DNA from: Candidatus Latescibacterota bacterium
GTDB lineage: Bacteria > Latescibacterota > UBA2968 > UBA8231
Length of the DNA stretch: 64,000 nucleotides
NCBI GenBank assembly: GCA_965203175.1
Contig: OZ241867.1
Location: 896,001 to 960,000, forward strand
Direction of reading: 5' to 3'
Position numbers and translations under genes: made by a program. The notes beneath the pieces are model-generated. The model saw only the letters and a program-made list of their open reading frames with translations. It was not told the origin of the DNA and did no database searches. Of the stretch, positions 1 through 64,000 are shown piece after piece; within the stretch, counting starts at the first letter, position 1; the number at the start of each line of letters is the position of its first letter.

Positions 1-352
1 CCGGCAGAGCAGCACGCGTGATCTGCAACGCGCCGTTTACATCCGTATCGACAAAGGTGCGCAGATCCTCGTAGCTGACCTCGGCAAGCGGCTCCTCCAC
101 CCAAGTACCGGCCGCATTGACCAGCGCGTCGAGGCTCCCAAACGCTTCCACTGATTCCCGCACCGCAGCCTCGCAATCCGCAACAATCCCCACATCACCT
201 GGCACTGCTACCGCGCCGTCTAACTCTGCGGCGATAGCCTGTACCTGCTCCGCACGCCGCGCCATCAACGCAACTCGGTGCCCGACCGCAGCCAGCCGCC
301 GAGCGATGGTCTCGCCAATACCAGAACTAGCACCTGTAATAAGTGCATTCAT
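1..352 (-). CDS. SDR-family oxidoreductase (N-terminal part; runs off the window start)
   Basis: Manual translation MNALITGASSGIGETIARRL...DALVNAAG shows the TGxxxGIG and NAAG motifs; AGGAG RBS upstream of the ATG at 352; not in the ORF track because it is truncated. Confidence 0.9.
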   Translation of the reverse strand, partial: MNALITGASSGIGETIARRLAAVGHRVALMARRAEQVQAIAAELDGAVAVPGDVGIVADCEAAVRESVEAFGSLDALVNAAGTWVEEPLAEVSYEDLRTFVDTDVNGALQITRAALP

Positions 353-411
353 CGCGAAGAATCTCCTGATAATCTGTCAACCGTTCAGATAAATCTATAC
401 GTAGCGAAACG

Positions 412-708
412 TTATCTAGTCAGCTCCTCAACTGACATAGTCTCCATCACCCGACGAGACTCGACATGCCGCTTCAGATCAACCCATCGCTCGAAGCCAT
501 ACTCACGGGCAATGACCAATTGGGCGTTTCTCAAGGAGAACTCGGTCTGAAATATCTCGTCGTCCGTCTGCTCAGACAAATGCGACAAGGTTTGCCTGAG
601 TCGCTGCGCGCTGGCAGAATCGGCAGATCGGTGGCCCTTCAGCAGGCTTTTGGCTTGCTTCTTGAGTTGCTCTAGGTTGGGATTGGGCGGAAGCGCAGCC
701 GGGGACAT
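412..708 (-). CDS. Small protein consisting of the LPxxPNLEQLKKQAK...AQLVIAREYGF domain (usually the N-terminal domain of ankyrin-repeat and related proteins)
   Basis: ORF 412..822 re-started at ATG 708 after AAAGGAG; motifs LPPNPNLEQLKKQAKSLL and LRNAQLVIAREYGFERW. Confidence 0.8.
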   Translation of the reverse strand: MSPAALPPNPNLEQLKKQAKSLLKGHRSADSASAQRLRQTLSHLSEQTDDEIFQTEFSLRNAQLVIAREYGFERWVDLKRHVESRRVMETMSVEELTR

Positions 709-728
709 ACACACTCCTTTCTCAGTGC

Positions 729-1748
729 CTAAGGCCACTCTTCTATATCCCGTTGGGGAATCGGCAAGTTCGCGAGCAACTGGGTAATTTTCCAAGCCCC
801 AGACCTGCGACTCAATCCCCAAAATACATATCGCTTCATGCTATGGATCGCAGAGCCTTTTTCATAGGAGATAGAGACCGTCTCCTCGGTCAAGGCCAGG
901 GCCGTCAGCCCATTTTCACCTAGATTGGTGTAAATCACGCGCCGATCGATGGTATAGTTCGCATACGTCAATCGCTTTTTCAGCCAAGCCTCAAATTCCT
1001 CGGCGTCGCTGAATGCGATGCGCCACTTAGTTCGGTCCATCAGGTGGTAGGCGTCGTAGGCGACGAAGTCTTCATCAACGGCTGCCACTATAGCACCGAT
1101 GTCTTTGCTTTGCCAAGCCTCGGCTTCCCGCTCCACTATGGCCGCGATTTCCGCTGCGCTCGACGCGGGGGCAGGTGCTATAGCCGTGGTATCTGCGATA
1201 TTTTGGAAGACGCTGGCGGCGAGCCAGTGGTCATCGGCTTTGGTAAAGGTCCACAGGCGATACATGTCGAGGGACTGGCTATTACCGCTTTGCCGATCGA
1301 TGACGAGACCAGAGTCCTGAGTAGCGACGATGGCTTTGTCGTTGCGGGCGAGAATAAACGACACCGTGCGGTTGAGATCGTAGCGCCGATGCTCGAAATC
1401 AGCGGCTAGGGCTCGGGCTAAGGCTGCTCGGTTTTCGCGGAGCACGGTCCACCCTCGTGGATCCGCCGAATGATGCCCTTCATAGACGACGACGTGATCG
1501 GCATAGGCTTGGATGGCTACGTCTGCATTCCCCCGACGATGGCCGGATTTTTCAGTGCTCAAAACCTGGCGGATCAAGACCGTCTCGGGCGTTTCCGCAG
1601 CCCAGACTATACCCCCTAAAAAATTCAGTGCGACGAGGCAGACGATGAATCGGGTTTTTCTAACTACCGCTCTGTTCTTTGCGGAGGCGGAGATAAAACG
1701 GGTGAGGACAAGTTTTGCAGCAGGATGAATCCGGGGATATCGCTGCAT
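729..1748 (-). CDS. Secreted protein with two tandem NTF2/SnoaL-like (DUF4440-like) domains
   Basis: Hydrophobic signal segment FIVCLVALNFLGGIVWA; two similar halves ending LWTFTKADDHWLAASV and FWGLSRRSGAWKITQL. Confidence 0.65.
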   Translation of the reverse strand: MQRYPRIHPAAKLVLTRFISASAKNRAVVRKTRFIVCLVALNFLGGIVWAAETPETVLIRQVLSTEKSGHRRGNADVAIQAYADHVVVYEGHHSADPRGWTVLRENRAALARALAADFEHRRYDLNRTVSFILARNDKAIVATQDSGLVIDRQSGNSQSLDMYRLWTFTKADDHWLAASVFQNIADTTAIAPAPASSAAEIAAIVEREAEAWQSKDIGAIVAAVDEDFVAYDAYHLMDRTKWRIAFSDAEEFEAWLKKRLTYANYTIDRRVIYTNLGENGLTALALTEETVSISYEKGSAIHSMKRYVFWGLSRRSGAWKITQLLANLPIPQRDIEEWP

Positions 1749-1934
1749 GTGATCTCCATTCGTTGCGCCTGATGTCCGCGTAGATCAGGCAGAAAAGAGT
1801 ACACAGCAGGAGATATTCCGAGAGAGGTGGGCTTGGCCCTTTTGGCGGACTAGGGGGCTCCCTTAAAGCACCTATGCCGCAATCAAAAAGAGCAGTACAA
1901 CCATGTCAAGAATACTTTTCGGTGCGACGAAAAT

Positions 1935-2924
1935 TTAGATAAACCTAGTCGTGATTTGCCCAACGAGCGCCTCGCCCCGAGCGTAGCGGTCGAGGTTGTC
2001 CGCGGCCAGATGCGCCCGCTTGCGCGAGGTGCCGTCGGTCGAACCAGCGGTGTGGGGCATGGCAAACACATTGGGCAATTGGAAAACAGGGGCCGTAGCG
2101 TCGGGCGGCTCCTGAGCGAACACATCAAGCCCAGCCCCACTCAAGCGCCCGTCCACCAGAGCCTCGTACAAGGCATCCTCATCAACGAGCGCCCCTCGCG
2201 CCACGTTGATCAAGCACGCGGTTTCCTTCATTAGGCCGATGCGCCGCGCGTCGATAGTATGCCGAGTTTCCGGCGTCAGGTGGAGGTGTAGCGACAGGTA
2301 GTCGCTCTCGGCCACCACGCGGTCGACGTCCTCGGGGTCGCCGAGAAATTCGGGCTGGATCTCGGCGAGGATTTCCTCTTCAATGGGACGGATGTCGATG
2401 GCCAAGATCCGCAGGCCAAAGGGCTTGGCCCGGCGCGCCAAATCTTGCGCACTCGCGCCAAAACCAATCAGGCCGAGCGTCAGACCCTCCAGCTCGACGC
2501 CCGTAGGCGAGTATAGCTTACCAGCGTCGAAGTTCCGTCGTGCCTCTCCGTAGCGGTGAGCGTGCATGAGGATGAACATCATCGCACTCTGAGCCAACGC
2601 CACGCTGCTGAGCTGCCCAGGGCAATGGGCGAGCAACAGTCCAGTACTGAGAATCCCTTCGACATCGACGTGGTCGAGGCCGGTAGTCTGGACCTGGAGG
2701 AATTTGACGCCAGCGTCGGCCGCAGCAGCCAGCAGTTCCGGGCTGATATTGCCCCCTAAATCGACGATGGCTTCAATGCCCGCCATTTGCGGCGCGGCCG
2801 GCTGAGCGCGGTCGAAGACGCGGAGATTGTGGCGAGCACTTACGGCCTCAATGACATCGGTCGTCCAAGGCGAGGCAATCGCGGCGACCGGGTGGGGCAG
2901 AAAGAGAACCTCAAGTCGGCGCAT
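1935..2924 (-). CDS. D-isomer-specific 2-hydroxyacid dehydrogenase family protein
   Basis: GLIGFGASA Rossmann motif, INVARG, GLDVFAQEP and PHTAG catalytic motifs; start moved to MRRLEV, adjacent to the upstream stop. Confidence 0.92.
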   Translation of the reverse strand: MRRLEVLFLPHPVAAIASPWTTDVIEAVSARHNLRVFDRAQPAAPQMAGIEAIVDLGGNISPELLAAAADAGVKFLQVQTTGLDHVDVEGILSTGLLLAHCPGQLSSVALAQSAMMFILMHAHRYGEARRNFDAGKLYSPTGVELEGLTLGLIGFGASAQDLARRAKPFGLRILAIDIRPIEEEILAEIQPEFLGDPEDVDRVVAESDYLSLHLHLTPETRHTIDARRIGLMKETACLINVARGALVDEDALYEALVDGRLSGAGLDVFAQEPPDATAPVFQLPNVFAMPHTAGSTDGTSRKRAHLAADNLDRYARGEALVGQITTRFI

Positions 2925-2925
2925 A

Positions 2926-3702
2926 CTAGTACCCCAAGTCGGCGCGAACGCGCGCCATCTGTTGGCAGCCAGCCGCGAGAAACGGCTCGTCGCCACCAGC
3001 GAGAATCAGCGAAAAGCCGTCGTCTATGGCGCGTTGGATTGACTGCGGGTCGCCAGCCGGGCGATAGACCCCAATACCAGCGGGCTTACCAGCGCGGCGA
3101 GCGGCCGCGGCCAACTCGGCCTGAGCATCTTGGAAAACAGACCCCTCGTAGTCAAAGGGCACCCCCAGCGAGATGGACAGATCGACCGGGCCGATGACGA
3201 ACGTATCGACGCCCTCGACGGCAAGAATCTCGTCTATATTGGCGACCGCCTCGGCCGTCTCAATCAACGCGATGAATATCACCAAGTCGTTTATCTCCGC
3301 GAAGTACTCGTCAGTGCGCAACCCGTATTGGGCCGCTCGATGCGGTCCGAAACCGCGAATGCCAACCGGCGGATAGCGGCAGGCGCGCGCGCCTTCTGCG
3401 GCTTGGGCAGCGGTGTTGACGAACGGAGCGAGAATGCCCAGCGCGCCCATGTCGAGGTAGAGGCGGATCTGCTCTTCGTCGATGCGCGGCAGGCGGACGA
3501 TGGGCGTGGCCGGGGTATTGCCGATGGCCTGCAATTGCGCCTGTATGCCAGTGGGGGTTTGCGGCGCGTGTTCCGAGTCGATGACGAGAAAGTCAAAGCC
3601 CGAGTGGCCGCAGAGTTCGGCAATGGCCGGAGAGCCAAAGCGGAGCTGGGTACCAAAAGCGGGTTTGCCCGCGGCGAATTGATCTTTAATGCGATTGTGC
3701 AT
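2926..3702 (-). CDS. HpcH/HpaI (GarL/RhmA-like) class II pyruvate aldolase
   Basis: GFDFLVIDSEHAP, RYPPVGIRG, IET, IGPVDLSISLG motifs. Confidence 0.92.
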   Translation of the reverse strand: MHNRIKDQFAAGKPAFGTQLRFGSPAIAELCGHSGFDFLVIDSEHAPQTPTGIQAQLQAIGNTPATPIVRLPRIDEEQIRLYLDMGALGILAPFVNTAAQAAEGARACRYPPVGIRGFGPHRAAQYGLRTDEYFAEINDLVIFIALIETAEAVANIDEILAVEGVDTFVIGPVDLSISLGVPFDYEGSVFQDAQAELAAAARRAGKPAGIGVYRPAGDPQSIQRAIDDGFSLILAGGDEPFLAAGCQQMARVRADLGY

Positions 3703-3763
3703 GTAGTCTCCTAACAAACGTTACATACCATCCTGCCTATGTGCTAAGCACTGTCCTTACCTA

Positions 3764-3788
3764 TCATGCTGAGCGCAAGCGAAGCATC
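3764..3788. repeat. REP-like short palindromic element (TCATGCTGAGCGCAAGCGAAGCATC)
   Basis: Intergenic; ATGCT...AGCAT stem; resembles the widespread GTCATxCTGAGCGxAGCGAAGxATC extragenic repeat; single copy in this window. Confidence 0.5.
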
Positions 3789-3816
3789 CCATACCCGTAA
3801 CATCAATTCTTAATTC

Positions 3817-5712
3817 TTAATTCCACGGCAGAGCGTACGAGGGCTTATTGACGAAACGCTCCATCCCCAAGTCGAGCCGAATCGCCGATCCAGGCTGGAG
3901 GCAGACGGTGAAGTGGCGACCCTGTACGGCGACCGTTTTGTCCTCCAGTTGCCCCTGAACGTTCTGCTGATATTGGGTGGCATGCGAGTGTCCCGCACCG
4001 GCTTCCTCAGCCGAGAGGGGCCGGCGCTGCTGATAGGCAACGCGGGTGAAGCTGTGCTCGCCAAAAGCGCCGGCCTGCAGCAATACCTCGCGCTCTTCCG
4101 TCGGGTGCAGATTGACCAAGTGCAGGACAGCCCGCTCATCTGCCAGCGATTCCACCAAGGCGGCCACGTCTAACGGCAAGCCCGGGCGGCGGCGTTGCGG
4201 GTCGAAGTAGCGCAGGCGAGCCATGAGCAGGCCGCCGTTGTACATGAAGAGCGGGGCACCCATCGTCAGTTGCACCAAACCCTCGACAGTGATGGGATTG
4301 CGCACCTGCAGGTATGCATCGCTGTACGTAGCAGGATCTTGCTGATCGTCGCGCATGAAGGCCAAGCGCTGATATACTTGCGCGTGGTTGTGCCGCAGAA
4401 TGTCCACCGGGTAGTCCGGGTATTCGCCTTCGAGATACGCGGTCCAAGCAGCTTCGTGGCCGCCGCCGTGCTTGGAAAAGTGCGAGCTTACCTGCCGCCA
4501 GTTGTCGCTGTCGTAGTTGCGCTGCTGTTTGAGCCGCGCCAAGTCCTCTTGCTGCATGCTCATGTACCAGAGGTGGGTCGTGGGATGGGCCTGCATGGGG
4601 CTGTACCCGTCCCAGCCTTTGTCGTGGTAGAAGTGCGGCGCGTACAGCGTCTGCCCTCTCATTTCTCCCTGCTGCATCAGCACGTCGATTTGCGAGCGCG
4701 GAAAGTCCATGTAGCGCAAATCGCCGGAGAGCAAGGCCGCGTTTTCCGCAGCCGCAATGCAGGCGTCGCTCAGGTGGTGCCAGCCGTGCGGCCACGTCCA
4801 GCCGTAGTACCCGCCGTACCACTTGCCGTCGATGTATTCGCCGATCTGCCCCGACAGGCCAACGTTGTCGGGCAGGATGCCGTTGTTTTGCCGGGTGCGC
4901 TCGATCCACGCGTTGGTGTATTCCTCGACCCAGGCTCGGTACTTGTCGTCGCCGCTGCACAGGTAGGCGTTGGTCACCATGCTAGTAGCGGCGAGGTTGC
5001 AGGCCACATCGCCGCGGCTCATGCGCTCGACGAGGGTTTGGCCCATCTTCTCTTCCATGCCCGGCTTTTGCAAATCCTCGACCGTCTCAATGCCGGGAAT
5101 GTCGTGAAAGGGCAAAGGCCAAGGTTTCCACTGGGCGTAGCGATAGACCGTGTAGTGCTTTTCAAAATTGCGGTGCGCCGGTCCCATGCTGCCATTGTGA
5201 GCGCAGCGGATGAGCTTTTTCTCCGCGTCGTAGTTGGGGGCCTCGGGGTCTTCGTTGAGATAAAAGCCCGCATAGCGCTTGGCGCGCTCGACGTTCTTTT
5301 CGGTCGGATCGGCGAGGCACAGCAAATAGAAAAACAAGTACCCCTCGCCTTGGTGCATCCAGTCGTAGCCTTGCTCGTATTCTTTGACGATCATGGGATG
5401 GCCGTGGCCGGTATCGTAGCGGGTGAACTGCCGGGTGATGCCCTCCCAAGTGCGGTGGGAATATTCGAGCATGTGATCGCCGCCGCCCATCAAGTAAAAA
5501 AGCGGCCAGTTGTGGAAGCTCTCGTACGCGTCGTCGAGGCCATCGATGCTGCTGAAGTCCTCTGTGGGCGGCCACAGCACCGAACCGTCCGGGCGCACGT
5601 AGCGCTCCATGAGCGGATGGACGGAGGCGTCCATCAGGTCGATTAGGCTGCGCTCGAGAACGGCCCATTGGGGCGGCTCGACAAACGGTATGTTCCCTTC
5701 GATTCTTACCAC
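3817..5712 (-). CDS. Conserved hypothetical cytoplasmic protein, 631 aa, aromatic-rich, possible (alpha/alpha)-toroid sugar lyase/hydrolase
   Basis: Long ORF with GAGGAGG RBS and GTG start; DDAYESFHNWPLFY and YDWMHQGEG motifs; fold is inferred. Confidence 0.75.
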   Translation of the reverse strand: MVRIEGNIPFVEPPQWAVLERSLIDLMDASVHPLMERYVRPDGSVLWPPTEDFSSIDGLDDAYESFHNWPLFYLMGGGDHMLEYSHRTWEGITRQFTRYDTGHGHPMIVKEYEQGYDWMHQGEGYLFFYLLCLADPTEKNVERAKRYAGFYLNEDPEAPNYDAEKKLIRCAHNGSMGPAHRNFEKHYTVYRYAQWKPWPLPFHDIPGIETVEDLQKPGMEEKMGQTLVERMSRGDVACNLAATSMVTNAYLCSGDDKYRAWVEEYTNAWIERTRQNNGILPDNVGLSGQIGEYIDGKWYGGYYGWTWPHGWHHLSDACIAAAENAALLSGDLRYMDFPRSQIDVLMQQGEMRGQTLYAPHFYHDKGWDGYSPMQAHPTTHLWYMSMQQEDLARLKQQRNYDSDNWRQVSSHFSKHGGGHEAAWTAYLEGEYPDYPVDILRHNHAQVYQRLAFMRDDQQDPATYSDAYLQVRNPITVEGLVQLTMGAPLFMYNGGLLMARLRYFDPQRRRPGLPLDVAALVESLADERAVLHLVNLHPTEEREVLLQAGAFGEHSFTRVAYQQRRPLSAEEAGAGHSHATQYQQNVQGQLEDKTVAVQGRHFTVCLQPGSAIRLDLGMERFVNKPSYALPWN

Positions 5713-5722
5713 TTTAGCCTCC

Positions 5723-7402
5723 TCATGTGTTGCGGACGAGGGCCTCTACCTGTGCGCGGAAGACCTCGATTTGCGCCGCGTACTCGTGGCGCAATTGGAT
5801 GATGAATTGCCCAAAGAGCCGCTCCTGCTTTTGTCGGCGCACCAGTGCCCGAGCGCGGCGCTCGGCCTGTGCAAAGGGCCTCGGTGCGGCGTTGATCGTC
5901 GAATCGAGCAAGCGGAAAATGGCGTAGTACGGGCCGCTGATCGGCTCGGAGCTCAGCACCTCGGCGGCAGTAACCTCCAAGGCAATCGGACCGATGAGTG
6001 CGCCGACTTTTTGCCCTTGTGCCGCCTCAAAGAGTGGTACGAACTGCTGCTTCTCCCAAGGATGCAGATGAAACTCGCCTTGGTGGGCTTTGCCGCGGCG
6101 GCGCAGGGTGTGCTCCGCGGCCAGCGCGCCCAAGTCGCCGCCGCGCTCCACTTCCTCGCGCAATGCGAGCGCCTCCTCCTCTGTGCGAACTAAAATTTCC
6201 TGTACGCCGATCGATTCGAGGGGGCGGAAAAGGTTGGGATGGCGGTCGTAGAACGCTTGGGCTTCTTCGCGGCTGGCGAAGACGCCATCGACCACGTCCC
6301 GGCGCATGGCCACCAGCAAGTTCGATAGCTGCCGCTCTTGGAACCAAGCGACCACTGCTTCTTCGCGATCAACGCCCGCCGTGTACGCGCCGGCCAAGAG
6401 CAGCGCGCGCGGCTCGACGATGTCTCGGACGAACCAGTCGAACTGCTCGGGCGCGTCCTCTGGAAAGCCAACGCCTAGTTCGCGGGCAAAATCGAGCAGA
6501 TCGCCGATGGTAAATGTGCCGCTCTCGTGCTCGTAGATCGGCTGCTCGCGCTCCTCTGCAGAAAACGCCTTGGCACCCTGCCCAATGCGCCCGCGCACGC
6601 GCTCCAAGGCTTGGTCGTGAACCACAAAGTCGAGTTCCTGCCGCAAGCGAGCCGACAGCGCCTGTACGGCCGGCGGCAGCTTCTCCTTGAGTAGCTCGGC
6701 CTCGATGACCGACTGCACGACCGAGAGCTTGACCGGCGCTTCGGCTGTTATCTCGTACACGCCGAACTGGTCGTTGAAGAGCACCGGCTCCGAGAACTGA
6801 CCCGGTGCCAACGGAAAGACCTTCTCCTGCAAGATGCGTGGGTACAGCTCGTCCTTGATCAGGTAGCGGCCCTCCTCTAGCTGGGTCGCGTCGAGCAGGT
6901 TGTGGCTAGCCCATGTGTCGAAATCGTCGCCGCCCTCCAAGGCCGCCTTGATCGCTCGCGCCTCTTCTATTGTGGCAACTACGATGCGCCGCACTTGCAC
7001 GGCGCGGTCGCGGCCTGTCTCTCGCTGGTGGGCCAGCATTTCCTCTTGCGTGTGGACGATCTTGTCGTACACCTCTAGCTGCAAAAAGCGGCGCAAGACG
7101 CGGTCGTTATGCAGCTTGTCCATCTTGCGGCGGAAGTCGGCGCGCTGGTCGAGGCCCCGCTTTTTGGCCTCCAGGACCATGAGCTCCTTGTCGATTATGG
7201 TCTGCAGGTAGTCGAAATAGGCATCCGCACCCGTCTTCTTGCTCCGCAGATCGGGATGTAGCCTTTCTTCAAACTCCAGCAATTGAGGGGCGTCGATTTC
7301 CACCTCGCCGACTCGGGCCACCACCAAGTCCTCGGTGGGGGTGCCGCAGCTCCAGCAAACGAGGAGCCACAGCCAATATACCGCGTGCTTCGATCTACTC
7401 AC
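5723..7402 (-). CDS. PpiC/parvulin-type peptidyl-prolyl isomerase lipoprotein (SurA/PrsA-like chaperone)
   Basis: Lipobox-like LLVCWSC, VVARVG, IIDKELMVLEAKKRGL SurA-N helix, two rotamase-like repeats (IVVATIEEA / ILVRTEEEA). Confidence 0.85.
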   Translation of the reverse strand: MSRSKHAVYWLWLLVCWSCGTPTEDLVVARVGEVEIDAPQLLEFEERLHPDLRSKKTGADAYFDYLQTIIDKELMVLEAKKRGLDQRADFRRKMDKLHNDRVLRRFLQLEVYDKIVHTQEEMLAHQRETGRDRAVQVRRIVVATIEEARAIKAALEGGDDFDTWASHNLLDATQLEEGRYLIKDELYPRILQEKVFPLAPGQFSEPVLFNDQFGVYEITAEAPVKLSVVQSVIEAELLKEKLPPAVQALSARLRQELDFVVHDQALERVRGRIGQGAKAFSAEEREQPIYEHESGTFTIGDLLDFARELGVGFPEDAPEQFDWFVRDIVEPRALLLAGAYTAGVDREEAVVAWFQERQLSNLLVAMRRDVVDGVFASREEAQAFYDRHPNLFRPLESIGVQEILVRTEEEALALREEVERGGDLGALAAEHTLRRRGKAHQGEFHLHPWEKQQFVPLFEAAQGQKVGALIGPIALEVTAAEVLSSEPISGPYYAIFRLLDSTINAAPRPFAQAERRARALVRRQKQERLFGQFIIQLRHEYAAQIEVFRAQVEALVRNT

Positions 7403-10253
7403 TAAGTCCTGCTTGCACTGTGACAAAAGTCAATCCACTGGTTTCGATGCGAGCCTTCTCCTCCGCGAGCTCTATTCGCCGCTTGTCAATGCGCAGCCCC
7501 ACTTGGGACATGAGCTTATAGCCCAAGTACGAAGTTGTATTGGACAATTGCACGGCAAAGGACGTCTCGTTGTAATCCCCGGTGGTATCACCTGCGTTGA
7601 CGGTGGCCTCGTCCACGACCATGTCGCGGAAACGCAAGTACTCCGTGCCGAACTGTACGACCGACCGTTTCATAAAGGGCACCTTTACCAATACCGAGGC
7701 CAGCGCGCTCCAATCGCGGCGCTCGGCCGTGGGGGTACCTAGCTGGCGCTCAATATTGAACGGAGTATCGTCCATGAACAACTCGTGCTTGAGGCGCGGC
7801 AGCGCGGTTATGCGGCCTAGATGCAGTGGGTACTCGGCCTTGTTGATCAGCCCCAAGCGCCGCGCATTGCGTTGCAAGGAACGGCCATCGCGGTCAACGG
7901 CATCTTCTCGCCGTTGCTGCATGAATTCATACAGCAGCTTGCTCTCGCTCTGGAGGCCAGCGCGGCCGCGGCGCTCAGCGCCTATCCACAGCTTGTTGAC
8001 CAAGGCATCGCCCATGCCCAGTGGATCGCGGATGGCGATCATGCCGCCGGGGGAATTGCTCGAGCGGCCGAGCACGGGGCGCAGTTGAATCCACTGCACC
8101 AAGTCTTCGGCGATCGCATCGGCAGCCCACTTGAACGAATTATACGCCGTCAGCGTGCCCAATCCGGCAAAGCTCTGTTCGTACGCCAGCAGGGCATAGT
8201 ACGTGCGGTTGCGCGCACCCGTCGTCGGCTTGCGCTCCCACACCTGCCCAGTCGTCAGCTTGAGTTCGGGCCGGAGCTCCGCGCTGAGATAGGCGTTGTA
8301 CCCACGCCGGTCGCGCTTGTAGGGGTAGTCGGGCTCTTCGTCGTTTTCAAAGCGGTCGCCCCAGCCATTGTTGTTCAAATCGAGGGCAAAGAGATACTCG
8401 GGGCGATCGACATTGTAGCGGAGAAAAGGCTCTTCGTAGTCGGGCAAGAAATTGGGACGCTCGCGCAGGTCGTTTTGATTGAAGTCGGAAATAAAGTCGT
8501 TGTTCTCGTCGAGGCCGGGGAAGACCGCGTCGTCGGCAAAACCCTCAAAGGTGCGCGCGCGGCCCTGGCGCTGCTCACCGATGCGGCCGTCGTCAAAGCG
8601 GCGCTTTTGGTCGTTGATGCGGTCGTTGTCGTCGTTGTCATCGACAAAGTCGTACACGTGTCGCGACCGCGCTTCGTCGTCGTTGGACCAATCCACCCGG
8701 CCGCCGCTATCGACAAAGCGCGGGCTCGTGTCGTACTCGGCGTCTAGGCCGAATGCCTCGCCAAAAAAGTAAAACGGCGCAAAGCGGCGAGAGACATTGA
8801 CCATCCAGCCGAGGGCCGCGCGATCCCCGCCAATGCCCGAGGACGCCTTGTGCGTATCCCGTGTCCGCGTCGGGTACTGGGTGAACTGGTGGTTGACGTT
8901 GAATTCGCCGTACACGCGGAAGCCAACCCAATCGTCGGCCTGAAGCGTCAGCCCGGCCACCTGCGTCGCCGTCGGCAGTCCGTAGTCAAAGACTACCGTC
9001 CGCTGGTTGGAGTTGTCCCAGACGTTGCCCTCGGCCCGGGCGACCGTGCGAAACTGCGGCTGCTCGCCGCTGGGACTGTTGTCGGTCTGGCGGTTGGACG
9101 TGACCTCTACCTTGTAGTCGTTGCCCAACACCAAACGGAAGCGCACCCGGCTGATTTGGTTGACCAAGTCCGCGCTCGGCACTACAGATTCTAGATCCGC
9201 GACCGCTGGATCTTCGTCAGAAAACACGTATTCAAGCAAGATCTGGCTCGCCTCGCCCCGGCCCTCGGCCGTCAGAAAACCGCCCCGCTCGATTCCACCG
9301 ACGATGCGCGGCGCAAAGCCAATCTCGCTGCCAATCAGCAGGGTGTCGCGGTCGCCGATCCGCGTCTCAATCTCAATATCGCTGCCAAAAAGCACGGCTC
9401 CACCGCCCTCGTCTTCGGGCGAATCGTCGGTCAGCCGCACCACGATGCGGTCGATGCGTCCGTCTAGCTGGCCGCTCGTCAGCTTGCCCTTGAGCGGGTG
9501 GCCCTCAAAGCGGTCGGAAGCCGTCCGGCCGTTGTGCGCGTTGAGAAAGGTGCCGCCGATCCGCGTCGTAGCGCCCAAGTCCAAGACCACGCGCCCGCCG
9601 ATGAGGTTGGTGAAATTGTCCTCTGTCACGGGAAAGGGGTCCGTGCGGAACAGCGGCAGGTTGATCCGCGACATCAGCACGGTGGCCGTCAGGCGGTCGG
9701 CCGCGTAGTTGAACATAACCCCATTGTACGCGGTCTTGCGAAAGGTCATGGGCGTCAGCATGGCGAAGATCTCGTCGCCGATGAGCACTGAGAAGTAGTG
9801 CTGGCCCTTGGTGTCGCCGGCAATGACCAAGTTGCGGAACCACGAGCCGTATTGGCCGGCCTGCAAAATGCCCGAACCGCCCGAGCCGGTCGGCTGGACC
9901 TGACGCCAGTCGTAGATCAACCAGCCCTTGTTCAAGAAGCGCCCGTAGAGGTCGTAGAAGTACCCACCCTCCAACCCCGGATCGAGGTAGCGCCGATAGG
10001 AGTCCCGCGCGTAGTTAGTGTAGGCCCACTGGCGACGGTACTCGCCGGCAATTTCCTGCGGCAGATACCACTTCTGCAACGAGGGATAGACGGCCTCCAT
10101 GCGCAGTCCCGTGCCGGCCGAATAGTAGATCGGCTGGCCCGTTTCGATGCGGCCCAAGCGGCTGCCGTAATCCTCGCGCTGGGCGCTGAGCGGCGCGGCC
10201 CCAAGCAGCGCGACCCAGCAGAGAGCGCCGACGCGGCGCAAGCTGGCGTTCAT
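7395..10253 (-). CDS. Large secreted, putative outer-membrane protein (paralog B)
   Basis: Signal peptide; D/N-rich motifs (VDDNDDNDR, DENNDFISDFNQND, DLNNNGWGD); C-terminal amphipathic strands; aligns end to end with 10258..13014. Confidence 0.8.
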   Translation of the reverse strand: MNASLRRVGALCWVALLGAAPLSAQREDYGSRLGRIETGQPIYYSAGTGLRMEAVYPSLQKWYLPQEIAGEYRRQWAYTNYARDSYRRYLDPGLEGGYFYDLYGRFLNKGWLIYDWRQVQPTGSGGSGILQAGQYGSWFRNLVIAGDTKGQHYFSVLIGDEIFAMLTPMTFRKTAYNGVMFNYAADRLTATVLMSRINLPLFRTDPFPVTEDNFTNLIGGRVVLDLGATTRIGGTFLNAHNGRTASDRFEGHPLKGKLTSGQLDGRIDRIVVRLTDDSPEDEGGGAVLFGSDIEIETRIGDRDTLLIGSEIGFAPRIVGGIERGGFLTAEGRGEASQILLEYVFSDEDPAVADLESVVPSADLVNQISRVRFRLVLGNDYKVEVTSNRQTDNSPSGEQPQFRTVARAEGNVWDNSNQRTVVFDYGLPTATQVAGLTLQADDWVGFRVYGEFNVNHQFTQYPTRTRDTHKASSGIGGDRAALGWMVNVSRRFAPFYFFGEAFGLDAEYDTSPRFVDSGGRVDWSNDDEARSRHVYDFVDDNDDNDRINDQKRRFDDGRIGEQRQGRARTFEGFADDAVFPGLDENNDFISDFNQNDLRERPNFLPDYEEPFLRYNVDRPEYLFALDLNNNGWGDRFENDEEPDYPYKRDRRGYNAYLSAELRPELKLTTGQVWERKPTTGARNRTYYALLAYEQSFAGLGTLTAYNSFKWAADAIAEDLVQWIQLRPVLGRSSNSPGGMIAIRDPLGMGDALVNKLWIGAERRGRAGLQSESKLLYEFMQQRREDAVDRDGRSLQRNARRLGLINKAEYPLHLGRITALPRLKHELFMDDTPFNIERQLGTPTAERRDWSALASVLVKVPFMKRSVVQFGTEYLRFRDMVVDEATVNAGDTTGDYNETSFAVQLSNTTSYLGYKLMSQVGLRIDKRRIELAEEKARIETSGLTFVTVQAGLSE

Positions 10254-10257
10254 GCCG

Positions 10258-13014
10258 CTACTCCAGCCCCGCGTACACGGTTATGAAGCTGGTGCTAAAG
10301 GCGCTGACTTCATTGGTCCGCTCCAAGTCTTCGCTGCCAATAATCACCCGCTCCTCCCACAAGCGCGTATAGCTAAAGCCAAACTGCGTCGTCAGCCGGT
10401 AGCCCAAGTAGGAACCAGCGCTGGACCATTGCAGGGCCAACACCAAGTTGCGGAAATCGCCCGTAGGCCCAGCCGGGCCGTTGGCGAGCTGTTCGTCCTC
10501 GTCGAGGACCAAGTCCCGGAACAGGGAAAACTCAACGCCCGTTTCTACCAGCGACTGGCTCAATAGCGGATGGCTCAGCAGCACGATACCCGTGCCGACC
10601 CACTCTTTGCGGTCCTCAGCGCGCGCTTCGAGCGCTGTCTGGTTGAGATACTCGCTCTTGACCTTGGGCTGCAACTTGAAGCCAGCCAAGCCAAAGGTGT
10701 AATCCGCTTTGTTGATCAACCCAATCAAGTGGCTGCCTTGGTTGAGCGCCGGGCCTTTGACGCGGCTTTTGAACGCGCTGCCCTGCTGCCAAAAGCGCTC
10801 GTACTTGAACTTGTTGATCGCATTTAGGTTGTCGAGCGGCTGGTAGTCGAGTTGCAAATAGGTCGTGTTGATCCACGTGTCCCGCGCCGGCAGAATGTCG
10901 CGCACCAGCGCGAGCGAGTTGACTTCGAGGTGCGGCGTCATCTCGCGCCGGTCATCGGCGATATCGTCTTCCACGCGCCGCAGCATCTCAAAGGCCCGCA
11001 ACCGGCCCCACGTGAAGTCGCGGTCGTAAGTCAGCAGACCATACGCGGCGCGGTTGCGCCCGTCGGAAGCCATACTCTCTTCGCTCAGCCTGCCCAACGT
11101 CAGCCGCGTGTGCGGGTCAAGAAAAATGCCGGCGTACAGGTTGTAGCCCCGGCGATCGACCTTGTAGGGGTAGTCGGGTAAGTCGTCGTTTTCAAAGCGG
11201 TCGATCCAACCATTGTTGTTCAGGTCGATGCCGAACAAAAACTCCGGGCGATCAGCCGCATAGCGGAAGAAGGGTTCTTCGTAGTCCGGGATGCGGTTGT
11301 TGAGGATGCGATTGTCGTTTTGGTTGAAGTCGGAGACAAAGTCGTTGTTCTCGTCCCACCCCGGGAAGACGGCCACATCGCCGCCGCCCTGCGAAAAGCG
11401 GAACCAATCGGCCGAGCGGTCTTGGTCGTCGTTGTCGTCGACCAACTCGTACAGGGACGTGCGCGGATTGTCGTAGGTAATGTCCCCGCCGTCGTCCACG
11501 ATAAACGAACTCGTCGAGTAATCCGGGTCCATGCTGTACGCCTCGCCGAAAAAGTAAAACGGCGCGGCCACCTTTGAGGCGTTGATCATCCAAGCCTCGG
11601 CGTCGCGGGCGTGCGTGGCCAGCGAGCGATCGGCTGCTTGGCGCGCTGGGTTGGGGTACTGGCTGTACGCGCGGCTGACGTCGAATTCCGCGTATAGGTC
11701 CACGCCCTTGATATCCGTGGCTTCTACAGTGAAGCCGTAGATCAAGCGGGACGATGGCAAGCCATAGTCGAAGACGACCCGCTGCTGATTGGAATTGTCC
11801 TGCACATTGCCCTCGGCGCTGAGGATGTCGAACAACGCCGGGGACTGATCTTCAACGTCCTGGCCCGTCAGCGGCAAGACCGGCAGCGCGCGGCTGCCCG
11901 TCTGCCGGTCGGACCAAACCTGCACCTTGTAGTCATTGGCCAAGACTAAGTCGAACTGCACGGCGACGAGTTCCGAGGGACGCGGGCCGGTATAGGCGAT
12001 ATCCGTGAAGTCGTAGTTGATGACGATCTTCTCGTCGCCATCGGCCGCCAAGGCCCCTTCCTTGGGTGCCCCGCCCGAGACCACGGGCCACCGCGCCGGA
12101 TCGGAGACCACGTCGCGGAGCCTAAATTGCTCGCGCTCCCCCGTCTCTGGATCCTCGCTCGTCAAGAGGATGTCGTGCGAAAACAAGGTCGCTCCACCCC
12201 GACCGTCCTCGGGCGAGTCGTCGCTGAGGACCAGGGCAAGGCCCGAGACCGGCAGGCTGCCCTGATTGGCCGCGAGGGTGCCGACGAAGGGGTTGCGCTC
12301 AAACGCATCGGCCACCGTGGTGGAGTTGCGCGCATTGACTAAATTGGCCCCCACGGCCACGAAATCGCCGATCTGCACTACGGCGCGGCCAGCCATCAGG
12401 TTGGTGGCATTGGAGATGCCAGTGGGGGCGGTGGGCGTGCTGCCGATGACCGGGCGGCTCACCCGCGAAAAGAGCAGGGTGCCCTCGTACTTGTCCGCGG
12501 CAAAGTCCATCTGCACGCCGCTGAAGGCCGGCTTGGAGAAGGTGAGCGGGGTCAGGGTCGTGCGGATTCGATCGCCCACTGTGATTGCATAATAGAACTG
12601 CCCCTGCGAGTCCGAGCTAATGGTGACCGCATTGAACCAGTTGTTAAAGCGCGGATCCTTGAAGATGGACGAACCAAATTGCACGGGTTGGTTCTGGGTC
12701 CAGTCGTAGATGAGCCAGCCGCGCGTCAAGTAGTTGCCGTACAGGTCGTAGAACGGAGAGCCTTCAATCGTGGTGCTGACGTAGCGCTCGTACGCGTCGC
12801 GCGCGTAGTTGGTGTACTGCCACTGCTGCCAACCGTAGTCGGCAAACAACTCCTGCGGCACGTACCAGCGCTTGATCGTTGGATCCAAGGCGTCGAAGAG
12901 CACGCCCGGCCCTCGCGGTTCATAGGTGATGTCCGCGCCCCAGCGCCGGCCTTGGGCATGGGCACCTATCGCCGCGATGAGCAAGGCGGCGAGTATCCAC
13001 CGTAGGTCTCGCAT
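10258..13014 (-). CDS. Large secreted, putative outer-membrane protein (paralog A)
   Basis: Signal peptide MRDLRWILAALLIAAIGAHA; same motif series as 7395..10253; ends FITVYAGLE. Confidence 0.8.
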   Translation of the reverse strand: MRDLRWILAALLIAAIGAHAQGRRWGADITYEPRGPGVLFDALDPTIKRWYVPQELFADYGWQQWQYTNYARDAYERYVSTTIEGSPFYDLYGNYLTRGWLIYDWTQNQPVQFGSSIFKDPRFNNWFNAVTISSDSQGQFYYAITVGDRIRTTLTPLTFSKPAFSGVQMDFAADKYEGTLLFSRVSRPVIGSTPTAPTGISNATNLMAGRAVVQIGDFVAVGANLVNARNSTTVADAFERNPFVGTLAANQGSLPVSGLALVLSDDSPEDGRGGATLFSHDILLTSEDPETGEREQFRLRDVVSDPARWPVVSGGAPKEGALAADGDEKIVINYDFTDIAYTGPRPSELVAVQFDLVLANDYKVQVWSDRQTGSRALPVLPLTGQDVEDQSPALFDILSAEGNVQDNSNQQRVVFDYGLPSSRLIYGFTVEATDIKGVDLYAEFDVSRAYSQYPNPARQAADRSLATHARDAEAWMINASKVAAPFYFFGEAYSMDPDYSTSSFIVDDGGDITYDNPRTSLYELVDDNDDQDRSADWFRFSQGGGDVAVFPGWDENNDFVSDFNQNDNRILNNRIPDYEEPFFRYAADRPEFLFGIDLNNNGWIDRFENDDLPDYPYKVDRRGYNLYAGIFLDPHTRLTLGRLSEESMASDGRNRAAYGLLTYDRDFTWGRLRAFEMLRRVEDDIADDRREMTPHLEVNSLALVRDILPARDTWINTTYLQLDYQPLDNLNAINKFKYERFWQQGSAFKSRVKGPALNQGSHLIGLINKADYTFGLAGFKLQPKVKSEYLNQTALEARAEDRKEWVGTGIVLLSHPLLSQSLVETGVEFSLFRDLVLDEDEQLANGPAGPTGDFRNLVLALQWSSAGSYLGYRLTTQFGFSYTRLWEERVIIGSEDLERTNEVSAFSTSFITVYAGLE

Positions 13015-13028
13015 TAGACCCTCCCTAA

Positions 13029-15194
13029 TCAGTACACTAATTCGACAACTCTAACTGCGCTTTCGCCGCCTGTATCGCTGGCTAGCGTTACGCGCACTAA
13101 GTAAATGCCCGGCGGCAGCGCGTTCCCGTTCGCATCCGCGCCGTCCCAAGGCATGGCGTACGAACCGCCGCCCTGGAGGCCGGAAAATAGCTGGCGCACC
13201 CGGCGTCCGGCCAAATCGACGATGTCCACATCAACCGGGGACGGGCTGACCAAACGGCTCAGATCGTAGTACACCTGCGTCGCATCGTTGATTCCATCGC
13301 CGTTGGGGCTGAAGGGCCGGGGATCGGCCCGCACGTTGATCAGCAAGGCGCTGCCGCCGGCTAGTGGCACATCCACCGAAAGGCCCCGGTTCGTCTCCGT
13401 GCCAACCGCCACAATATCGTCGTCGCCGGGAGCCAGCGCGGCCACGTTGCCAGCGACGACCTCCTGCCCCACATCTCCCTCGTCGCTGTTGAAAGCAAAA
13501 CCGGCGAACTTGGTGCCGTAGCGCAACACGCGGCTGCGAAAGCGAATTTTGAGCTGGGCCGTCCGCCCGGTCGCCAGTTCGCTTTCGGCAATGAGGGGAA
13601 AGCGCACGCGAAAGCGGCGCGCATCGACCGACTCAATGGCAAAGCGTCCGGTCTCGTCCGTAGCTGGCAGCGCGGCAAGATCAGCCATTGAAAAATCCGC
13701 GGCCTCAACTTGGCCATCGGCGTCGATGACTTCAATGGAGTCAATGACCTCTACTCGCACCGGCGTGACGATCTCAAAACCGTCAAAGCCCGTATCTACG
13801 TCTGGCCGGATGGACGTGGGCATCACCGCATAGACGAAATCCACCGGCTTGCCCAAATCGACCTGCCGCGGAAAGATCTCTCCGAGAATCTGCGCGGCCG
13901 GCGGCGGCGAGGCCACGGTAAAGGCCAGTGGGCCGATGCCTGTGGCCGCCTCCAAATCCTCGCTGAGAAAATCGATGCGAAACTGTATGTACCGCCTCGG
14001 CCCAGGCGAGACAATCGGCACGCCCAATTGGCTATCCTCGATCTCTGCCTCGGTCAACTGGGTCCCCAGTTCGTAGGGCGAGGACCACGGGCTCCAAGCG
14101 TCTAAGTCGGCGACCACATTGCCCCGCTCGGCACCCAAGCCCTTGTAGTCGTCCGACGACAGCGAGATGGCGTTGCGCTCCTCCAGCGGCAGCGCACCAA
14201 AGAGCGCACGCGCACGCGCTAAGTCGGCTTGGTCGAGATTGACCTCGCCGTCCTCAGTCGCAACCGTGGCATTCTTTTTCCACGGCACCTCGACTTGGAC
14301 CCCCTCGAAGAAGAAGCGCCGGGTATAGACTAAAGGGGTGTCGTCCAAGCCGGTGCGGGTGCGCACGCGCGCGTTGGCGAAACCAGCCGGGCCGACGCTT
14401 TCCTCCACCCAGCGAATGGTCCCCCACAAGCCCAAATCTGGGCCGAGGTCGAATATGTTGGATATGTATTCAGCCGTGGGCACGAAGCCCGTGCCAAAGA
14501 CGCGGAACTCGGCGATTTCAAAACCGTTGCTGGTGCGCGACTGCAAGCGGATGAAGCGCACAAATTGCGGGGGAATGCTCAAATCGACTAGCGCGTCTTG
14601 GTTGGCGGCATTCAACCGAAACGAACGCCATTCCGGGCCGCCCGCGCCTTGCGTCTCCTCGCTGCCGTCGTTGAAAAACAGCTCGTAGCCGCGGATGAAG
14701 TCCTCTTGGAACGGGTCTGCGGGAAAATCCGGGTGGCCATTGCGCGGGAAGAACTGGACGCGATTGACCCCAAAGCGAGCGCCTAGGTCGAAGTCCATGG
14801 CCATGCCGCGAATGACGGCCACGTTCTTGCGCTCCAATGCCGTTTCGCCGTCGCCGTCGATCATCGTCTCTAGCTGCGACTCAATGCCCGCTTCGAGAAC
14901 CGTCGGCGAGGTGACCGAACCGCCGCGCCCGAGTATGCCGAGCGCTAGATTGGTGCCTTCGACGATGTTCTGCGGAAAAATCCAACCCTCTCGCCCCTCG
15001 GGATCGAAATCGATCACGCCGCCCGGGGTGTTGCCGCTCTCGACCGCTCTGGCCCCGGTCGGAAAAATCGCCTGTATCTGGCCGCCGCCGTCTTGCCAAG
15101 ACGATCCGCTCGCGCCGCCGATGGCAATGCTCCGCGTCTCGGCTGTGCCTTGCAGCGCCGCTAACAACATCAGCGCGATCGGCAACCAGTACAT
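13029..15194 (-). CDS. Secreted beta-rich protein with C-terminal FlgD-Ig/CHU_C-like domain (paralog 3)
   Basis: True start likely MYWLPIAL (GGGAGG RBS); FSPNGDGIND...DLAGRRVRQL...WDGADANG..PPGIY tail; discoidin-like DGD..T / DLG motifs. Confidence 0.82.
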   Translation of the reverse strand: MYWLPIALMLLAALQGTAETRSIAIGGASGSSWQDGGGQIQAIFPTGARAVESGNTPGGVIDFDPEGREGWIFPQNIVEGTNLALGILGRGGSVTSPTVLEAGIESQLETMIDGDGETALERKNVAVIRGMAMDFDLGARFGVNRVQFFPRNGHPDFPADPFQEDFIRGYELFFNDGSEETQGAGGPEWRSFRLNAANQDALVDLSIPPQFVRFIRLQSRTSNGFEIAEFRVFGTGFVPTAEYISNIFDLGPDLGLWGTIRWVEESVGPAGFANARVRTRTGLDDTPLVYTRRFFFEGVQVEVPWKKNATVATEDGEVNLDQADLARARALFGALPLEERNAISLSSDDYKGLGAERGNVVADLDAWSPWSSPYELGTQLTEAEIEDSQLGVPIVSPGPRRYIQFRIDFLSEDLEAATGIGPLAFTVASPPPAAQILGEIFPRQVDLGKPVDFVYAVMPTSIRPDVDTGFDGFEIVTPVRVEVIDSIEVIDADGQVEAADFSMADLAALPATDETGRFAIESVDARRFRVRFPLIAESELATGRTAQLKIRFRSRVLRYGTKFAGFAFNSDEGDVGQEVVAGNVAALAPGDDDIVAVGTETNRGLSVDVPLAGGSALLINVRADPRPFSPNGDGINDATQVYYDLSRLVSPSPVDVDIVDLAGRRVRQLFSGLQGGGSYAMPWDGADANGNALPPGIYLVRVTLASDTGGESAVRVVELVY

Positions 15195-15205
15195 CGCAAC
15201 CTCCC

Positions 15206-17698
15206 TCAATACACCACGTGAACGAGGCGGTGCCGCGCGGTGCGCTCCACGCGCGAGTCGTCGTTGGGCACCACTTCTACCTCTAGCAGATACAGTCCGG
15301 GGACGACCAATACGCCGGATTGATCCTCGCACGACCAGCGCAGGGCGTACTCGCCGCTGATCAAGGGCCGCGTCTCCTGCCAGTGCCGCACCATCCGGCC
15401 GGCTAGGTCGTAAATCCGCACGTGGAGCGGCTGGGTGCCAGTCAGCTTAGTGACCGCGAATGAGAATGCCAACTCGTCGTTGATCCCATCTCCATTCGGC
15501 GTCGCGACCCCACTGCCAATGCTCAGGTCGCCCAGCACGTGGCGGCCGCCTTCTGGGCCTACCAACAGCATCCCCTGCCCGGTCGCCAACTCCGTTGCAT
15601 CCGCTGGGTCAACCCGCTGCCAAGAATCTTCAAGGGCCGAATGCCCCAACGACGCCTTGAACACGGCACCGGGCAAGTAGAGGGCGGTGGCGAATTGCAC
15701 CTCAATCAGATCGGCTGCGGACGGGGCGACGACCTCGCTCAACCGCACCCACAAAGAGTCTGGAGCAGTCGCCACTACTTCTGCTGAGGCCACTAGTTCC
15801 GCACTGTCCCATTGGGCTTCGCGCCCCAGCCGCAGGCCCCGGAACTCCAGTGCCATGTTATCCGGTGCCCTTATCTGCACCTCGTCAAACCCCGCGCTCT
15901 GCGCAGCGAAACGCGGTTTGATGAAAAGCGAGAGCTCCTGCTCCTTGCCCAACGCGCCTACGACGCCGGGTTCGATCTCGCCTAAGAGCTGCCTAGCCAG
16001 CGGCTCGACGAAGTTGAGCCGAATGGAGCGCAGCTCGGCCGCGCGGTGTGGGTCGTCCGAGACCAAGCGGGCCTTGAGTTCCAGAAATTGGCGCGGGCTC
16101 GGAGAAGTAATCGCCGCGCCCGACGTCTCGTAGGGCAAGCTCCACGCGCTCCAGTCGCCTCCGGGGACTTCCGTCGTGTCGACCGGCCCCTTGCTGAAAA
16201 AGCCCAAGCCAGCGTATGCCTCGGCCGACACTTCGGCACCGCCGCTGTTGAAATAGCGATACTCTTCGACCAGCTCGCTGCCCGTGCGCGTCTGAATTTC
16301 GATAAAAGTTCCTAAATCGGCATCTCCATCCCACTCAACCGAGACCAAGTTTTTCGAGCCGCCCAAGCGGATGAGCGGCGAAACCAACTCGACTTCCGGC
16401 TGGAAACCCTCGCCGTAGAACTGCACTTCGCGCGGCTTGAACTGACCGCCTCCCCAGAACAAAATCCGCGCATAGCGCGTCCGCGTCGGCGCGAACGTAT
16501 CCACGTCGTACACGTCTCCGGTATAGTGGCCAGACGTGGCGCGGTTGCGCCGCGCGGCCTGCGTCGTCCACACCAGCGAGCCGTCCGCAGCTAGCGAGCC
16601 GTCCGAAGTCTGCAAGTCGTAATTGGGAAAGCGGCTGCGCTGGCGGTCGTAGTAAATCTGGTGCCGGTCGATCCAGAAGGAAGATCCTAAATCGAAGAAT
16701 AACTCCCGTATCTCGTCGGTGCTGGTAAAGGCCAAGGACGTCTCGAAGATGCCGTCGAAGAAGGCCGTCGCGGGCGCGTTGTCCAAGAAGGTGAGCAGCG
16801 CGACGCCTCTGCGCTCCACCAAGCCCAGCGAGATGTTTTCCCCGAGCGTCTGAACCTCCAGTTCGGCCAGCCGCGGCCGCTCGCGGCGATAGCGGCGGAT
16901 CTCACCGCGCAACGCAGAGTCAACCACCTCGTACGTGGCCTCGCTCACCTGCACTTGGCCCGCGCCGGCCTTTTTGTAAAAATCCACTGCGCCTTGATCC
17001 GCAGCCGCTAGCTGGTCGTATTGTTCAGCCGACACCTCGGCGGCTCGCGTGCTATCCGTGTCGGTGATCGTCAGGCGCACGAAGCGGATGTAGTCGCTCA
17101 CCATGCGCCCTTCTCTGTCAAGGCGCGAGGGGCTCAGCTCGATTTCAAATTCTCGCTGATCCTTGTTCGACTTCAAGGTGCGGAAGACTTGGTTGAATCT
17201 GCGCTGGCCTTTGGTAACCTCGGCTCCGTCCGAGGTCAAAACCACGAATTGCAGGAAGGGGTCGCCTATATCCTCGCCGACGAATGTAAGTCGGATATGG
17301 GTGGCCGCCACCAGCCGCCCCAAATCGACCTCAAACCACCATTGGCGCAATGGACTTGCCGGATCGGGTTCCCAATAGGTGCTCAAGTCCCCGTCGAAAA
17401 GGTGGGCCAGATCTGCGGCCCGAGTGCCCGCACTGAGGGCGTCGCGCAGGGTCGCGTCGTCCGATCCCGTGCCGCGCTTGATAAACGCCGCGATGTCCGA
17501 CGTTGCCAGTGTGTTCTTGGGCACAAAGTGGGGACGCACGACCCCGGTCTCGTCGATGTCGAGCGTACCGCCGGGAAAAGTCCACTGCTGCCAGTGCGCC
17601 TGCCGATCGACGACGACCTTGTTCTCGGCGATGGTATGGCCCTGTCCCCAGGCGGCGACAACCCCCAACACACTCAGTAACAACGCAGCATTCAACAT
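15206..17698 (-). CDS. Secreted beta-rich protein with discoidin (F5/8C)-like modules and C-terminal FlgD-Ig/CHU_C-like domain (paralog 2)
   Basis: Signal peptide; LFDGDLSTYW...WFEVDLG; ATPNGDGIND...DLAGRMVR...PGLY. Confidence 0.82.
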   Translation of the reverse strand: MLNAALLLSVLGVVAAWGQGHTIAENKVVVDRQAHWQQWTFPGGTLDIDETGVVRPHFVPKNTLATSDIAAFIKRGTGSDDATLRDALSAGTRAADLAHLFDGDLSTYWEPDPASPLRQWWFEVDLGRLVAATHIRLTFVGEDIGDPFLQFVVLTSDGAEVTKGQRRFNQVFRTLKSNKDQREFEIELSPSRLDREGRMVSDYIRFVRLTITDTDSTRAAEVSAEQYDQLAAADQGAVDFYKKAGAGQVQVSEATYEVVDSALRGEIRRYRRERPRLAELEVQTLGENISLGLVERRGVALLTFLDNAPATAFFDGIFETSLAFTSTDEIRELFFDLGSSFWIDRHQIYYDRQRSRFPNYDLQTSDGSLAADGSLVWTTQAARRNRATSGHYTGDVYDVDTFAPTRTRYARILFWGGGQFKPREVQFYGEGFQPEVELVSPLIRLGGSKNLVSVEWDGDADLGTFIEIQTRTGSELVEEYRYFNSGGAEVSAEAYAGLGFFSKGPVDTTEVPGGDWSAWSLPYETSGAAITSPSPRQFLELKARLVSDDPHRAAELRSIRLNFVEPLARQLLGEIEPGVVGALGKEQELSLFIKPRFAAQSAGFDEVQIRAPDNMALEFRGLRLGREAQWDSAELVASAEVVATAPDSLWVRLSEVVAPSAADLIEVQFATALYLPGAVFKASLGHSALEDSWQRVDPADATELATGQGMLLVGPEGGRHVLGDLSIGSGVATPNGDGINDELAFSFAVTKLTGTQPLHVRIYDLAGRMVRHWQETRPLISGEYALRWSCEDQSGVLVVPGLYLLEVEVVPNDDSRVERTARHRLVHVVY

Positions 17699-17710
17699 GG
17701 CCCCTGCTCC

Positions 17711-19660
17711 TCAATAGGCGACGGCAATGGGCCGCATTTGCACTTGGCGCTTCCCACCGCTCTCGACCTCGACTTGGCAGATGTACAGACCGGGGGCCAC
17801 CTGCTGGCCGGCCTCGTCTCGCCCGTCCCACTGATGCGGATGCCGTCCCGCGACATCGACGTCTGCGTACACGCGCCGCACTAAGCGGCCGCTCAAATCC
17901 CGCACCAGCACCTCCACCGGCACCGGCTCGGTCACCTTGAGCAGTTCGTAGGCGATCTCCACTTGGTCGTTGATCTGGTCGCCGTTGGGCGTAAACGCCT
18001 CGGTGCTCAGAGACACAGCTCCTAAGACCTTATTGTCTAGGGTCATCGCCTGCACCAAAAGTTGGTTGCCATCTACCAGCTCGTTGGCCTCGCCAGCGGC
18101 CACGATCTGCCCGATCTCCCCCGGCGCTGTACTGTCGATCACCCGGCCTTCAAAAATTGCACCAAAGCGGAAAATTTCCGCGCGCACATCCACTTCGAGT
18201 AGCTCGCCACTGCGCTCGACATCCAACCGTGGGAAACCCAAAACTACGCCGGCCTCCTCGGCCACGGCGCTGAAATCCGCCACGGATTCACCACTGAGGC
18301 GCACGGCCTCTACGTCGACGATCCGGCCGCCGACCAAGCGCAGGTCCAACCCGTCAAACCCTTGGTCGCCGGGTTCAATCGTCGGGCGCACTGCATAGGT
18401 AAACGTGCGTTCCTCAGCCACTGCCGCTTGCCAAGGATCGATCTCGCCGACTAAGCCGGTCACCAAGCGCGGGGAAACGGCGAATTCGAGATAGCCGAGC
18501 TGGCCGCCGGCTTGGCCGAAGGAGCTGAATGCTATCCTGAACTGCACGTAGCGGTGGGAGCGCGTCGCCCGCAGCGCCACGCCCGCGCTGTCGGCGAATT
18601 CGTACGGCGACGACCACAGCTCCCATTGGGCGGTGTCGTCGGTGATGGCTCCGCGCATGATCGGCCCCAAGCGGCCATAGGTTTTGCGGGTCAGCAGCTT
18701 GCCGTCCTCGCCGAAGGGCACCTGTTCGTCGCCCCGGAAGGTATTGCGCCAGTACACCAGCGGCGTCTCGTCGCCGCCAGCGCGGGAGCGGATCTCCACT
18801 TGCGCCCCTTCGTCCTGCCGCCCTCCCCAGCGCACCCAGCCCAAATTGGCGAATTCGCCTATATCGAGAACATTGGACTGGTACGAGGCCGAGCCTTGGA
18901 AACCGCCGCCGTACACCTCCAACTCAGCTAGGTCCCATATCTTATCTTGGGGCATCACGTGAATCATCAAATAGCGGATCGGCGTTCCGTCTAGCTCGAT
19001 GTCGAGCTGCGGATTTTTGTTTTCCAAAATTTCCGCGACCACCTTTAGCTCAATGCCCTTCTTGCTGTCGGCCTCTCTCAGCGACCGATTGAGCGCACTC
19101 GCTCCAACGAATTCAATCTGATCAACGCCGCCCCCGGCATCGGTCTGCGCGGCGACGATGACGTGGGCGACAGAGCGTTCGCTGCCCACCTTTGGGACGA
19201 AGCGGACCAACCGCGTCGCAAAGTCGCCGCCGAGATCAAAAAAAAGAGCCGTGCCGCGGAAGGTATGGGCGTGTTCCCGCGGACGGGTCTCCAAGAAAAA
19301 CGTCTCCAGGTCCCCGTCGATCACCAAGCTCAGTTCGTCGCCGACATCTTCAAAACCATTGTACGCGCCGTGCTGAAAATTGCCGCTGACCCCGCTCAGG
19401 GTCGTCGCCATATTATCGCTCTCGTTGTAGAAAAACGGCGTGATCTGCTCGGTGAGCGCGAGCCCAAAGCTCTCGCCGCCTAAGTTCTTGTCTAAGTCGG
19501 CCCAGCTCAACTGGCGAAATTCAGCACCGGCGTCCACCTCAGCCGGAGGCGGCAGACTCTCGCCGCCGATGCGATAGACGACCAAGGCCGCGCTCGGCTG
19601 GACGCCGAGCAAAGCCAACAGGGCCGCGACGAGCCATGTCGTGCGCTGCAATTTTTTCAC
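17711..19660 (-). CDS. Secreted beta-rich protein with C-terminal FlgD-Ig/CHU_C-like domain (paralog 1)
   Basis: Signal peptide; FTPNGDQIND...DLSGRLVR...WDGRDEAG..VAPGLY. Confidence 0.82.
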   Translation of the reverse strand: MKKLQRTTWLVAALLALLGVQPSAALVVYRIGGESLPPPAEVDAGAEFRQLSWADLDKNLGGESFGLALTEQITPFFYNESDNMATTLSGVSGNFQHGAYNGFEDVGDELSLVIDGDLETFFLETRPREHAHTFRGTALFFDLGGDFATRLVRFVPKVGSERSVAHVIVAAQTDAGGGVDQIEFVGASALNRSLREADSKKGIELKVVAEILENKNPQLDIELDGTPIRYLMIHVMPQDKIWDLAELEVYGGGFQGSASYQSNVLDIGEFANLGWVRWGGRQDEGAQVEIRSRAGGDETPLVYWRNTFRGDEQVPFGEDGKLLTRKTYGRLGPIMRGAITDDTAQWELWSSPYEFADSAGVALRATRSHRYVQFRIAFSSFGQAGGQLGYLEFAVSPRLVTGLVGEIDPWQAAVAEERTFTYAVRPTIEPGDQGFDGLDLRLVGGRIVDVEAVRLSGESVADFSAVAEEAGVVLGFPRLDVERSGELLEVDVRAEIFRFGAIFEGRVIDSTAPGEIGQIVAAGEANELVDGNQLLVQAMTLDNKVLGAVSLSTEAFTPNGDQINDQVEIAYELLKVTEPVPVEVLVRDLSGRLVRRVYADVDVAGRHPHQWDGRDEAGQQVAPGLYICQVEVESGGKRQVQMRPIAVAY

Positions 19661-19671
19661 AATGGCACCTC

Positions 19672-19716
19672 CAAGAAGAAGAGGGGATGGGACTAGCCCA
19701 TCCCCCCTCGTTCTTG
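19672..19716 (-). terminator. Intergenic GC-rich stem-loop (terminator-like or mRNA stabiliser)
   Basis: GGGGATGGG-actag-CCCATCCCC stem, with flanking CAAGAA/TTCTTG pairing, between the first and second genes of the block. Confidence 0.55.
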
Positions 19717-19735
19717 CATCCTAAATACTGCCCGC

Positions 19736-20680
19736 TTACTGGACGAAAGCAGACTTGATGCGACCCCAGCTATTCTCCTCGACCGCAGTCTCGATCGCGC
19801 TAAAATCGACGCGCGGATCAAGGGGTGCCAGCAGGAAATCCGTGGCCGAAGCCGTGGTTTTCCACACGTCGCTGGCGCCCGACAGAGACCACTGGCCAGA
19901 GTGCTCGGCATCCTGGCCGACGCCGCCGTCAGCACCGGCTACATCGCTGTCGAAGACCGCCCAGCCCAAGCCGGTGATCTCGCCCTCGTTGTAGTCGTGG
20001 ATGACGCTGCCTTCCGGGTCGTTGAAGAGAAAATCATCCCAGGCTTGGCGTCGCACCTCGATAAAGGCCGTGGCCTCGCCACCGCCGATTTCGCCGTCCA
20101 AGCGGAAGCCGTGGTCAGCGTAGGGCAGCTCGTCGTGCCACTGCGCTTGGGTCATCCAAAACCACGACCAGCTCTCCTGGCCGTCGGGGCCGAGATTCGG
20201 GAAGCGGGTGTGGTAGGACTGCGACCAGCGGCCTTGGGCCAAGGCGCGCTCTTCCTCGTTCTCTATGTCGGCAGTGCCGAAGCGCATCTGATCGCCGCTG
20301 TGGTCGCCATCGACGTGCATTTCCCAGCTATCGTCGCCGCCGGCCACGCCGCCTTGGGCGTCGCGATCGTAGAAGTCGTCAAAGCGCTCCATCATGAAAT
20401 AGAGACTGTTGGTCGATTCGCTCCAGCCGACGATAGTGCGGAAGTTCAAATCGCCGAACTCGGCCGGCTTTTCGCCATTGAACGCGGTGTGATCGGCAAA
20501 GGTAATCAAGTAGTCCTCGGGGACGATCGACCATTCGGACAGATCGCCGTCCAGCGTGGGCTCAAGGCCCGCCGGCCACTGGAAAGCCGTGCGCACAGCG
20601 CCCTCGGGCACGTGCGCCGTAGCCGGAGCAACGACGGCCACGCACAGGGCCAGTGCGAAGAAAACAGTGATTTTTTTCAA
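19736..20680 (-). CDS. Secreted CBM9/DOMON-like sugar-binding-fold protein with C-terminal TAVEENSWGRIK tail
   Basis: TTG start 6 nt after AAGGAGG, signal peptide MKKITVFFALALCVAVVAPATA; PTLDGDLSEW and GWSESTNSLYF motifs. Confidence 0.75.
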   Translation of the reverse strand: MKKITVFFALALCVAVVAPATAHVPEGAVRTAFQWPAGLEPTLDGDLSEWSIVPEDYLITFADHTAFNGEKPAEFGDLNFRTIVGWSESTNSLYFMMERFDDFYDRDAQGGVAGGDDSWEMHVDGDHSGDQMRFGTADIENEEERALAQGRWSQSYHTRFPNLGPDGQESWSWFWMTQAQWHDELPYADHGFRLDGEIGGGEATAFIEVRRQAWDDFLFNDPEGSVIHDYNEGEITGLGWAVFDSDVAGADGGVGQDAEHSGQWSLSGASDVWKTTASATDFLLAPLDPRVDFSAIETAVEENSWGRIKSAFVQ

Positions 20681-20806
20681 AATCATCCTCCTTGGTTTTA
20701 GGATAACGCCCGCTACAGTGGGGCATATTAGGAGCTTATTATAAAACAAACGCTTCCGTTTTACTACTCTTAATCTTCGGCAATGACCTCCTTTCTCGGT
20801 TGTAAC

Positions 20807-22330
20807 CTATTGGGGTGTTTGCAAACGCTCAATGCGGCTCTGAGCCGCCGCCAGTACCTTCTCATCGCCGCGCCAGTGCCGGACAAAGGCCCCGTACGCG
20901 AGGCGCGCCGCCGCGGCCTCGCCCTGTTTTTCGTAGGCTTGTCCCAGCGCGTAGTGGGAGCGCGCATGCGTGGAATCGCGCCGCACGACCTCCTCGAACT
21001 GGGCGATGGCCTCCGCCAAGGACTCGCGCCGGGCCAAGGCCATGCCCAATCCGTAGTACGCGTCGCGCAGCTCAGCGTCGCAGGCAAGGGCGGCCCGATA
21101 GGCGCTGATGGCTTTTTCCAAGTCGCCCTGCAGGGCATAGACATTGCCCAAGGCATTGTGCGCCTTGGCGTAGCAGGCGTCGATGTCCAAGGCGCGGGAA
21201 AACGCGGCCTCGGCCTCGGCCCAACGCTGCTTTTGCGCGTGGGCAAAGCCCATGGTAAAGTGCGCTTCGGGCGCACGTCGACCACGCGGCTCGTGCGCCG
21301 CAATTTTGCCGGCCAAGTGCGCGGCGCGTTCGACATCGCCCTGCCGCAGGTGGATTTGCACCACCGCGGCCAGCGCGTCAACGTGCTCGGGCTCGCGGCT
21401 GAGCACTTCCTTATACGTGCTCAGCGCGTCGGCGTATTGCCCCAGGCGCATCTGCGCTCGGCCCAGCGCCAACCGCGCCTCCACATCGCCGGGCTCCCTC
21501 TCCAACACCTTTTCCAAGGTCTCTTCCCGCTCTGACAAGTCGAGCAAACCCTCTAGGCGCGCGAGCATGGCTTCGGCTTCGTCGTAGCGGCCTTGGGCCG
21601 AGTACAAATTCGCCAAGTCGTGGTACGCCTCGCCGTAGTTGGCGTCGAGCGCCACGGCCCGGTTGAGCGCCTGCGCTGCTTCGTCGTAGCGCTTCTCGTT
21701 CAGGTAGAGCCGTCCCATGTCCCGCCAGATCTCTTTGCGCTTTGGTGCCAACTCGGCCGCTTCTAGCAAAACCTCTTCCGCGCGCGCATTGCGGCCCTGC
21801 TGGCTATAGAGCAACGCTAGGGCTTGCCGCGCTTCCACGTCTTTTGGCGCGATGTAAAGCGCCCTCAGTAGGGCCTCTTCGGCGCGCTCGTATTGCCCTT
21901 GCTCCTTGTGCAAGAAGGCCAACAAGCGATACGAGCTAGGCGATTGAGGATCAAAGCGCAGCGCGGTTTCCGCCGCCTCTACGGCCTGCGGATAGCGGCC
22001 TGCTTCGAGGTGGGCGATAGCCAAGTTGTGATAGGAGGGAATATACGTCGAATCCAGCGCAATGGCTCGCGCAAAGTGCTCGGCCGCCGCCGTACTCTTG
22101 CGCTGCAAATGCGCCAAGCCTAGGTAAAAGTGCGCGTCGCGGGACAGCGAATCGCGACTCACGGCCTCTTGGTACACGGCCGCGGCTTGGTCGTACTGCC
22201 CCTGATCCAAATAGGCCCTCCCCACCGCGAGCAGTGAATCGTCTGCTGACGGCTCTTGCCGCACTTCGCCGCATCCCCCGATTGAGAGGAGGACGAGAAA
22301 GGCGATGCGATCTACGGGCGAGCGGGACAT
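20807..22330 (-). CDS. Tetratricopeptide-repeat lipoprotein
   Basis: Lipobox LLSIGGC; many 34-aa repeats (AHFYLGLAH, AHNALGNVY, AYYGLGMAL, SHYALGQAY). Confidence 0.92.
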   Translation of the reverse strand: MSRSPVDRIAFLVLLSIGGCGEVRQEPSADDSLLAVGRAYLDQGQYDQAAAVYQEAVSRDSLSRDAHFYLGLAHLQRKSTAAAEHFARAIALDSTYIPSYHNLAIAHLEAGRYPQAVEAAETALRFDPQSPSSYRLLAFLHKEQGQYERAEEALLRALYIAPKDVEARQALALLYSQQGRNARAEEVLLEAAELAPKRKEIWRDMGRLYLNEKRYDEAAQALNRAVALDANYGEAYHDLANLYSAQGRYDEAEAMLARLEGLLDLSEREETLEKVLEREPGDVEARLALGRAQMRLGQYADALSTYKEVLSREPEHVDALAAVVQIHLRQGDVERAAHLAGKIAAHEPRGRRAPEAHFTMGFAHAQKQRWAEAEAAFSRALDIDACYAKAHNALGNVYALQGDLEKAISAYRAALACDAELRDAYYGLGMALARRESLAEAIAQFEEVVRRDSTHARSHYALGQAYEKQGEAAAARLAYGAFVRHWRGDEKVLAAAQSRIERLQTPQ

Positions 22331-22440
22331 ATCGTAGATTCTCTCCGGAACCAGAACGGCGACTAAAAATGTTGCAAGTGCTTGTTGTTAAAGTAATATA
22401 GATTAAAATTTGAATATACAATATGTATTTAGATCCTAAG
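22331..22440. promoter_or_regulatory. AT-rich divergent promoter region between the TPR and beta-helix genes
   Basis: Strongly AT-rich stretch (gttaaagtaatatagattaaaatttgaatatacaatatgtattt) in GC-rich context. Confidence 0.5.
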
Positions 22441-23628
22441 TCAAGAACGAAAGTGCTTCGCAATTTGGCGTTTTTCGACCGGGCGGCAGCCCATCTTTTC
22501 GCACTCTGCTTTCTCTCTGTAGGCTGCGATCCTCCGCCCCCACAACCCCAAGCGGACGCCGCGTACCACGTCTATCCGGGCGACAGCATCCAAACAGCCC
22601 TCGAAGCGGCAGCCCGCGACTCAATCCACAAGACCGTCAAGGTCCACGCGGGAACCTACCGGCCGCAGCAAGCCGGCCAAGCGATGCTCTTTTTCGCAGC
22701 CCGCCACGACGGCATCACGCTCGAAGCAGTGGGACGCGTAGTGCTGACGGCCGCTCACCCCGAGCGAGCCGACCCCGACGCGGCGAGTTACCCAGCTATC
22801 GTCAACCACGTGGTCTTTTTCGGCGACGGCATCTCCCAGCGCACCGTCCTGCGCGGTTTCACCATCACCGGCGCCAACAACTTCGCCAGCCGCAGCGAAG
22901 GCCCCGAGCCAATCCAGCCGGACTCTTCCAACGGCGTACGCTGGGAAAAGGGACTGTTTTTCTACGCCGACGGCGGCGGCATCAAGGTATTTGGCCGTTC
23001 CTATCCAACCCTCGAAGGGTTAGAACTCCACGACAACTACGCCAGCCCCTGCGGCGGCGGCATCTCCATTGAGCATAGGGGGTTCGACAACGCGACCGTG
23101 CTGATCAAAGACTCCGTCTTCCGCAACAATAGCTGCCAAATCACCGGCGCGGCCGTCGATGTGCTGCCCGGCAGCGCGGCCGTACTCGACAACTGCCTCT
23201 TCGTCGGCAATGTCGCCAATCTCGGTCCCGACTACGTGGGCCGCCGTGGCGGCGTCGAATACAACAAGGCGCACGGCTCGGGTGCGTTGACAGTCTTTCC
23301 CGGCGCGCGCGTCGAAGTGCGCAACTGCACCTTCACGGACAACTGGAACGGCGTTGACGACAAAGGGCGCGGTAGTTCATACCGCAATACCATCTTCTGG
23401 ATGAACGTGCGCGGCGGCGGCATTGCCCCCGGCAGCCGCTACGAAGTCGATTTACTCGACAGTCGCCGTTTCAGCGGCTGCTTTATCCGCGGCCAAATCG
23501 ACGACCTACGCGGCACCTTGGACCCAGAGCGCAATGTGCTCCAAGCACCGGATCCGCAATTCGACGAGCACTACCGACCCCGAGCCTCTGCCTACTCCGG
23601 AGTGGGCTACCGACCGCCGGAGGAATAG
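22423..23628 (+). CDS. Right-handed parallel beta-helix (pectin-lyase-like) lipoprotein
   Basis: Lipobox FLSVGC; VYPGDSIQTAL...VHAGTY, LRGFTITGA, GGGI and NCLFVGN/NCTFTDN repeats; start uncertain. Confidence 0.82.
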   Translation: MYLDPKSRTKVLRNLAFFDRAAAHLFALCFLSVGCDPPPPQPQADAAYHVYPGDSIQTALEAAARDSIHKTVKVHAGTYRPQQAGQAMLFFAARHDGITLEAVGRVVLTAAHPERADPDAASYPAIVNHVVFFGDGISQRTVLRGFTITGANNFASRSEGPEPIQPDSSNGVRWEKGLFFYADGGGIKVFGRSYPTLEGLELHDNYASPCGGGISIEHRGFDNATVLIKDSVFRNNSCQITGAAVDVLPGSAAVLDNCLFVGNVANLGPDYVGRRGGVEYNKAHGSGALTVFPGARVEVRNCTFTDNWNGVDDKGRGSSYRNTIFWMNVRGGGIAPGSRYEVDLLDSRRFSGCFIRGQIDDLRGTLDPERNVLQAPDPQFDEHYRPRASAYSGVGYRPPEE

Positions 23629-23643
23629 ATTATCATTCCACCT

Positions 23644-25851
23644 ATGCTGAAACTGCTCTCTACTCTCGCCGTCCTCTCGCTGGCGTCACCGCATCACACC
23701 GAGGCACAGGGTGCCGCTGCGATCCGCCAACAACGGCTCGAACTGGACCGCACGGTCTGGTCCGACGAGCGTCGCGCCCAGCAATACGAGGCCGTCTTTG
23801 TCGCCTTATGGGATCGACTGCGCGCCGCCCAAGAGGCGCGGCCGGTGCTGGCCGCCTTTCCCTTTGACCAACTGCTACTCGGCTCTCCGCAGGATAGCGT
23901 CAAGCACGACTGGGACATCGTCGAAACGCACTATGGCGACCCGCCGCGCACGCTTGACCAGGGGCAGTGGTCGGCCTTACTCAAACAATGGGAAGAAGAG
24001 GGCCTCGTTCTCGAACAATCCGAATGGCACCACAAGCAATTCATCCCTGCCAAGGACGGCCCCCCCCGCTCTTTAATAGACCTAAAACTACACGTTAAAA
24101 ACGACAATAAACGTCTAATCATCAGCGGCGACCTGTCCGTCACTTGGAGTGAGCAGCAAGACGAGGCCGGGCACTACATCCCCGCCACCATCGATGCCTC
24201 AAATCTGACGCTGACCGAACGGCACGGCACACCCGCTTTTACCTCTTCAGCCGTCTTGGCGGACGACACCGCGCTCTCGCCTCTCATCGCCGCCGACCTC
24301 GACGGCGACGGTCTCGACGACTTGCTCGCACTCGGTGCCAACTTGCTCTACCGCAACCAAGGTGGACGCTTTGCGCCTGAGCCGCTTTTGGCGTATCCAC
24401 CTCCGGTCGGTCGCATCGAAGTAGCACTCCTAGCCGACTTCACCGGCGATGGCGCACCCGACCTAATCGTCGGCGGCCCCGGGCAATTGCTGGGCCTCTA
24501 CGAGAGCGGCAAGAGCTTCGACCAACCCGGCTTGGCCATTGCGACTCGGCCCCTGCAATACCCCGAAGCCATGAGCGCGGGCGACATAGACGGCGACGGC
24601 GACCTCGACCTGTGGGTTGGCCAGTACCGGCTGCCCTACCGCGAGGGCCAGATGCCCACGCCGTACTACGACGCCAACGACGGCTATCCCGCGTACTTGC
24701 TGAGCAACGACGGACGTGGACGCTTCACCGACATCACAGCCCGCGCGGGCCTCGAAGCCAAGCGCAAGCGGCGCACCTACAGCGGCTCCTTGGCCGATCT
24801 CGACGGCGACGACGACCTCGACCTGCTGGTCGTCAGCGACTTCGCCGGCATCGACCTGTACTACAACGACGGCACCGGCACCTTTGCCGATGTCACCTCC
24901 CGCACCGTCAGCGAGGCATCGACCTTTGGCATGTCCCACGTCTTTGGCGACTACAACGCCGACGGCCGCCTCGACATGTACGTAGTGGGCATGAGTTCGA
25001 CCACGGCGCGCCGCCTCGACTACCTCAATCTCGGGCGCGAAGAGTACCCCGAGCACCACCAACAGCGCCGGGCCATGGGCTTTGGCAACCGGCTTTACCT
25101 CGGGCGCGAAGACGCCCAGTTCAGCATCGCCCCAAGCACGGAACATGTGGCGCGCACCGGGTGGTCTTGGGGCGTGGCCTCCGCGGACTTCGACAACGAC
25201 GGCGACGACGAAATCTACGTGGCCAACGGCCACCTCAGCGGCGAAACCGCCCAAGACTACTGCACCACCTTCTGGACGCACGACATCTACACCGGCGGCT
25301 CGGAACCCGACCCGCAAATAGCCGAATTTTTCGACGAGGCGATTGCGGAATGGCACAACGCGGGCATCTCGTGGAACGGCTTTGAGCACAACAAGCTCTA
25401 CCTAAGCGGAGAGGGCCGCTCCTTCGTCGAAATCGGCTATCTGATGGACGTGGCTTTTGAATTCGATGCACGCACCGTACTCGACATGGACATCGACGCC
25501 GACGGCCGCATGGACCTATTAGTCAGCGAGTGGTCCGGTACCCCGCGCCGCGAGCGAGTCCACGTCTTGCGCAATGTCTGGCCTGGCGACAACAACTGGC
25601 TCGGCGTGCGCCTCCAAGGCACCGCCGGCACCTCTCCCATCGGCGCACGCATCACCCTGCGCTCGTCCCAAGGCACCAAGACGCAGTGGGTCTATACCGG
25701 CGAATCCTTCGACGCCCAGCGCTCACCCACCCGCCTTTTCGGCTTGGGCCCAGTCGAACAAGTCGAAGCCGTCGAAGTACAGTGGCCCGATGGGAAGGTC
25801 ACCACTCTATCCGATCCACAGATAAACCGCTACCACGAACTGACGCCCTGA
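23644..25851 (+). CDS. CRTAC1-family protein (FG-GAP repeats + ASPIC/UnbV), with an extra N-terminal domain
   Basis: Repeated DxDGDGDxDL motifs, GWSWG, C-terminal IGARI...FGLG...VQWPDG. Confidence 0.9.
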   Translation: MLKLLSTLAVLSLASPHHTEAQGAAAIRQQRLELDRTVWSDERRAQQYEAVFVALWDRLRAAQEARPVLAAFPFDQLLLGSPQDSVKHDWDIVETHYGDPPRTLDQGQWSALLKQWEEEGLVLEQSEWHHKQFIPAKDGPPRSLIDLKLHVKNDNKRLIISGDLSVTWSEQQDEAGHYIPATIDASNLTLTERHGTPAFTSSAVLADDTALSPLIAADLDGDGLDDLLALGANLLYRNQGGRFAPEPLLAYPPPVGRIEVALLADFTGDGAPDLIVGGPGQLLGLYESGKSFDQPGLAIATRPLQYPEAMSAGDIDGDGDLDLWVGQYRLPYREGQMPTPYYDANDGYPAYLLSNDGRGRFTDITARAGLEAKRKRRTYSGSLADLDGDDDLDLLVVSDFAGIDLYYNDGTGTFADVTSRTVSEASTFGMSHVFGDYNADGRLDMYVVGMSSTTARRLDYLNLGREEYPEHHQQRRAMGFGNRLYLGREDAQFSIAPSTEHVARTGWSWGVASADFDNDGDDEIYVANGHLSGETAQDYCTTFWTHDIYTGGSEPDPQIAEFFDEAIAEWHNAGISWNGFEHNKLYLSGEGRSFVEIGYLMDVAFEFDARTVLDMDIDADGRMDLLVSEWSGTPRRERVHVLRNVWPGDNNWLGVRLQGTAGTSPIGARITLRSSQGTKTQWVYTGESFDAQRSPTRLFGLGPVEQVEAVEVQWPDGKVTTLSDPQINRYHELTP

Positions 25852-25855
25852 AAGC

Positions 25856-27751
25856 ATGCGCTACGCTACCCGCTTCAACGGCATCCCCCTGTCTGTCACC
25901 CTCGCAGCGGACCCAGCGTTGGACGACCAGCAAATCGACGCCCCCGGCACCTATGCGGATTACCACTACGAGTACTCCTGCACCGAAACGCCGCTCGGCC
26001 CCAAAAGTCTGCTGCTGAAATTGCAATTGCGCCGGGTGGATGGCAGCCCATTCAAAGTCTCCGCGTTCAAAGCAGAAACCGCAGTCCCCGGCTTGGACCT
26101 ACACCGCGTCTTCGTGCCCGTGCTACACGAGGCCATCGGCAAACGCGACCTAATCAGCCTGCCTTGGGGTGTCGAGGAGCGCACCTTCACCTCTTGGTCC
26201 TTTCCCTTCGTCGCCGCGTTAAACCGCTTTGACCAAAACCGCTTCTGCATGGGCTTTATGGACCACGTCCATGCGGCGGATACCCGTCATAGCTGCTACG
26301 ACGAAGACGCCAACATGTCCTTGCAGCGCCTCTTCGATCCCGCTCCCCGCGAGACGAACGTCTGGGAAGAGACGCTCTACGTGTCCTGTGAGGACCGCCC
26401 CATCTTCGACGAGGTGCGCGCCTTCTCGCGCGCCTACGACGAACTGCACAAAGTCGCCCTGCCGCCAGCGCCGCCCTCGGTGTGGGAGCCGGTCTGGTGC
26501 TCTTGGTACGGCATCAAAAACGATGTCGATGCCGACTATATCCGCTCTATGGTGCCCCTGCTCAAAGAATGGGGCATCGGCAATATCATCGTCGATGCAG
26601 GCTGGTTCAAAGGCGACGGCTTCGACCCCGACACCGGCCACTACGTTCCCGACGCAAGCAAATTCCCCGACCTCAAGGGCCTCGTCGCAGAGGTTCAATC
26701 CCAGGGCTTGACCATCCTGCTGTGGTGCGCGCCGCTGTTCAATATCAGCGATCTGGCCGACGTGCCCTTCATCCAAAAGCACCGTTTCCGGGCCAGAGAC
26801 TCTGACGACGCGAACAACTTCCTCTGTCCCCGCTGCCCTGCGGTGCGCCAATACGCCTATCGCACAGTCAAACACCTGATGCAGACCTACGGCTGCAACG
26901 GCCTCAAGATCGACTTCATCGACCCACTGCGAGACCGCGCCAGCCTGCCCTGCACCACCGACCACGAGCACGATATCGCCGACTACGGCGAGGCTGTCCA
27001 CGATCTGCTCCAAGGCATCTACCAAGCCGCCACGCAAGTGCGCGCCGACGCCCTGCTCGAATACCGCATGAACTACTCAACCCTCGTCACCCGGCCCTTT
27101 GCCACCAGCCACCGCGCCCAAGACGCGCCCTTCGACCCCGACCACATCCGCCGCATGTGTACTCGGCTCAAAAGCTATATCCTCAACCCAGAAGCTGGCC
27201 GCGAGGGCAACGTGGCCGTACACACGGACCCAGCCTATTGGCTACCCGAGGAAAGTCCTGAGAACGTCGCCCGCTTTATGGCCAGCCTCGTCACAAGTGC
27301 CGTGCCCATGCTGTCGATGGATTTGCGCGCTTTGCCCGCAGAGCACCAGCGCATCACCCGCGCTTGGCTCGCCTTTTATCGCCAGCACTGCGACTTGTTG
27401 CTCTTCGGCCACCAGCAACTCCTCAGCGCCGATTCGCACCACTCGCTCTTTTCCCTGCACCTCGGCGACGAAGCCCTCTGGGGCGCTTTTACCCCTACCT
27501 TCCCCGGCGTACTCACAGTACCATCGGAGAATATCCGCCGTATGTGGATCCTCAACGGCGGTGCCCAAAAACGCCTCTATACCCGTCTAGAAGGCGTCGA
27601 AGGCGAATGCCTCCAAGTCCAGGTTTACGACCGTGGGCTAGAAAAGTCCGCCATCCTCAAATTACCAATGGAAGACCGTACCGTTATCCTAGATCTTCCG
27701 GTGGAAATCGGTGGTGCCCTTGAACTACAGTCAGGTAGTGCATGTCTCTAA
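25856..27751 (+). CDS. Glycoside hydrolase family 36 (alpha-galactosidase-like)
   Basis: WCSWY, VDAGW, KFPDLKGL, LWCAP, KIDF (nucleophile), RAQD motifs; no signal peptide. Confidence 0.85.
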   Translation: MRYATRFNGIPLSVTLAADPALDDQQIDAPGTYADYHYEYSCTETPLGPKSLLLKLQLRRVDGSPFKVSAFKAETAVPGLDLHRVFVPVLHEAIGKRDLISLPWGVEERTFTSWSFPFVAALNRFDQNRFCMGFMDHVHAADTRHSCYDEDANMSLQRLFDPAPRETNVWEETLYVSCEDRPIFDEVRAFSRAYDELHKVALPPAPPSVWEPVWCSWYGIKNDVDADYIRSMVPLLKEWGIGNIIVDAGWFKGDGFDPDTGHYVPDASKFPDLKGLVAEVQSQGLTILLWCAPLFNISDLADVPFIQKHRFRARDSDDANNFLCPRCPAVRQYAYRTVKHLMQTYGCNGLKIDFIDPLRDRASLPCTTDHEHDIADYGEAVHDLLQGIYQAATQVRADALLEYRMNYSTLVTRPFATSHRAQDAPFDPDHIRRMCTRLKSYILNPEAGREGNVAVHTDPAYWLPEESPENVARFMASLVTSAVPMLSMDLRALPAEHQRITRAWLAFYRQHCDLLLFGHQQLLSADSHHSLFSLHLGDEALWGAFTPTFPGVLTVPSENIRRMWILNGGAQKRLYTRLEGVEGECLQVQVYDRGLEKSAILKLPMEDRTVILDLPVEIGGALELQSGSACL

Positions 27752-29661
27752 TTCTAATTCTCTTGTCTTTGTCGGCAGCGATCCAAATAAACGCAGCCAA
27801 TCCACCCACTGCTGTCGGCGTCCCCCCAGAAGTGCTGGATCCCCCTTGGCTGGAGACCCGTCGCCACGCCCAAGTAGCCGCAGCCGCAGACTATGCGGTC
27901 TTCTGCGATTTCAGCTTCACCGACCGCCAGCCCACAAGCGGCATTGCCTTCCACCACCGCATCGTCGATGACTCAGGGCGACACTACCGGCCCAATCATT
28001 ACGATCACGGCAATGGAATTGCCTTGGCGGATGTCGATGGCGACGGGCGCACAGACCTCTACTTCGTCAACCAAACCGGGCCGAACGGGCTGTGGCGCAA
28101 CGCGGGCGACGGCCAATTCACCGACATCACCGAGCAGGGCGGCGTGGCACTTGTAGACCGCATCGGCGTGACCGCTTCCTTCGCCGACCTAGACAACGAC
28201 GGAGCACCCGACCTATACGTCACCAACGTGCGCGTGGGCAATGTCCTCTTCCACAACCAAGGCGACGGGCGCTTTGCGGATATCTCGCAAGCGTCTGGCC
28301 TCGACCACCAAGGACATTCTTCGGCGGCCCTCTTCTTCGACTACGACCGCGACGGACAACTCGACCTCTTTTTGACCAATGTTGGGCAGTACACCGAGCG
28401 CGGCGATCCAATCGCGGTTGTCGGCTTTGCGCCCGAGGAGCAACCAGAGCAGCACCACTACTACGTCGGCTTCAAAGACGCCTTTGCCGGACACCTCAAG
28501 CCCGAGCGCACCGAGCAAAGTCTGCTCTTCCGCAATCTGGGCGACAATCGCTTTGTCGATGTGACCGAAGAGGTTGGAATCAAGGCCGATGGTTGGTCCG
28601 GCGACGCAATGCCGCTGGACGCCAACGAAGACGGCTGGCCAGACCTGTACGTGCTGAACATGCAGGGGCACGACCAATACTACGAAAACGACCAAGGCCA
28701 GCGCTTTATCGACAAGAGCCTAACGGTCTTCCCGCGCACGCCATGGGGGGCCATGTCGGCCCAAATTCTCGACTTTGACAACGACGGCCACCAAGACCTC
28801 TACATCACCGACATGCACTCGGACATGAGCGAAGACATCGAGCCAGAGCGCGAAAAACTCAAATCGCGCATGCAGTGGACCGAGAGCTTTCTTCGCTCGG
28901 GCGGGCGCAGCATCTACGGCAACGCCTTTTACCACCGCCAAGCCGACGGCACGTACGCCGAAATTTCCGACTCTATCGGCGCGGAAAATTACTGGCCTTG
29001 GGGACTGAGCGCGGGCGACCTCAACGCCGACGGGTACGAAGATGTCTTTATCACCGCCAGCATGAACTACGCCTTCCGCTACGCAGTCAACTCCCTGTTG
29101 CTCAACAGCCGCGGCAAGGGCTTCCTCGACGCTGAATTTGCCCTTGGCGTTGAGCCGCGACGCGAGGGACGCACGGCCATGCCGTGGTTTGCCTTAGATT
29201 GCGCTGGAGAGTACGCAACCCATCCCGACTGCGAGGGGCGCAGCGGCCCTCACGTCTTCTGGGGTGCGCTGGGATCGCGCGCGTCGGCACTGGCGGACTT
29301 GGACGACGACGGCGACCTAGACATCGTCACCAACGAGTTCAATGCGCCGCCACTGCTGTTAATCAGCGATCTGAGCGACCAAAAAGCGGATCTCAACTTT
29401 CTCAAGCTCCGCCTGATAGGCACCCGCTCTAACCGCGATGGCCTCGGCGCAGTAGTCAGCGTCCACACCCGTACCCGAACCTACACCCGAGTACACGACG
29501 GCAAGTCCGGTTATCTCTCGCAGAGCCTCTTACCGCTCTACTTCGGACTCGGGCCGGCCAACACCGTCGAGCGCATCGAGGTGCAGTGGCCCTCTGGCAC
29601 CGCGCAGACCGTCGCCGGTCCCATCGAGAGCAATCAGCTCGTCGAAATCAAGGAGCCGTAG
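27742..29661 (+). CDS. CRTAC1-family protein (FG-GAP repeats + ASPIC/UnbV)
   Basis: Signal peptide, DVDGDGRTDLY and DYDRDGQLDLF repeats, SNRDGLGA...GYLSQS...FGLG...WPSG. Confidence 0.92.
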   Translation: MSLILILLSLSAAIQINAANPPTAVGVPPEVLDPPWLETRRHAQVAAAADYAVFCDFSFTDRQPTSGIAFHHRIVDDSGRHYRPNHYDHGNGIALADVDGDGRTDLYFVNQTGPNGLWRNAGDGQFTDITEQGGVALVDRIGVTASFADLDNDGAPDLYVTNVRVGNVLFHNQGDGRFADISQASGLDHQGHSSAALFFDYDRDGQLDLFLTNVGQYTERGDPIAVVGFAPEEQPEQHHYYVGFKDAFAGHLKPERTEQSLLFRNLGDNRFVDVTEEVGIKADGWSGDAMPLDANEDGWPDLYVLNMQGHDQYYENDQGQRFIDKSLTVFPRTPWGAMSAQILDFDNDGHQDLYITDMHSDMSEDIEPEREKLKSRMQWTESFLRSGGRSIYGNAFYHRQADGTYAEISDSIGAENYWPWGLSAGDLNADGYEDVFITASMNYAFRYAVNSLLLNSRGKGFLDAEFALGVEPRREGRTAMPWFALDCAGEYATHPDCEGRSGPHVFWGALGSRASALADLDDDGDLDIVTNEFNAPPLLLISDLSDQKADLNFLKLRLIGTRSNRDGLGAVVSVHTRTRTYTRVHDGKSGYLSQSLLPLYFGLGPANTVERIEVQWPSGTAQTVAGPIESNQLVEIKEP

Positions 29662-32161
29662 CGCGTCCGCGCAGTTGTTTGAGTCCGCGCAGTGCGCCGC
29701 GCTCTCCAGGGTCTATTTCCCGCGCCCGCGCAAAGTCCACTGCCGCTCGCTCCCCATCCTTTTCGAGCAGGGCAATCGTCCCGAGCACAGTATGCCGCCG
29801 GGCGGCCAAGCGCCGTTCGAGTGCTTCGACAAGCTCTGTGGGAATATCTGCCGAGAGGTACAGTCGCGGATTGACGACTAGGTGCTCAACCAAGCTCTTG
29901 AGCACGGGTAGGCCGCCGCTGGTGCCTCGGCGGCGGCGGTCGGTAAAGCTGATGTAGGGGCGGTCGTCCGTATTGATCGGCCCGCTGCCCGCGTAGGCGG
30001 CTAGCTCCTTTTCTCCCAAGACCAAGGCACTCAAAAAAGAGGGCGGATCGCCCAAATCCACCGAGCGCAAATTCGCCCGCACTGTCGGCTGCCCGAGCTT
30101 GTGCTCAAGTGCATCGTAGTCTATGTGCAGTGTGCCCGGCGTGCCCAGCAGGATCGAGTACTGGTGGGTCAACCACAGCGAAGCGTGCGGATACACGGCC
30201 CGGAAGGTCCGCAGAATCATCTTGTAGTCTTCCACCGACAGCCCGTGCAGCGGCAACCACTGCGCGACTAGCCCGTCCGGGCCGACGCGGCCGCGGCAGA
30301 GCCGGTAGAACTCCTCCGTATAGAGCACCCAACTATCGGCCGTGCCCGGATGCGTGGCGTCGCAGATGATGGCGTCGTATTGCCGCTGCGTGCGCAGCAC
30401 GTGGTTGCGACCGTCTTCGGCGACCAGTTCGATGGGCGCTTGGTCGAGGCGCGTGGCGATCTGGCGGTTGTAGCGGGCAAAATAGGGCGCGGCTCGCGGG
30501 ACGCCCGGCACCAACTCGGCACAATCGAGACGCTCCGGCTCGTGCAATTCGGCTGCGGACAGGGTGATGCCGCCGCCAAAAGCAATGACCAGCACTTCGG
30601 CTGGGTCGGGATGTAAAATCAGCGGCAAGTGCCCCAGCAAGCGGAAGGTCTGCAGCGAAGCATAGTCAGTGGGGACCTCGCCGCCGCCGTTGACCTTGAG
30701 AATCCGCACGCCGTCCTGTTTCTGGTGGACCGAGACCGTGGCACCAGCGCCCTCGTCCCAGTAGAGCAAGCGGCTTTTTGGCTCCGACCAGTGGAACAAC
30801 TCGACGAAGAGGCCGGCCGGCAAGAGCAGCATCAAGACCAGCCCCAGCGCCAAGCCACCGACCGTGCGCACGGCCTTTCTACGCAACTGCGCCGCCGGGT
30901 CCAGTGCCAAAATCACCGCGCCGACGGCGATATTAACCCACGCCAACACCTGGATGCTCCGATAGGTGCCCAGCATAGGCAGCAGCACAAACCCGGCGAC
31001 CAGTGCGCCGGCAATGGCTCCCAGCGTATTGGCGGCGTACACGGTGCCGACGCCGCGCCCTAGCTGCTCAATGCGCGGGATGCACGCCTTAGCCGCAATG
31101 GGAAAGAGCAACCCCATCAGCAGCGTCGCCGGGAGCATCACGACGAACGCAGCGACGAACAGCTTGGACAGATGGCCTTCCCACGAGAGCGCGCCGCCCC
31201 ACGCCTCGACGATATAGGGTATGCTGCCAAAAGCGGCAATCGAGCTTAGGCCGCACAATCCGATGAGCAGTTCCACCGCGCCAAAGGCAGCCAGCGGCGT
31301 GCGCCAGCGATCGATCAAGCGCGCCCCGAGCGCGGCCCCACCAGCCAACCCCAACAGGAAGGCGACGAGGATCGTGCTCAGGGTTTGGGCGGTGGCACTT
31401 TGCAGGAGCATCGCCAAAAGCCGCGTCCACAGCACCTCGTAGCCGAGGGCCACAAACCCCGAGAGCGCAAATCCCCCCAGGACCAACCGGCCCTCTAACG
31501 TGGTGGGCACCGCATCTCGTCCTACGCCCGGCTGCTCCTGCTGGCCATCGCGGCTCCAGCGATAGGCGACCAAGGCGATGAGCAGATTGCCCGCCGCCGC
31601 CGCGTACGTGGTGCCGCTGACGCCCAGATATTCAAGCGCGAAAAAGGCCGCCACCGCGCATCCTGCGGCCGCGCCTAGCGTATTGGCCGCATACAGGCGT
31701 CCCATATCCCCGCCGACTCGCTCCAAGCGATGCGCCACGGCCTTGCTCAGCGTCGGCAGGGTGGCGCCCATGAGGGTAGTCGGCACCAGCAGCAGCGCGA
31801 ACGCGAGCACCAAGCGGACGAGCACAAAGGCTCCGTCTATTCCCTGCAAAGAGCCGTATAGCGCCGTGTACACCTCGTCTAAGCCCGTGAGCAAAAGCGG
31901 GAATACCAGAGCGAAGACGCCTATCCCCAATTCCAACAGCGCGTAGAGCCGCAGGCCGTTGCCCCGGCGATCGGCCACCCGCCCGCACCAATAACTGCCC
32001 AAGGCGAGACCGGCCATAAAGGCGGCTAGGACGATGCTGACAGCAAAGGTGCTGACCCCGAACACGGGCATCAACATGCGCACCCAGACGACTTGATAGA
32101 CGAGGGAGCAGGCCCCGGAAAAAAAGAATAGGACCAGCAGAGCCAAGGGGGTTTTGCTCAC
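29648..32161 (-). CDS. Fused MFS-like membrane domain / spermidine-synthase-like methyltransferase
   Basis: FFSGACSLVYQVVW and LYAANTLGA (twice) membrane motifs; IAFGGG, EDGR, DAIICD; GTG start after AAAGGA; converges on and overlaps the upstream CRTAC1 gene by 14 bp. Confidence 0.88.
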   Translation of the reverse strand: MSKTPLALLVLFFFSGACSLVYQVVWVRMLMPVFGVSTFAVSIVLAAFMAGLALGSYWCGRVADRRGNGLRLYALLELGIGVFALVFPLLLTGLDEVYTALYGSLQGIDGAFVLVRLVLAFALLLVPTTLMGATLPTLSKAVAHRLERVGGDMGRLYAANTLGAAAGCAVAAFFALEYLGVSGTTYAAAAGNLLIALVAYRWSRDGQQEQPGVGRDAVPTTLEGRLVLGGFALSGFVALGYEVLWTRLLAMLLQSATAQTLSTILVAFLLGLAGGAALGARLIDRWRTPLAAFGAVELLIGLCGLSSIAAFGSIPYIVEAWGGALSWEGHLSKLFVAAFVVMLPATLLMGLLFPIAAKACIPRIEQLGRGVGTVYAANTLGAIAGALVAGFVLLPMLGTYRSIQVLAWVNIAVGAVILALDPAAQLRRKAVRTVGGLALGLVLMLLLPAGLFVELFHWSEPKSRLLYWDEGAGATVSVHQKQDGVRILKVNGGGEVPTDYASLQTFRLLGHLPLILHPDPAEVLVIAFGGGITLSAAELHEPERLDCAELVPGVPRAAPYFARYNRQIATRLDQAPIELVAEDGRNHVLRTQRQYDAIICDATHPGTADSWVLYTEEFYRLCRGRVGPDGLVAQWLPLHGLSVEDYKMILRTFRAVYPHASLWLTHQYSILLGTPGTLHIDYDALEHKLGQPTVRANLRSVDLGDPPSFLSALVLGEKELAAYAGSGPINTDDRPYISFTDRRRRGTSGGLPVLKSLVEHLVVNPRLYLSADIPTELVEALERRLAARRHTVLGTIALLEKDGERAAVDFARAREIDPGERGALRGLKQLRGRATAP

Positions 32162-32284
32162 GACCGATCCTTTGTATAGCAATTCGTAGTCATTTACAAA
32201 TGATAAGCATGGGTTGGTTCCCCAACACTTGCAAAAAGTCATTCCGGTGAATATCAGAATCCAGAGGGACGGTCTGAGTGGCGA

Positions 32285-32538
32285 TTTTCTATCCAAATTC
32301 GTCACCGACCAGTTTCGTTCTAATTACGCTATTGAGTAAAATTACTCAGTAGTATAATTTAATCTGTATGGCACTCTTCCAACGTCCTCAAGTCGCCACG
32401 CTCTACAGCCGTTTTCTATTCAAATTCGTCACCGACCAGTTTCGTGCTAATTACGCTATTGAGTAAAATTACTCAGTAGTATAATTTAATCTGTATGGCA
32501 CTCTTCCAACGTCCTCAAGTCGCCACGCTCTACAGCCG
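32285..32538 (+). repeat. Tandem direct duplication, 2 x 127 bp (32285-32411, 32412-32538), with 2 mismatches
   Basis: Direct comparison; each unit holds the promoter and the first ~14 codons (ATGGCACTCTTCCAACGT...) of the ATPase. Confidence 0.95.
32460..32485 (+). promoter_or_regulatory. Palindrome TGAGTAA-aa-TTACTCA followed by TATAAT, 9 nt before the ATG (second copy at 32333-32358)
   Basis: Perfect 7-bp inverted repeat; consensus -10 box; no SD sequence before ATG 32495. Confidence 0.65.
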
Positions 32539-33745
32539 GCTTGCCGAGCCGCCCCGGCAGCTTATTGCCCTGTTCGGGCCGCGCCAAACCGGCAAGACCA
32601 CCATTGTGCGCCAAGCACTGCGGCAGATTGACCTCGAAAGCCGCTACTTGGCCGTTGATGAACCTGACTCTACCGAATTTCGCGTCCCATCCGCTACGAC
32701 GGAGGCGACCTTCCTTGCTCCCCAAGTACGAGACGCGGAATGGCTGGTGCGCCACTGGGAAGAAGCCCGGCGCGAGGCGGAACAATTGGGGGGATTCGTG
32801 CTGGTGTTCGACGAGATTCAGAAGGTTCCCCAGTGGTCGGAGATCATCAAGGGCCTGTGGGACGCCGACCGCGCCAGAGATTGTCCCTTGCACGTGGTCA
32901 TCCTCGGCTCGGCCCCACTGCTCATGCAATCGGGATTGAGCGAGAGCCTCGCCGGCCGCTTTGAATCTATTCGCGTCACTCACTGGTCGTTCGACGAAAT
33001 GTCCGCGGCCTTCGACTTCGACCTGCCGCGCTACCTCTACTTTGGTAGCTACCCAGGCGCGGCTCCGTTCGTTCGGGACCCGGATCGATGGCGCGATTAT
33101 ATCCTCGGCGCACTCGTCGAGCCGAATATCGAACGCGACCTCCTCGCCATGACCCGAGTGGACAAACCAGCGCTGCTGAAGCGGCTTTTTGAGTTGGGAG
33201 CCGTCTATTCCGGGCAGATCCTGTCGTACACCAAAATGCTGGGACAGCTCCAAGACGCCGGCAACACGACCACCCTAGCGCGCTACCTCGATTTGCTTGC
33301 GAGCGCCGGATTGTTGGCTGGGGTGCCGAAATACGCGGGTCGAGTGCATCGGGTTCGCGCCTCAAGCCCCAAGCTCAATGTGCTCAACACGGCCCTGATG
33401 ACCGCCGGTTCAGGGTATTCCTTCGTTGAGGCGCAGGCGGACCGCAGCTTCTGGGGGCGCATCGTCGAGAGCGCGGTCGGCGCACACTTGTTCAACACTG
33501 CGACATCCGACATCCGTCTTCACTACTGGCGAGACGGGTCGCACGAGGTTGACTTCGTCCTGCAACGGGGCACTCGAATCGTCGCCATCGAAGTGAAAAG
33601 CGGCGCGAAGAGAATGCCCTTGGGAGGCATGGAAGAGTTTGAGCAGCGCTTTAGTCCCCGTCGCTCGCTGCTCGTTGGAGAAGGCGGGGTACCGCTCAAC
33701 GAGTTTCTCACGGCACCCGCTCATTACTGGTTCGAGGAAGCATGA
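32495..33745 (+). CDS. AAA_14 ATPase with C-terminal DUF4143 (restriction-endonuclease-like) domain
   Basis: GPRQTGKTT Walker A, VFDEIQ Walker B, ESLAGR, EVDFV...IEVKSG. Confidence 0.92.
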   Translation: MALFQRPQVATLYSRLAEPPRQLIALFGPRQTGKTTIVRQALRQIDLESRYLAVDEPDSTEFRVPSATTEATFLAPQVRDAEWLVRHWEEARREAEQLGGFVLVFDEIQKVPQWSEIIKGLWDADRARDCPLHVVILGSAPLLMQSGLSESLAGRFESIRVTHWSFDEMSAAFDFDLPRYLYFGSYPGAAPFVRDPDRWRDYILGALVEPNIERDLLAMTRVDKPALLKRLFELGAVYSGQILSYTKMLGQLQDAGNTTTLARYLDLLASAGLLAGVPKYAGRVHRVRASSPKLNVLNTALMTAGSGYSFVEAQADRSFWGRIVESAVGAHLFNTATSDIRLHYWRDGSHEVDFVLQRGTRIVAIEVKSGAKRMPLGGMEEFEQRFSPRRSLLVGEGGVPLNEFLTAPAHYWFEEA

Positions 33746-36700
33746 GCATAATCGTCCCCCGTACCTGCACTGAAATCTCAGCGGAGAATGCGGATCAGCA
33801 TCGGGAGAAGGAGTCTCGGCCTCTCGAAGCGTTCCGGGATACACCGGCCTATGTGTTGCTTGGCGATCCTGGGGCAGGCAAGACGACTGCGTTTGAGGCC
33901 GAGTGCGAGGCGCTTGGGGAGAAAGCCTGCCTGATTATAGCCCGAGACTTCCTGACCTTCGACCCACAGAGCCATCCCGAATGGCAAGACAAGACGCTCT
34001 TTATCGACGGACTTGATGAAACCCGCGTCGGCGCGAACGACACTCGCACACCCTTTGACCAGATCCGTGGGCGTCTCGACGAGTTGGGGAAGCCCCACTT
34101 TCGCCTTTCGTGTCGGGAAGCGGACTGGCTAGGGGCAAATGATCAGAAGCACTTGGAATCTGTCTCACTGGACTCCAAGGTAACTGTTCTGCGGCTCAAT
34201 CCCCTGACGGATTCGGACATCGCCGACATCCTAAACACCAGATCGGACATCGGCGATGCTCAGGCATTTATCGCCTTAGCCCAAGAGCAGAGAGTTTATG
34301 AACTGCTGAAGAATCCACAGACCCTCAAGATGTTGGCCGATGTTGTGGCCCAAGGCGGCGGGTGGCCGAAAAGTCGCAAAGAAACTTTTGAGATGGCTTG
34401 TGGTCGGATGGTTCTCGAGCACAACGAAGAGCATCAAGCGGCGCAGGAATCAAAAAGTCCACCTGCACCCGACCGGCTCCTCGATGCCGCAGGGCGGCTC
34501 TGCGCTGTTCAATTGATTTCGGGTGCCGCCGGATACACGTTGCGCGGCCAAGCGGACGGAGAGTACCCCACTCCGGACCAGTGCGACTACGATAGCCACG
34601 AAGCGCTCCGATCTGCACTCGCCACGAAGTTATTCAAGGGCGTGTCCGATAACCGCTTCGCCCCGGTTCACCGCCACATCGCCGAATTCCTCGGTGCTCG
34701 GCACCTCGCCCAAGTCATTGACAGGGAGCCCCTCCCGGCGCGACGCATAATCGCCCTGATTGCGGGAGAGGACGGCACCGTGGTTACGGAGATGAGGGGC
34801 TTGTCGGCTTGGCTCGCGGCCCATTGCAAGGACGCCCGGGCGGACCTCATCGAACGCGATCCTATCGGCGTTGGGCTATACGGTGACATCCGCGAGTTCT
34901 CCACCGACGAGAAACGTGCGCTTTTGAAATGCTTGAACCGCGAGGCGTCCCGACTTGATTCCGCGTTTCTGAAAACCACGGCTTTTGGTGCGCTCGCCAC
35001 ACCCGATATGGAATCCCTACTAGGGGAAATCCTGAAGGGTAGCGCACGTGACAAGGACCACCAAATATTTATTGGATTCATATTGAACGTTTTGAGTGAA
35101 AGTAGCCCTCTACCGAATCTTTCCGAGATTCTGCTCGAAATCGTCCGCGACGACACGTGGTGGCCGGGTATCGATATATCGGCCCTTGGTGCCTTTATCA
35201 AAAACTGCCCGGACAGCCAAGATAAAACAAACATGCTCAAAGCGTTGCTGGCAGATATTCAAAACGGGAGTGTCTCCGGTCCAAATACCCAATACTTTGA
35301 GAGCCTGATAGCTCAGCAACTTGAGTCGGCGGCCCCTGACCCTATCAGTCGAAGCGTCAGCGAGGACCTGTCTCTAGAAGCCCCGCAGGAACATGCACGG
35401 GAAAACGAGCGGATAACGGCGATAGATATGGAGCGACTACGTCCCTCTTGGGCCACCCCGCCCAAGTCTCTGGCAAAAGAACAAGAACAAGAGGAATGGC
35501 TTAACCGTGTCCGGTCCAACAAGATCGCACTGTGTGAAAATCGCGCCACGCTCGATCTACTTTATCGCATAGGATTCGAGTACTTCGGATTCTTCTATGA
35601 TTTCAATGGCGATAAAGGACTGAAGTCCATCGAGAAGTGGCTTCTAGGCGACCACGGTTTGATCAATGCCGCTCTTGAGGGCCTTCAGGGCACGATTAAT
35701 CGGGAGGATGCTCCAGATGCCGAAGATATTCTCGGTCTTAAAGAGAAGGGCCGCACACATTATCTCGGCTTGCCGTTCCTTGCGGGCTTGGCCGAAGTCG
35801 AAAGGACAACGCCGGAAGATCCATCCCAATGGGACGACGACCAGATTCGCACGGCACTCGCTTTCTATTACTCTACGCCCCATGCCGATTATCGACCCAA
35901 ATGGTATCAACGCCTGCTTGTGGCGTGTCCTGAAATCGTCGCCGATGTGCAGAGGCAATTCGCCGTTTGTGAATTCCGCAGAAGTACTGAGCATATCTAC
36001 AAGCTCTATGAACTCGCATACGACCCGGACCACTCTCAAGTCGCCAAACACGCGAGCCTGCCCCTACTACGCGCCTTTCCGACTCGCTGCAAGCTAAAGC
36101 AGATTCAATCACTAGATTATCTGCTCTGGGCCGCAATTCAGCACGCGGACAGAGCGTCGCTTCAGGAAGTGATTGAAAAGAAGCTCTCCTCAAATAGCAT
36201 GAATGTCGCCCAACGTGTGCATTGGTTAGCGGCGAGCATCATCGTTTCGCCAAGGGCGCACAATGAGATCCTAAGCGACGTACGGGATCGAAAAGGCCGG
36301 ATTCATCACTTGGCTAAGTTTTTCTTCCCTGACGATCAAGTGCGACCTTCGCTCCCTGAACTGAGGGTTGAGGTCTTGGAACTCCTCATCCGCCTCGTTG
36401 GCAGCTACGTCGGCTCCGATAAGTGGAAGGAAGGAGGACTAGTTACGCCTGCGCAGCGAGCCTCTCACCTTGTCAACGACCTGATCCAACGCCTCGCCGC
36501 TTCTCCCACCAAGGACGCGAGCCAAGCACTGGCCGCGCTTCTTGCAGACCCGGCGCTATCGGCTTGGAGCGACGTTCTATCACGGGCGCAGGATGCCCAA
36601 CGGATCACTTGGCGCGACGCTAGCTATCGCCCCCCCACTATCGAGCAGGTCTGCCAGACATTGAATGGCGGTACGCCCGCCAACCCCGGCGATCTCGCAG

Positions 36701-37221
36701 CCCTCGTGATGGACCGACTGCGCGAGCTTGCCGTACATATACAAAGCGGCAATACCGACGACTGGAGTCAGTACTGGAACGAACCACACGGGCAGATTCC
36801 CACTCCGAAGCACGAAGACCGCTGCCGGGATATGTTACTTTCGGCTCTACAAGTACGTCTGCGTCTCCTGCAAGGAGTCGATGCCCAACCCGAGGGACAG
36901 TACGCCAATGATAAGAGAGCCGACATACGAGTTTCATACGGAGATTTTCAGGTGCCGGTAGAAATCAAAAGGAACATGAAACGCGATCTCTGGAGCACAC
37001 CGAGAAACCAATTGATCGCCCAGTACACGATTGACCCGAACACAGACGGCTACGGCATCTACTTAGTATTCTGGTTCGGCAAAGACCGCACGCAGCCACC
37101 TCCCTCCGGCACCCGCCCCGCTAACTCCGAAGAGCTAAAAAAACGACTAGAAGCGACCCTACCGCCCGACGAAGCGCGCAAAATCTCAGTCTGCGTGATC
37201 GACGTAAGCCGACCAGACTAA
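33742..37221 (+). CDS. NACHT/STAND NTPase with C-terminal PD-(D/E)xK nuclease-like domain
   Basis: LLGDPGAGKTT, LFIDGLDE, LSCREADW, NPQTLKML, HRHIAEFLGA; C-terminal KHEDRCRD...RADIRV...VPVEIKR; ATGA overlap with the upstream gene. Confidence 0.85.
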   Translation: MSIIVPRTCTEISAENADQHREKESRPLEAFRDTPAYVLLGDPGAGKTTAFEAECEALGEKACLIIARDFLTFDPQSHPEWQDKTLFIDGLDETRVGANDTRTPFDQIRGRLDELGKPHFRLSCREADWLGANDQKHLESVSLDSKVTVLRLNPLTDSDIADILNTRSDIGDAQAFIALAQEQRVYELLKNPQTLKMLADVVAQGGGWPKSRKETFEMACGRMVLEHNEEHQAAQESKSPPAPDRLLDAAGRLCAVQLISGAAGYTLRGQADGEYPTPDQCDYDSHEALRSALATKLFKGVSDNRFAPVHRHIAEFLGARHLAQVIDREPLPARRIIALIAGEDGTVVTEMRGLSAWLAAHCKDARADLIERDPIGVGLYGDIREFSTDEKRALLKCLNREASRLDSAFLKTTAFGALATPDMESLLGEILKGSARDKDHQIFIGFILNVLSESSPLPNLSEILLEIVRDDTWWPGIDISALGAFIKNCPDSQDKTNMLKALLADIQNGSVSGPNTQYFESLIAQQLESAAPDPISRSVSEDLSLEAPQEHARENERITAIDMERLRPSWATPPKSLAKEQEQEEWLNRVRSNKIALCENRATLDLLYRIGFEYFGFFYDFNGDKGLKSIEKWLLGDHGLINAALEGLQGTINREDAPDAEDILGLKEKGRTHYLGLPFLAGLAEVERTTPEDPSQWDDDQIRTALAFYYSTPHADYRPKWYQRLLVACPEIVADVQRQFAVCEFRRSTEHIYKLYELAYDPDHSQVAKHASLPLLRAFPTRCKLKQIQSLDYLLWAAIQHADRASLQEVIEKKLSSNSMNVAQRVHWLAASIIVSPRAHNEILSDVRDRKGRIHHLAKFFFPDDQVRPSLPELRVEVLELLIRLVGSYVGSDKWKEGGLVTPAQRASHLVNDLIQRLAASPTKDASQALAALLADPALSAWSDVLSRAQDAQRITWRDASYRPPTIEQVCQTLNGGTPANPGDLAALVMDRLRELAVHIQSGNTDDWSQYWNEPHGQIPTPKHEDRCRDMLLSALQVRLRLLQGVDAQPEGQYANDKRADIRVSYGDFQVPVEIKRNMKRDLWSTPRNQLIAQYTIDPNTDGYGIYLVFWFGKDRTQPPPSGTRPANSEELKKRLEATLPPDEARKISVCVIDVSRPD

Positions 37222-37233
37222 TCGCAACAATCG

Positions 37234-37626
37234 CTATCCAGCGTTTTCAATCGGCTGGTGGAAGTAGTAACAAAGCCCGTCGGGGGCGACTACGAAGAAA
37301 ACCTGGTATCTCTTTCCATCGCGCTCGTCCACGCGCCAATTGCCCGTCTCGACCCCGTTCGCCTCTATCTCGTCGCGGGCCTTGTGGATGTCATTCACCA
37401 AAATAGCCGCGCCTTCTTGGCTGGCATCGCCGCCATTGACCGCAAACCCGATCTGCACACCGTCGCGTTCGAGAATAACTGTCGGCACGGGATCATCGCG
37501 CCTTTCGACCTCCACGAGTCCAAAGGCCGCGCCGTACCACCTTGCGGTTTGATCGAGGTCTTCCACCGGCAAGGCGAGGATATCCTCGGCATACGGAAAA
37601 GCAGCTTCGTATAGTTTCTCTGTCAT
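37234..37626 (-). CDS. VOC/glyoxalase-family protein
   Basis: LPVEDLDQTARWY..FG and FFVVAPDGLCYYF; start re-assigned to MTEKLYE. Confidence 0.85.
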   Translation of the reverse strand: MTEKLYEAAFPYAEDILALPVEDLDQTARWYGAAFGLVEVERRDDPVPTVILERDGVQIGFAVNGGDASQEGAAILVNDIHKARDEIEANGVETGNWRVDERDGKRYQVFFVVAPDGLCYYFHQPIENAG

Positions 37627-37923
37627 GTCTTGTTCCTCCGACAATAAAAAAGTAAAACGGAATTCTCCCAAAACGATTACTCGATGAGAATTATTGTTAC
37701 CACGTGGGCCACAGCAAGAAAAATAGTTACAGCTCAATAAAAAAATAAAATCCGTAATCTGCCGTACAGTTCGGTTATTGGATAAAAGCGGTTATCGCGG
37801 GCTATGCAACCGGCACTCGACGAGAGCCAGCCAAGGATCAGAAAAACGCTTGACAGAAGGGCGGGAGGTCGAGATTGTTGGCTACCTAATGGTACAGTCG
37901 CAAGCTATGAGAAGGAAAGAAAA

Positions 37924-38673
37924 ATGACGCAGGAAGAAGCCTGGTACTTCCGCCACAACGGCTTCCACCGTGTAGTTCGTCCCCTACCGAGAAAGCTGGT
38001 GGCTCGCCTGAACGCGGTCACGGACGAACAAATCGCGACTCTAGCGGAGCCCGTCGTGTGGGAAACCAGCACCACCTCGCGCACACCCCAAGACGTGCGT
38101 CGTTTGTCGAAAATCCTAGCGCGCGATCCAGTGTATCTCGAAGCAGCGACTCACCCGATCGTACTCAATGCTCTCGCGGGCATACTCGGCGACAACATCG
38201 AACTGCTGACGAACAAACACAACCACATCATGGTGCGGCCACCGAACTCGGCCCCGGTGCCGTGGCACGCCGGCGAGGAGTTGTACGAGCCGACCTTGAT
38301 CACGGCGCTCATTTATTTAGAAGAATCGACCATCGACAACGGCTGTGTGCACCTCATCCCGGGCAGTCACTTGCGGCCTTTCGCAAAGCCGCGCCGCCCC
38401 GGCGGCGACTTCCGGCGCAACCCATTATACCGGCGCTCCCTGCCCGTGCCCATGCCAGCGGGTGGCGTGCTGCTATTCAACGACTGCTGCTTCCACGGAG
38501 CCGACGTCAACCGCAGCAATGGCTCGCGGCGCAGCATGACCCTTGGGTACCGCGCGCACGACTCGCACGACGTGCTGAAGGACGATCCAGAAAAAATCCT
38601 CGTGCGCGGCGAACGGGCCTACACCGGCCATCCCCATCCATTCCCCAACCCGAAGAAAGGGAAGAATCAGTGA
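37924..38673 (+). CDS. PhyH-family Fe(II)/2-oxoglutarate enzyme with non-canonical HxG motif
   Basis: FRHNGF, WHAGE, NGCVHLIPGSH, GGVLLF...FHGA..N.S...RRS. Confidence 0.88.
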   Translation: MTQEEAWYFRHNGFHRVVRPLPRKLVARLNAVTDEQIATLAEPVVWETSTTSRTPQDVRRLSKILARDPVYLEAATHPIVLNALAGILGDNIELLTNKHNHIMVRPPNSAPVPWHAGEELYEPTLITALIYLEESTIDNGCVHLIPGSHLRPFAKPRRPGGDFRRNPLYRRSLPVPMPAGGVLLFNDCCFHGADVNRSNGSRRSMTLGYRAHDSHDVLKDDPEKILVRGERAYTGHPHPFPNPKKGKNQ

Positions 38674-39899
38674 CCACTTGGGAAGAAAACATCCAGCAAG
38701 CGAGAACTGCGGCGCTCGAAATCCTGCAACCGTCCGCGTCGCAGTTGGAGCATGGATTGGCCTTGCACCGCGACGCCATCGTGTGCGAGTCGTACAGCCT
38801 CGGGGTGATAGCACCAATCGACGGCGAGGCCATGGCACAGGCCGTGGAGGCGCGAGCCTCAGAGGTCGAGTTGCAGTACCTGTCGGAGCAGATGCGAATG
38901 ACGCGCTGGGCATACGACGACGAGCTAAAGGCTGAGTATCTGGGAGCCTGGGAGGCGTCCGGGGTGACCTGCGCCTTTCAAAATACTGGCGAGGAGGGCA
39001 ACAACCCCATGCGCATGTTGGGGCGGCTGGCGCACTATACCCATCTGACGGATCGCATGCGCGACCACGTGGCGCGCGCCGCCTTCCCTGACGACATCGT
39101 CGCTGCAAAAGCCGCCGGACGGCACTGCATCTACCAGACGTGTAACGGCGTGCCCCTCCCAGGAGAACAGGCTACGGTCGAGCAGGAACTGCGTTTCATC
39201 AGCCAGTTCTTCGAGCTTGGCTGCCGCATGATGCATCTGACCTACAACCGCCGCAATCCAATAGGCGACGGCTGTGCCGAACCGGCCAACGCCGGTCTGA
39301 GCGACTTTGGCCGTGCCGTGATCGCCGAGATGAACAAAGTCGGCGTGATTGCCGATGTGGCCCACTCCGGCTGGCAGACCTGCCTAGACGCAGCCGAGGT
39401 GTCGCAAAAGCCAATCGTCGCCAGCCATTCGGCCTGCGCGGCCCTGAACTACCACCATCGCTGCAAGCCGGACGAGGTGATGCGGGCAATAGCCGACAAG
39501 GGCGGAACCGTGGGCATCACCAATGTGCCGGCCTTTATCGGCGGCAGCGGCTGCATCGACGCCATGCTCGACCACATCGACCACGCGGTGCAAGTCGTCG
39601 GCGTCGACCACGTGACGATTGGCACGGATCGACCTTACATTAGCTGCCGCGCCCAAGAAGAGAGCGCCAAGGTACCGGCGCGACCGGGCAACCGCCCGCG
39701 CTGGGAGGCACTGTGGGAAGTCAACGATCCCGTGCAACGCGCAGAGTGGCGTCAGGAGCGCATGTTACAGAGCACGGCGTGGACGAACTTCCCGCTGTTC
39801 ACGGTCGGCATGGTGCAACGCGGTTATGCCGATGACGACATCCGCAAAATCCTCGGCGGCAACATTCTCAGAGTTGCCCGAGAGGTGCTGGGAGAGTAG
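38670..39899 (+). CDS. Membrane-dipeptidase (M19)-like amidohydrolase
   Basis: GTG start overlapping the PhyH stop; HLTYNRRN, GLSDFGRAVIAEMN, DVAH, ASHS, IGTD, KILGGN. Confidence 0.88.
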   Translation: MTTWEENIQQARTAALEILQPSASQLEHGLALHRDAIVCESYSLGVIAPIDGEAMAQAVEARASEVELQYLSEQMRMTRWAYDDELKAEYLGAWEASGVTCAFQNTGEEGNNPMRMLGRLAHYTHLTDRMRDHVARAAFPDDIVAAKAAGRHCIYQTCNGVPLPGEQATVEQELRFISQFFELGCRMMHLTYNRRNPIGDGCAEPANAGLSDFGRAVIAEMNKVGVIADVAHSGWQTCLDAAEVSQKPIVASHSACAALNYHHRCKPDEVMRAIADKGGTVGITNVPAFIGGSGCIDAMLDHIDHAVQVVGVDHVTIGTDRPYISCRAQEESAKVPARPGNRPRWEALWEVNDPVQRAEWRQERMLQSTAWTNFPLFTVGMVQRGYADDDIRKILGGNILRVAREVLGE

Positions 39900-39940
39900 G
39901 GAGCCGACACCTAATCCAGACAAAACGCGTGCGAATTCTT

Positions 39941-40558
39941 ATGAGCAACATCCCCATGCAAATCGACCCTAATACGATTGATACACGACCCGAACTGGTT
40001 TCGTCCAGCGAGGTGCTGGCTTCGGGCCAACGGGTTTATTTTCGCCCTTTGCGCACTGATCAAGCCGCTGAGTTAGGCGCGTACTTCACCGATTTGTCGC
40101 AGGCCACCCGCGGGGTGTACGGGCCGCACCCGTTTGACCAAGAGACGGCCGATGGCTTCTGCGCCGCGTTGGACAGCGCCCACACGCTGCGCATGCTGGC
40201 CTGGGTCGAGGAGGAGGGTATCGAGCGCATTGTGGCGTATTTCGTCGTCGAACTGGGCGTGCGGGGTGGGGACCGCCGGCGTTACGATGCACTGGATTTG
40301 GCCTTACACGACGAAACCGATTGCACCTTGGCCCCTTCCGTGGCCGATGCGTACCAGAGCCAGGGGCTGGGCAGTTTGATGATGCAGCATCTGCTCGGGC
40401 TATTGCCGCGGCTGGGGCGGCAGCGCATGCTGCTGTGGGGCGGAGTACGCGCGGACAATCCCCGCGCCGTCCACTTCTACACCAAATTCGGTTTTCGGCG
40501 CGTGGGCGATTTCGAGGCCGGGGGCACCAACAATTACGACATGATCGCAGACTTGTGA
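39941..40558 (+). CDS. GNAT-family N-acetyltransferase
   Basis: VADAYQSQGLGS motif A; NPRAVHFYTKFGF. Confidence 0.88.
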   Translation: MSNIPMQIDPNTIDTRPELVSSSEVLASGQRVYFRPLRTDQAAELGAYFTDLSQATRGVYGPHPFDQETADGFCAALDSAHTLRMLAWVEEEGIERIVAYFVVELGVRGGDRRRYDALDLALHDETDCTLAPSVADAYQSQGLGSLMMQHLLGLLPRLGRQRMLLWGGVRADNPRAVHFYTKFGFRRVGDFEAGGTNNYDMIADL

Positions 40559-40572
40559 TAAGAGGAGAGGCA

Positions 40573-41385
40573 ATGGCGACGCTACAACTAAAGGTGCAGT
40601 ACTTCCAAGACAGCACGCCTTTAGAAGTGCCCTGCCGCGAGGAAAATTTCGTCGTGCGGGAACTGGATTTTGCCCTGCCAGTCGAGCAGACGGCGCTAGT
40701 ACTAATCGACCTGTGGAACGTGCATCACATCGATAGCTGGATCGAGCGCGCCGAGGCGGTGACTAAGGAAGTGATTGCGCCGCTCATCAGACGAGCGCGG
40801 GAATGCGACCTGACCATCGTGCAGGCACCCAGTCCCGGAGTGCTGGCCAATTTCCCGGATAAGTACGAGGTGTACCAAGGCTGCACGCCCGAGCCTGAAC
40901 CAGGGCCACCGCCGAGTTGGCCGCCGGCTGAGTTCCGCAACCGGCAGGGGGCGTATGCCTGTTTCCGGGGGCCGCGCAACCAAGAGCCGGGCATTGATCT
41001 TTATTGGCAGAGCCTAACAGGGCAACTCGATCTGTCGCCCCATATCGCCGTGGAGGAAGGGGATTTTGTCGTGGGCACCGGCCAGCAACTGCACGATTTG
41101 TGCCAGGAGCGCGGCATTCTGCACTTGCTTTTCGCTGGCTTTGCGACCAACTGGTGTATATTGGGCCGCGATTACGGCGTTCGCGCCATGCGCGGGCGAG
41201 GCTATAACACTATTTTGGTGCGGGACGCCACGGACGGAGTGGAATTTCCCGATACACTAGCGGCGCGGTGGGCCACGGAATTGGCCGTGCGCGAAGTTGA
41301 GCAAGTGCATGGCTTTTCTACCTCGACGGCCGATTTTTACGCCGCCTGCGCCGCCTCAGACTCACAGGAGAGTAAAGCACTATGA
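40573..41385 (+). CDS. Isochorismatase/cysteine-hydrolase family protein
   Basis: TALVLIDLWN, GFATNWC, ILVRDAT; AGGAG RBS before ATG 40573. Confidence 0.8.
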   Translation: MATLQLKVQYFQDSTPLEVPCREENFVVRELDFALPVEQTALVLIDLWNVHHIDSWIERAEAVTKEVIAPLIRRARECDLTIVQAPSPGVLANFPDKYEVYQGCTPEPEPGPPPSWPPAEFRNRQGAYACFRGPRNQEPGIDLYWQSLTGQLDLSPHIAVEEGDFVVGTGQQLHDLCQERGILHLLFAGFATNWCILGRDYGVRAMRGRGYNTILVRDATDGVEFPDTLAARWATELAVREVEQVHGFSTSTADFYAACAASDSQESKAL

Positions 41386-42299
41386 GTGAACCAGTCGTCT
41401 ATCTCAACGATGGCTTCGTCCCAGCTTCCCAGGCCCATCTCAATATCTACGATTTGGGGATCGTACTGGGGGCCACCCTGACCGAAATGACCCGCACGTT
41501 CAGACACGAGCCGTTTCGCTTGGAGGAACACGTGCGGCGGCTTTTGCGCTCGTGTAAATACGCCGGTATCGAGCTGTCACTGGACCACGAAGGATTGGTC
41601 GAATGCACGAGGGACTTGATCCAGACCAATAGCAAGCTGATCGGCCCCGAGCAGGATTTGGGAGTCGTCCACTTTGCAACGCCCGGGGAAAACCAGATCT
41701 ACGCCGGCAGCGCGGGGAAATCGGTGCGCCTGACACCCACGTTGTGCATCCACTCCTTTCCGCTGCCCTTTGCCGTGTGGCGGCCCTATTTTGAGCAGGG
41801 CATTCACGCGGTCACCCCCTCCATCCGCCACGTGCCACCCCAATGCGTTGACCCCAAGACCAAAAACCGCTCGCGCTTGCACTATTGGCTGGCCGACAAG
41901 CAGTCTCAGGCGGTCGATCCCGCTGCTACCTCGCTGCTGCTCGATTTGGACGGCAACCTCACCGAGTGCTCGGGGGCCAACTTCGTCGTGGTAGAAAACG
42001 ACACAATTTTTACGCCCACCAGCCGCAATATCCTAGAAGGGGTGAGTTTGGTGACGCTGCGAGAATTGGCACCCGAGTTGGGGCTGGGCTGGGTCGAGAA
42101 GAATTTACAGCCCTACGACGCGGTCAATGCAGACGAGGCTTGGTTGACCAGCACGCCCTATTGTCTGGCGCCGTGTACGCGCATCAACAATACACCCATT
42201 GGCGACGGGAAGCCTGGCCCTCTGTTCCATCGGGTGATGGAGGCGTGGAGCCAGCGAGTGGGGATGGATATTCTAGAGCAAATAAAAAACGCAGACTGA
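41382..42299 (+). CDS. Class IV (fold type IV) PLP aminotransferase
   Basis: FRLEEHVRRL, KNRSR PLP lysine, ECSGANF, ILEGVS, ADEAWLTST. Confidence 0.9.
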   Translation: MSEPVVYLNDGFVPASQAHLNIYDLGIVLGATLTEMTRTFRHEPFRLEEHVRRLLRSCKYAGIELSLDHEGLVECTRDLIQTNSKLIGPEQDLGVVHFATPGENQIYAGSAGKSVRLTPTLCIHSFPLPFAVWRPYFEQGIHAVTPSIRHVPPQCVDPKTKNRSRLHYWLADKQSQAVDPAATSLLLDLDGNLTECSGANFVVVENDTIFTPTSRNILEGVSLVTLRELAPELGLGWVEKNLQPYDAVNADEAWLTSTPYCLAPCTRINNTPIGDGKPGPLFHRVMEAWSQRVGMDILEQIKNAD

Positions 42300-42323
42300 G
42301 CGGTGGCGCGGGGCGAACGCGGA

Positions 42324-43139
42324 TCAGTCCCAATCGACCTTCTGGTAGCGCTTTAGCAACTGTTGACCTTTTTCGGAGAGCGACTCGTAGGCAGCCTGCG
42401 GCATCTCGATGTTGTGCGCGATGGCGTACCAGTCGCGGCAATAGCAGACGACGAGCTCTGGACGCGGGTCTGGGGTGCGGTTGGGCGTGCCTCGGTGGAG
42501 GGTGCGCACGTCTTGGATCCACATTGATCCCTTTTTGAGGTTGAGGCGGTGGGCCGAGGGGAAGTGGCCCTTGAGGAGAATTTCGTCGTAACGCCCTTCG
42601 AGTTCTGGGTCGGCTATATACTGAGTCGAAGGAAGCACCTCAAAGCTGCCGTTTTCCTCCGAGGTCTCGACCAAGGGAAACTTGACGCCTACTATGGGAA
42701 CGGTTTCGAGGCCGACGTGGGGGATCTCGCGGGCGATGCCGGTGTCGCGGTGCCAGACTTGGAAGGCGCTCTCCGCGCAGGGGGTATTGGAGTGGTAGCA
42801 GGTGATGACGTAGCCGTCGGGGCGCCAGAAGCGATCGAGAAATTCTAAAATGACCGGGTGTTCGTAAATGGCCGGGTCGGCAAAGGGTTCGATCCACGGG
42901 ATGGTCAGGGTGTAGCGGTTGGTCGTCTGCAAGCGTCCCTGGCCGATGCGCGGGTCGCCGAGTTCGACATTAGACACCTCGGTTTCTCGCTCCTGGATGT
43001 GCGCCAGCAGTGGCAGGAATGCCTCGCGGATTCGGTCAATCTTTTCCTCGGGAATCATGTCCTCAAAGACGGCGTAGCCGTTGATCTTGAATTCGGCGAG
43101 CTTGAGGTCGAAATCTACATCGGCGCAGGTGAGGGTCAT
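42324..43139 (-). CDS. PhyH-family dioxygenase
   Basis: FKINGY, WHRD, ENGSFEVLPST, LHRG.PN; start re-assigned to MTLTCAD. Confidence 0.88.
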   Translation of the reverse strand: MTLTCADVDFDLKLAEFKINGYAVFEDMIPEEKIDRIREAFLPLLAHIQERETEVSNVELGDPRIGQGRLQTTNRYTLTIPWIEPFADPAIYEHPVILEFLDRFWRPDGYVITCYHSNTPCAESAFQVWHRDTGIAREIPHVGLETVPIVGVKFPLVETSEENGSFEVLPSTQYIADPELEGRYDEILLKGHFPSAHRLNLKKGSMWIQDVRTLHRGTPNRTPDPRPELVVCYCRDWYAIAHNIEMPQAAYESLSEKGQQLLKRYQKVDWD

Positions 43140-43168
43140 GGCAATCTCCGTTCGTTTTGGTCTTGGTG

Positions 43169-43906
43169 CTACACTGAGTCCCCGGTGCTCCCCTTGAGAC
43201 AGTCCAGCAGTTGCGTGCCTCGGTCCATGAGCAGGTCGAGGTCCGACTTGAAGGTGAGGGCTTGGAAGCCTGCGGCTTTTTTGGCCGCAAAGTCCTCGGG
43301 GGAATACGTATTGCAACAGGGTTTTTTGCCGGCTGCAAGGGTTGTGGTGACAATCCGCTCCATCGCCGCCTGATAGGCGGGGTGCTGCTCGTAGCTGGAG
43401 CGATGGCGCGACAGGCCCATCGATAGCGCGAGGTCAACCGGCCCGACAAAGCAGCCATCGACGCCAGGCAGGGCCATGATTTCTTCGGCTTGCTCAACGG
43501 CGTCAATGTGTTCCATTTGCACTAGCAGCAAGGTCTCGTCATTGGCCTTTTCAAAGTAGTCGTCGCCGTAGTGGAGATAGTGGTCGCCGCCCAGCGAGCG
43601 CACCCCAGTGGGTGGGTACTTGGCGGCGCGGGCGACGGCTTGGGCCTCGGCGAGCGAGTTGACCATGGGCACGACGACCCCGCCCGCTCCTATATCGAGG
43701 GCTTTTTCCACTTCGCCGGGATTGCCGATGGAGGTGCGGATCAAGGGGCGAGCACCAGTCGGGCGGGCGGCGTAGATGCACTCATAGGCGGTTTCCCAAT
43801 TCATCGCACCGTGTTGGAGGTCGAGGACGATCCAGTCCCAGCCCATCAGCCCCAAGTAGCGGGAAATCGCCGGTTGGGGAATGGTCTGCCAGATGCCAAC
43901 ATCCAT
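43169..43906 (-). CDS. HpcH/HpaI aldolase family protein
   Basis: WDWIVLDLQHG, KYPPTGVRS, QMEH, VGPVDLALSMG. Confidence 0.9.
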   Translation of the reverse strand: MDVGIWQTIPQPAISRYLGLMGWDWIVLDLQHGAMNWETAYECIYAARPTGARPLIRTSIGNPGEVEKALDIGAGGVVVPMVNSLAEAQAVARAAKYPPTGVRSLGGDHYLHYGDDYFEKANDETLLLVQMEHIDAVEQAEEIMALPGVDGCFVGPVDLALSMGLSRHRSSYEQHPAYQAAMERIVTTTLAAGKKPCCNTYSPEDFAAKKAAGFQALTFKSDLDLLMDRGTQLLDCLKGSTGDSV

Positions 43907-43909
43907 CGC

Positions 43910-44740
43910 CTAGAGGCCGATCTGCTCGGCGGGCGCGTTGGGCATGCCCGGATGCGAACCGCCAGCGTTCTTAGAGAGGTTGCCGCCGTCTAGGGGCAGC
44001 ATCGCGCCGGTGATCCAAGCCGAGGCGTCCGAGGCGAGAAAAATTGCCGCGCCCTTGATCTCGTCGGAGTCGCCGAGACGACCCATGGGGAGGCCGCGCA
44101 AATAGGTTTCGCCCAGCGTGGAATCCACAGCGATGCGCTCCTTTAGGTCCGCGTTCATTATCTGGGCGCAGACAATGGCGTTGACGCGCACGCCCTTGGC
44201 GGCCCACTCCGTGCTCAACTCGCGGGTCATCTGCGCGGCGGCCCCCATGCCCATGCTGTACGAGAGGTGACTGCGGCCCATGGCATTGATGCCGGCGATC
44301 GACACGAGGTTGATGATGCTGCCGCCATTGCCCGAATCCATCATGCGCCGGCCAGCCTCTTGGCAACAGACCAAGCGACCGACGACGAGATTTTGCAGGG
44401 TAAACTCGACCTCCTCGGGCGTCAGGTCGAGCGGCGTGTTGCGCCGCGCATTGCCGGCCACATTGCCCACGATGTCGATGCGGCCGTATTCTGCATCTAT
44501 TAATTCAAACATGGTGCGGATTTGATCGGGTTGCGACATATCGCACGTCACCGGCAGGACGCGGCGGCCCAAGGCTTCCATTTCGCGGGCCGCCGTGGCC
44601 AAACCGTCGGCATTGATGTCGGCTAAGACGAGGTCGGCTCCCGCTTCGGCAAAGCCGGTAGCCATGGCTTTGCCGAGGCCGCTGGCCGCACCGGAGACCA
44701 AGGCGACGCGGTTGGATAGGTCGAAAAGCGGATGGGACAT
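43910..44740 (-). CDS. SDR oxidoreductase (KduD/Gno-like) with atypical YxxxM active site
   Basis: VSGAASGLG, SIINLVS, YSMGMG in place of YxxxK, GVRVNAI, LDGG. Confidence 0.88.
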   Translation of the reverse strand: MSHPLFDLSNRVALVSGAASGLGKAMATGFAEAGADLVLADINADGLATAAREMEALGRRVLPVTCDMSQPDQIRTMFELIDAEYGRIDIVGNVAGNARRNTPLDLTPEEVEFTLQNLVVGRLVCCQEAGRRMMDSGNGGSIINLVSIAGINAMGRSHLSYSMGMGAAAQMTRELSTEWAAKGVRVNAIVCAQIMNADLKERIAVDSTLGETYLRGLPMGRLGDSDEIKGAAIFLASDASAWITGAMLPLDGGNLSKNAGGSHPGMPNAPAEQIGL

Positions 44741-44871
44741 GACTGCCTCCTGATTTTATTTGGCTCAGAACATAGGGGCGCGGCTAGCAGCGGCCAAGCC
44801 CTGCCGCGCTTGCGGCGATTCGTTCGCCCGCTCTATATTTGCTGCCGCAAATTGAACCTACCGGGGCCGAC

Positions 44872-45273
44872 ATGACCACTGCCATAGACGGCTGGATACG
44901 CCAGTCGCAAGAGAAAATTTTAAACGGCGCGGGCGTTACTTTGCAGGACTTAGACGCGCTGCGAGATCTACAAAACGGCGGACAGCAGCACCTCCTCTAC
45001 ATCTGGGCCGAACAAGACCGCATCGACGCGGGCGTCATCGCGTGGAATTACTTCGGCCCCTTTGATAGCGAGTTCCGCTTCGACCCCAAAAACGAATGTC
45101 CGTATGCCAGCGCGGCTGCGGCCATGGCTGACGGGTGGCGGGTGGTGTCTTTTCCGGGAGTAGAATACCCGCTGGAAAATGCCCACAACCAACTCGGGTT
45201 CGAGTTTATCCTAGAGCGCTACTTCCAGCCCGGCGAGGGGTTGGATCACACGCCGCACGGCCAACGTCAATAA
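44872..45273 (+). CDS. Hypothetical protein (PY..AAMADGWRVV..FEFILE motif)
   Basis: ORF co-oriented 12 nt before PhyH; plausible composition. Confidence 0.65.
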   Translation: MTTAIDGWIRQSQEKILNGAGVTLQDLDALRDLQNGGQQHLLYIWAEQDRIDAGVIAWNYFGPFDSEFRFDPKNECPYASAAAAMADGWRVVSFPGVEYPLENAHNQLGFEFILERYFQPGEGLDHTPHGQRQ

Positions 45274-45285
45274 ACGGAGGGGGCC

Positions 45286-46083
45286 ATGGAGGCCAACTGG
45301 AAAGAGCTCAAAAAAGAATTCTTCGACACCGGCTACGTCGTACTCGACGGCTGGATCGAGCCCGAGTTGGTGGAGCGGACCAAACAGGACGCCCACCAGT
45401 GCGGAGGCATCGACATCTTCGAGTGCGAGAGCATCGGCGATTTGCTCTGCCACGCCAAGGTCGTCGAATTCATCGCCTTCCTGCTGGAGACGCCGGAGGT
45501 GGCCATCAGCCCCTTCCGCTTCTGGAACCACCTTACGCAAGGCGGGCAAAGCGATGGCGGCGGCTGGCACGTGGACGACACCTATATGTCCGACCGACCG
45601 CTGACCGAGATCTTGTGTATGTACTACCCGCAGGACGTGGAGGAAGACATGGGGCCGACCATGCTGTTGCCCGGCAGCCACCGACGGCTCTACACGCCGC
45701 CGCAGACCGCCAAACTAGGCTGGATCCGCGGGCAGCAGAAAGTGGTCGTCAAGGCCGGTGCCCTCGCCGTGACCTTCCCCTCGATTCTCCACGCCCGCGC
45801 CGCGCACTTGTCCGCCAAGCCGCGCTCCATGATCAAATACGGCTACGAGGTCGCCGACCCCCAATACGGCTACTACCTGACCGAGCAGGCCTACCGCAAC
45901 TTCCGCCGCACCGAGTTAGGGCGCTCGCTGACAGAGCTAGCCGAGGTCAAAGACAAGGACGACGCGCTGTGGAACTCCTATTGGAAATCGCATCCAAGCT
46001 ATACTTTTCAAGACTTCAAGCACCAAATCGGCGTAGTCGGACGGCGGCTGCGCAAGCACCTCGACCACGAACAGATTAGCTAA
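45286..46083 (+). CDS. PhyH-family dioxygenase
   Basis: FFDTGY, WHVD, MGPTMLLPGSH, ILHAR. Confidence 0.88.
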   Translation: MEANWKELKKEFFDTGYVVLDGWIEPELVERTKQDAHQCGGIDIFECESIGDLLCHAKVVEFIAFLLETPEVAISPFRFWNHLTQGGQSDGGGWHVDDTYMSDRPLTEILCMYYPQDVEEDMGPTMLLPGSHRRLYTPPQTAKLGWIRGQQKVVVKAGALAVTFPSILHARAAHLSAKPRSMIKYGYEVADPQYGYYLTEQAYRNFRRTELGRSLTELAEVKDKDDALWNSYWKSHPSYTFQDFKHQIGVVGRRLRKHLDHEQIS

Positions 46084-46100
46084 CGACGAGGAGGGATTCG

Positions 46101-46472
46101 ATGGTACACAAAATCCACAAAATCGCGGTCATAACCGACGACATCGAAGGAGCGGTAGAGTTCTACACTCAAAAACTAGGGCTGACCGTGGTAGAGCGCT
46201 TTCACAACGACGACGACGAGGACTATGTCTTTCTCGACGCCGGCGGTATCCTGCTGGAACTCATGCCGCAAAAGAGCATGGGGCTGGACCCTGGTTTCCA
46301 CCATATCTCCTTTGATGTCGACAGCGTGGAAGACAGCGCACAGGAGTTGAAGGACAAGGGCGTCGCCATCACCAAAGAGCCTTTCGACGTTGGAGGGGGC
46401 ACCGGCATCACCTTGGGGTTTTTCGCGGGACCGAACCAACTGAACCTGCAACTCTTCCACCGCGAGAAATGA
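46101..46472 (+). CDS. VOC-family protein (methylmalonyl-CoA epimerase/glyoxalase-like)
   Basis: IAVITDDIEGAVEFY, LLEL, GFHHISFDV. Confidence 0.88.
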   Translation: MVHKIHKIAVITDDIEGAVEFYTQKLGLTVVERFHNDDDEDYVFLDAGGILLELMPQKSMGLDPGFHHISFDVDSVEDSAQELKDKGVAITKEPFDVGGGTGITLGFFAGPNQLNLQLFHREK

Positions 46473-46479
46473 GGTCGTC

Positions 46480-47298
46480 ATGCGCATAGCCAGAGCCGAC
46501 CGTGCAGACATGAAGGAACTGAGCGACGTCCACGGCGGAGCCGGGACGATCCTCTTCAACCGCCTGTGGGAACGCGGCGATTTCGCGACGCCCTTCGCTT
46601 TTGTCCACTGCGCGATCCTCCTACCCGGCAGCGGGATTGGCTACCACCGCCACGACGACAGCGAGGAGATTTTCATCGCCGTTGACAACGCCTCGCAGTT
46701 CACCCACAACGGACGCACGGCCGTAGTCGAGGGCGGGGCCGCAGTGCCGCTGCGCTCGGGCGAGATCCACGCCATCTACAACCACACCGACCGCGAGACC
46801 CGCTGGTTCAACGTCCACTGCGTGGTTCCCGGAGGCGATCCTAAATCGACCGACTTGGGAGACGATCGGGTCGGTGCTGAACTGGAATCCACCGACCGCC
46901 TGCCGGTGGGGCGGCTGGACCGCGGTGCGCTAAAATACGGCCAGGCGCATGGCGGTAAGGGCGAAGTCGGCGGCCGGCTTATCTGGGGGCCAGAGGATTT
47001 CCGCAGCAATTTTTACTGTTTGGCTCACTGTCTGTTGCCGCCGGACACCTCGCTCGGCTACCACCGCCACGAAGGCGTCGAGGAAGTTTATATCATCATC
47101 GAAGGCAGCGGGCGGATGACAGTAGATGATGAGACGCAGGAGGTCGCGCAGTGGGATGCGATTCCCAGCCGATTGGGGGGCAGCCACGGCCTCTATAACC
47201 ACACTCAAGAAAATCTCGAATTACTGGTCGTCGCCGTCTGCGCCGAGAAGGGGCAGTTCGACTCAACGGACCTCGGCGACGATCTAAGCCAACGCTAA
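46480..47298 (+). CDS. Bicupin protein
   Basis: Two repeats: HGG.G..., GYHRH...EE....G..H..YNHT....STDLGDD. Confidence 0.9.
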   Translation: MRIARADRADMKELSDVHGGAGTILFNRLWERGDFATPFAFVHCAILLPGSGIGYHRHDDSEEIFIAVDNASQFTHNGRTAVVEGGAAVPLRSGEIHAIYNHTDRETRWFNVHCVVPGGDPKSTDLGDDRVGAELESTDRLPVGRLDRGALKYGQAHGGKGEVGGRLIWGPEDFRSNFYCLAHCLLPPDTSLGYHRHEGVEEVYIIIEGSGRMTVDDETQEVAQWDAIPSRLGGSHGLYNHTQENLELLVVAVCAEKGQFDSTDLGDDLSQR

Positions 47299-47315
47299 CA
47301 GAAAGGACTAGTCCT

Positions 47316-48098
47316 ATGGCATCCGTGAAAATCACCTTTATCGGCCACGCTTCTTTCCGCTTCGAGTCCGACAAAGGCTCGGTCACTTACTTCGACGCTT
47401 GGCTCGACGACAATCCCACCGCCAAGATGAAGCTCAGTCAGGTCAAAGAAGCCGATATCGTCATCGCCACCCACGGTCACAGCGACCACATCGGCGACTC
47501 CTATGAGATCTGCAAGCGCACCAAGGCCAAGTTCGTCGGCAACTACGAGCTTTGCTCGGTCGCCGAAGCCGTGCATGGACTCAAGATGGGCTCGCGGGCG
47601 CTGTCGCTGAATCCCGGCGGCGGGACCAAGGTCAAGGACGCCACGATTACCATGGTGCAGGCCCATCACTCGCAATCGCTATCGCCGCACGTCATCGGCG
47701 GCGAGTTGCCGGAGGGATTGCTTTTCCACCCCGACAGCGCGGTCAACGGTTTTATCGTTGCCTACGACAACGGCATTTCCATCTACGACACCTCCGACAC
47801 CTGCCTATTCAGCGATATGCAGCTCATCGGCCAGATGTACGGACCGCAGATCGCGATTATGCCAGTGGGCGGGCAGTACACCATGGGGATCCGCGAGGCA
47901 GCGCGCGCGGCGAGCCTGATTCGCCCCGACATCGTCATTCCCTGCCACTACGGGCCGATTATGAATCAGCCGGCCGACATCAGCGCGTTGAGCGAAGCGG
48001 TACAATTCCTCTCGCCGAATACGCAGGTGGTAGAGATGCAGCCTGGGCAGACGCTGACCTATACGGCGAGTAGCTATCGGGTTAGGGGCCGCAAGTAG
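47316..48098 (+). CDS. Metallo-beta-lactamase-fold hydrolase (UPF0173-like)
   Basis: GHASF, THGHSDHIGD, AHHS, YTMG, IPCHY. Confidence 0.9.
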   Translation: MASVKITFIGHASFRFESDKGSVTYFDAWLDDNPTAKMKLSQVKEADIVIATHGHSDHIGDSYEICKRTKAKFVGNYELCSVAEAVHGLKMGSRALSLNPGGGTKVKDATITMVQAHHSQSLSPHVIGGELPEGLLFHPDSAVNGFIVAYDNGISIYDTSDTCLFSDMQLIGQMYGPQIAIMPVGGQYTMGIREAARAASLIRPDIVIPCHYGPIMNQPADISALSEAVQFLSPNTQVVEMQPGQTLTYTASSYRVRGRK

Positions 48099-48234
48099 CA
48101 TCGACTTTCAGGCCAACGACCTCAATGCGGTAATTCGCAAATCCTCGTACCGAAGTGCTCGCGGAAAGCTCCCACGTCCTCATCGTCCACTACTTGGGAT
48201 CTGATATTTTCTAGCACAGGCAGGAGGAAGAGAT

Positions 48235-49152
48235 ATGCCATCACGCCAAGTCTATATTTCCGGACAGTTGGTCCCGGAAGAGGACGCAAAGATTTCAATT
48301 TTCGACACCGCTGTGACTCTGGGCGATACAGTTACCGAATCGACGCGGACGTTCGCGCACCGGCCGTTCAAGCTGGACCGGCACATCGAACGGCTGTACA
48401 TGTCGCTCAAGGTGACGCGGATCGACCCAGGGTGCAATCCGGAGGAACTGAAGAGAATCACTCTGGATCTGCTGGAGGCCAATCTGGCCCTGATCGGTCC
48501 AGATGAGGAGTACTGGATCGTGCACAACATATCCCGCGGTCGCTTTGTGCCCGGTCCCGATCCCACCGTACAATCAGGTGCGGCGACCGTGATGATCAAC
48601 AACTCGCCCCTCGATCTGCGCGGCTGGGCCTCCTTTTACAGCGCCGGCTGCCACGCCGTGACCGCAATGAGCCGGATGATTCCCTCCCAGTCTTTGGATG
48701 CGCGCGTGAAAAATCGCAGTCGGATGGCGTATACGCTCGCGGAGATAGAGGTAAAACTGGTCGATCCAGCGGCGCAGGGCATCATTCTGGATATCCACGG
48801 AAACGTGGGCGAGAACAAGGGTGGTAATGTCTTTGTCGTGAGCAACGGGGAGCTGCGCACCCCAACAGCGCAAAACTGCCTGGCCGGGATCAGTCGGGAG
48901 ACAGTTCTGGAGCTGGCCGCGCAGCTAGGCATTCCAGCTCGAGAAATGGAGTTGCAGCCGTACGACCTCTATACGGCCGACGAGCTCTTCTTCACGAGCA
49001 CACCGTACTGCATTATGCCAGCCACCCTGTTCAACGGCCTGCCAGTGGGCGACGGCCAGGTGGGAGCGGTGGCTAGGCGGCTGCTAGGGGCGTGGAGTGA
49101 ACAAGTGGGAGTCGATATCGCGAAGCAAGCCGAAGAGCAGATGAACGATTGA
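48235..49152 (+). CDS. Class IV PLP aminotransferase (paralog of 41382..42299)
   Basis: FKLDRHIERL, KNRSR, ENKGGNVF, LAGISR, ADELFFTSTPYC. Confidence 0.9.
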   Translation: MPSRQVYISGQLVPEEDAKISIFDTAVTLGDTVTESTRTFAHRPFKLDRHIERLYMSLKVTRIDPGCNPEELKRITLDLLEANLALIGPDEEYWIVHNISRGRFVPGPDPTVQSGAATVMINNSPLDLRGWASFYSAGCHAVTAMSRMIPSQSLDARVKNRSRMAYTLAEIEVKLVDPAAQGIILDIHGNVGENKGGNVFVVSNGELRTPTAQNCLAGISRETVLELAAQLGIPAREMELQPYDLYTADELFFTSTPYCIMPATLFNGLPVGDGQVGAVARRLLGAWSEQVGVDIAKQAEEQMND

Positions 49153-49227
49153 CCGGGGACTTTCAAAGGGCGCGTCCGCGACGTGGACCAGTGGTGCTGC
49201 CTAGTTGATCGACACCAGGAGACCGCA

Positions 49228-50256
49228 ATGACATTTGCAAACATGCTGAGGGCCGTCCACTATCAGGACGTGGACCCCGGGACTCAGTGGATCAAGGACG
49301 CCGCCGTCGCCGTCGATTCCAACGGACCGCTCGATGCAGACCGCACCCTCACTCCGAATGTGGTCAAAATGGACGGCGGATACCGCATGTACTATCACGG
49401 CTTCGGGCCGGAGCGTCCAAACGCGGCTTCAAAGGGGTACATCCTCAGTGCCTTCTCCACCGATGCCGAGCAGTGGGAGAAGGAGCCGGGCGTCAGAATG
49501 GATGCGGGCGGAGAGGGTGCCGAACACTACATCTGGAGCCCGGACGTCATTCCGCTAGTGGATGGCCGCTACCGCATGTACTACGAGGGGAAGACCGAAA
49601 AGGGGGACGGCCAAGTCAAGGCCGCAATTGTGAGTGCTGTTTCCGCCGACGGTCTGGTCTGGGAACGGGAGCCGGGCCTGCGCCTAGCCGGAGAAAGCGT
49701 CTCCTATCTGGCACCTCGCTGTCTCCACCTCGACCCGGTCGCAGAAAAGGGCGGCTCCCGCTTTCGCCTCTACGCCAGTGCCTATCCCTATCCGGATGTT
49801 GCTGGCAACAAAAAGATCGTCAGCGCCGTATCAGAAGATGGTCTAGTATTCCAGTTGGAGCCCGGTGTTCGCATACCCCAAGATCAATCGCTGGAAAGTT
49901 ATGCAGTCTACGCCCCGGAGGTTTTGCGCCTAGGCGAGGGCGGCTTCCGCATGTACTACGCAGGCTGGACGTCGGCTCCAGAGGTCCCCCGTGGGTCAAA
50001 GTATCACGGCAGAATCTTCAGCGCATTTTCCGCGAACGGACTGCAGTGGGTCAAAGATCCGGGAATCTGCATTGACAATGGAGGACCATGGGACGCAGCC
50101 AAGGCTTCAGAGCCGTGTGTGATTGACCTTCCCGACGGCCGCTTCCGCATGTTCTACGAAGCCTGCGATCTCGACGGACGCTGGCGCATTGCCAGCGCGA
50201 CTTCGGTTGCATCTACCGCGCCAAGGACCATCCATACAACAAGCAATCACCCATAG
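49228..50256 (+). CDS. Five-bladed beta-propeller, glycoside-hydrolase-like (GH43/32/130 clan) protein
   Basis: Blade repeats P.V......YRMYY...I.SA.S.DG..W.KEPG.R. Confidence 0.75.
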   Translation: MTFANMLRAVHYQDVDPGTQWIKDAAVAVDSNGPLDADRTLTPNVVKMDGGYRMYYHGFGPERPNAASKGYILSAFSTDAEQWEKEPGVRMDAGGEGAEHYIWSPDVIPLVDGRYRMYYEGKTEKGDGQVKAAIVSAVSADGLVWEREPGLRLAGESVSYLAPRCLHLDPVAEKGGSRFRLYASAYPYPDVAGNKKIVSAVSEDGLVFQLEPGVRIPQDQSLESYAVYAPEVLRLGEGGFRMYYAGWTSAPEVPRGSKYHGRIFSAFSANGLQWVKDPGICIDNGGPWDAAKASEPCVIDLPDGRFRMFYEACDLDGRWRIASATSVASTAPRTIHTTSNHP

Positions 50257-50272
50257 CCAAAGGAGCACCGCC

Positions 50273-51397
50273 ATGTCGGGCACTGAAGCCCCCATCGGAC
50301 CCAATGATGCGATTAAAGTCACCAAAATCGAGACGTTCGTCCTCAAAAACTCCTGGGTCTTCGTCAAGATCTCGACGGACGCGGGCATCACCGGTTGGGG
50401 CGAGATGCTCAAAGACGACGCCAGGGCCTGTGCCGCCGGCGCGCTCGAAGTCGCCGACTACTTAGTGGGCAAAGATCCCCGCCCAGTCACTCACCACTGG
50501 CAGGCCATCCATCGCGGTGCCTTCTATCGCGGCGGCCCGATCAAAACCGCCATCTCCTCCGGCATTGATATGGCCCTTTGGGACATCACCGGCAAATGCT
50601 ATGGCGTACCCGTGTACAAGCTGCTCGGCGGCCCCACGCGCGAGCGGATTCGGGTTTATGGCGAGGTAAGCGAGAAGACCGGCGTCAACGCCATGAAGGT
50701 GGGGCCGGGCACGTCGCGTTCCCCCTTCAAATACATCGAGGGCCAAAAATTCGTCGATGAGATCGTCGAGCGCTTCAAGGCGCTGCGCGAACAACACGGC
50801 TCCAGCGTCGATATCGCCGTTGACTTTCACGGTGCCGTGCAGCCTCCTACCGCCCTGTTGCTCGTCAAGGCGCTTGAACCGTATCATCCTTGGTTCTACG
50901 AGGAAATTGTCCAGGCTCTCAACATCGACGTCATGGCCGAAATCGCCGCAAAGACCCACATCCCCATTGCCACGGGCGAGCGCATCTTTACCAAGTGGGG
51001 GTTCAAGGAAATTCTCGAAAAACGCGCCGCCCACATCCTCCAGCCGGACGTTTGCTATGCCGGCGGCATCACCGAATTGAAGATCATCGCCGGCATGGCC
51101 GAGGCCTACTACTCGCCGCTGGCCCCACACAACCCCCAAGGTCCCTGCTCGCTTGCCGCGAGTCTGCAAGTCGCCGCTTCCATCCCCAACTTTCTCATCC
51201 AAGAGCGCGGCGACAACGAATACGCAGACCTGCTCGCCAAACCCTTGCCACCAGTCGCCAACGGCCACCGACCGCTACCCCCGGATCCCGGCCTCGGTAT
51301 CACCATCGACGAAGACAAGCTCATGGACCAAGTCGGCGAACCGAGTCCCTATCGAGCGCACCTTGATCCCGACGATGGGTCGGTCGTGGACTGGTAG
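50273..51397 (+). CDS. Mandelate racemase/enolase-superfamily acid-sugar dehydratase (DgoD-like)
   Basis: FYRGGP, SGIDMALWDI.GK, VDFHG, YEE, ATGER, ILQPD, APHNP. Confidence 0.88.
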   Translation: MSGTEAPIGPNDAIKVTKIETFVLKNSWVFVKISTDAGITGWGEMLKDDARACAAGALEVADYLVGKDPRPVTHHWQAIHRGAFYRGGPIKTAISSGIDMALWDITGKCYGVPVYKLLGGPTRERIRVYGEVSEKTGVNAMKVGPGTSRSPFKYIEGQKFVDEIVERFKALREQHGSSVDIAVDFHGAVQPPTALLLVKALEPYHPWFYEEIVQALNIDVMAEIAAKTHIPIATGERIFTKWGFKEILEKRAAHILQPDVCYAGGITELKIIAGMAEAYYSPLAPHNPQGPCSLAASLQVAASIPNFLIQERGDNEYADLLAKPLPPVANGHRPLPPDPGLGITIDEDKLMDQVGEPSPYRAHLDPDDGSVVDW

Positions 51398-51433
51398 GAC
51401 GGAGAGAAGGCATACGAATCGGAGGAATACATT

Positions 51434-51622
51434 ATGAAGCGCACTTTTAGCGTGAAGGCTATCTGGGACGATGAGGCGCAGGTCTTCTATGCCCAAAGCG
51501 ACATTGAGGGCCTACATATTGAGGCTGCCAGTCTTGATGAATTTGAAGAAATCATGCTGGACGCGGCACCTGAATTGATTATGGCCAACCATCGAAGTGC
51601 GTCCGAGATCGCCGAACACTAG
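51434..51622 (+). CDS. DUF1902 (HicB-like) antitoxin-type protein, short and possibly truncated
   Basis: VKAIWDDEAQVFYAQSDIEGLHIEA.SLDE...PELI.AN; GGAGG RBS. Confidence 0.75.
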   Translation: MKRTFSVKAIWDDEAQVFYAQSDIEGLHIEAASLDEFEEIMLDAAPELIMANHRSASEIAEH

Positions 51623-51634
51623 AAAGGGGCGCTT

Positions 51635-51979
51635 ATGAATGCCATTGAAGCCCATATCGACAGCGCCACGATCCAAGCTATAGCGCGACTGATTGTCGAA
51701 CGCTTTGATCCTGAACAGATCATTCTTTTTGGCAGCCATGCTCGTGGAGAGGTCGGAGCGCACAGCGATTTGGATCTGCTGGTCGTGCTTCGTACAGGCG
51801 TAGGACAGCCACAGCATGGCAATCCAATTCGTCGGGCGATTGCCGAGCGGTTCGTCCTGCCCGTTGATGTGGTCGTCCGCTCTCCAGAAGTCCTCGCCGA
51901 GCAGCGCGATGATCCGTATTCCTTGATTCACAAGGTGCTGGAAGAGGGGAAAGTGCTGTATGAGCGACGTGTCGCCTGA
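51635..51979 (+). CDS. Minimal nucleotidyltransferase (MNT) antitoxin
   Basis: IILFGSHARG....SDLDLLVV, VDVVV. Confidence 0.92.
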   Translation: MNAIEAHIDSATIQAIARLIVERFDPEQIILFGSHARGEVGAHSDLDLLVVLRTGVGQPQHGNPIRRAIAERFVLPVDVVVRSPEVLAEQRDDPYSLIHKVLEEGKVLYERRVA

Positions 51980-52343
51980 ACAAGAGTGGTTCGAGAAGGC
52001 CGACCAAGATCTGGATATGGCCCGACGGGCGTTAGGACCAGAAAAACCCCTCCCGGGGATGGCCTGCTACCACGCTCAGCAATGCGCCGAGAAATATCTA
52101 AAGGGCTATCTGATCGCTCACTCAGTGCCTTTCCGCTTTGTACATGATCTCGTTTATCTTACGCAGCTATGCACGGCACGCGAACCAGCCTTTGAGGCAC
52201 TGATGTCGGCTGCTGAAATTTTAGGTGAGTATGGGACGACGGTGCGCTATCCGATGGAGGGATCAGAAGACCCCGATGTAGAAACGGCCAAGGAAGCGAT
52301 CCGACTGGCCGAACAGGTTGCTGCTTTAGTCGTGCAGAGTTAA
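51960..52343 (+). CDS. HEPN-domain protein (MNT-HEPN pair)
   Basis: WFEKADQDL, CYHAQQCAEKYLKGYL, HDL, RYP; overlaps the MNT gene. Confidence 0.92.
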   Translation: MSDVSPEQEWFEKADQDLDMARRALGPEKPLPGMACYHAQQCAEKYLKGYLIAHSVPFRFVHDLVYLTQLCTAREPAFEALMSAAEILGEYGTTVRYPMEGSEDPDVETAKEAIRLAEQVAALVVQS

Positions 52344-52386
52344 AGCTGGTTCTATGAGAGTTTTGAAACGAAAAAGAAAAAATACC

Positions 52387-52656
52387 ATGGAGCTTCACGA
52401 ACTCGTCCTTGAGATGAAGCAGCTTGAACGGCGGCTCATGCTCTACGAAGAAAAATACGGTATTCTCAGCCAAGATTTTTACAACATCTTAAAAGCGGGC
52501 AAGCTATCGCACTACGACGATTTTGACGAAACTCGAACGGATTTCAGCCGATGGAAAGGCATTTACGAAACTTGGCAACGCCGCAAGACAGCCTATAACG
52601 AACAAATCCAACAAAGCGATCCAGCCGACGCATTGCGTGTACAACCTGCTTATTGA
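52387..52656 (+). CDS. TumA-like antitoxin / small hypothetical protein
   Basis: L..YEEKYG..SQDFY....G.L......DF..W.G.Y pattern. Confidence 0.6.
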   Translation: MELHELVLEMKQLERRLMLYEEKYGILSQDFYNILKAGKLSHYDDFDETRTDFSRWKGIYETWQRRKTAYNEQIQQSDPADALRVQPAY

Positions 52657-52692
52657 TATGGCGGAAAATCCTCTTTCCCTAGGAGGAACACT

Positions 52693-52965
52693 ATGACACA
52701 AACAACCGAAAACGCAATACTTACAATCGAGAACGGCGTGTTTCACAGCAAAGAGGGCTTTGTGAGCGGCACGCCCATTTTCGTGGGGACCCGTGTACCA
52801 ATAAAGAACCTATTTGATTATCTGGCAGGTGGGCACAGTCTGGACGAATTTCTGGCCGACTTCCCGAGTGTAAGCAGTGAGCAGGCAATAAGGACGATTG
52901 ATATGGCGAGGGAAGTATTGGAGACCTCAAAACGCAGTCAGGTCATACGCATCGGAGCACCGTAA
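52693..52965 (+). CDS. DUF433-domain antitoxin-type protein
   Basis: SGTPIFVGTRVPIKNLFDYLAGGHSLDEFLADFPSVS; AGGAGG RBS. Confidence 0.88.
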   Translation: MTQTTENAILTIENGVFHSKEGFVSGTPIFVGTRVPIKNLFDYLAGGHSLDEFLADFPSVSSEQAIRTIDMAREVLETSKRSQVIRIGAP

Positions 52966-52984
52966 CACGACTATTGTTGGGGAG

Positions 52985-54286
52985 ATGAACCTCTTTTCTA
53001 AATTGCGCCGCTTAGCCCAGAAAATCAAAGATAATCCTCTCTTGAGCTTTCTCATCGGCCTGCTCGGTGCCTTGTTGGCAATTTTTGTGGTCGTCATGCT
53101 CTACGACTACCCCAAGTGGATTTTCAATCTTTTAGGGATAGCTGGAAAAGACAACCCTAAGTACGAGGCCCTGAAATTTCTGGGAATCGGCATGGGCGGC
53201 GTACTGGTCGTCCTGCAAGCCCTGATGTCCCACAGGCGTGCCAAGGCGATGGAGGATGCCGTAGAGAAAACCGAGCAGGGCCAGCGGCAGGATCGCCTGA
53301 AAAACGCCATCGAACACTTGGGGCATAAATCGGAATCCGTGCGCCTAGGCGGGGCCTACGAACTCTTCCATCTAGCGAAAGACACCAAAGAGTTACGCCA
53401 GACCGTGCTCGATATTCTCTGCGCCCATATCCGCCGGACGACGAGCGAAAGCGAATATCGGGAAACGCACAAGTCGAAACCCTCGGAAGAAGTCCAAAGC
53501 CTTTTGACGTTGCTGTTCGTACAGGAGTACGAGGTCTTCAGAGGTTGTCACATCAACTTGCAAGGAAGCTGGCTGAACGGAGCCGATCTCCGAGAAGCGC
53601 GTTTATGGAAGGCTGCTCTGATAGGAGTACATTTGCAAAAAGCCAATCTTTATAGGACACATTTCCAAAAAGCCAATCTTTATAGGGCACAACTGCAAGG
53701 AGCGAACCTTGTCGAGGCACAACTGCAAGGAACTACGCTTGACAGGGCACAACTGCAAAGCTCAATACTTAATAGGGCATTACTACAAGGAGCGAACCTT
53801 GTCGAGACACAACTGCAAGGATCAATACTTGCTAGGGCACAACTGCAAGGGGCTTCCCTTGTCGAGACAAAACTACAAGCAGCGAACCTTGTCGAGACAC
53901 AACTGCAAGGGGCTATGCTGTTCATAGGGATACAACTTCAGGGAGCCGCCCTGCGAGGGGCACAACTGCAAGGGATCGGAAGTGTAGATGGATCTTCTAT
54001 GTCTTTTCAAGATCGTATTAGGGGACAGATTGACAAAAAAAGTGATCTGTCGGAGGTAATTTTCGCAGGCGGATTAAGCCAAAAATACGTGGACTCCCTC
54101 GTCGAAGGCTTATCTGAAGATCAAGCAACGTGGCTACGGAGATTGAGGCGACACATCGATATTCCGGAAAGCTATAAACTGCCAGAAAACAGCGGTGCCA
54201 TTGGAGCCTACACTAAAGAAGACGCCGAAAAATGGATCGCCGAATATGAGAACGCCATGTCAGAAGTTCCGGCGGATGATAGCTAA
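52985..54286 (+). CDS. Membrane-anchored pentapeptide-repeat protein
   Basis: Two N-terminal TM helices, AIEHLG....VRLGGAYEL domain, tandem A[N/Q]L[Q/x]G pentapeptides. Confidence 0.92.
   Translation: MNLFSKLRRLAQKIKDNPLLSFLIGLLGALLAIFVVVMLYDYPKWIFNLLGIAGKDNPKYEALKFLGIGMGGVLVVLQALMSHRRAKAMEDAVEKTEQGQRQDRLKNAIEHLGHKSESVRLGGAYELFHLAKDTKELRQTVLDILCAHIRRTTSESEYRETHKSKPSEEVQSLLTLLFVQEYEVFRGCHINLQGSWLNGADLREARLWKAALIGVHLQKANLYRTHFQKANLYRAQLQGANLVEAQLQGTTLDRAQLQSSILNRALLQGANLVETQLQGSILARAQLQGASLVETKLQAANLVETQLQGAMLFIGIQLQGAALRGAQLQGIGSVDGSSMSFQDRIRGQIDKKSDLSEVIFAGGLSQKYVDSLVEGLSEDQATWLRRLRRHIDIPESYKLPENSGAIGAYTKEDAEKWIAEYENAMSEVPADDS
53630..53975 (+). repeat. 15/30-bp coding tandem repeats of the pentapeptide region
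   Basis: Recurrent cacaactgcaagg and gcgaaccttgtcgag; caaaaagccaatctttatagg twice. Confidence 0.85.
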
Positions 54287-54403
54287 TGCCAATCCTGCAT
54301 AGCTAACCCGCGACGCCGACATCTACGCAACCTCGCAAGTCCCTTATCGTCTCCTTCATACAGTAAATTCCTTTACAGATTTCCAATGATATAGGCCGTC
54401 CAC

Positions 54404-54440
54404 AAGGGGATGCCCTACGCAGTGAGCGGGCATCTCCCTT
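54404..54440. terminator. Stem-loop between convergent genes
   Basis: AAGGGGATGCCC...GGGCATCTCCCTT (one bulge). Confidence 0.5.
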
Positions 54441-54443
54441 CTG

Positions 54444-54727
54444 TCATGCAGCGAATTGGAGCCGAACCCCGCAAGCTCTGACAATTTTGTGAACGGTGTC
54501 AATCTTCGGGGTATTCTGCGCCGAGAGCGCACGAGACAGGCCCGATGGGTTCAGGCCGGTTCGGCACCTAGTTCCGCAACGCCGCCGATGGCGTCAGCGA
54601 CGTTGCGGAGCGCGATTATCAAGTCCTCGTGGTCGGTATCGGTGTCTTCGAACACGACATTCAGATAGGCCGCGATGTCCTGGGACGTTTTCAGGTAATC
54701 GCTAGCCTTATGTTCTCTTACGGGCAT
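54444..54727 (-). pseudogene. Addiction-module antidote (HI1420-type HTH antitoxin), frameshifted
   Basis: Frame 1 reads MPVREHKASDYLKTSQDIAAYLN...ALRNVADAIGGVAEL; frame 2 continues RTGLNPSGLSRALSAQNTPKIDTVHKIVRACGVRLQFAA*; total 284 nt implies a 1-nt deletion near 54568. Confidence 0.8.
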
Positions 54728-54744
54728 TTCGTTTCTCCTGAGTC

Positions 54745-55752
54745 CTACCCAATCTTCACCGTCCGCTGCCCCTTCCCAGCCCTCAACACAGCCGTCGCCA
54801 CCTCCAAGGCGGCGATTCCATCTTCCCCAGTCACCAAGGGCTGTTCGCCATTGGCAAAGCACTTGACCACGTGTTTGTCCTGGTCGGCGAACATGTCCTT
54901 GAGCGGATAGGAGTACACCCGCTCGCGGCCTTCGCCCATCTTGAGCGTAAAAGCACCGCTTTTTTCCGGATTGAAGCGCGCCGGGGCCTTTTGCGCGGTC
55001 ATGCCAAATTGCAAGGTGCCGGCCGGGCCAATCACATCGTTGAGGCTCGCCACGGGCGCGCCAGCGGCCACGCCCCACGACCAGATCAAGGCGTGCTGGT
55101 CGCCGCTGGCGAAGTTGACGATGACGCTAGCGGTGTCAGCGCCGACGCTGGTGGGGTCGAATTGCAGGGAAGAGGCTTGTGCCGAGGCAGCCGGGCCGAA
55201 AATCTGCAAAGCGAAATCGTAGTTGTGCACGGCACCGTCCATCAGCGGACCGCCGCCTTTGTTCTCATCGCGAAACCACGGACGGCCCGGGCGGCCCCCC
55301 CCAGCAAAGCGCCAGATAACCGGCGAGCCGACGGCACCGGATTGGACGATTTCCTTGAGCTTGCCCCACTGAGTATCAAAGCGGCGCACAAAGCCAATGG
55401 TCAGCCGCACATCGGCTTGGCGGCAAGCATTCGCCATGCGCCGCGCATCAGCCACCTTCAGCGCCATGGGCTTCTCGCAGAACACGTGCTTGCCGGCTTT
55501 GGCTGCGGCGATGACCGGGGCGGGATGCTGGAAGGTGGGGGTGCAGACCCACACCGCGTCGATCTCGGGCAGATCGAGCACTGCTCGGAAGTCCGCAAAG
55601 TGGTGTTCGGCTCCGAAGTCGCGGGCGAACGCCTCGGCCGCATCGGCGACTACATCCGCGACCGCGACAATGCGCGTACCCCGGATCTGAGTTAAGCACT
55701 TGGCGTGATGGCGGGCAATGCCGCCGCAGCCGATAAAACCGACATTCAGCAT
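54745..55752 (-). CDS. Gfo/Idh/MocA-family oxidoreductase
   Basis: GFIGCGGIA, HVFCEKPMA, GGGPLMDGAVH. Confidence 0.93.
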   Translation of the reverse strand: MLNVGFIGCGGIARHHAKCLTQIRGTRIVAVADVVADAAEAFARDFGAEHHFADFRAVLDLPEIDAVWVCTPTFQHPAPVIAAAKAGKHVFCEKPMALKVADARRMANACRQADVRLTIGFVRRFDTQWGKLKEIVQSGAVGSPVIWRFAGGGRPGRPWFRDENKGGGPLMDGAVHNYDFALQIFGPAASAQASSLQFDPTSVGADTASVIVNFASGDQHALIWSWGVAAGAPVASLNDVIGPAGTLQFGMTAQKAPARFNPEKSGAFTLKMGEGRERVYSYPLKDMFADQDKHVVKCFANGEQPLVTGEDGIAALEVATAVLRAGKGQRTVKIG

Positions 55753-55897
55753 GATCTTCTCCTATTGGGACGTAGATAGTTGCGAGAGCAACAGTAATGT
55801 GTCTAGCGCGGCGTTTGTCAAGGGACGGCCCGGAATCCAAAAGAGGCAACTCCTTGTCAAACAAAATGTTACAACGCCTATAAACACTTGGCTTACC

Positions 55898-55926
55898 TTG
55901 ACTTTTCCCTAGTCCAAGTATAGCTT
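55898..55926 (+). promoter_or_regulatory. Putative sigma70 promoter TTGACT-N17-TAGCTT
   Basis: Located in the AT-rich divergent intergenic region ~40 nt before GTG 55967. Confidence 0.45.
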
Positions 55927-55966
55927 TTTTAATTCTTTTCTCTAAGGGAAAGGCAAGCAAAAGGTC

Positions 55967-57709
55967 GTGCAGACCTCATTTCGCATACTAGTCACACTGG
56001 CATCGTTGCTCTTGGCTACCCCCGCGCTCCGCGCACAACCTTTCATGGAGCCAAGCGAGTTGCGCCGAGGCATGAGCGGCTTTGGGCTGACGACCTTCCA
56101 GGGCACACAGATCGACACCTTCCAAGTCGAAATCTTGGGGGTGCTAAAAGGGGCCTTGGGGCCGCGCATGGACATGATTCTCGCCCGACTCTCCGGCGGC
56201 CCATTGGAACACACGGGCCTAATAAGGGGCATGAGCGGCAGCCCGGTGTACATCGACGGGCGGCTCATCGGTGCCATCGCTTATGGTTTTTACTTTTCCA
56301 AGGATCCCATCGCCGGCATCACCCCCATCGCCCACATGCTCGACGTCGCCACGCGCGAACATCCCACGCCAAGCCAGTACGGAAAAGTCTTAGAACTAGA
56401 TGAAGAGACCACCCGTCTGCTCGGTAGCGAGGGCGGCAGCACCCTAGCACCACTGGGGATGCCCATAGCAGTTTCTGGCTTCAGTCCGAGGGGGCGGCAA
56501 GTGTTGCGCGACGCGCTCGACGCGCCGAACATCCAGCTTTTGGACAGCCCGGCAGGGCAGGGGTTGTCCGACCAAGAGGTATCCATTGCGCCTGGGGCCC
56601 CGCTGGCCGTGCAGCTAATCCGAGGCGATTACAGCGCCGCAGGGATCGGCACCCTTACCTGGGTCGGCGACGGGCGTTTCGTCGGCTTTGGGCATCCGAT
56701 GTTTTTTCTTGGGGCCACCAACCTGCCCGCTACCGGAGCCTATATCCACCAAGTCATTCCCATTCAGACTTTCTCCTTTAAGTTGGGTACGCCGACCGGC
56801 GCAATGGGAACGGTGCGCCAAGACCGCCTGCCCGCGATCGCCGGAATGCTGGGCGAAGCGCCGGACATGCTGCCAGTGCGGGTTGCCCTGCGGTCGGCGG
56901 TTGGCGACCACGCCTTCCGCTGCGAGGTACTGCGCCATCCCGAGCGTAGCGCGTCCTTTGTCAGCTCGGTTTTGTTCAACTCCCTCGAAACGGCTGAAAA
57001 GCTCTTTGGCGACGCCACGCTGCGGATGCGCAGCCACATCGCGCTGGCCGACGGCCGCACAGTGGAGCGCGAGCAAATGTACAGCAGCGGAGTCGCGCTG
57101 CTCAGAGCCGTGATAGACGCAGTGCAACCGGTCAGCGTGCTGCTCAACAACCCCTTCGCAGGGCTGGCCTTAGACTCGCTGCACTTTGAGTTGGAAATCG
57201 GCGAAACCCTATCCCAAGCCCGCATCACGGGCCTGCGATTGTCGCCGCCTGAACCCAAGGTTGGACAGCGAGTTTCGCTGCAAGCGACGTTGCAACCGTA
57301 TCGCGCCGAGCCGGTCACAGAGCGCCTAGAGTTGGATTTGCCCGCGCATCTCGAACCCGGCCCCTTCGTCGTGCGCGTCGGCAGCGGTGTGGCGAGCACG
57401 CGTTGGGAAGCGGCGCGCCAGCCCGATGCGTTTGTGCCGCGCAATGCCTCTGACTTGATCGCATTGCTCGAGAGCACGGGCGCTGCCGACGAACTGGTCG
57501 TCGAGGTCTTTCGCGCGGAACCGGGCTTTACGGTAGACGGGCGCGAGTTGCCCGGGCTGCCTCCCTCGGCGTTGGCCGTGCTGAGCGCGGACCGCTCGGC
57601 TGGGCACCTGGGGCCGGTCCAAGGCGAGGTTGTCCTTCGCCGCACCCTAACCACTGACTACGTCCTCTTCGGCGAGCAAAGCCTCGACATTACACTGAGA
57701 AAGCCCTGA
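55967..57709 (+). CDS. SpoIVB-like peptidase S55 domain protein, secreted
   Basis: Signal peptide; FQVEILGV, GMSGSPVYIDGRLIGA, GFGHP, QDR. Confidence 0.88.
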   Translation: MQTSFRILVTLASLLLATPALRAQPFMEPSELRRGMSGFGLTTFQGTQIDTFQVEILGVLKGALGPRMDMILARLSGGPLEHTGLIRGMSGSPVYIDGRLIGAIAYGFYFSKDPIAGITPIAHMLDVATREHPTPSQYGKVLELDEETTRLLGSEGGSTLAPLGMPIAVSGFSPRGRQVLRDALDAPNIQLLDSPAGQGLSDQEVSIAPGAPLAVQLIRGDYSAAGIGTLTWVGDGRFVGFGHPMFFLGATNLPATGAYIHQVIPIQTFSFKLGTPTGAMGTVRQDRLPAIAGMLGEAPDMLPVRVALRSAVGDHAFRCEVLRHPERSASFVSSVLFNSLETAEKLFGDATLRMRSHIALADGRTVEREQMYSSGVALLRAVIDAVQPVSVLLNNPFAGLALDSLHFELEIGETLSQARITGLRLSPPEPKVGQRVSLQATLQPYRAEPVTERLELDLPAHLEPGPFVVRVGSGVASTRWEAARQPDAFVPRNASDLIALLESTGAADELVVEVFRAEPGFTVDGRELPGLPPSALAVLSADRSAGHLGPVQGEVVLRRTLTTDYVLFGEQSLDITLRKP

Positions 57710-57713
57710 TCTA

Positions 57714-59741
57714 ATGGTACTTACAACCCGAGTCCTGTTTTCGTTTTTCTTGCTCCTATCGGCGGTCAGCGCAACCGAAGCGGGGCGCGCCAAGGCTTGG
57801 CAGCAGCACGCGTACGACGACTTTGCCGAAGGCGAGAGCGAGGGCATCTCCATCGCCGCAGACGGCGTGTTGGAACTAGCGCCCGCACTCGTCGAGCTAG
57901 CCTCATTCGAGGCCGAGCGCGTCTGGTCCATGATACCCAATCCCAAGGGGGGACTCTACGTGGGCACCGGCGACTCAGGCAGGCTCTTTGCCGTCGATGA
58001 CGAGGGGCAAGCCGAGTTGCTATTTGACTCGCCCGAACTCGTCCTCCACGCCCTGATCGTCGGCCCCAATGGTCGGCTCCACGCTGGCTCGGCCCCCGAC
58101 GGCCTAGTCTACGAGATCAACGGCGAGGGGCAGGCAAAAACCTTGCTCCAGACTGGCAGCCGCTACGTATGGGATCTCGCCCTGATTGAAGGCCAGCTCT
58201 ACGCGGCCACGGGCGAGCCCGGCCGAGTGCTCAAAATAGCCAAAGATGGGTCGCACGAAGCCTTCTTTACGCCAGAAGACCGCCACGTTATAACCCTGCT
58301 CGCCCACAACGACCGCTTGTACGCCGGCACGGCCGGCAAGGGCCGCATCTACGAGATCAACGGCGAGGGCCGCGGGCGGCTGCTCTTTGAAAGCGAGCAA
58401 GAAGAAATTCACAACCTAGTGGTAGGGGTCAGCGGAGAAATTTTCGCCAGCGCGATTCCCGCGCCGAGCAAGGGCGAAAATTCCAATAAGGTCCCGGCGG
58501 CCGTGTACCGCGTCGGAGTGGAGGGGGCGGTTTATCCCATTTGGGAAGAGACCGAAACCAAGCTCGTCAATCTCGTTGCAGCCGGTGAGGACCTGCTGCT
58601 CAGCACCTCCAACCCGGCACAGCTTTTGCGCCTCAGCGCCGATGGCCGCCGTGCGTTGGTCGTGCAGTTCGAGAGCTTTGTCCCCAGCCGCCTCTTGTTC
58701 GGATCAGGCGGCGCGCTCCACTTGGGCGGGGCGCAAAAGGCCGTCGTCTCCACCCTACCCGAGAAGGGCCGCCGCAAGGGGCACTTTGAATCAGCGGTCG
58801 AGGATTTTGCCATCCACGCGCGGTGGGGGGCGCTCGAATGGCGCGGCACCCAACCTGCAGACACCCGCATAACCGTGCAGACGCGCACCGGCAACAGCGA
58901 AGAGCCAGACAAAACTTGGAGCGCGTGGTCTGAGCCGCTGACCGAGAGCGGCCAAACCATCGCCAGCCCCCCCGCTCGCTTTATCCAGTACCGGGTCGAG
59001 ATGGAATCCACGCGCGACGGGGCCACGCCCCGACTCAGCTCGATCGAAATCCGCGGCGTCCAAGTCAACCTCAAACCCCGCATTACCGAGCTGCAAACCT
59101 TTCCCTTCCGGCCGCAACAATCCGGCAACGGCGGTCAATCCCAAGGAGCACCTCAAGCTGGTCAAGGGCGGCGCAACAATCGCCCCCCCCAAGCGAAAAG
59201 TCTGCGCCTAGTGCGCTGGCACGCCCAAGACCCCAACGAGGACGAGCTAGTGTACGACCTCTACCTCAAGGGCGAGGATCAGCGAGCGTGGAAGCTGGTC
59301 GAAGAAAACATCGCGCACACCTCGGTTCTCTGGGACACCGAATCCATGCCTGAAGGCCAGACCCAGCTCAAGCTGGTGGCCTCCGATCGCATAGACAACC
59401 CCGCGACCGAAAGCCTGCGCGACGAGCGCGAAAGCATGCCCTTTGCCATCGACAACAGTCCACCGACCGTTGAACTCGACGCGCAGACCAGCGCCGATGG
59501 TGCAGTCGTCGAAGTGGCAATTAGCGACCGCATCTCAGCGGTGCAAAAAGCCTATTACACCATGGACTACGGCGAACAACAGCACCCCATCGCGCCGTTG
59601 GACGGCGTCTTTGACAGCCGCAGCGAAAAGGCGCGCTTTGCCGTCGAAGGGCTGGCAGCGGGCGAGCACGTCATTGTCGTGCGGGCCATCGACGCCCTCG
59701 ACAACATCGGCGTGCGGCAAATCGTCATTCAAGTCAAGTGA
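57714..59741 (+). CDS. Secreted beta-propeller plus Ig/Fn3-like protein
   Basis: Signal peptide; LYVGTG/LYAATG/LYAGTA blades; DPNEDELVY, IDNSPP. Confidence 0.78.
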   Translation: MVLTTRVLFSFFLLLSAVSATEAGRAKAWQQHAYDDFAEGESEGISIAADGVLELAPALVELASFEAERVWSMIPNPKGGLYVGTGDSGRLFAVDDEGQAELLFDSPELVLHALIVGPNGRLHAGSAPDGLVYEINGEGQAKTLLQTGSRYVWDLALIEGQLYAATGEPGRVLKIAKDGSHEAFFTPEDRHVITLLAHNDRLYAGTAGKGRIYEINGEGRGRLLFESEQEEIHNLVVGVSGEIFASAIPAPSKGENSNKVPAAVYRVGVEGAVYPIWEETETKLVNLVAAGEDLLLSTSNPAQLLRLSADGRRALVVQFESFVPSRLLFGSGGALHLGGAQKAVVSTLPEKGRRKGHFESAVEDFAIHARWGALEWRGTQPADTRITVQTRTGNSEEPDKTWSAWSEPLTESGQTIASPPARFIQYRVEMESTRDGATPRLSSIEIRGVQVNLKPRITELQTFPFRPQQSGNGGQSQGAPQAGQGRRNNRPPQAKSLRLVRWHAQDPNEDELVYDLYLKGEDQRAWKLVEENIAHTSVLWDTESMPEGQTQLKLVASDRIDNPATESLRDERESMPFAIDNSPPTVELDAQTSADGAVVEVAISDRISAVQKAYYTMDYGEQQHPIAPLDGVFDSRSEKARFAVEGLAAGEHVIVVRAIDALDNIGVRQIVIQVK

Positions 59742-60835
59742 ACCAGCCCGCGCAATACATGCGCCGCGCTTTGCGGTTAGCGCAGCGAGGGCGCGGTAAG
59801 GTCAGCCCCAATCCCATGGTCGGCGCAGTTGTGGTGCGCGGGGACTGCATCGTCGGCGAAGGAGCCCACCTGAAGGTCGGCGGCCCCCATGCCGAGATCC
59901 ACGCCCTACGCCGAGCCGGTGACGAGGCGCGGGGGGCCGATCTCTATGTCACGCTAGAGCCTTGCTCCTTCCAGGGCCGCACTCCGCCCTGTACTGAAGC
60001 TGTACTACGCGCTGGCATTAAACGGCTCTACTGCGCGATGGAAGATCCCGACGAGCGCGCGGCTGGGCGGGGGATCGCTGCGCTGCGGGAAAAGGGCGTC
60101 GCCATTGACGTTGGACTTTGCGCTGAAGAGGCGCAGCGCCTCAACGCGGCTTACATCAAACACCGCACCCAAAACCTGCCCTTGGTCCTGCTCAAGCTGG
60201 CGCAGACCCTCGACGGTCGCATTGCGGCGCGCAGCGGCGATGCGCGTTGGATTACCGGTGATCAAGCGCGGCGCCACGTCCATCGCTGGCGCTCTTGGGT
60301 CGATGCTGTGGCCGTGGGCGCGGGCACCGTGCAAGCGGACGATCCTCTTTTGACGGTGCGCCACGTACCCGGGCGCGACCCGCGGCCCATCGTCATAGAC
60401 GGGCGCTTGCACACCGCGCCCGAAGCGCGCGTCTATCAGCGGCCCGGTGCCGTGCTCGTCACCGCAGAGAACACGCCAGTCGACAAGCGTCGTGCCTATG
60501 CGGCCAAGGGAGCCGAGGTTTGGACTTTTCCGGCTTCTGCCGGGCGCATCGACTTGCGCCAGCCCCTTGGGCGCATGGCGCGAGAGGGCATGACCAGCGT
60601 CCTCATCGAAGGCGGTGGCCAGTTGGCCGCGGCCGCACTCGGCGACCGCGTCGTTGACCAAGTGCTGCTCTACATCGCACCGCGGCTGATGGGCGAGGGG
60701 GTTGCTGCCATTGGCGACTTGGGAGTCGAACGCGCGGCCGAAGCCATTCGCCTCGCGTCCAGCCGCATCCAGCGGCTAGGCCCTGACCTACTCTACACAG
60801 CTGAAGTACAATACACTTGTTCACCGGACTCATAG
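59738..60835 (+). CDS. ribD: Bifunctional riboflavin deaminase/reductase
   Basis: PNPMVG, HAE, TLEPC..RTPPC, LDGRIA, IEGGG. Confidence 0.96.
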   Translation: MNQPAQYMRRALRLAQRGRGKVSPNPMVGAVVVRGDCIVGEGAHLKVGGPHAEIHALRRAGDEARGADLYVTLEPCSFQGRTPPCTEAVLRAGIKRLYCAMEDPDERAAGRGIAALREKGVAIDVGLCAEEAQRLNAAYIKHRTQNLPLVLLKLAQTLDGRIAARSGDARWITGDQARRHVHRWRSWVDAVAVGAGTVQADDPLLTVRHVPGRDPRPIVIDGRLHTAPEARVYQRPGAVLVTAENTPVDKRRAYAAKGAEVWTFPASAGRIDLRQPLGRMAREGMTSVLIEGGGQLAAAALGDRVVDQVLLYIAPRLMGEGVAAIGDLGVERAAEAIRLASSRIQRLGPDLLYTAEVQYTCSPDS

Positions 60836-61446
60836 AGGAACTCGGAAACGTGCGCGGCCGCGTGCGCCGAGGCGCATTCCAGCAGTTGGAAATCGAGGCC
60901 GAGCGCGTTCTCGACGGCTTGCAGGTGGGAGACAGCGTCAATATCGACGGGGCTTGTCAGACCGCGGTGGCCATTGGAGAAAGCGGCTTTTCAGTCGAGA
61001 CAGTCGCCGAAACGCTCTCCCGCACGACCTTGGGCACCCTCGGTATCGGGCAAGCGGTCAATCTAGAACGCCCCCTCCGCGCCAACCAGCGGCTCGATGG
61101 TCACCTCGTCTTGGGACACGTCGATGGCATAGCCCGCATTCGCCAGCGCACGGAGCGCGACGGGGAGCATCGCTTCGAGATCGAGCCGCCGCCCGCGCTC
61201 GCCCGCTACATCGCCGCCAAAGGCTCGGTGGCTCTCGACGGCATCAGCCTGACGGTGGCCGAGGTCAGCGGCGATGCCTTTACGGTTGCGGTCATACCGC
61301 ATACATTTGACAATACAACGCTTAGCCACCGGCGCGCCGGTGATTCTGTCAACCTCGAAGTCGATGTAATCGCCCGTTATGTCGAGCGTTTGCTCGGCGG
61401 ACAACCCCAGCTCAGCTTCGAGGACATGCGCGATATGGGATACTGA
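60817..61446 (+). CDS. ribE: Riboflavin synthase alpha chain
   Basis: MFTGLIEE, VNLER, GHVDG, KGSVALDGISLTV, VNLEVD. Confidence 0.96.
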   Translation: MFTGLIEELGNVRGRVRRGAFQQLEIEAERVLDGLQVGDSVNIDGACQTAVAIGESGFSVETVAETLSRTTLGTLGIGQAVNLERPLRANQRLDGHLVLGHVDGIARIRQRTERDGEHRFEIEPPPALARYIAAKGSVALDGISLTVAEVSGDAFTVAVIPHTFDNTTLSHRRAGDSVNLEVDVIARYVERLLGGQPQLSFEDMRDMGY

Positions 61447-61449
61447 GCA

Positions 61450-62700
61450 ATGCTCGATTTCAACACCATTGAAGAAGTCGTCGAGGACCTGCAAAACGGC
61501 CGCATGGTCGTGCTCGTCGACGAGTGCGAAGCTGTGGGCGAAGGTGTGCTGGTAATGCTCGCCGAGCAAGCCACTGCCACCTCGGTCAACTTCATGACCC
61601 GCTGCGCCAGCAGCCCGCCCGTGGTTGCCGCCACCGAGGAGCACCTCAAAGCCCTTGAACTGCACATGCAGATTCCCAAGGCCCACGAGCCGATGGACGC
61701 CTCGATCATGGTCTCGGTCAATGCCCGCGCCATTGAGGGCACCGGCGTTTCAGCTCAGGATCGCGCCGCGACTATCCGCAAACTAGCCGACCCCGACAGT
61801 GCGCCCGAAGACTTCGTCCAGCCCGGGCACGTCACTCCGCTCCAAGCCCAACCGGGCGGGGTGTTGCGCCGCGCCGGCCATACCGAAGCCTCGGTCGATT
61901 TGGCGCAGATGGCCGATTGCCAGCCCGTGGCCTTGATCGCCGCCATCCTAGATGAAGCGGGTGCGCTGGCCGACGCGTCCTACCTGCTCAACTTCGCGCG
62001 CGAACACGACCTCAAGATCACCACCATCCACGACCTGATTGCCCATCGCCGCCGCACCGAGAAACTGATTCATTTAGAGGCTCAGTCGCCCATGCCAACC
62101 AGCTACGGCGAATTCACGGCCTATGCGTACCGCAGCTTGGTTGACGACAACCCGTACCTCGCCCTCGTGTACGGCGAGGTCGCCGACGGCCGCGACACCT
62201 TGGTGCGCATGCACTCGGGTTGTCTGACCGGCGACGCGCTCGGCTCGCTGCTGTGCGACTGCGGTGAGCAGCTAGCACAATCCATGCAACTCATTGCCGC
62301 AGAGGGGCGCGGCGTTATCGTATATATTCAGCACCACGAGGGCCGCGGCATCGGCATTCTGCACAAGCTCAAGGCATACGAGCTGCAACAGCAGCAGGGC
62401 CTCGACACCATCGAAGCCAACCACGCCCTCGGCCACCCCATGGACTCGCGCGACTACGGCATCGGTGCCCAAGTGCTCTACGACCTAGGATTGCGCCGAG
62501 TGCGCTTTTTGACCAACAATCCCAAAAAGCGGGTCGGCTTGGATGCCTACGGCCTGACCGTCGTCGAGCAAGTGCCCATTGAGGCCGCTCCCAACCCCCA
62601 CAATATCCGCTATCTAACAACCAAGCGCGACAAGATGGGCCACGCCCTCTTGCTCAAGCGCGCAGCCGCCGAGGACGAAAACCATGCCAAAAGTGCATGA
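61450..62700 (+). CDS. ribBA: RibBA fusion (DHBP-synthase-like domain + GTP cyclohydrolase II)
   Basis: [15 protein letters not shown]; [29 protein letters not shown]. Confidence 0.93.
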
Positions 62701-63151
62701 AGGCCAGCTCGACGCCCGAGGCCGCAAGTTCGGCATTGCGGTGAGCCGCTTCAACGACTTGGTGACCACCCGGCTCCTCGACGGCGCGTTGGACTGCATC
62801 CAGCGACACGGCGGCGACGGCAGCGACATAGAAATTGCCTGGGTTCCCGGTGCCTTTGAATTGCCCATTGCCGCCAAAAAGCTAGCGGGCACGGGTCGCT
62901 TTGACGTCGTCATCTGCCTGGGGGCCATCGTCCGCAGCGATACGCCCCACTTCGACTACGTGGCCAGCGAGTCGGCCAAGGGCATTGCCCGCGTCGGCCT
63001 CGACAGCGGCATCCCAGTGATCTTTGGCGTCATCACCGCTGACACGGTCGAGCAGGCCGTGCAGCGCGCGGGCGTCAAGGCCGGCAATCGCGGCTGGGAC
63101 GCCGCCCTCAACGCGGTTGAGATGGCCAGCTTGATGGCCGAGTTAGGATGA
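62684..63151 (+). CDS. ribH: Lumazine synthase
   Basis: [25 protein letters not shown]. Confidence 0.97.
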
Positions 63152-63615
63152 GCGGCGAGGACGATTTTTTTGGTGATGGGACCTCTGCCGACGAGGCACC
63201 TCCCAACAACCGCCACGGCGCCCGTCAAGTGGCCTTGCAGGCCCTGTACTGGGAACAGAGCGCGGCGACCGACTCACTCGGCGCTTTGGATCAACTCTGT
63301 GCGCGCTTTGGCCTCGCGCCAGAGGTGCAATCCTTTGCAGCCGAACTCTTGCAGCGCGCAGCCGAGCATGCGGACGAACTGGACGCGCTGGCCGCAGCCC
63401 GGGTCCAGCACTGGCGCTGGGAGCGCATCGCCCGCATTGATCGCTTAATCTTGCGCTTGGCCTTGGCCGAAATGCTCTTTATTGAGGAAATACCAGTCCG
63501 GGTCTCCATCTTTGAGGCTGTCGAACTAGCCAAGTCCTACAGCACCGACAAGTCCTATGCCTTCGTCAATGGCGTCCTCGACGGCGTCGTGCGCCAGAAG
63601 GGACTCAGCGTCTGA
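63148..63615 (+). CDS. nusB: Transcription antitermination factor NusB
   Basis: [38 protein letters not shown]. Confidence 0.95.
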
Positions 63616-63697
63616 GGTTGACCATGTGTAGAGACCCGCAACGCAGTGCTCGGTTTCAGTCCACACCCATGTGGCCCTAGTTTTAAGAGGATTTAGT

Positions 63698-64000
63698 ATG
63701 CTCAAATCGCTCGTAAAAAATTTCTTCGGCTCGCAGGCCGATCGCCAGTTTAAGCGCACATTGCCACAAGTGAGCCAGATCAGCCAGCTAGCGGCTTCGT
63801 ACCAATCCCTGAGCGACGCCCAGCTCCAAGCCAAAACCGCGACTTTCCGCCAAGATCTGCAGGCGCGCAACGCGGACAGCCGACAGCAGCTCGAAGTAAT
63901 CGAAGAGCGCCTGCGCGGCGATCTAGAACCTGAACAGCGCGAGCAGTTCAACGACCAGTACGGAGAGCTAGACAAAACCATCCGCGACATGGAAGCGGCC
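63698..64000 (+). CDS. secA: Preprotein translocase SecA (N-terminal part; runs off the window end)
   Basis: Manual translation MLKSLVKNFFGSQADRQFKR...LSDAQLQAKTADFR followed by a helical insertion. Confidence 0.85.
   Translation, partial: MLKSLVKNFFGSQADRQFKRTLPQVSQISQLAASYQSLSDAQLQAKTATFRQDLQARNADSRQQLEVIEERLRGDLEPEQREQFNDQYGELDKTIRDMEAA

Follow-up and report, generated by a model that had tools for sequence, protein, structure and literature searches.

A recurrent Latescibacterota gene cassette built around a predicted outer-membrane barrel family: a candidate TonB-independent analogue of polysaccharide-utilisation loci

Latescibacterota are widespread, uncultured bacteria, and the window analysed here, a 64,000-nucleotide stretch of DNA from one of them, raises the question of what a tightly packed run of genes for secreted proteins, lipoproteins and predicted outer-membrane proteins does for such a cell. 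The preliminary description of this DNA had singled out seven co-oriented genes with gaps of at most 75 bp, among them three paralogs with FlgD-type tails and two paralogs of about 930 residues, and this layout stands: the seven genes (one W, three F, two B and one P, spanning 5723-20686) all lie on the minus strand, the gaps from the first to the sixth are 75, 12, 8, 14 and 4 bp by their coordinates, and the sixth and seventh, taken as longest open reading frames, share 32 bp. We call this arrangement the W-F-B-P(-T) cassette, of which the present locus is one copy. The block is larger than was described before, with a T gene 120 bp upstream of W and an H gene 10 bp past P.

The two largest proteins, B1 (918 aa, 10258..13014, minus strand) and B2 (952 aa, 7395..10253, minus strand), are 37% identical from end to end (E = 0) and belong to a new family, with at least 722 cluster representatives. 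Neither matches any Pfam or NCBIfam family at E ≤ 0.01, and a PDB sequence search with a B profile gave two chance-level matches and nothing else. The AlphaFold2 model of B (pLDDT 81.6, pTM 0.79) confidently predicts a large beta-barrel of the outer-membrane type, with approximately 24-26 strands by our own count on the model; B2 is assigned by sequence comparison. Two insertions interrupt the barrel of B1, one beta-rich (residues ~233-418) and one Asp-rich and EF-hand-like (~505-620), the latter being the best-conserved portion of B; both probably face outward. Foldseek put Deinococcus SlpA (8ae1, E 3.8e-9) at the top and MtrB second, with LptD, FimD and TonB-dependent transporters also among the matches, and VIA-align gave SlpA 7zgx a Z of 13.8 over 428 residues, porins Z 11-13 and FimD/PapC Z 10.9. 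All Foldseek matches have query-normalised TM-scores of at most 0.27 (at most 0.25 for the TonB-dependent transporters) at identities of 6-10%, and the SlpA match is therefore best read as that of a generic large barrel. SlpA, MtrB, LptD and FimD resemble B at the level of the fold alone, with no common non-barrel domain or gene context.

Known barrel families did not account for B. There was no NCBIfam match in B to the SprA family (TIGR04189), for which the genome's only matches lie at 2.48 Mb, and none to the PorP/SprF family (TIGR03519), for which the sole match in the genome, at 21.3 bits, falls on a PorV-like gene. Pfam found no usher family domains in B, FimD/PapC being generic barrel matches. 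TonB-receptor, ABC and secretion-ATPase families are absent from all seven W-to-P proteins in Pfam and NCBIfam, as the preliminary description had said of SusC/TonB receptors, ABC transporters and secretion ATPases, and neither a Plug domain nor a TonB box was recognised in the locus proteins. DUF5916 proteins, which carry a CBM9-like N-terminus fused to an outer-membrane barrel, likewise couple a CBM9-type module to a large barrel, on two separate genes in the case of the cassette. We set aside a relationship of B itself to them: B has no PF19313 match, and an hhalign comparison of its profile with one of the genome's DUF5916 proteins returned a probability of 0.2 (a profile against a single sequence, which is a weak test). 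The genome has three full-length DUF5916 genes, none in cassettes. A complex prediction that paired B1 residues 79-918 with the C-terminal 120 residues of F3 scored 0.01 (mark 0.32) and says nothing either way about binding.

W (316 aa from MILKK, 19736..20686, minus strand) is a secreted protein that ends in ...TAVEENSWGRIKSAFVQ. It matches no Pfam or NCBIfam family at E ≤ 0.01, the Pfam CBM9 families included. Its structural model (pLDDT 77.6) matches the CBM9 structures 7nwn, 7nwo and 1i82 in Foldseek, with E-values of 2.8e-9 to 2.7e-8 and target TM-scores of 0.74-0.78, so that the CBM9-like nature suggested earlier for the protein with the WGRIK tail agrees with its predicted beta-sandwich fold, and sugar binding is a candidate function. 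Other fold matches include haem-binding DOMON-type subunits (EbdC, NxrC) and the cytochrome domain of cellobiose dehydrogenase, at target TM-scores of 0.39-0.53; with DOMON-type folds among its closest, W need not bind sugar. An N-terminal His is conserved in W, and a D-x-D-H motif is invariant. The position of that His after the signal peptide had raised the idea of an LPMO-like copper protein, but no LPMO was found among the Foldseek matches listed; a metal site would still be possible. The C-terminal tag of W reads TAVExxSWGRIKxxF, and the WGRIK tail recurs as a C-terminal tag across the genome, including on proteins outside cassettes. The more general form, T-[AS]-V-E-x-x-[ST]-W-G-x-[ILV]-K, is a C-terminal tag that was previously undescribed.

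The three F proteins, which like the other secreted proteins of the locus owe that label to signal peptides called by eye from the translations, have C-termini unlike that of W. By Pfam, F1 (649 aa, 17711..19660, minus strand) has a FlgD-Ig/CHU_C-like C-terminal domain, F2 (830 aa, 15206..17698, minus strand) an F5/8 type C (discoidin) domain followed by a weaker FlgD-Ig tail, and F3 (~722 aa, 13029..15197, minus strand, with the start taken at the preferred MYWLP; the longest open reading frame reaches 15332) a FlgD-Ig tail. They are paralogs (F1 and F3 are 28% identical, E 4e-52; F2 and F3 25%, E 2e-27), and all three contain the motif PNGD(Q/G)IND. FlgD_ig scored 40.2 bits in F1, 39.9 in F3 and 18.9 in F2 against a cut-off of 27; CHU_C stayed below its cut-off of 27 in all three tails (23.2, 17.1 and 21.6 bits), as did TIGR04183 at 19.9 bits (cut-off 23). 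The discoidin assignment of F2 is above cut-offs for both F5_F8_type_C_2 (35.0 bits) and F5_F8_type_C (29.9 bits), and F5_F8 domains occur in 14-72% of the members of the Atlas clusters nearest to F1. CHU_C is present in 42-84% of members of the clusters nearest to F. It is plausible, as had been proposed, that these tails are type IX secretion signals, and because the genome encodes SprA (490 bits, cut-off 200) and PorU (632 bits, cut-off 420), both above curated cut-offs, the F proteins are probably type IX cargo. The PorU gene adjoins the PorV-like gene (147.5 bits, cut-off 250). The GldM and GldL models found no matches in the genome and were equally silent on controls, so absence is not to be read from them.

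P (567 aa, 5723..7426, minus strand) is a lipoprotein with two parvulin-type PPIase stretches by Pfam (Rotamase_2, 57 bits against a cut-off of 27; Rotamase, 23.8 bits against 21.7), which places a PPIC-type rotamase domain in it and bears out the parvulin lipoprotein of the preliminary description. Its own lipobox, LLVCWSC, is atypical; a plain L-x-(G/A)-C is seen in most of the 38 other members of its family in this genome. T (507 aa, 20807..22330, minus strand) is a TPR lipoprotein (TPR_2, 193.6 bits; N-terminus ...LLSIGGC); TPR matches are promiscuous. H (631 aa, 3817..5712, minus strand) is a cytoplasmic protein with no signal peptide and no Pfam match, is DUF8034-like by language-model features only, and occurs in 6 of 79 related loci and 2 of the 40 loci of its own genome, and is therefore only loosely attached to the cassette.

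The 6.58-Mb genome contains 40 such cassettes with 62 B genes, which together occupy 663 kb, or 10.1% of the DNA; these copies, like the genome-wide WGRIK tag, had gone unnoticed in the preliminary description. Within the genome, W accompanies 31 of the 40 loci and P 32, and F is found at all 40 and T at 26, the F and T counts being upper bounds since their labels are phmmer best hits (E ≤ 1e-5) that the common tail, or TPR repeats by themselves, may have produced. Co-localisation in other genomes had been set in advance as a test of the grouping, and it was found: among 79 related loci, picked by their B gene (alignment of 14 closer rows), W is present in 64 and P in 61, with F in 79 and T in 47 subject to the same upper bound. 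Over 25 loci, Mantel correlations were 0.68 for W and B, 0.60 for P and B and 0.66 for W and P, values reached by none of 2000 permutations, showing that W, P and B co-diversify as units. Across the 168 genomes compared within the phylum, B and W also have a near-identical, patchy distribution: each occurs in every one of the 75 other family members searched (G000 left out of the count), neither occurs in three further families of that class (0 of 56 genomes), and they are discordant in four small families. With a tenth of the genome and all 75 other family members searched involved, the cassette must be central to the lifestyle of these bacteria.

The surroundings of the cassettes were examined within 6 kb of B loci, a zone that covers 17.4% of the genome. 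Proteins combining DUF6785 and DUF6784, with at least nine hydrophobic segments, are enriched there (28 of 56), as are FG-GAP/ASPIC proteins (36 of 59). Neither sulfatases (8 of 49) nor enolase-superfamily enzymes (6 of 56) are enriched over the expected 17.4%. The genome's full-length sigma-54 regulators that carry Reg_prop/Y_Y_Y sensors, ten in number, all lie more than 10 kb from any B locus. The flanks were surveyed with Pfam on 92 of 266 ORFs, where redundant TPR models dominated, and by BLAST clustering of 263 ORFs, of which 10 representatives were scanned. At the present locus, co-oriented genes for an HpcH/HpaI-type aldolase (2926-3717, minus strand) and a D-2-hydroxyacid dehydrogenase (1935-2996, minus strand) lie downstream; they are noted as context, any membership of the unit being putative. 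Divergent genes at 22423..29661 on the plus strand, coding for beta-helix, FG-GAP/ASPIC-UnbV, melibiase/GH31-like and second FG-GAP/ASPIC proteins, provide context.

Our leading reading, held tentatively, is that the cassette is an analogue of a polysaccharide-utilisation locus that works without SusC/SusD and without TonB. B would be the outer-membrane channel or platform. The F proteins would carry discoidin-type domains, leave the cell by type IX secretion through their FlgD-Ig/CHU_C-like tails and then be retained at the surface, with W, of CBM9 fold and bearing its separate tag, as a second binding unit. From the periplasm, the P and T lipoproteins may fold, scaffold or gate the barrel. 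Captured polymer fragments would cross B, pass to inner-membrane proteins whose genes frequently lie next to a cassette (DUF6785/DUF6784 or ABC systems) and be broken down by neighbouring enzymes. The contacts between the proteins, the material that is moved and the way it moves are all putative in this scheme, and so is the single hetero-oligomeric complex suggested in the preliminary description.

Several observations support the utilisation-locus reading: the barrel of outer-membrane type; the binding-type folds of W, F2 and the clusters near F1; a multiplicity (40 loci, 62 B genes) that resembles that of utilisation loci; the conserved linkage and co-diversification of the cassette's components; and the common phyletic pattern of B and W. 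The enrichment of DUF6785+DUF6784 and FG-GAP/ASPIC proteins points the same way, as do the aldolase, dehydrogenase, melibiase/GH31-like and beta-helix genes, which fit catabolism, and SprA with PorU beside the PorV-like gene, which offers an export route for F. Against it, no energy coupling is apparent, since no Plug or TonB-receptor family and no TonB box was recognised, and sulfatases and enolase-superfamily enzymes are not enriched, nor is there a Reg_prop sigma-54 regulator nearby. The SusC/SusD loci of Bacteroidota are alike in having many paralogous copies, a large outer-membrane barrel with surface proteins of carbohydrate-binding folds, and an apparently frequent placement beside inner-membrane transporters and catabolic genes. 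They differ in that the cassette has no TonB-dependent receptor family or Plug, and no SusD family in the nine proteins scanned; in that its binding proteins carry T9SS-like tails or the new C-terminal tag rather than being lipoproteins; and in that it brings its own parvulin lipoprotein (P in 32 of 40) and often a TPR lipoprotein. A more specific version, with a nutrient-capture machine of the Latescibacterota's own, TonB-independent, unrelated to SusCD, built on a new barrel family with partners delivered by type IX secretion and the new tag, and present in about 40 substrate-specific copies in a tenth of the genome, is possible, if doubtful.

SusCD loci do not come with a PPIase and a TPR lipoprotein of their own, which better fit an assembly or secretion machine. 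In the extended T9SS translocon (PMC10994853), SprA, a barrel of 36 strands, is joined by a PPIase subunit, by SprE, which is a TPR lipoprotein, and by CTD cargo. The cassette has a similar composition, with B as the giant barrel, P as the PPIase, T as the TPR lipoprotein and F as probable cargo whose C-terminal domains are FlgD-Ig/CHU_C-like. The main rival reading, less probable than the first, is that the cassette is a display, anchoring or export platform in which B, P and T are a locus-specific counterpart of the T9SS outer-membrane machinery. B could then be a small translocon, or it could hold the F proteins of its cassette by their uncleaved CTDs in the way PorP/SprF-like barrels hold type B CTD proteins, and the F proteins would be variable surface adhesins or coat proteins with no import involved. 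Type B CTD proteins bind cognate PorP-like barrels (PMC9143113), and cargo-specific barrels encoded beside their cargo are a likeness to the cassette. The F tails are CHU_C-like (17-23 bits, and frequent CHU_C in the nearest clusters), no PorP-family gene was found in the genome apart from the weak match on the PorV-like gene, and P and T co-diversify with B. B nevertheless lacks sequence matches to the SprA and PorP families and is far smaller than SprA (~24-26 against 36 strands). The genome already has SprA, PorU and PorV-like genes, a canonical set that sits elsewhere in a genome with 40 cassettes, the W tag differs and also occurs on proteins outside cassettes, and the enrichment of DUF6785 membrane proteins beside the loci would go unexplained. 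Display and import are compatible, as an anchor may double as a channel.

It is very unlikely that B is an SlpA-type structural envelope porin that tethers or patterns the outer membrane, with a general chaperone and secreted proteins of no relation to it as neighbours: its best structural matches are indeed SlpA (8ae1 and 7zgx), but these are generic large-barrel matches by their TM-scores, Pfam and NCBIfam recognise no family in B, a cell-wall-binding domain included, and a housekeeping role sits poorly with 62 B genes in one genome that are strictly linked to W, F and P and diversify along with them. Least credible of all is extracellular redox chemistry, with W as a haem- or metal-binding DOMON-type protein and B as an MtrB-like sheath barrel, for which the fold matches of W to EbdC, NxrC and cellobiose dehydrogenase, its conserved N-terminal His and invariant D-x-D-H and the second rank of MtrB for B could be cited, but CBM9 is the clearly better match for W, which on reading its sequence by eye is almost cysteine-free and has no CxxCH, no cytochrome family was found by Pfam in the proteins from T to H, and such a function would hardly account for forty copies in one genome.

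Returning to the utilisation-locus reading, an earlier genomic study of the phylum assumed uptake through non-specific porins (PMC4454575). Searches of the literature on Latescibacterota envelopes, polysaccharide use, CBM9 and secretion, on the tail motif and on DUF6785/DUF6784, supplements not covered, turned up no account of the cassette, and comparisons of families, structures and literature yielded no named system that matches, in line with the preliminary description. If the cassette is an import machine, the task handled by SusCD in Bacteroidota would have been solved a second time, independently; as a display platform, it would instead carry type IX secretion biology beyond that phylum. 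Either way, it defines a new outer-membrane barrel family, a new C-terminal tag and a candidate role for multi-pass DUF6785/DUF6784 membrane proteins.

Within the 75-bp gap between W and F1, a G+C-rich hairpin of 9 pairs (19683..19705, minus strand) is followed by TTCTTCTT, then by GGAGG and by the GTG start of F1. It is possibly a leaky terminator or an RNA-stabilising hairpin, judging from the sequence. A promoter scan gave one site where 3.9 were expected, which is uninformative. RNA libraries from four studies yielded contigs that span the locus and link F3 to W, a further point for the utilisation-locus reading, with the reservation that such libraries may contain DNA, and the present stretch was also found in DNA runs labelled sponge and marine metagenome.

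Seven co-oriented genes had been proposed at 5723-20680, and seven minus-strand ORFs are indeed found there: W (G1, 19736-20686, 316 aa), a CBM9-fold protein with a WGRIK tail; three F proteins with FlgD-Ig/CHU_C-like tails (G2, 17711-19660, 649 aa; G3, 15206-17698, 830 aa; G4, 13029-15197, approximately 722 aa); two B barrel proteins (G5, 10258-13014, 918 aa; G6, 7395-10253, 952 aa); and P, a parvulin lipoprotein (G7, 5723-7426, 567 aa). From G1 to G6, successive genes lie 75, 12, 8, 14 and 4 bp apart; G7 overlaps G6. The genes stand as described, but the block extends a little beyond them: upstream of G1 is a gene for a TPR lipoprotein (T, 20807-22330), and G8 (3817-5712), encoding a 631-aa cytoplasmic protein, lies 10 bp after G7. 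Pairwise comparison also agreed with the suggested paralogy of the two approximately 930-aa proteins (37% identity between G5 and G6, end to end) and of the three FlgD-tail proteins (E 4e-52 for G2 vs G4, 2e-27 for G3 vs G4). Pfam finds two parvulin stretches in G7, and neither Pfam nor NCBIfam assigns a family to G1, G5, G6 or G8. Language-model features mark G8, which has 10 paralogs in its own genome, as DUF8034-like (score 0.98), with no Pfam match in the copy used.

The B proteins, which the preliminary description had taken for outer-membrane proteins, are modelled as large beta-barrels, which speaks against the refuting case of non-barrel proteins. The AlphaFold2 model (pLDDT 81.6, pTM 0.79, 63-row alignment) consists chiefly of long antiparallel strands, approximately 24-26 of them in the barrel as counted from the DSSP string. 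Foldseek aligns this model best with outer-membrane barrels of very large size (SlpA, MtrB, LptD, FimD, TonB-dependent transporters and SprA), all with low TM-scores, and in VIA-align the top match is SlpA (Z 13.8 over 428 aligned residues), followed by porins. Two large insertions, at residues ~233-418 (beta-rich) and ~505-620 (Asp-rich, with an EF-hand-like loop, DLNNNGWIDRFE), appear in the model to share one side with the other long loops, and this side would be the cell surface if the N-terminus is periplasmic. Within the family, conservation is highest in the Asp-rich insert (mean top-residue share 0.56 vs 0.37-0.47 for the barrel). Of the 8000 candidates scored in a search of 5.8 billion proteins, 1074 are relatives at E <= 0.001, and scanning all of 1.84 billion cluster representatives yielded 722 at that threshold and 203 at E <= 1e-30; the 120 relatives listed carry no Pfam domain, the names given are all "hypothetical protein", and the PDB holds no sequence relative. 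The same genome encodes three full-length DUF5916 outer-membrane proteins (genome positions 2673185-2674897, 2042223-2043971 and 1388596-1390335), distinct from the B family.

For W, the best fold matches of the model (pLDDT 77.6, 22-row alignment) are CBM9 modules (E 2.8e-9 to 2.7e-8, target TM 0.74-0.78), ahead of weaker matches to haem-binding DOMON-type subunits, making the earlier label "CBM9-like" correct at the level of the fold. In all 22 aligned W proteins a His directly follows the hydrophobic signal segment (in the same column in 19, shifted by two in 3; the mature G1 product is predicted to start at 20602-20616), and the alignment also contains an invariant D-x-D-H-(S/G)-G motif; by sequence, these may form a metal or haem site. 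The C-terminus of G1 (19736-19790) carries a tag, T-[AS]-V-E-x-x-[ST]-W-G-x-[ILV]-K-x-x-[FL], that terminates 84 ORFs of this genome, 8-16 residues from the end; among all its ORFs of at least 80 aa, the core motif is C-terminal in 84 of 102 occurrences. The tag is also found on PD40 beta-propeller proteins, encoded in tandem arrays away from the cassettes (for example L169:3532-18241 and L170:1210-18946), adjoining sigma-54 activators with Reg_prop/Y_Y_Y sensors. The tag has no transmembrane segment and is modelled as a low-confidence helix; no NCBIfam model matches it in G1, and a full-text literature search returned no relevant mention. Because so many ORFs carry it, including proteins outside the cassettes, it resembles a sorting or anchoring signal of general use.

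Among the F tails, those of G2 and G4 exceed the FlgD_ig cut-off, and matches to CHU_C and TIGR04183 stay below cut-off; the G4 tail also matches solved FlgD Ig domains (E 3e-6), and G3 contains F5/8 type C domains over cut-offs. The nearest Atlas clusters are Latescibacterota throughout, with CHU_C in 42-84% of members. The preliminary description had associated such tails with T9SS-like systems, and of the core genes, SprA (490 bits vs cut-off 200) and PorU (632 vs 420) are found in the genome, with a PorV-like gene directly downstream of PorU that stays below cut-off (147.5 vs 250). On this background it is plausible that type IX secretion exports the F proteins. At 50 more places in the genome, only the CTD part of the PorU model matched; the GldM and GldL models matched nowhere, yet the controls were silent too.

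The genome (6.58 Mb, one contig) contains many such gene sets. When nine proteins were compared with all of its ORFs by phmmer (E <= 1e-5), G5 and G6 had 62 relatives each, P 38 (most with a plain lipobox), W 35, and G2, G3 and G4 188, 169 and 190, some probably matched by the tail alone; G5 has 76 matches in the genome. Gene clustering gave 40 loci with at least one B (663 kb, 10.1% of the genome), all 40 with F, 32 with P, 31 with W or a tail-only protein, 26 with T and 19 with two or more B; B, F, W and P occur together in 28. The exact gene order of the window recurs at two loci (5.38 Mb and 3.66 Mb). Across one set of 25 loci, the distance matrices of W, P and B are correlated (r 0.68, 0.60 and 0.66, matched in 0 of 2000 permutations), which argues that the cassettes duplicate and diverge as units: a shared history, as distinct from physical contact.

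When one genome per species was scanned by pattern, 433 stretches encoding a B relative were returned, the best 80 of which gave 79 loci (64 labelled Latescibacter*, 15 Gemmatimonad*). The co-localisation expected from the window is retained in these loci, which were chosen by B and some of which end at contig ends: all 79 contain F, 64 contain W, 61 contain P, 47 contain T and 6 contain a G8-like gene, with composition kept and gene order varying by subtype. Among 168 genomes of the phylum, 107 match B and 103 match W: both are found in 75/75 genomes of the source family and in 0/56 of three families of the same class, most other families are positive for each, and four small families are discordant. 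We give this pattern without a statistic because kin are not independent.

Our best-supported reading, to which we give slightly less than an even chance, is that the cassette would act as an outer-membrane capture-and-uptake system, analogous to SusCD loci in its proposed role but not homologous to them. The main rival, a platform for display or anchoring of specific cargo, seems rather unlikely to us; it is prompted by a part list that resembles the SprA-PPI-SprE translocon (PMC10994853) and the type B CTD/PorP pairs (PMC9143113); the PorP family was not found in the genome by model search. Capture and display can both be partly true. B shows none of the features that define the named systems against which it was tested, and the searched literature contains no description of the cassette, in line with the initial impression that it matched no named system; a genomic study of the phylum assumes non-specific porins (PMC4454575). 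We class the cassette as an envelope system of a new kind, with a putative function.

The flanks of the 40 B loci, taken to 6 kb, contain 263 non-redundant ORFs of at least 200 aa. Two families recur: DUF6785+DUF6784 (19) and FG-GAP/ASPIC-UnbV (15). Relative to the 17.4% expected from the genome share within 6 kb of a B locus, DUF6785 genes (28/56, 50%) and ASPIC genes (36/59, 61%, with 18 of the 59 within 500 bp of a B cassette) are frequent there, whereas sulfatases (8/49, 16%) and enolase-type enzymes (6/56, 11%) show no enrichment; no Reg_prop sigma-54 regulator lies near any B locus. The DUF6785+DUF6784 proteins (multi-pass membrane proteins of approximately 650 aa with at least 9 hydrophobic segments; for example L093:26-1969 and L097:1287-3266), which the searched literature does not mention, are candidate inner-membrane partners. 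In the window, the block is followed on the same strand by an HpcH-type aldolase and a 2-hydroxyacid dehydrogenase, and divergently upstream lie a beta-helix protein, two ASPIC proteins (FG-GAP/ASPIC-UnbV, 23644-25851 and 27742-29661) and a melibiase/GH31-like protein. Large proteins in which MFS-like or TPR regions are joined to a spermine/spermidine-synthase domain (29648-32305 and L102:2275-5061) recur near cassettes (3/263 flanking ORFs). A stretch of lower G+C (32495-37221, 0.55-0.57 vs about 0.61) carries an AAA/DUF4143 ATPase gene and an ORF of 1159 aa in which no Pfam family is found.

Between 40 and 80% of the window's words are found in DNA runs labelled sponge or marine metagenome. 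Contigs at least 90% alike, from four RNA libraries of four studies, cover the locus, with depth in 30/30 bins for two runs (X15 and X17), 25/30 for X19 and 23/30 for X20, and some bridge genes (G4-G1 at 14968-20266, G4-G3 and G2-G1). As such libraries may contain DNA and a contig is not a transcript, these contigs are only consistent with expression. In the gap that separates the W gene from G2, the first of the F genes, immediately 5′ of the Shine-Dalgarno sequence and GTG start codon of the latter, lies a 9-pair G+C-rich terminator-like hairpin (19683-19705) followed by a T-rich tail, TTCTTCTT, which may raise the ratio of W to F and B.
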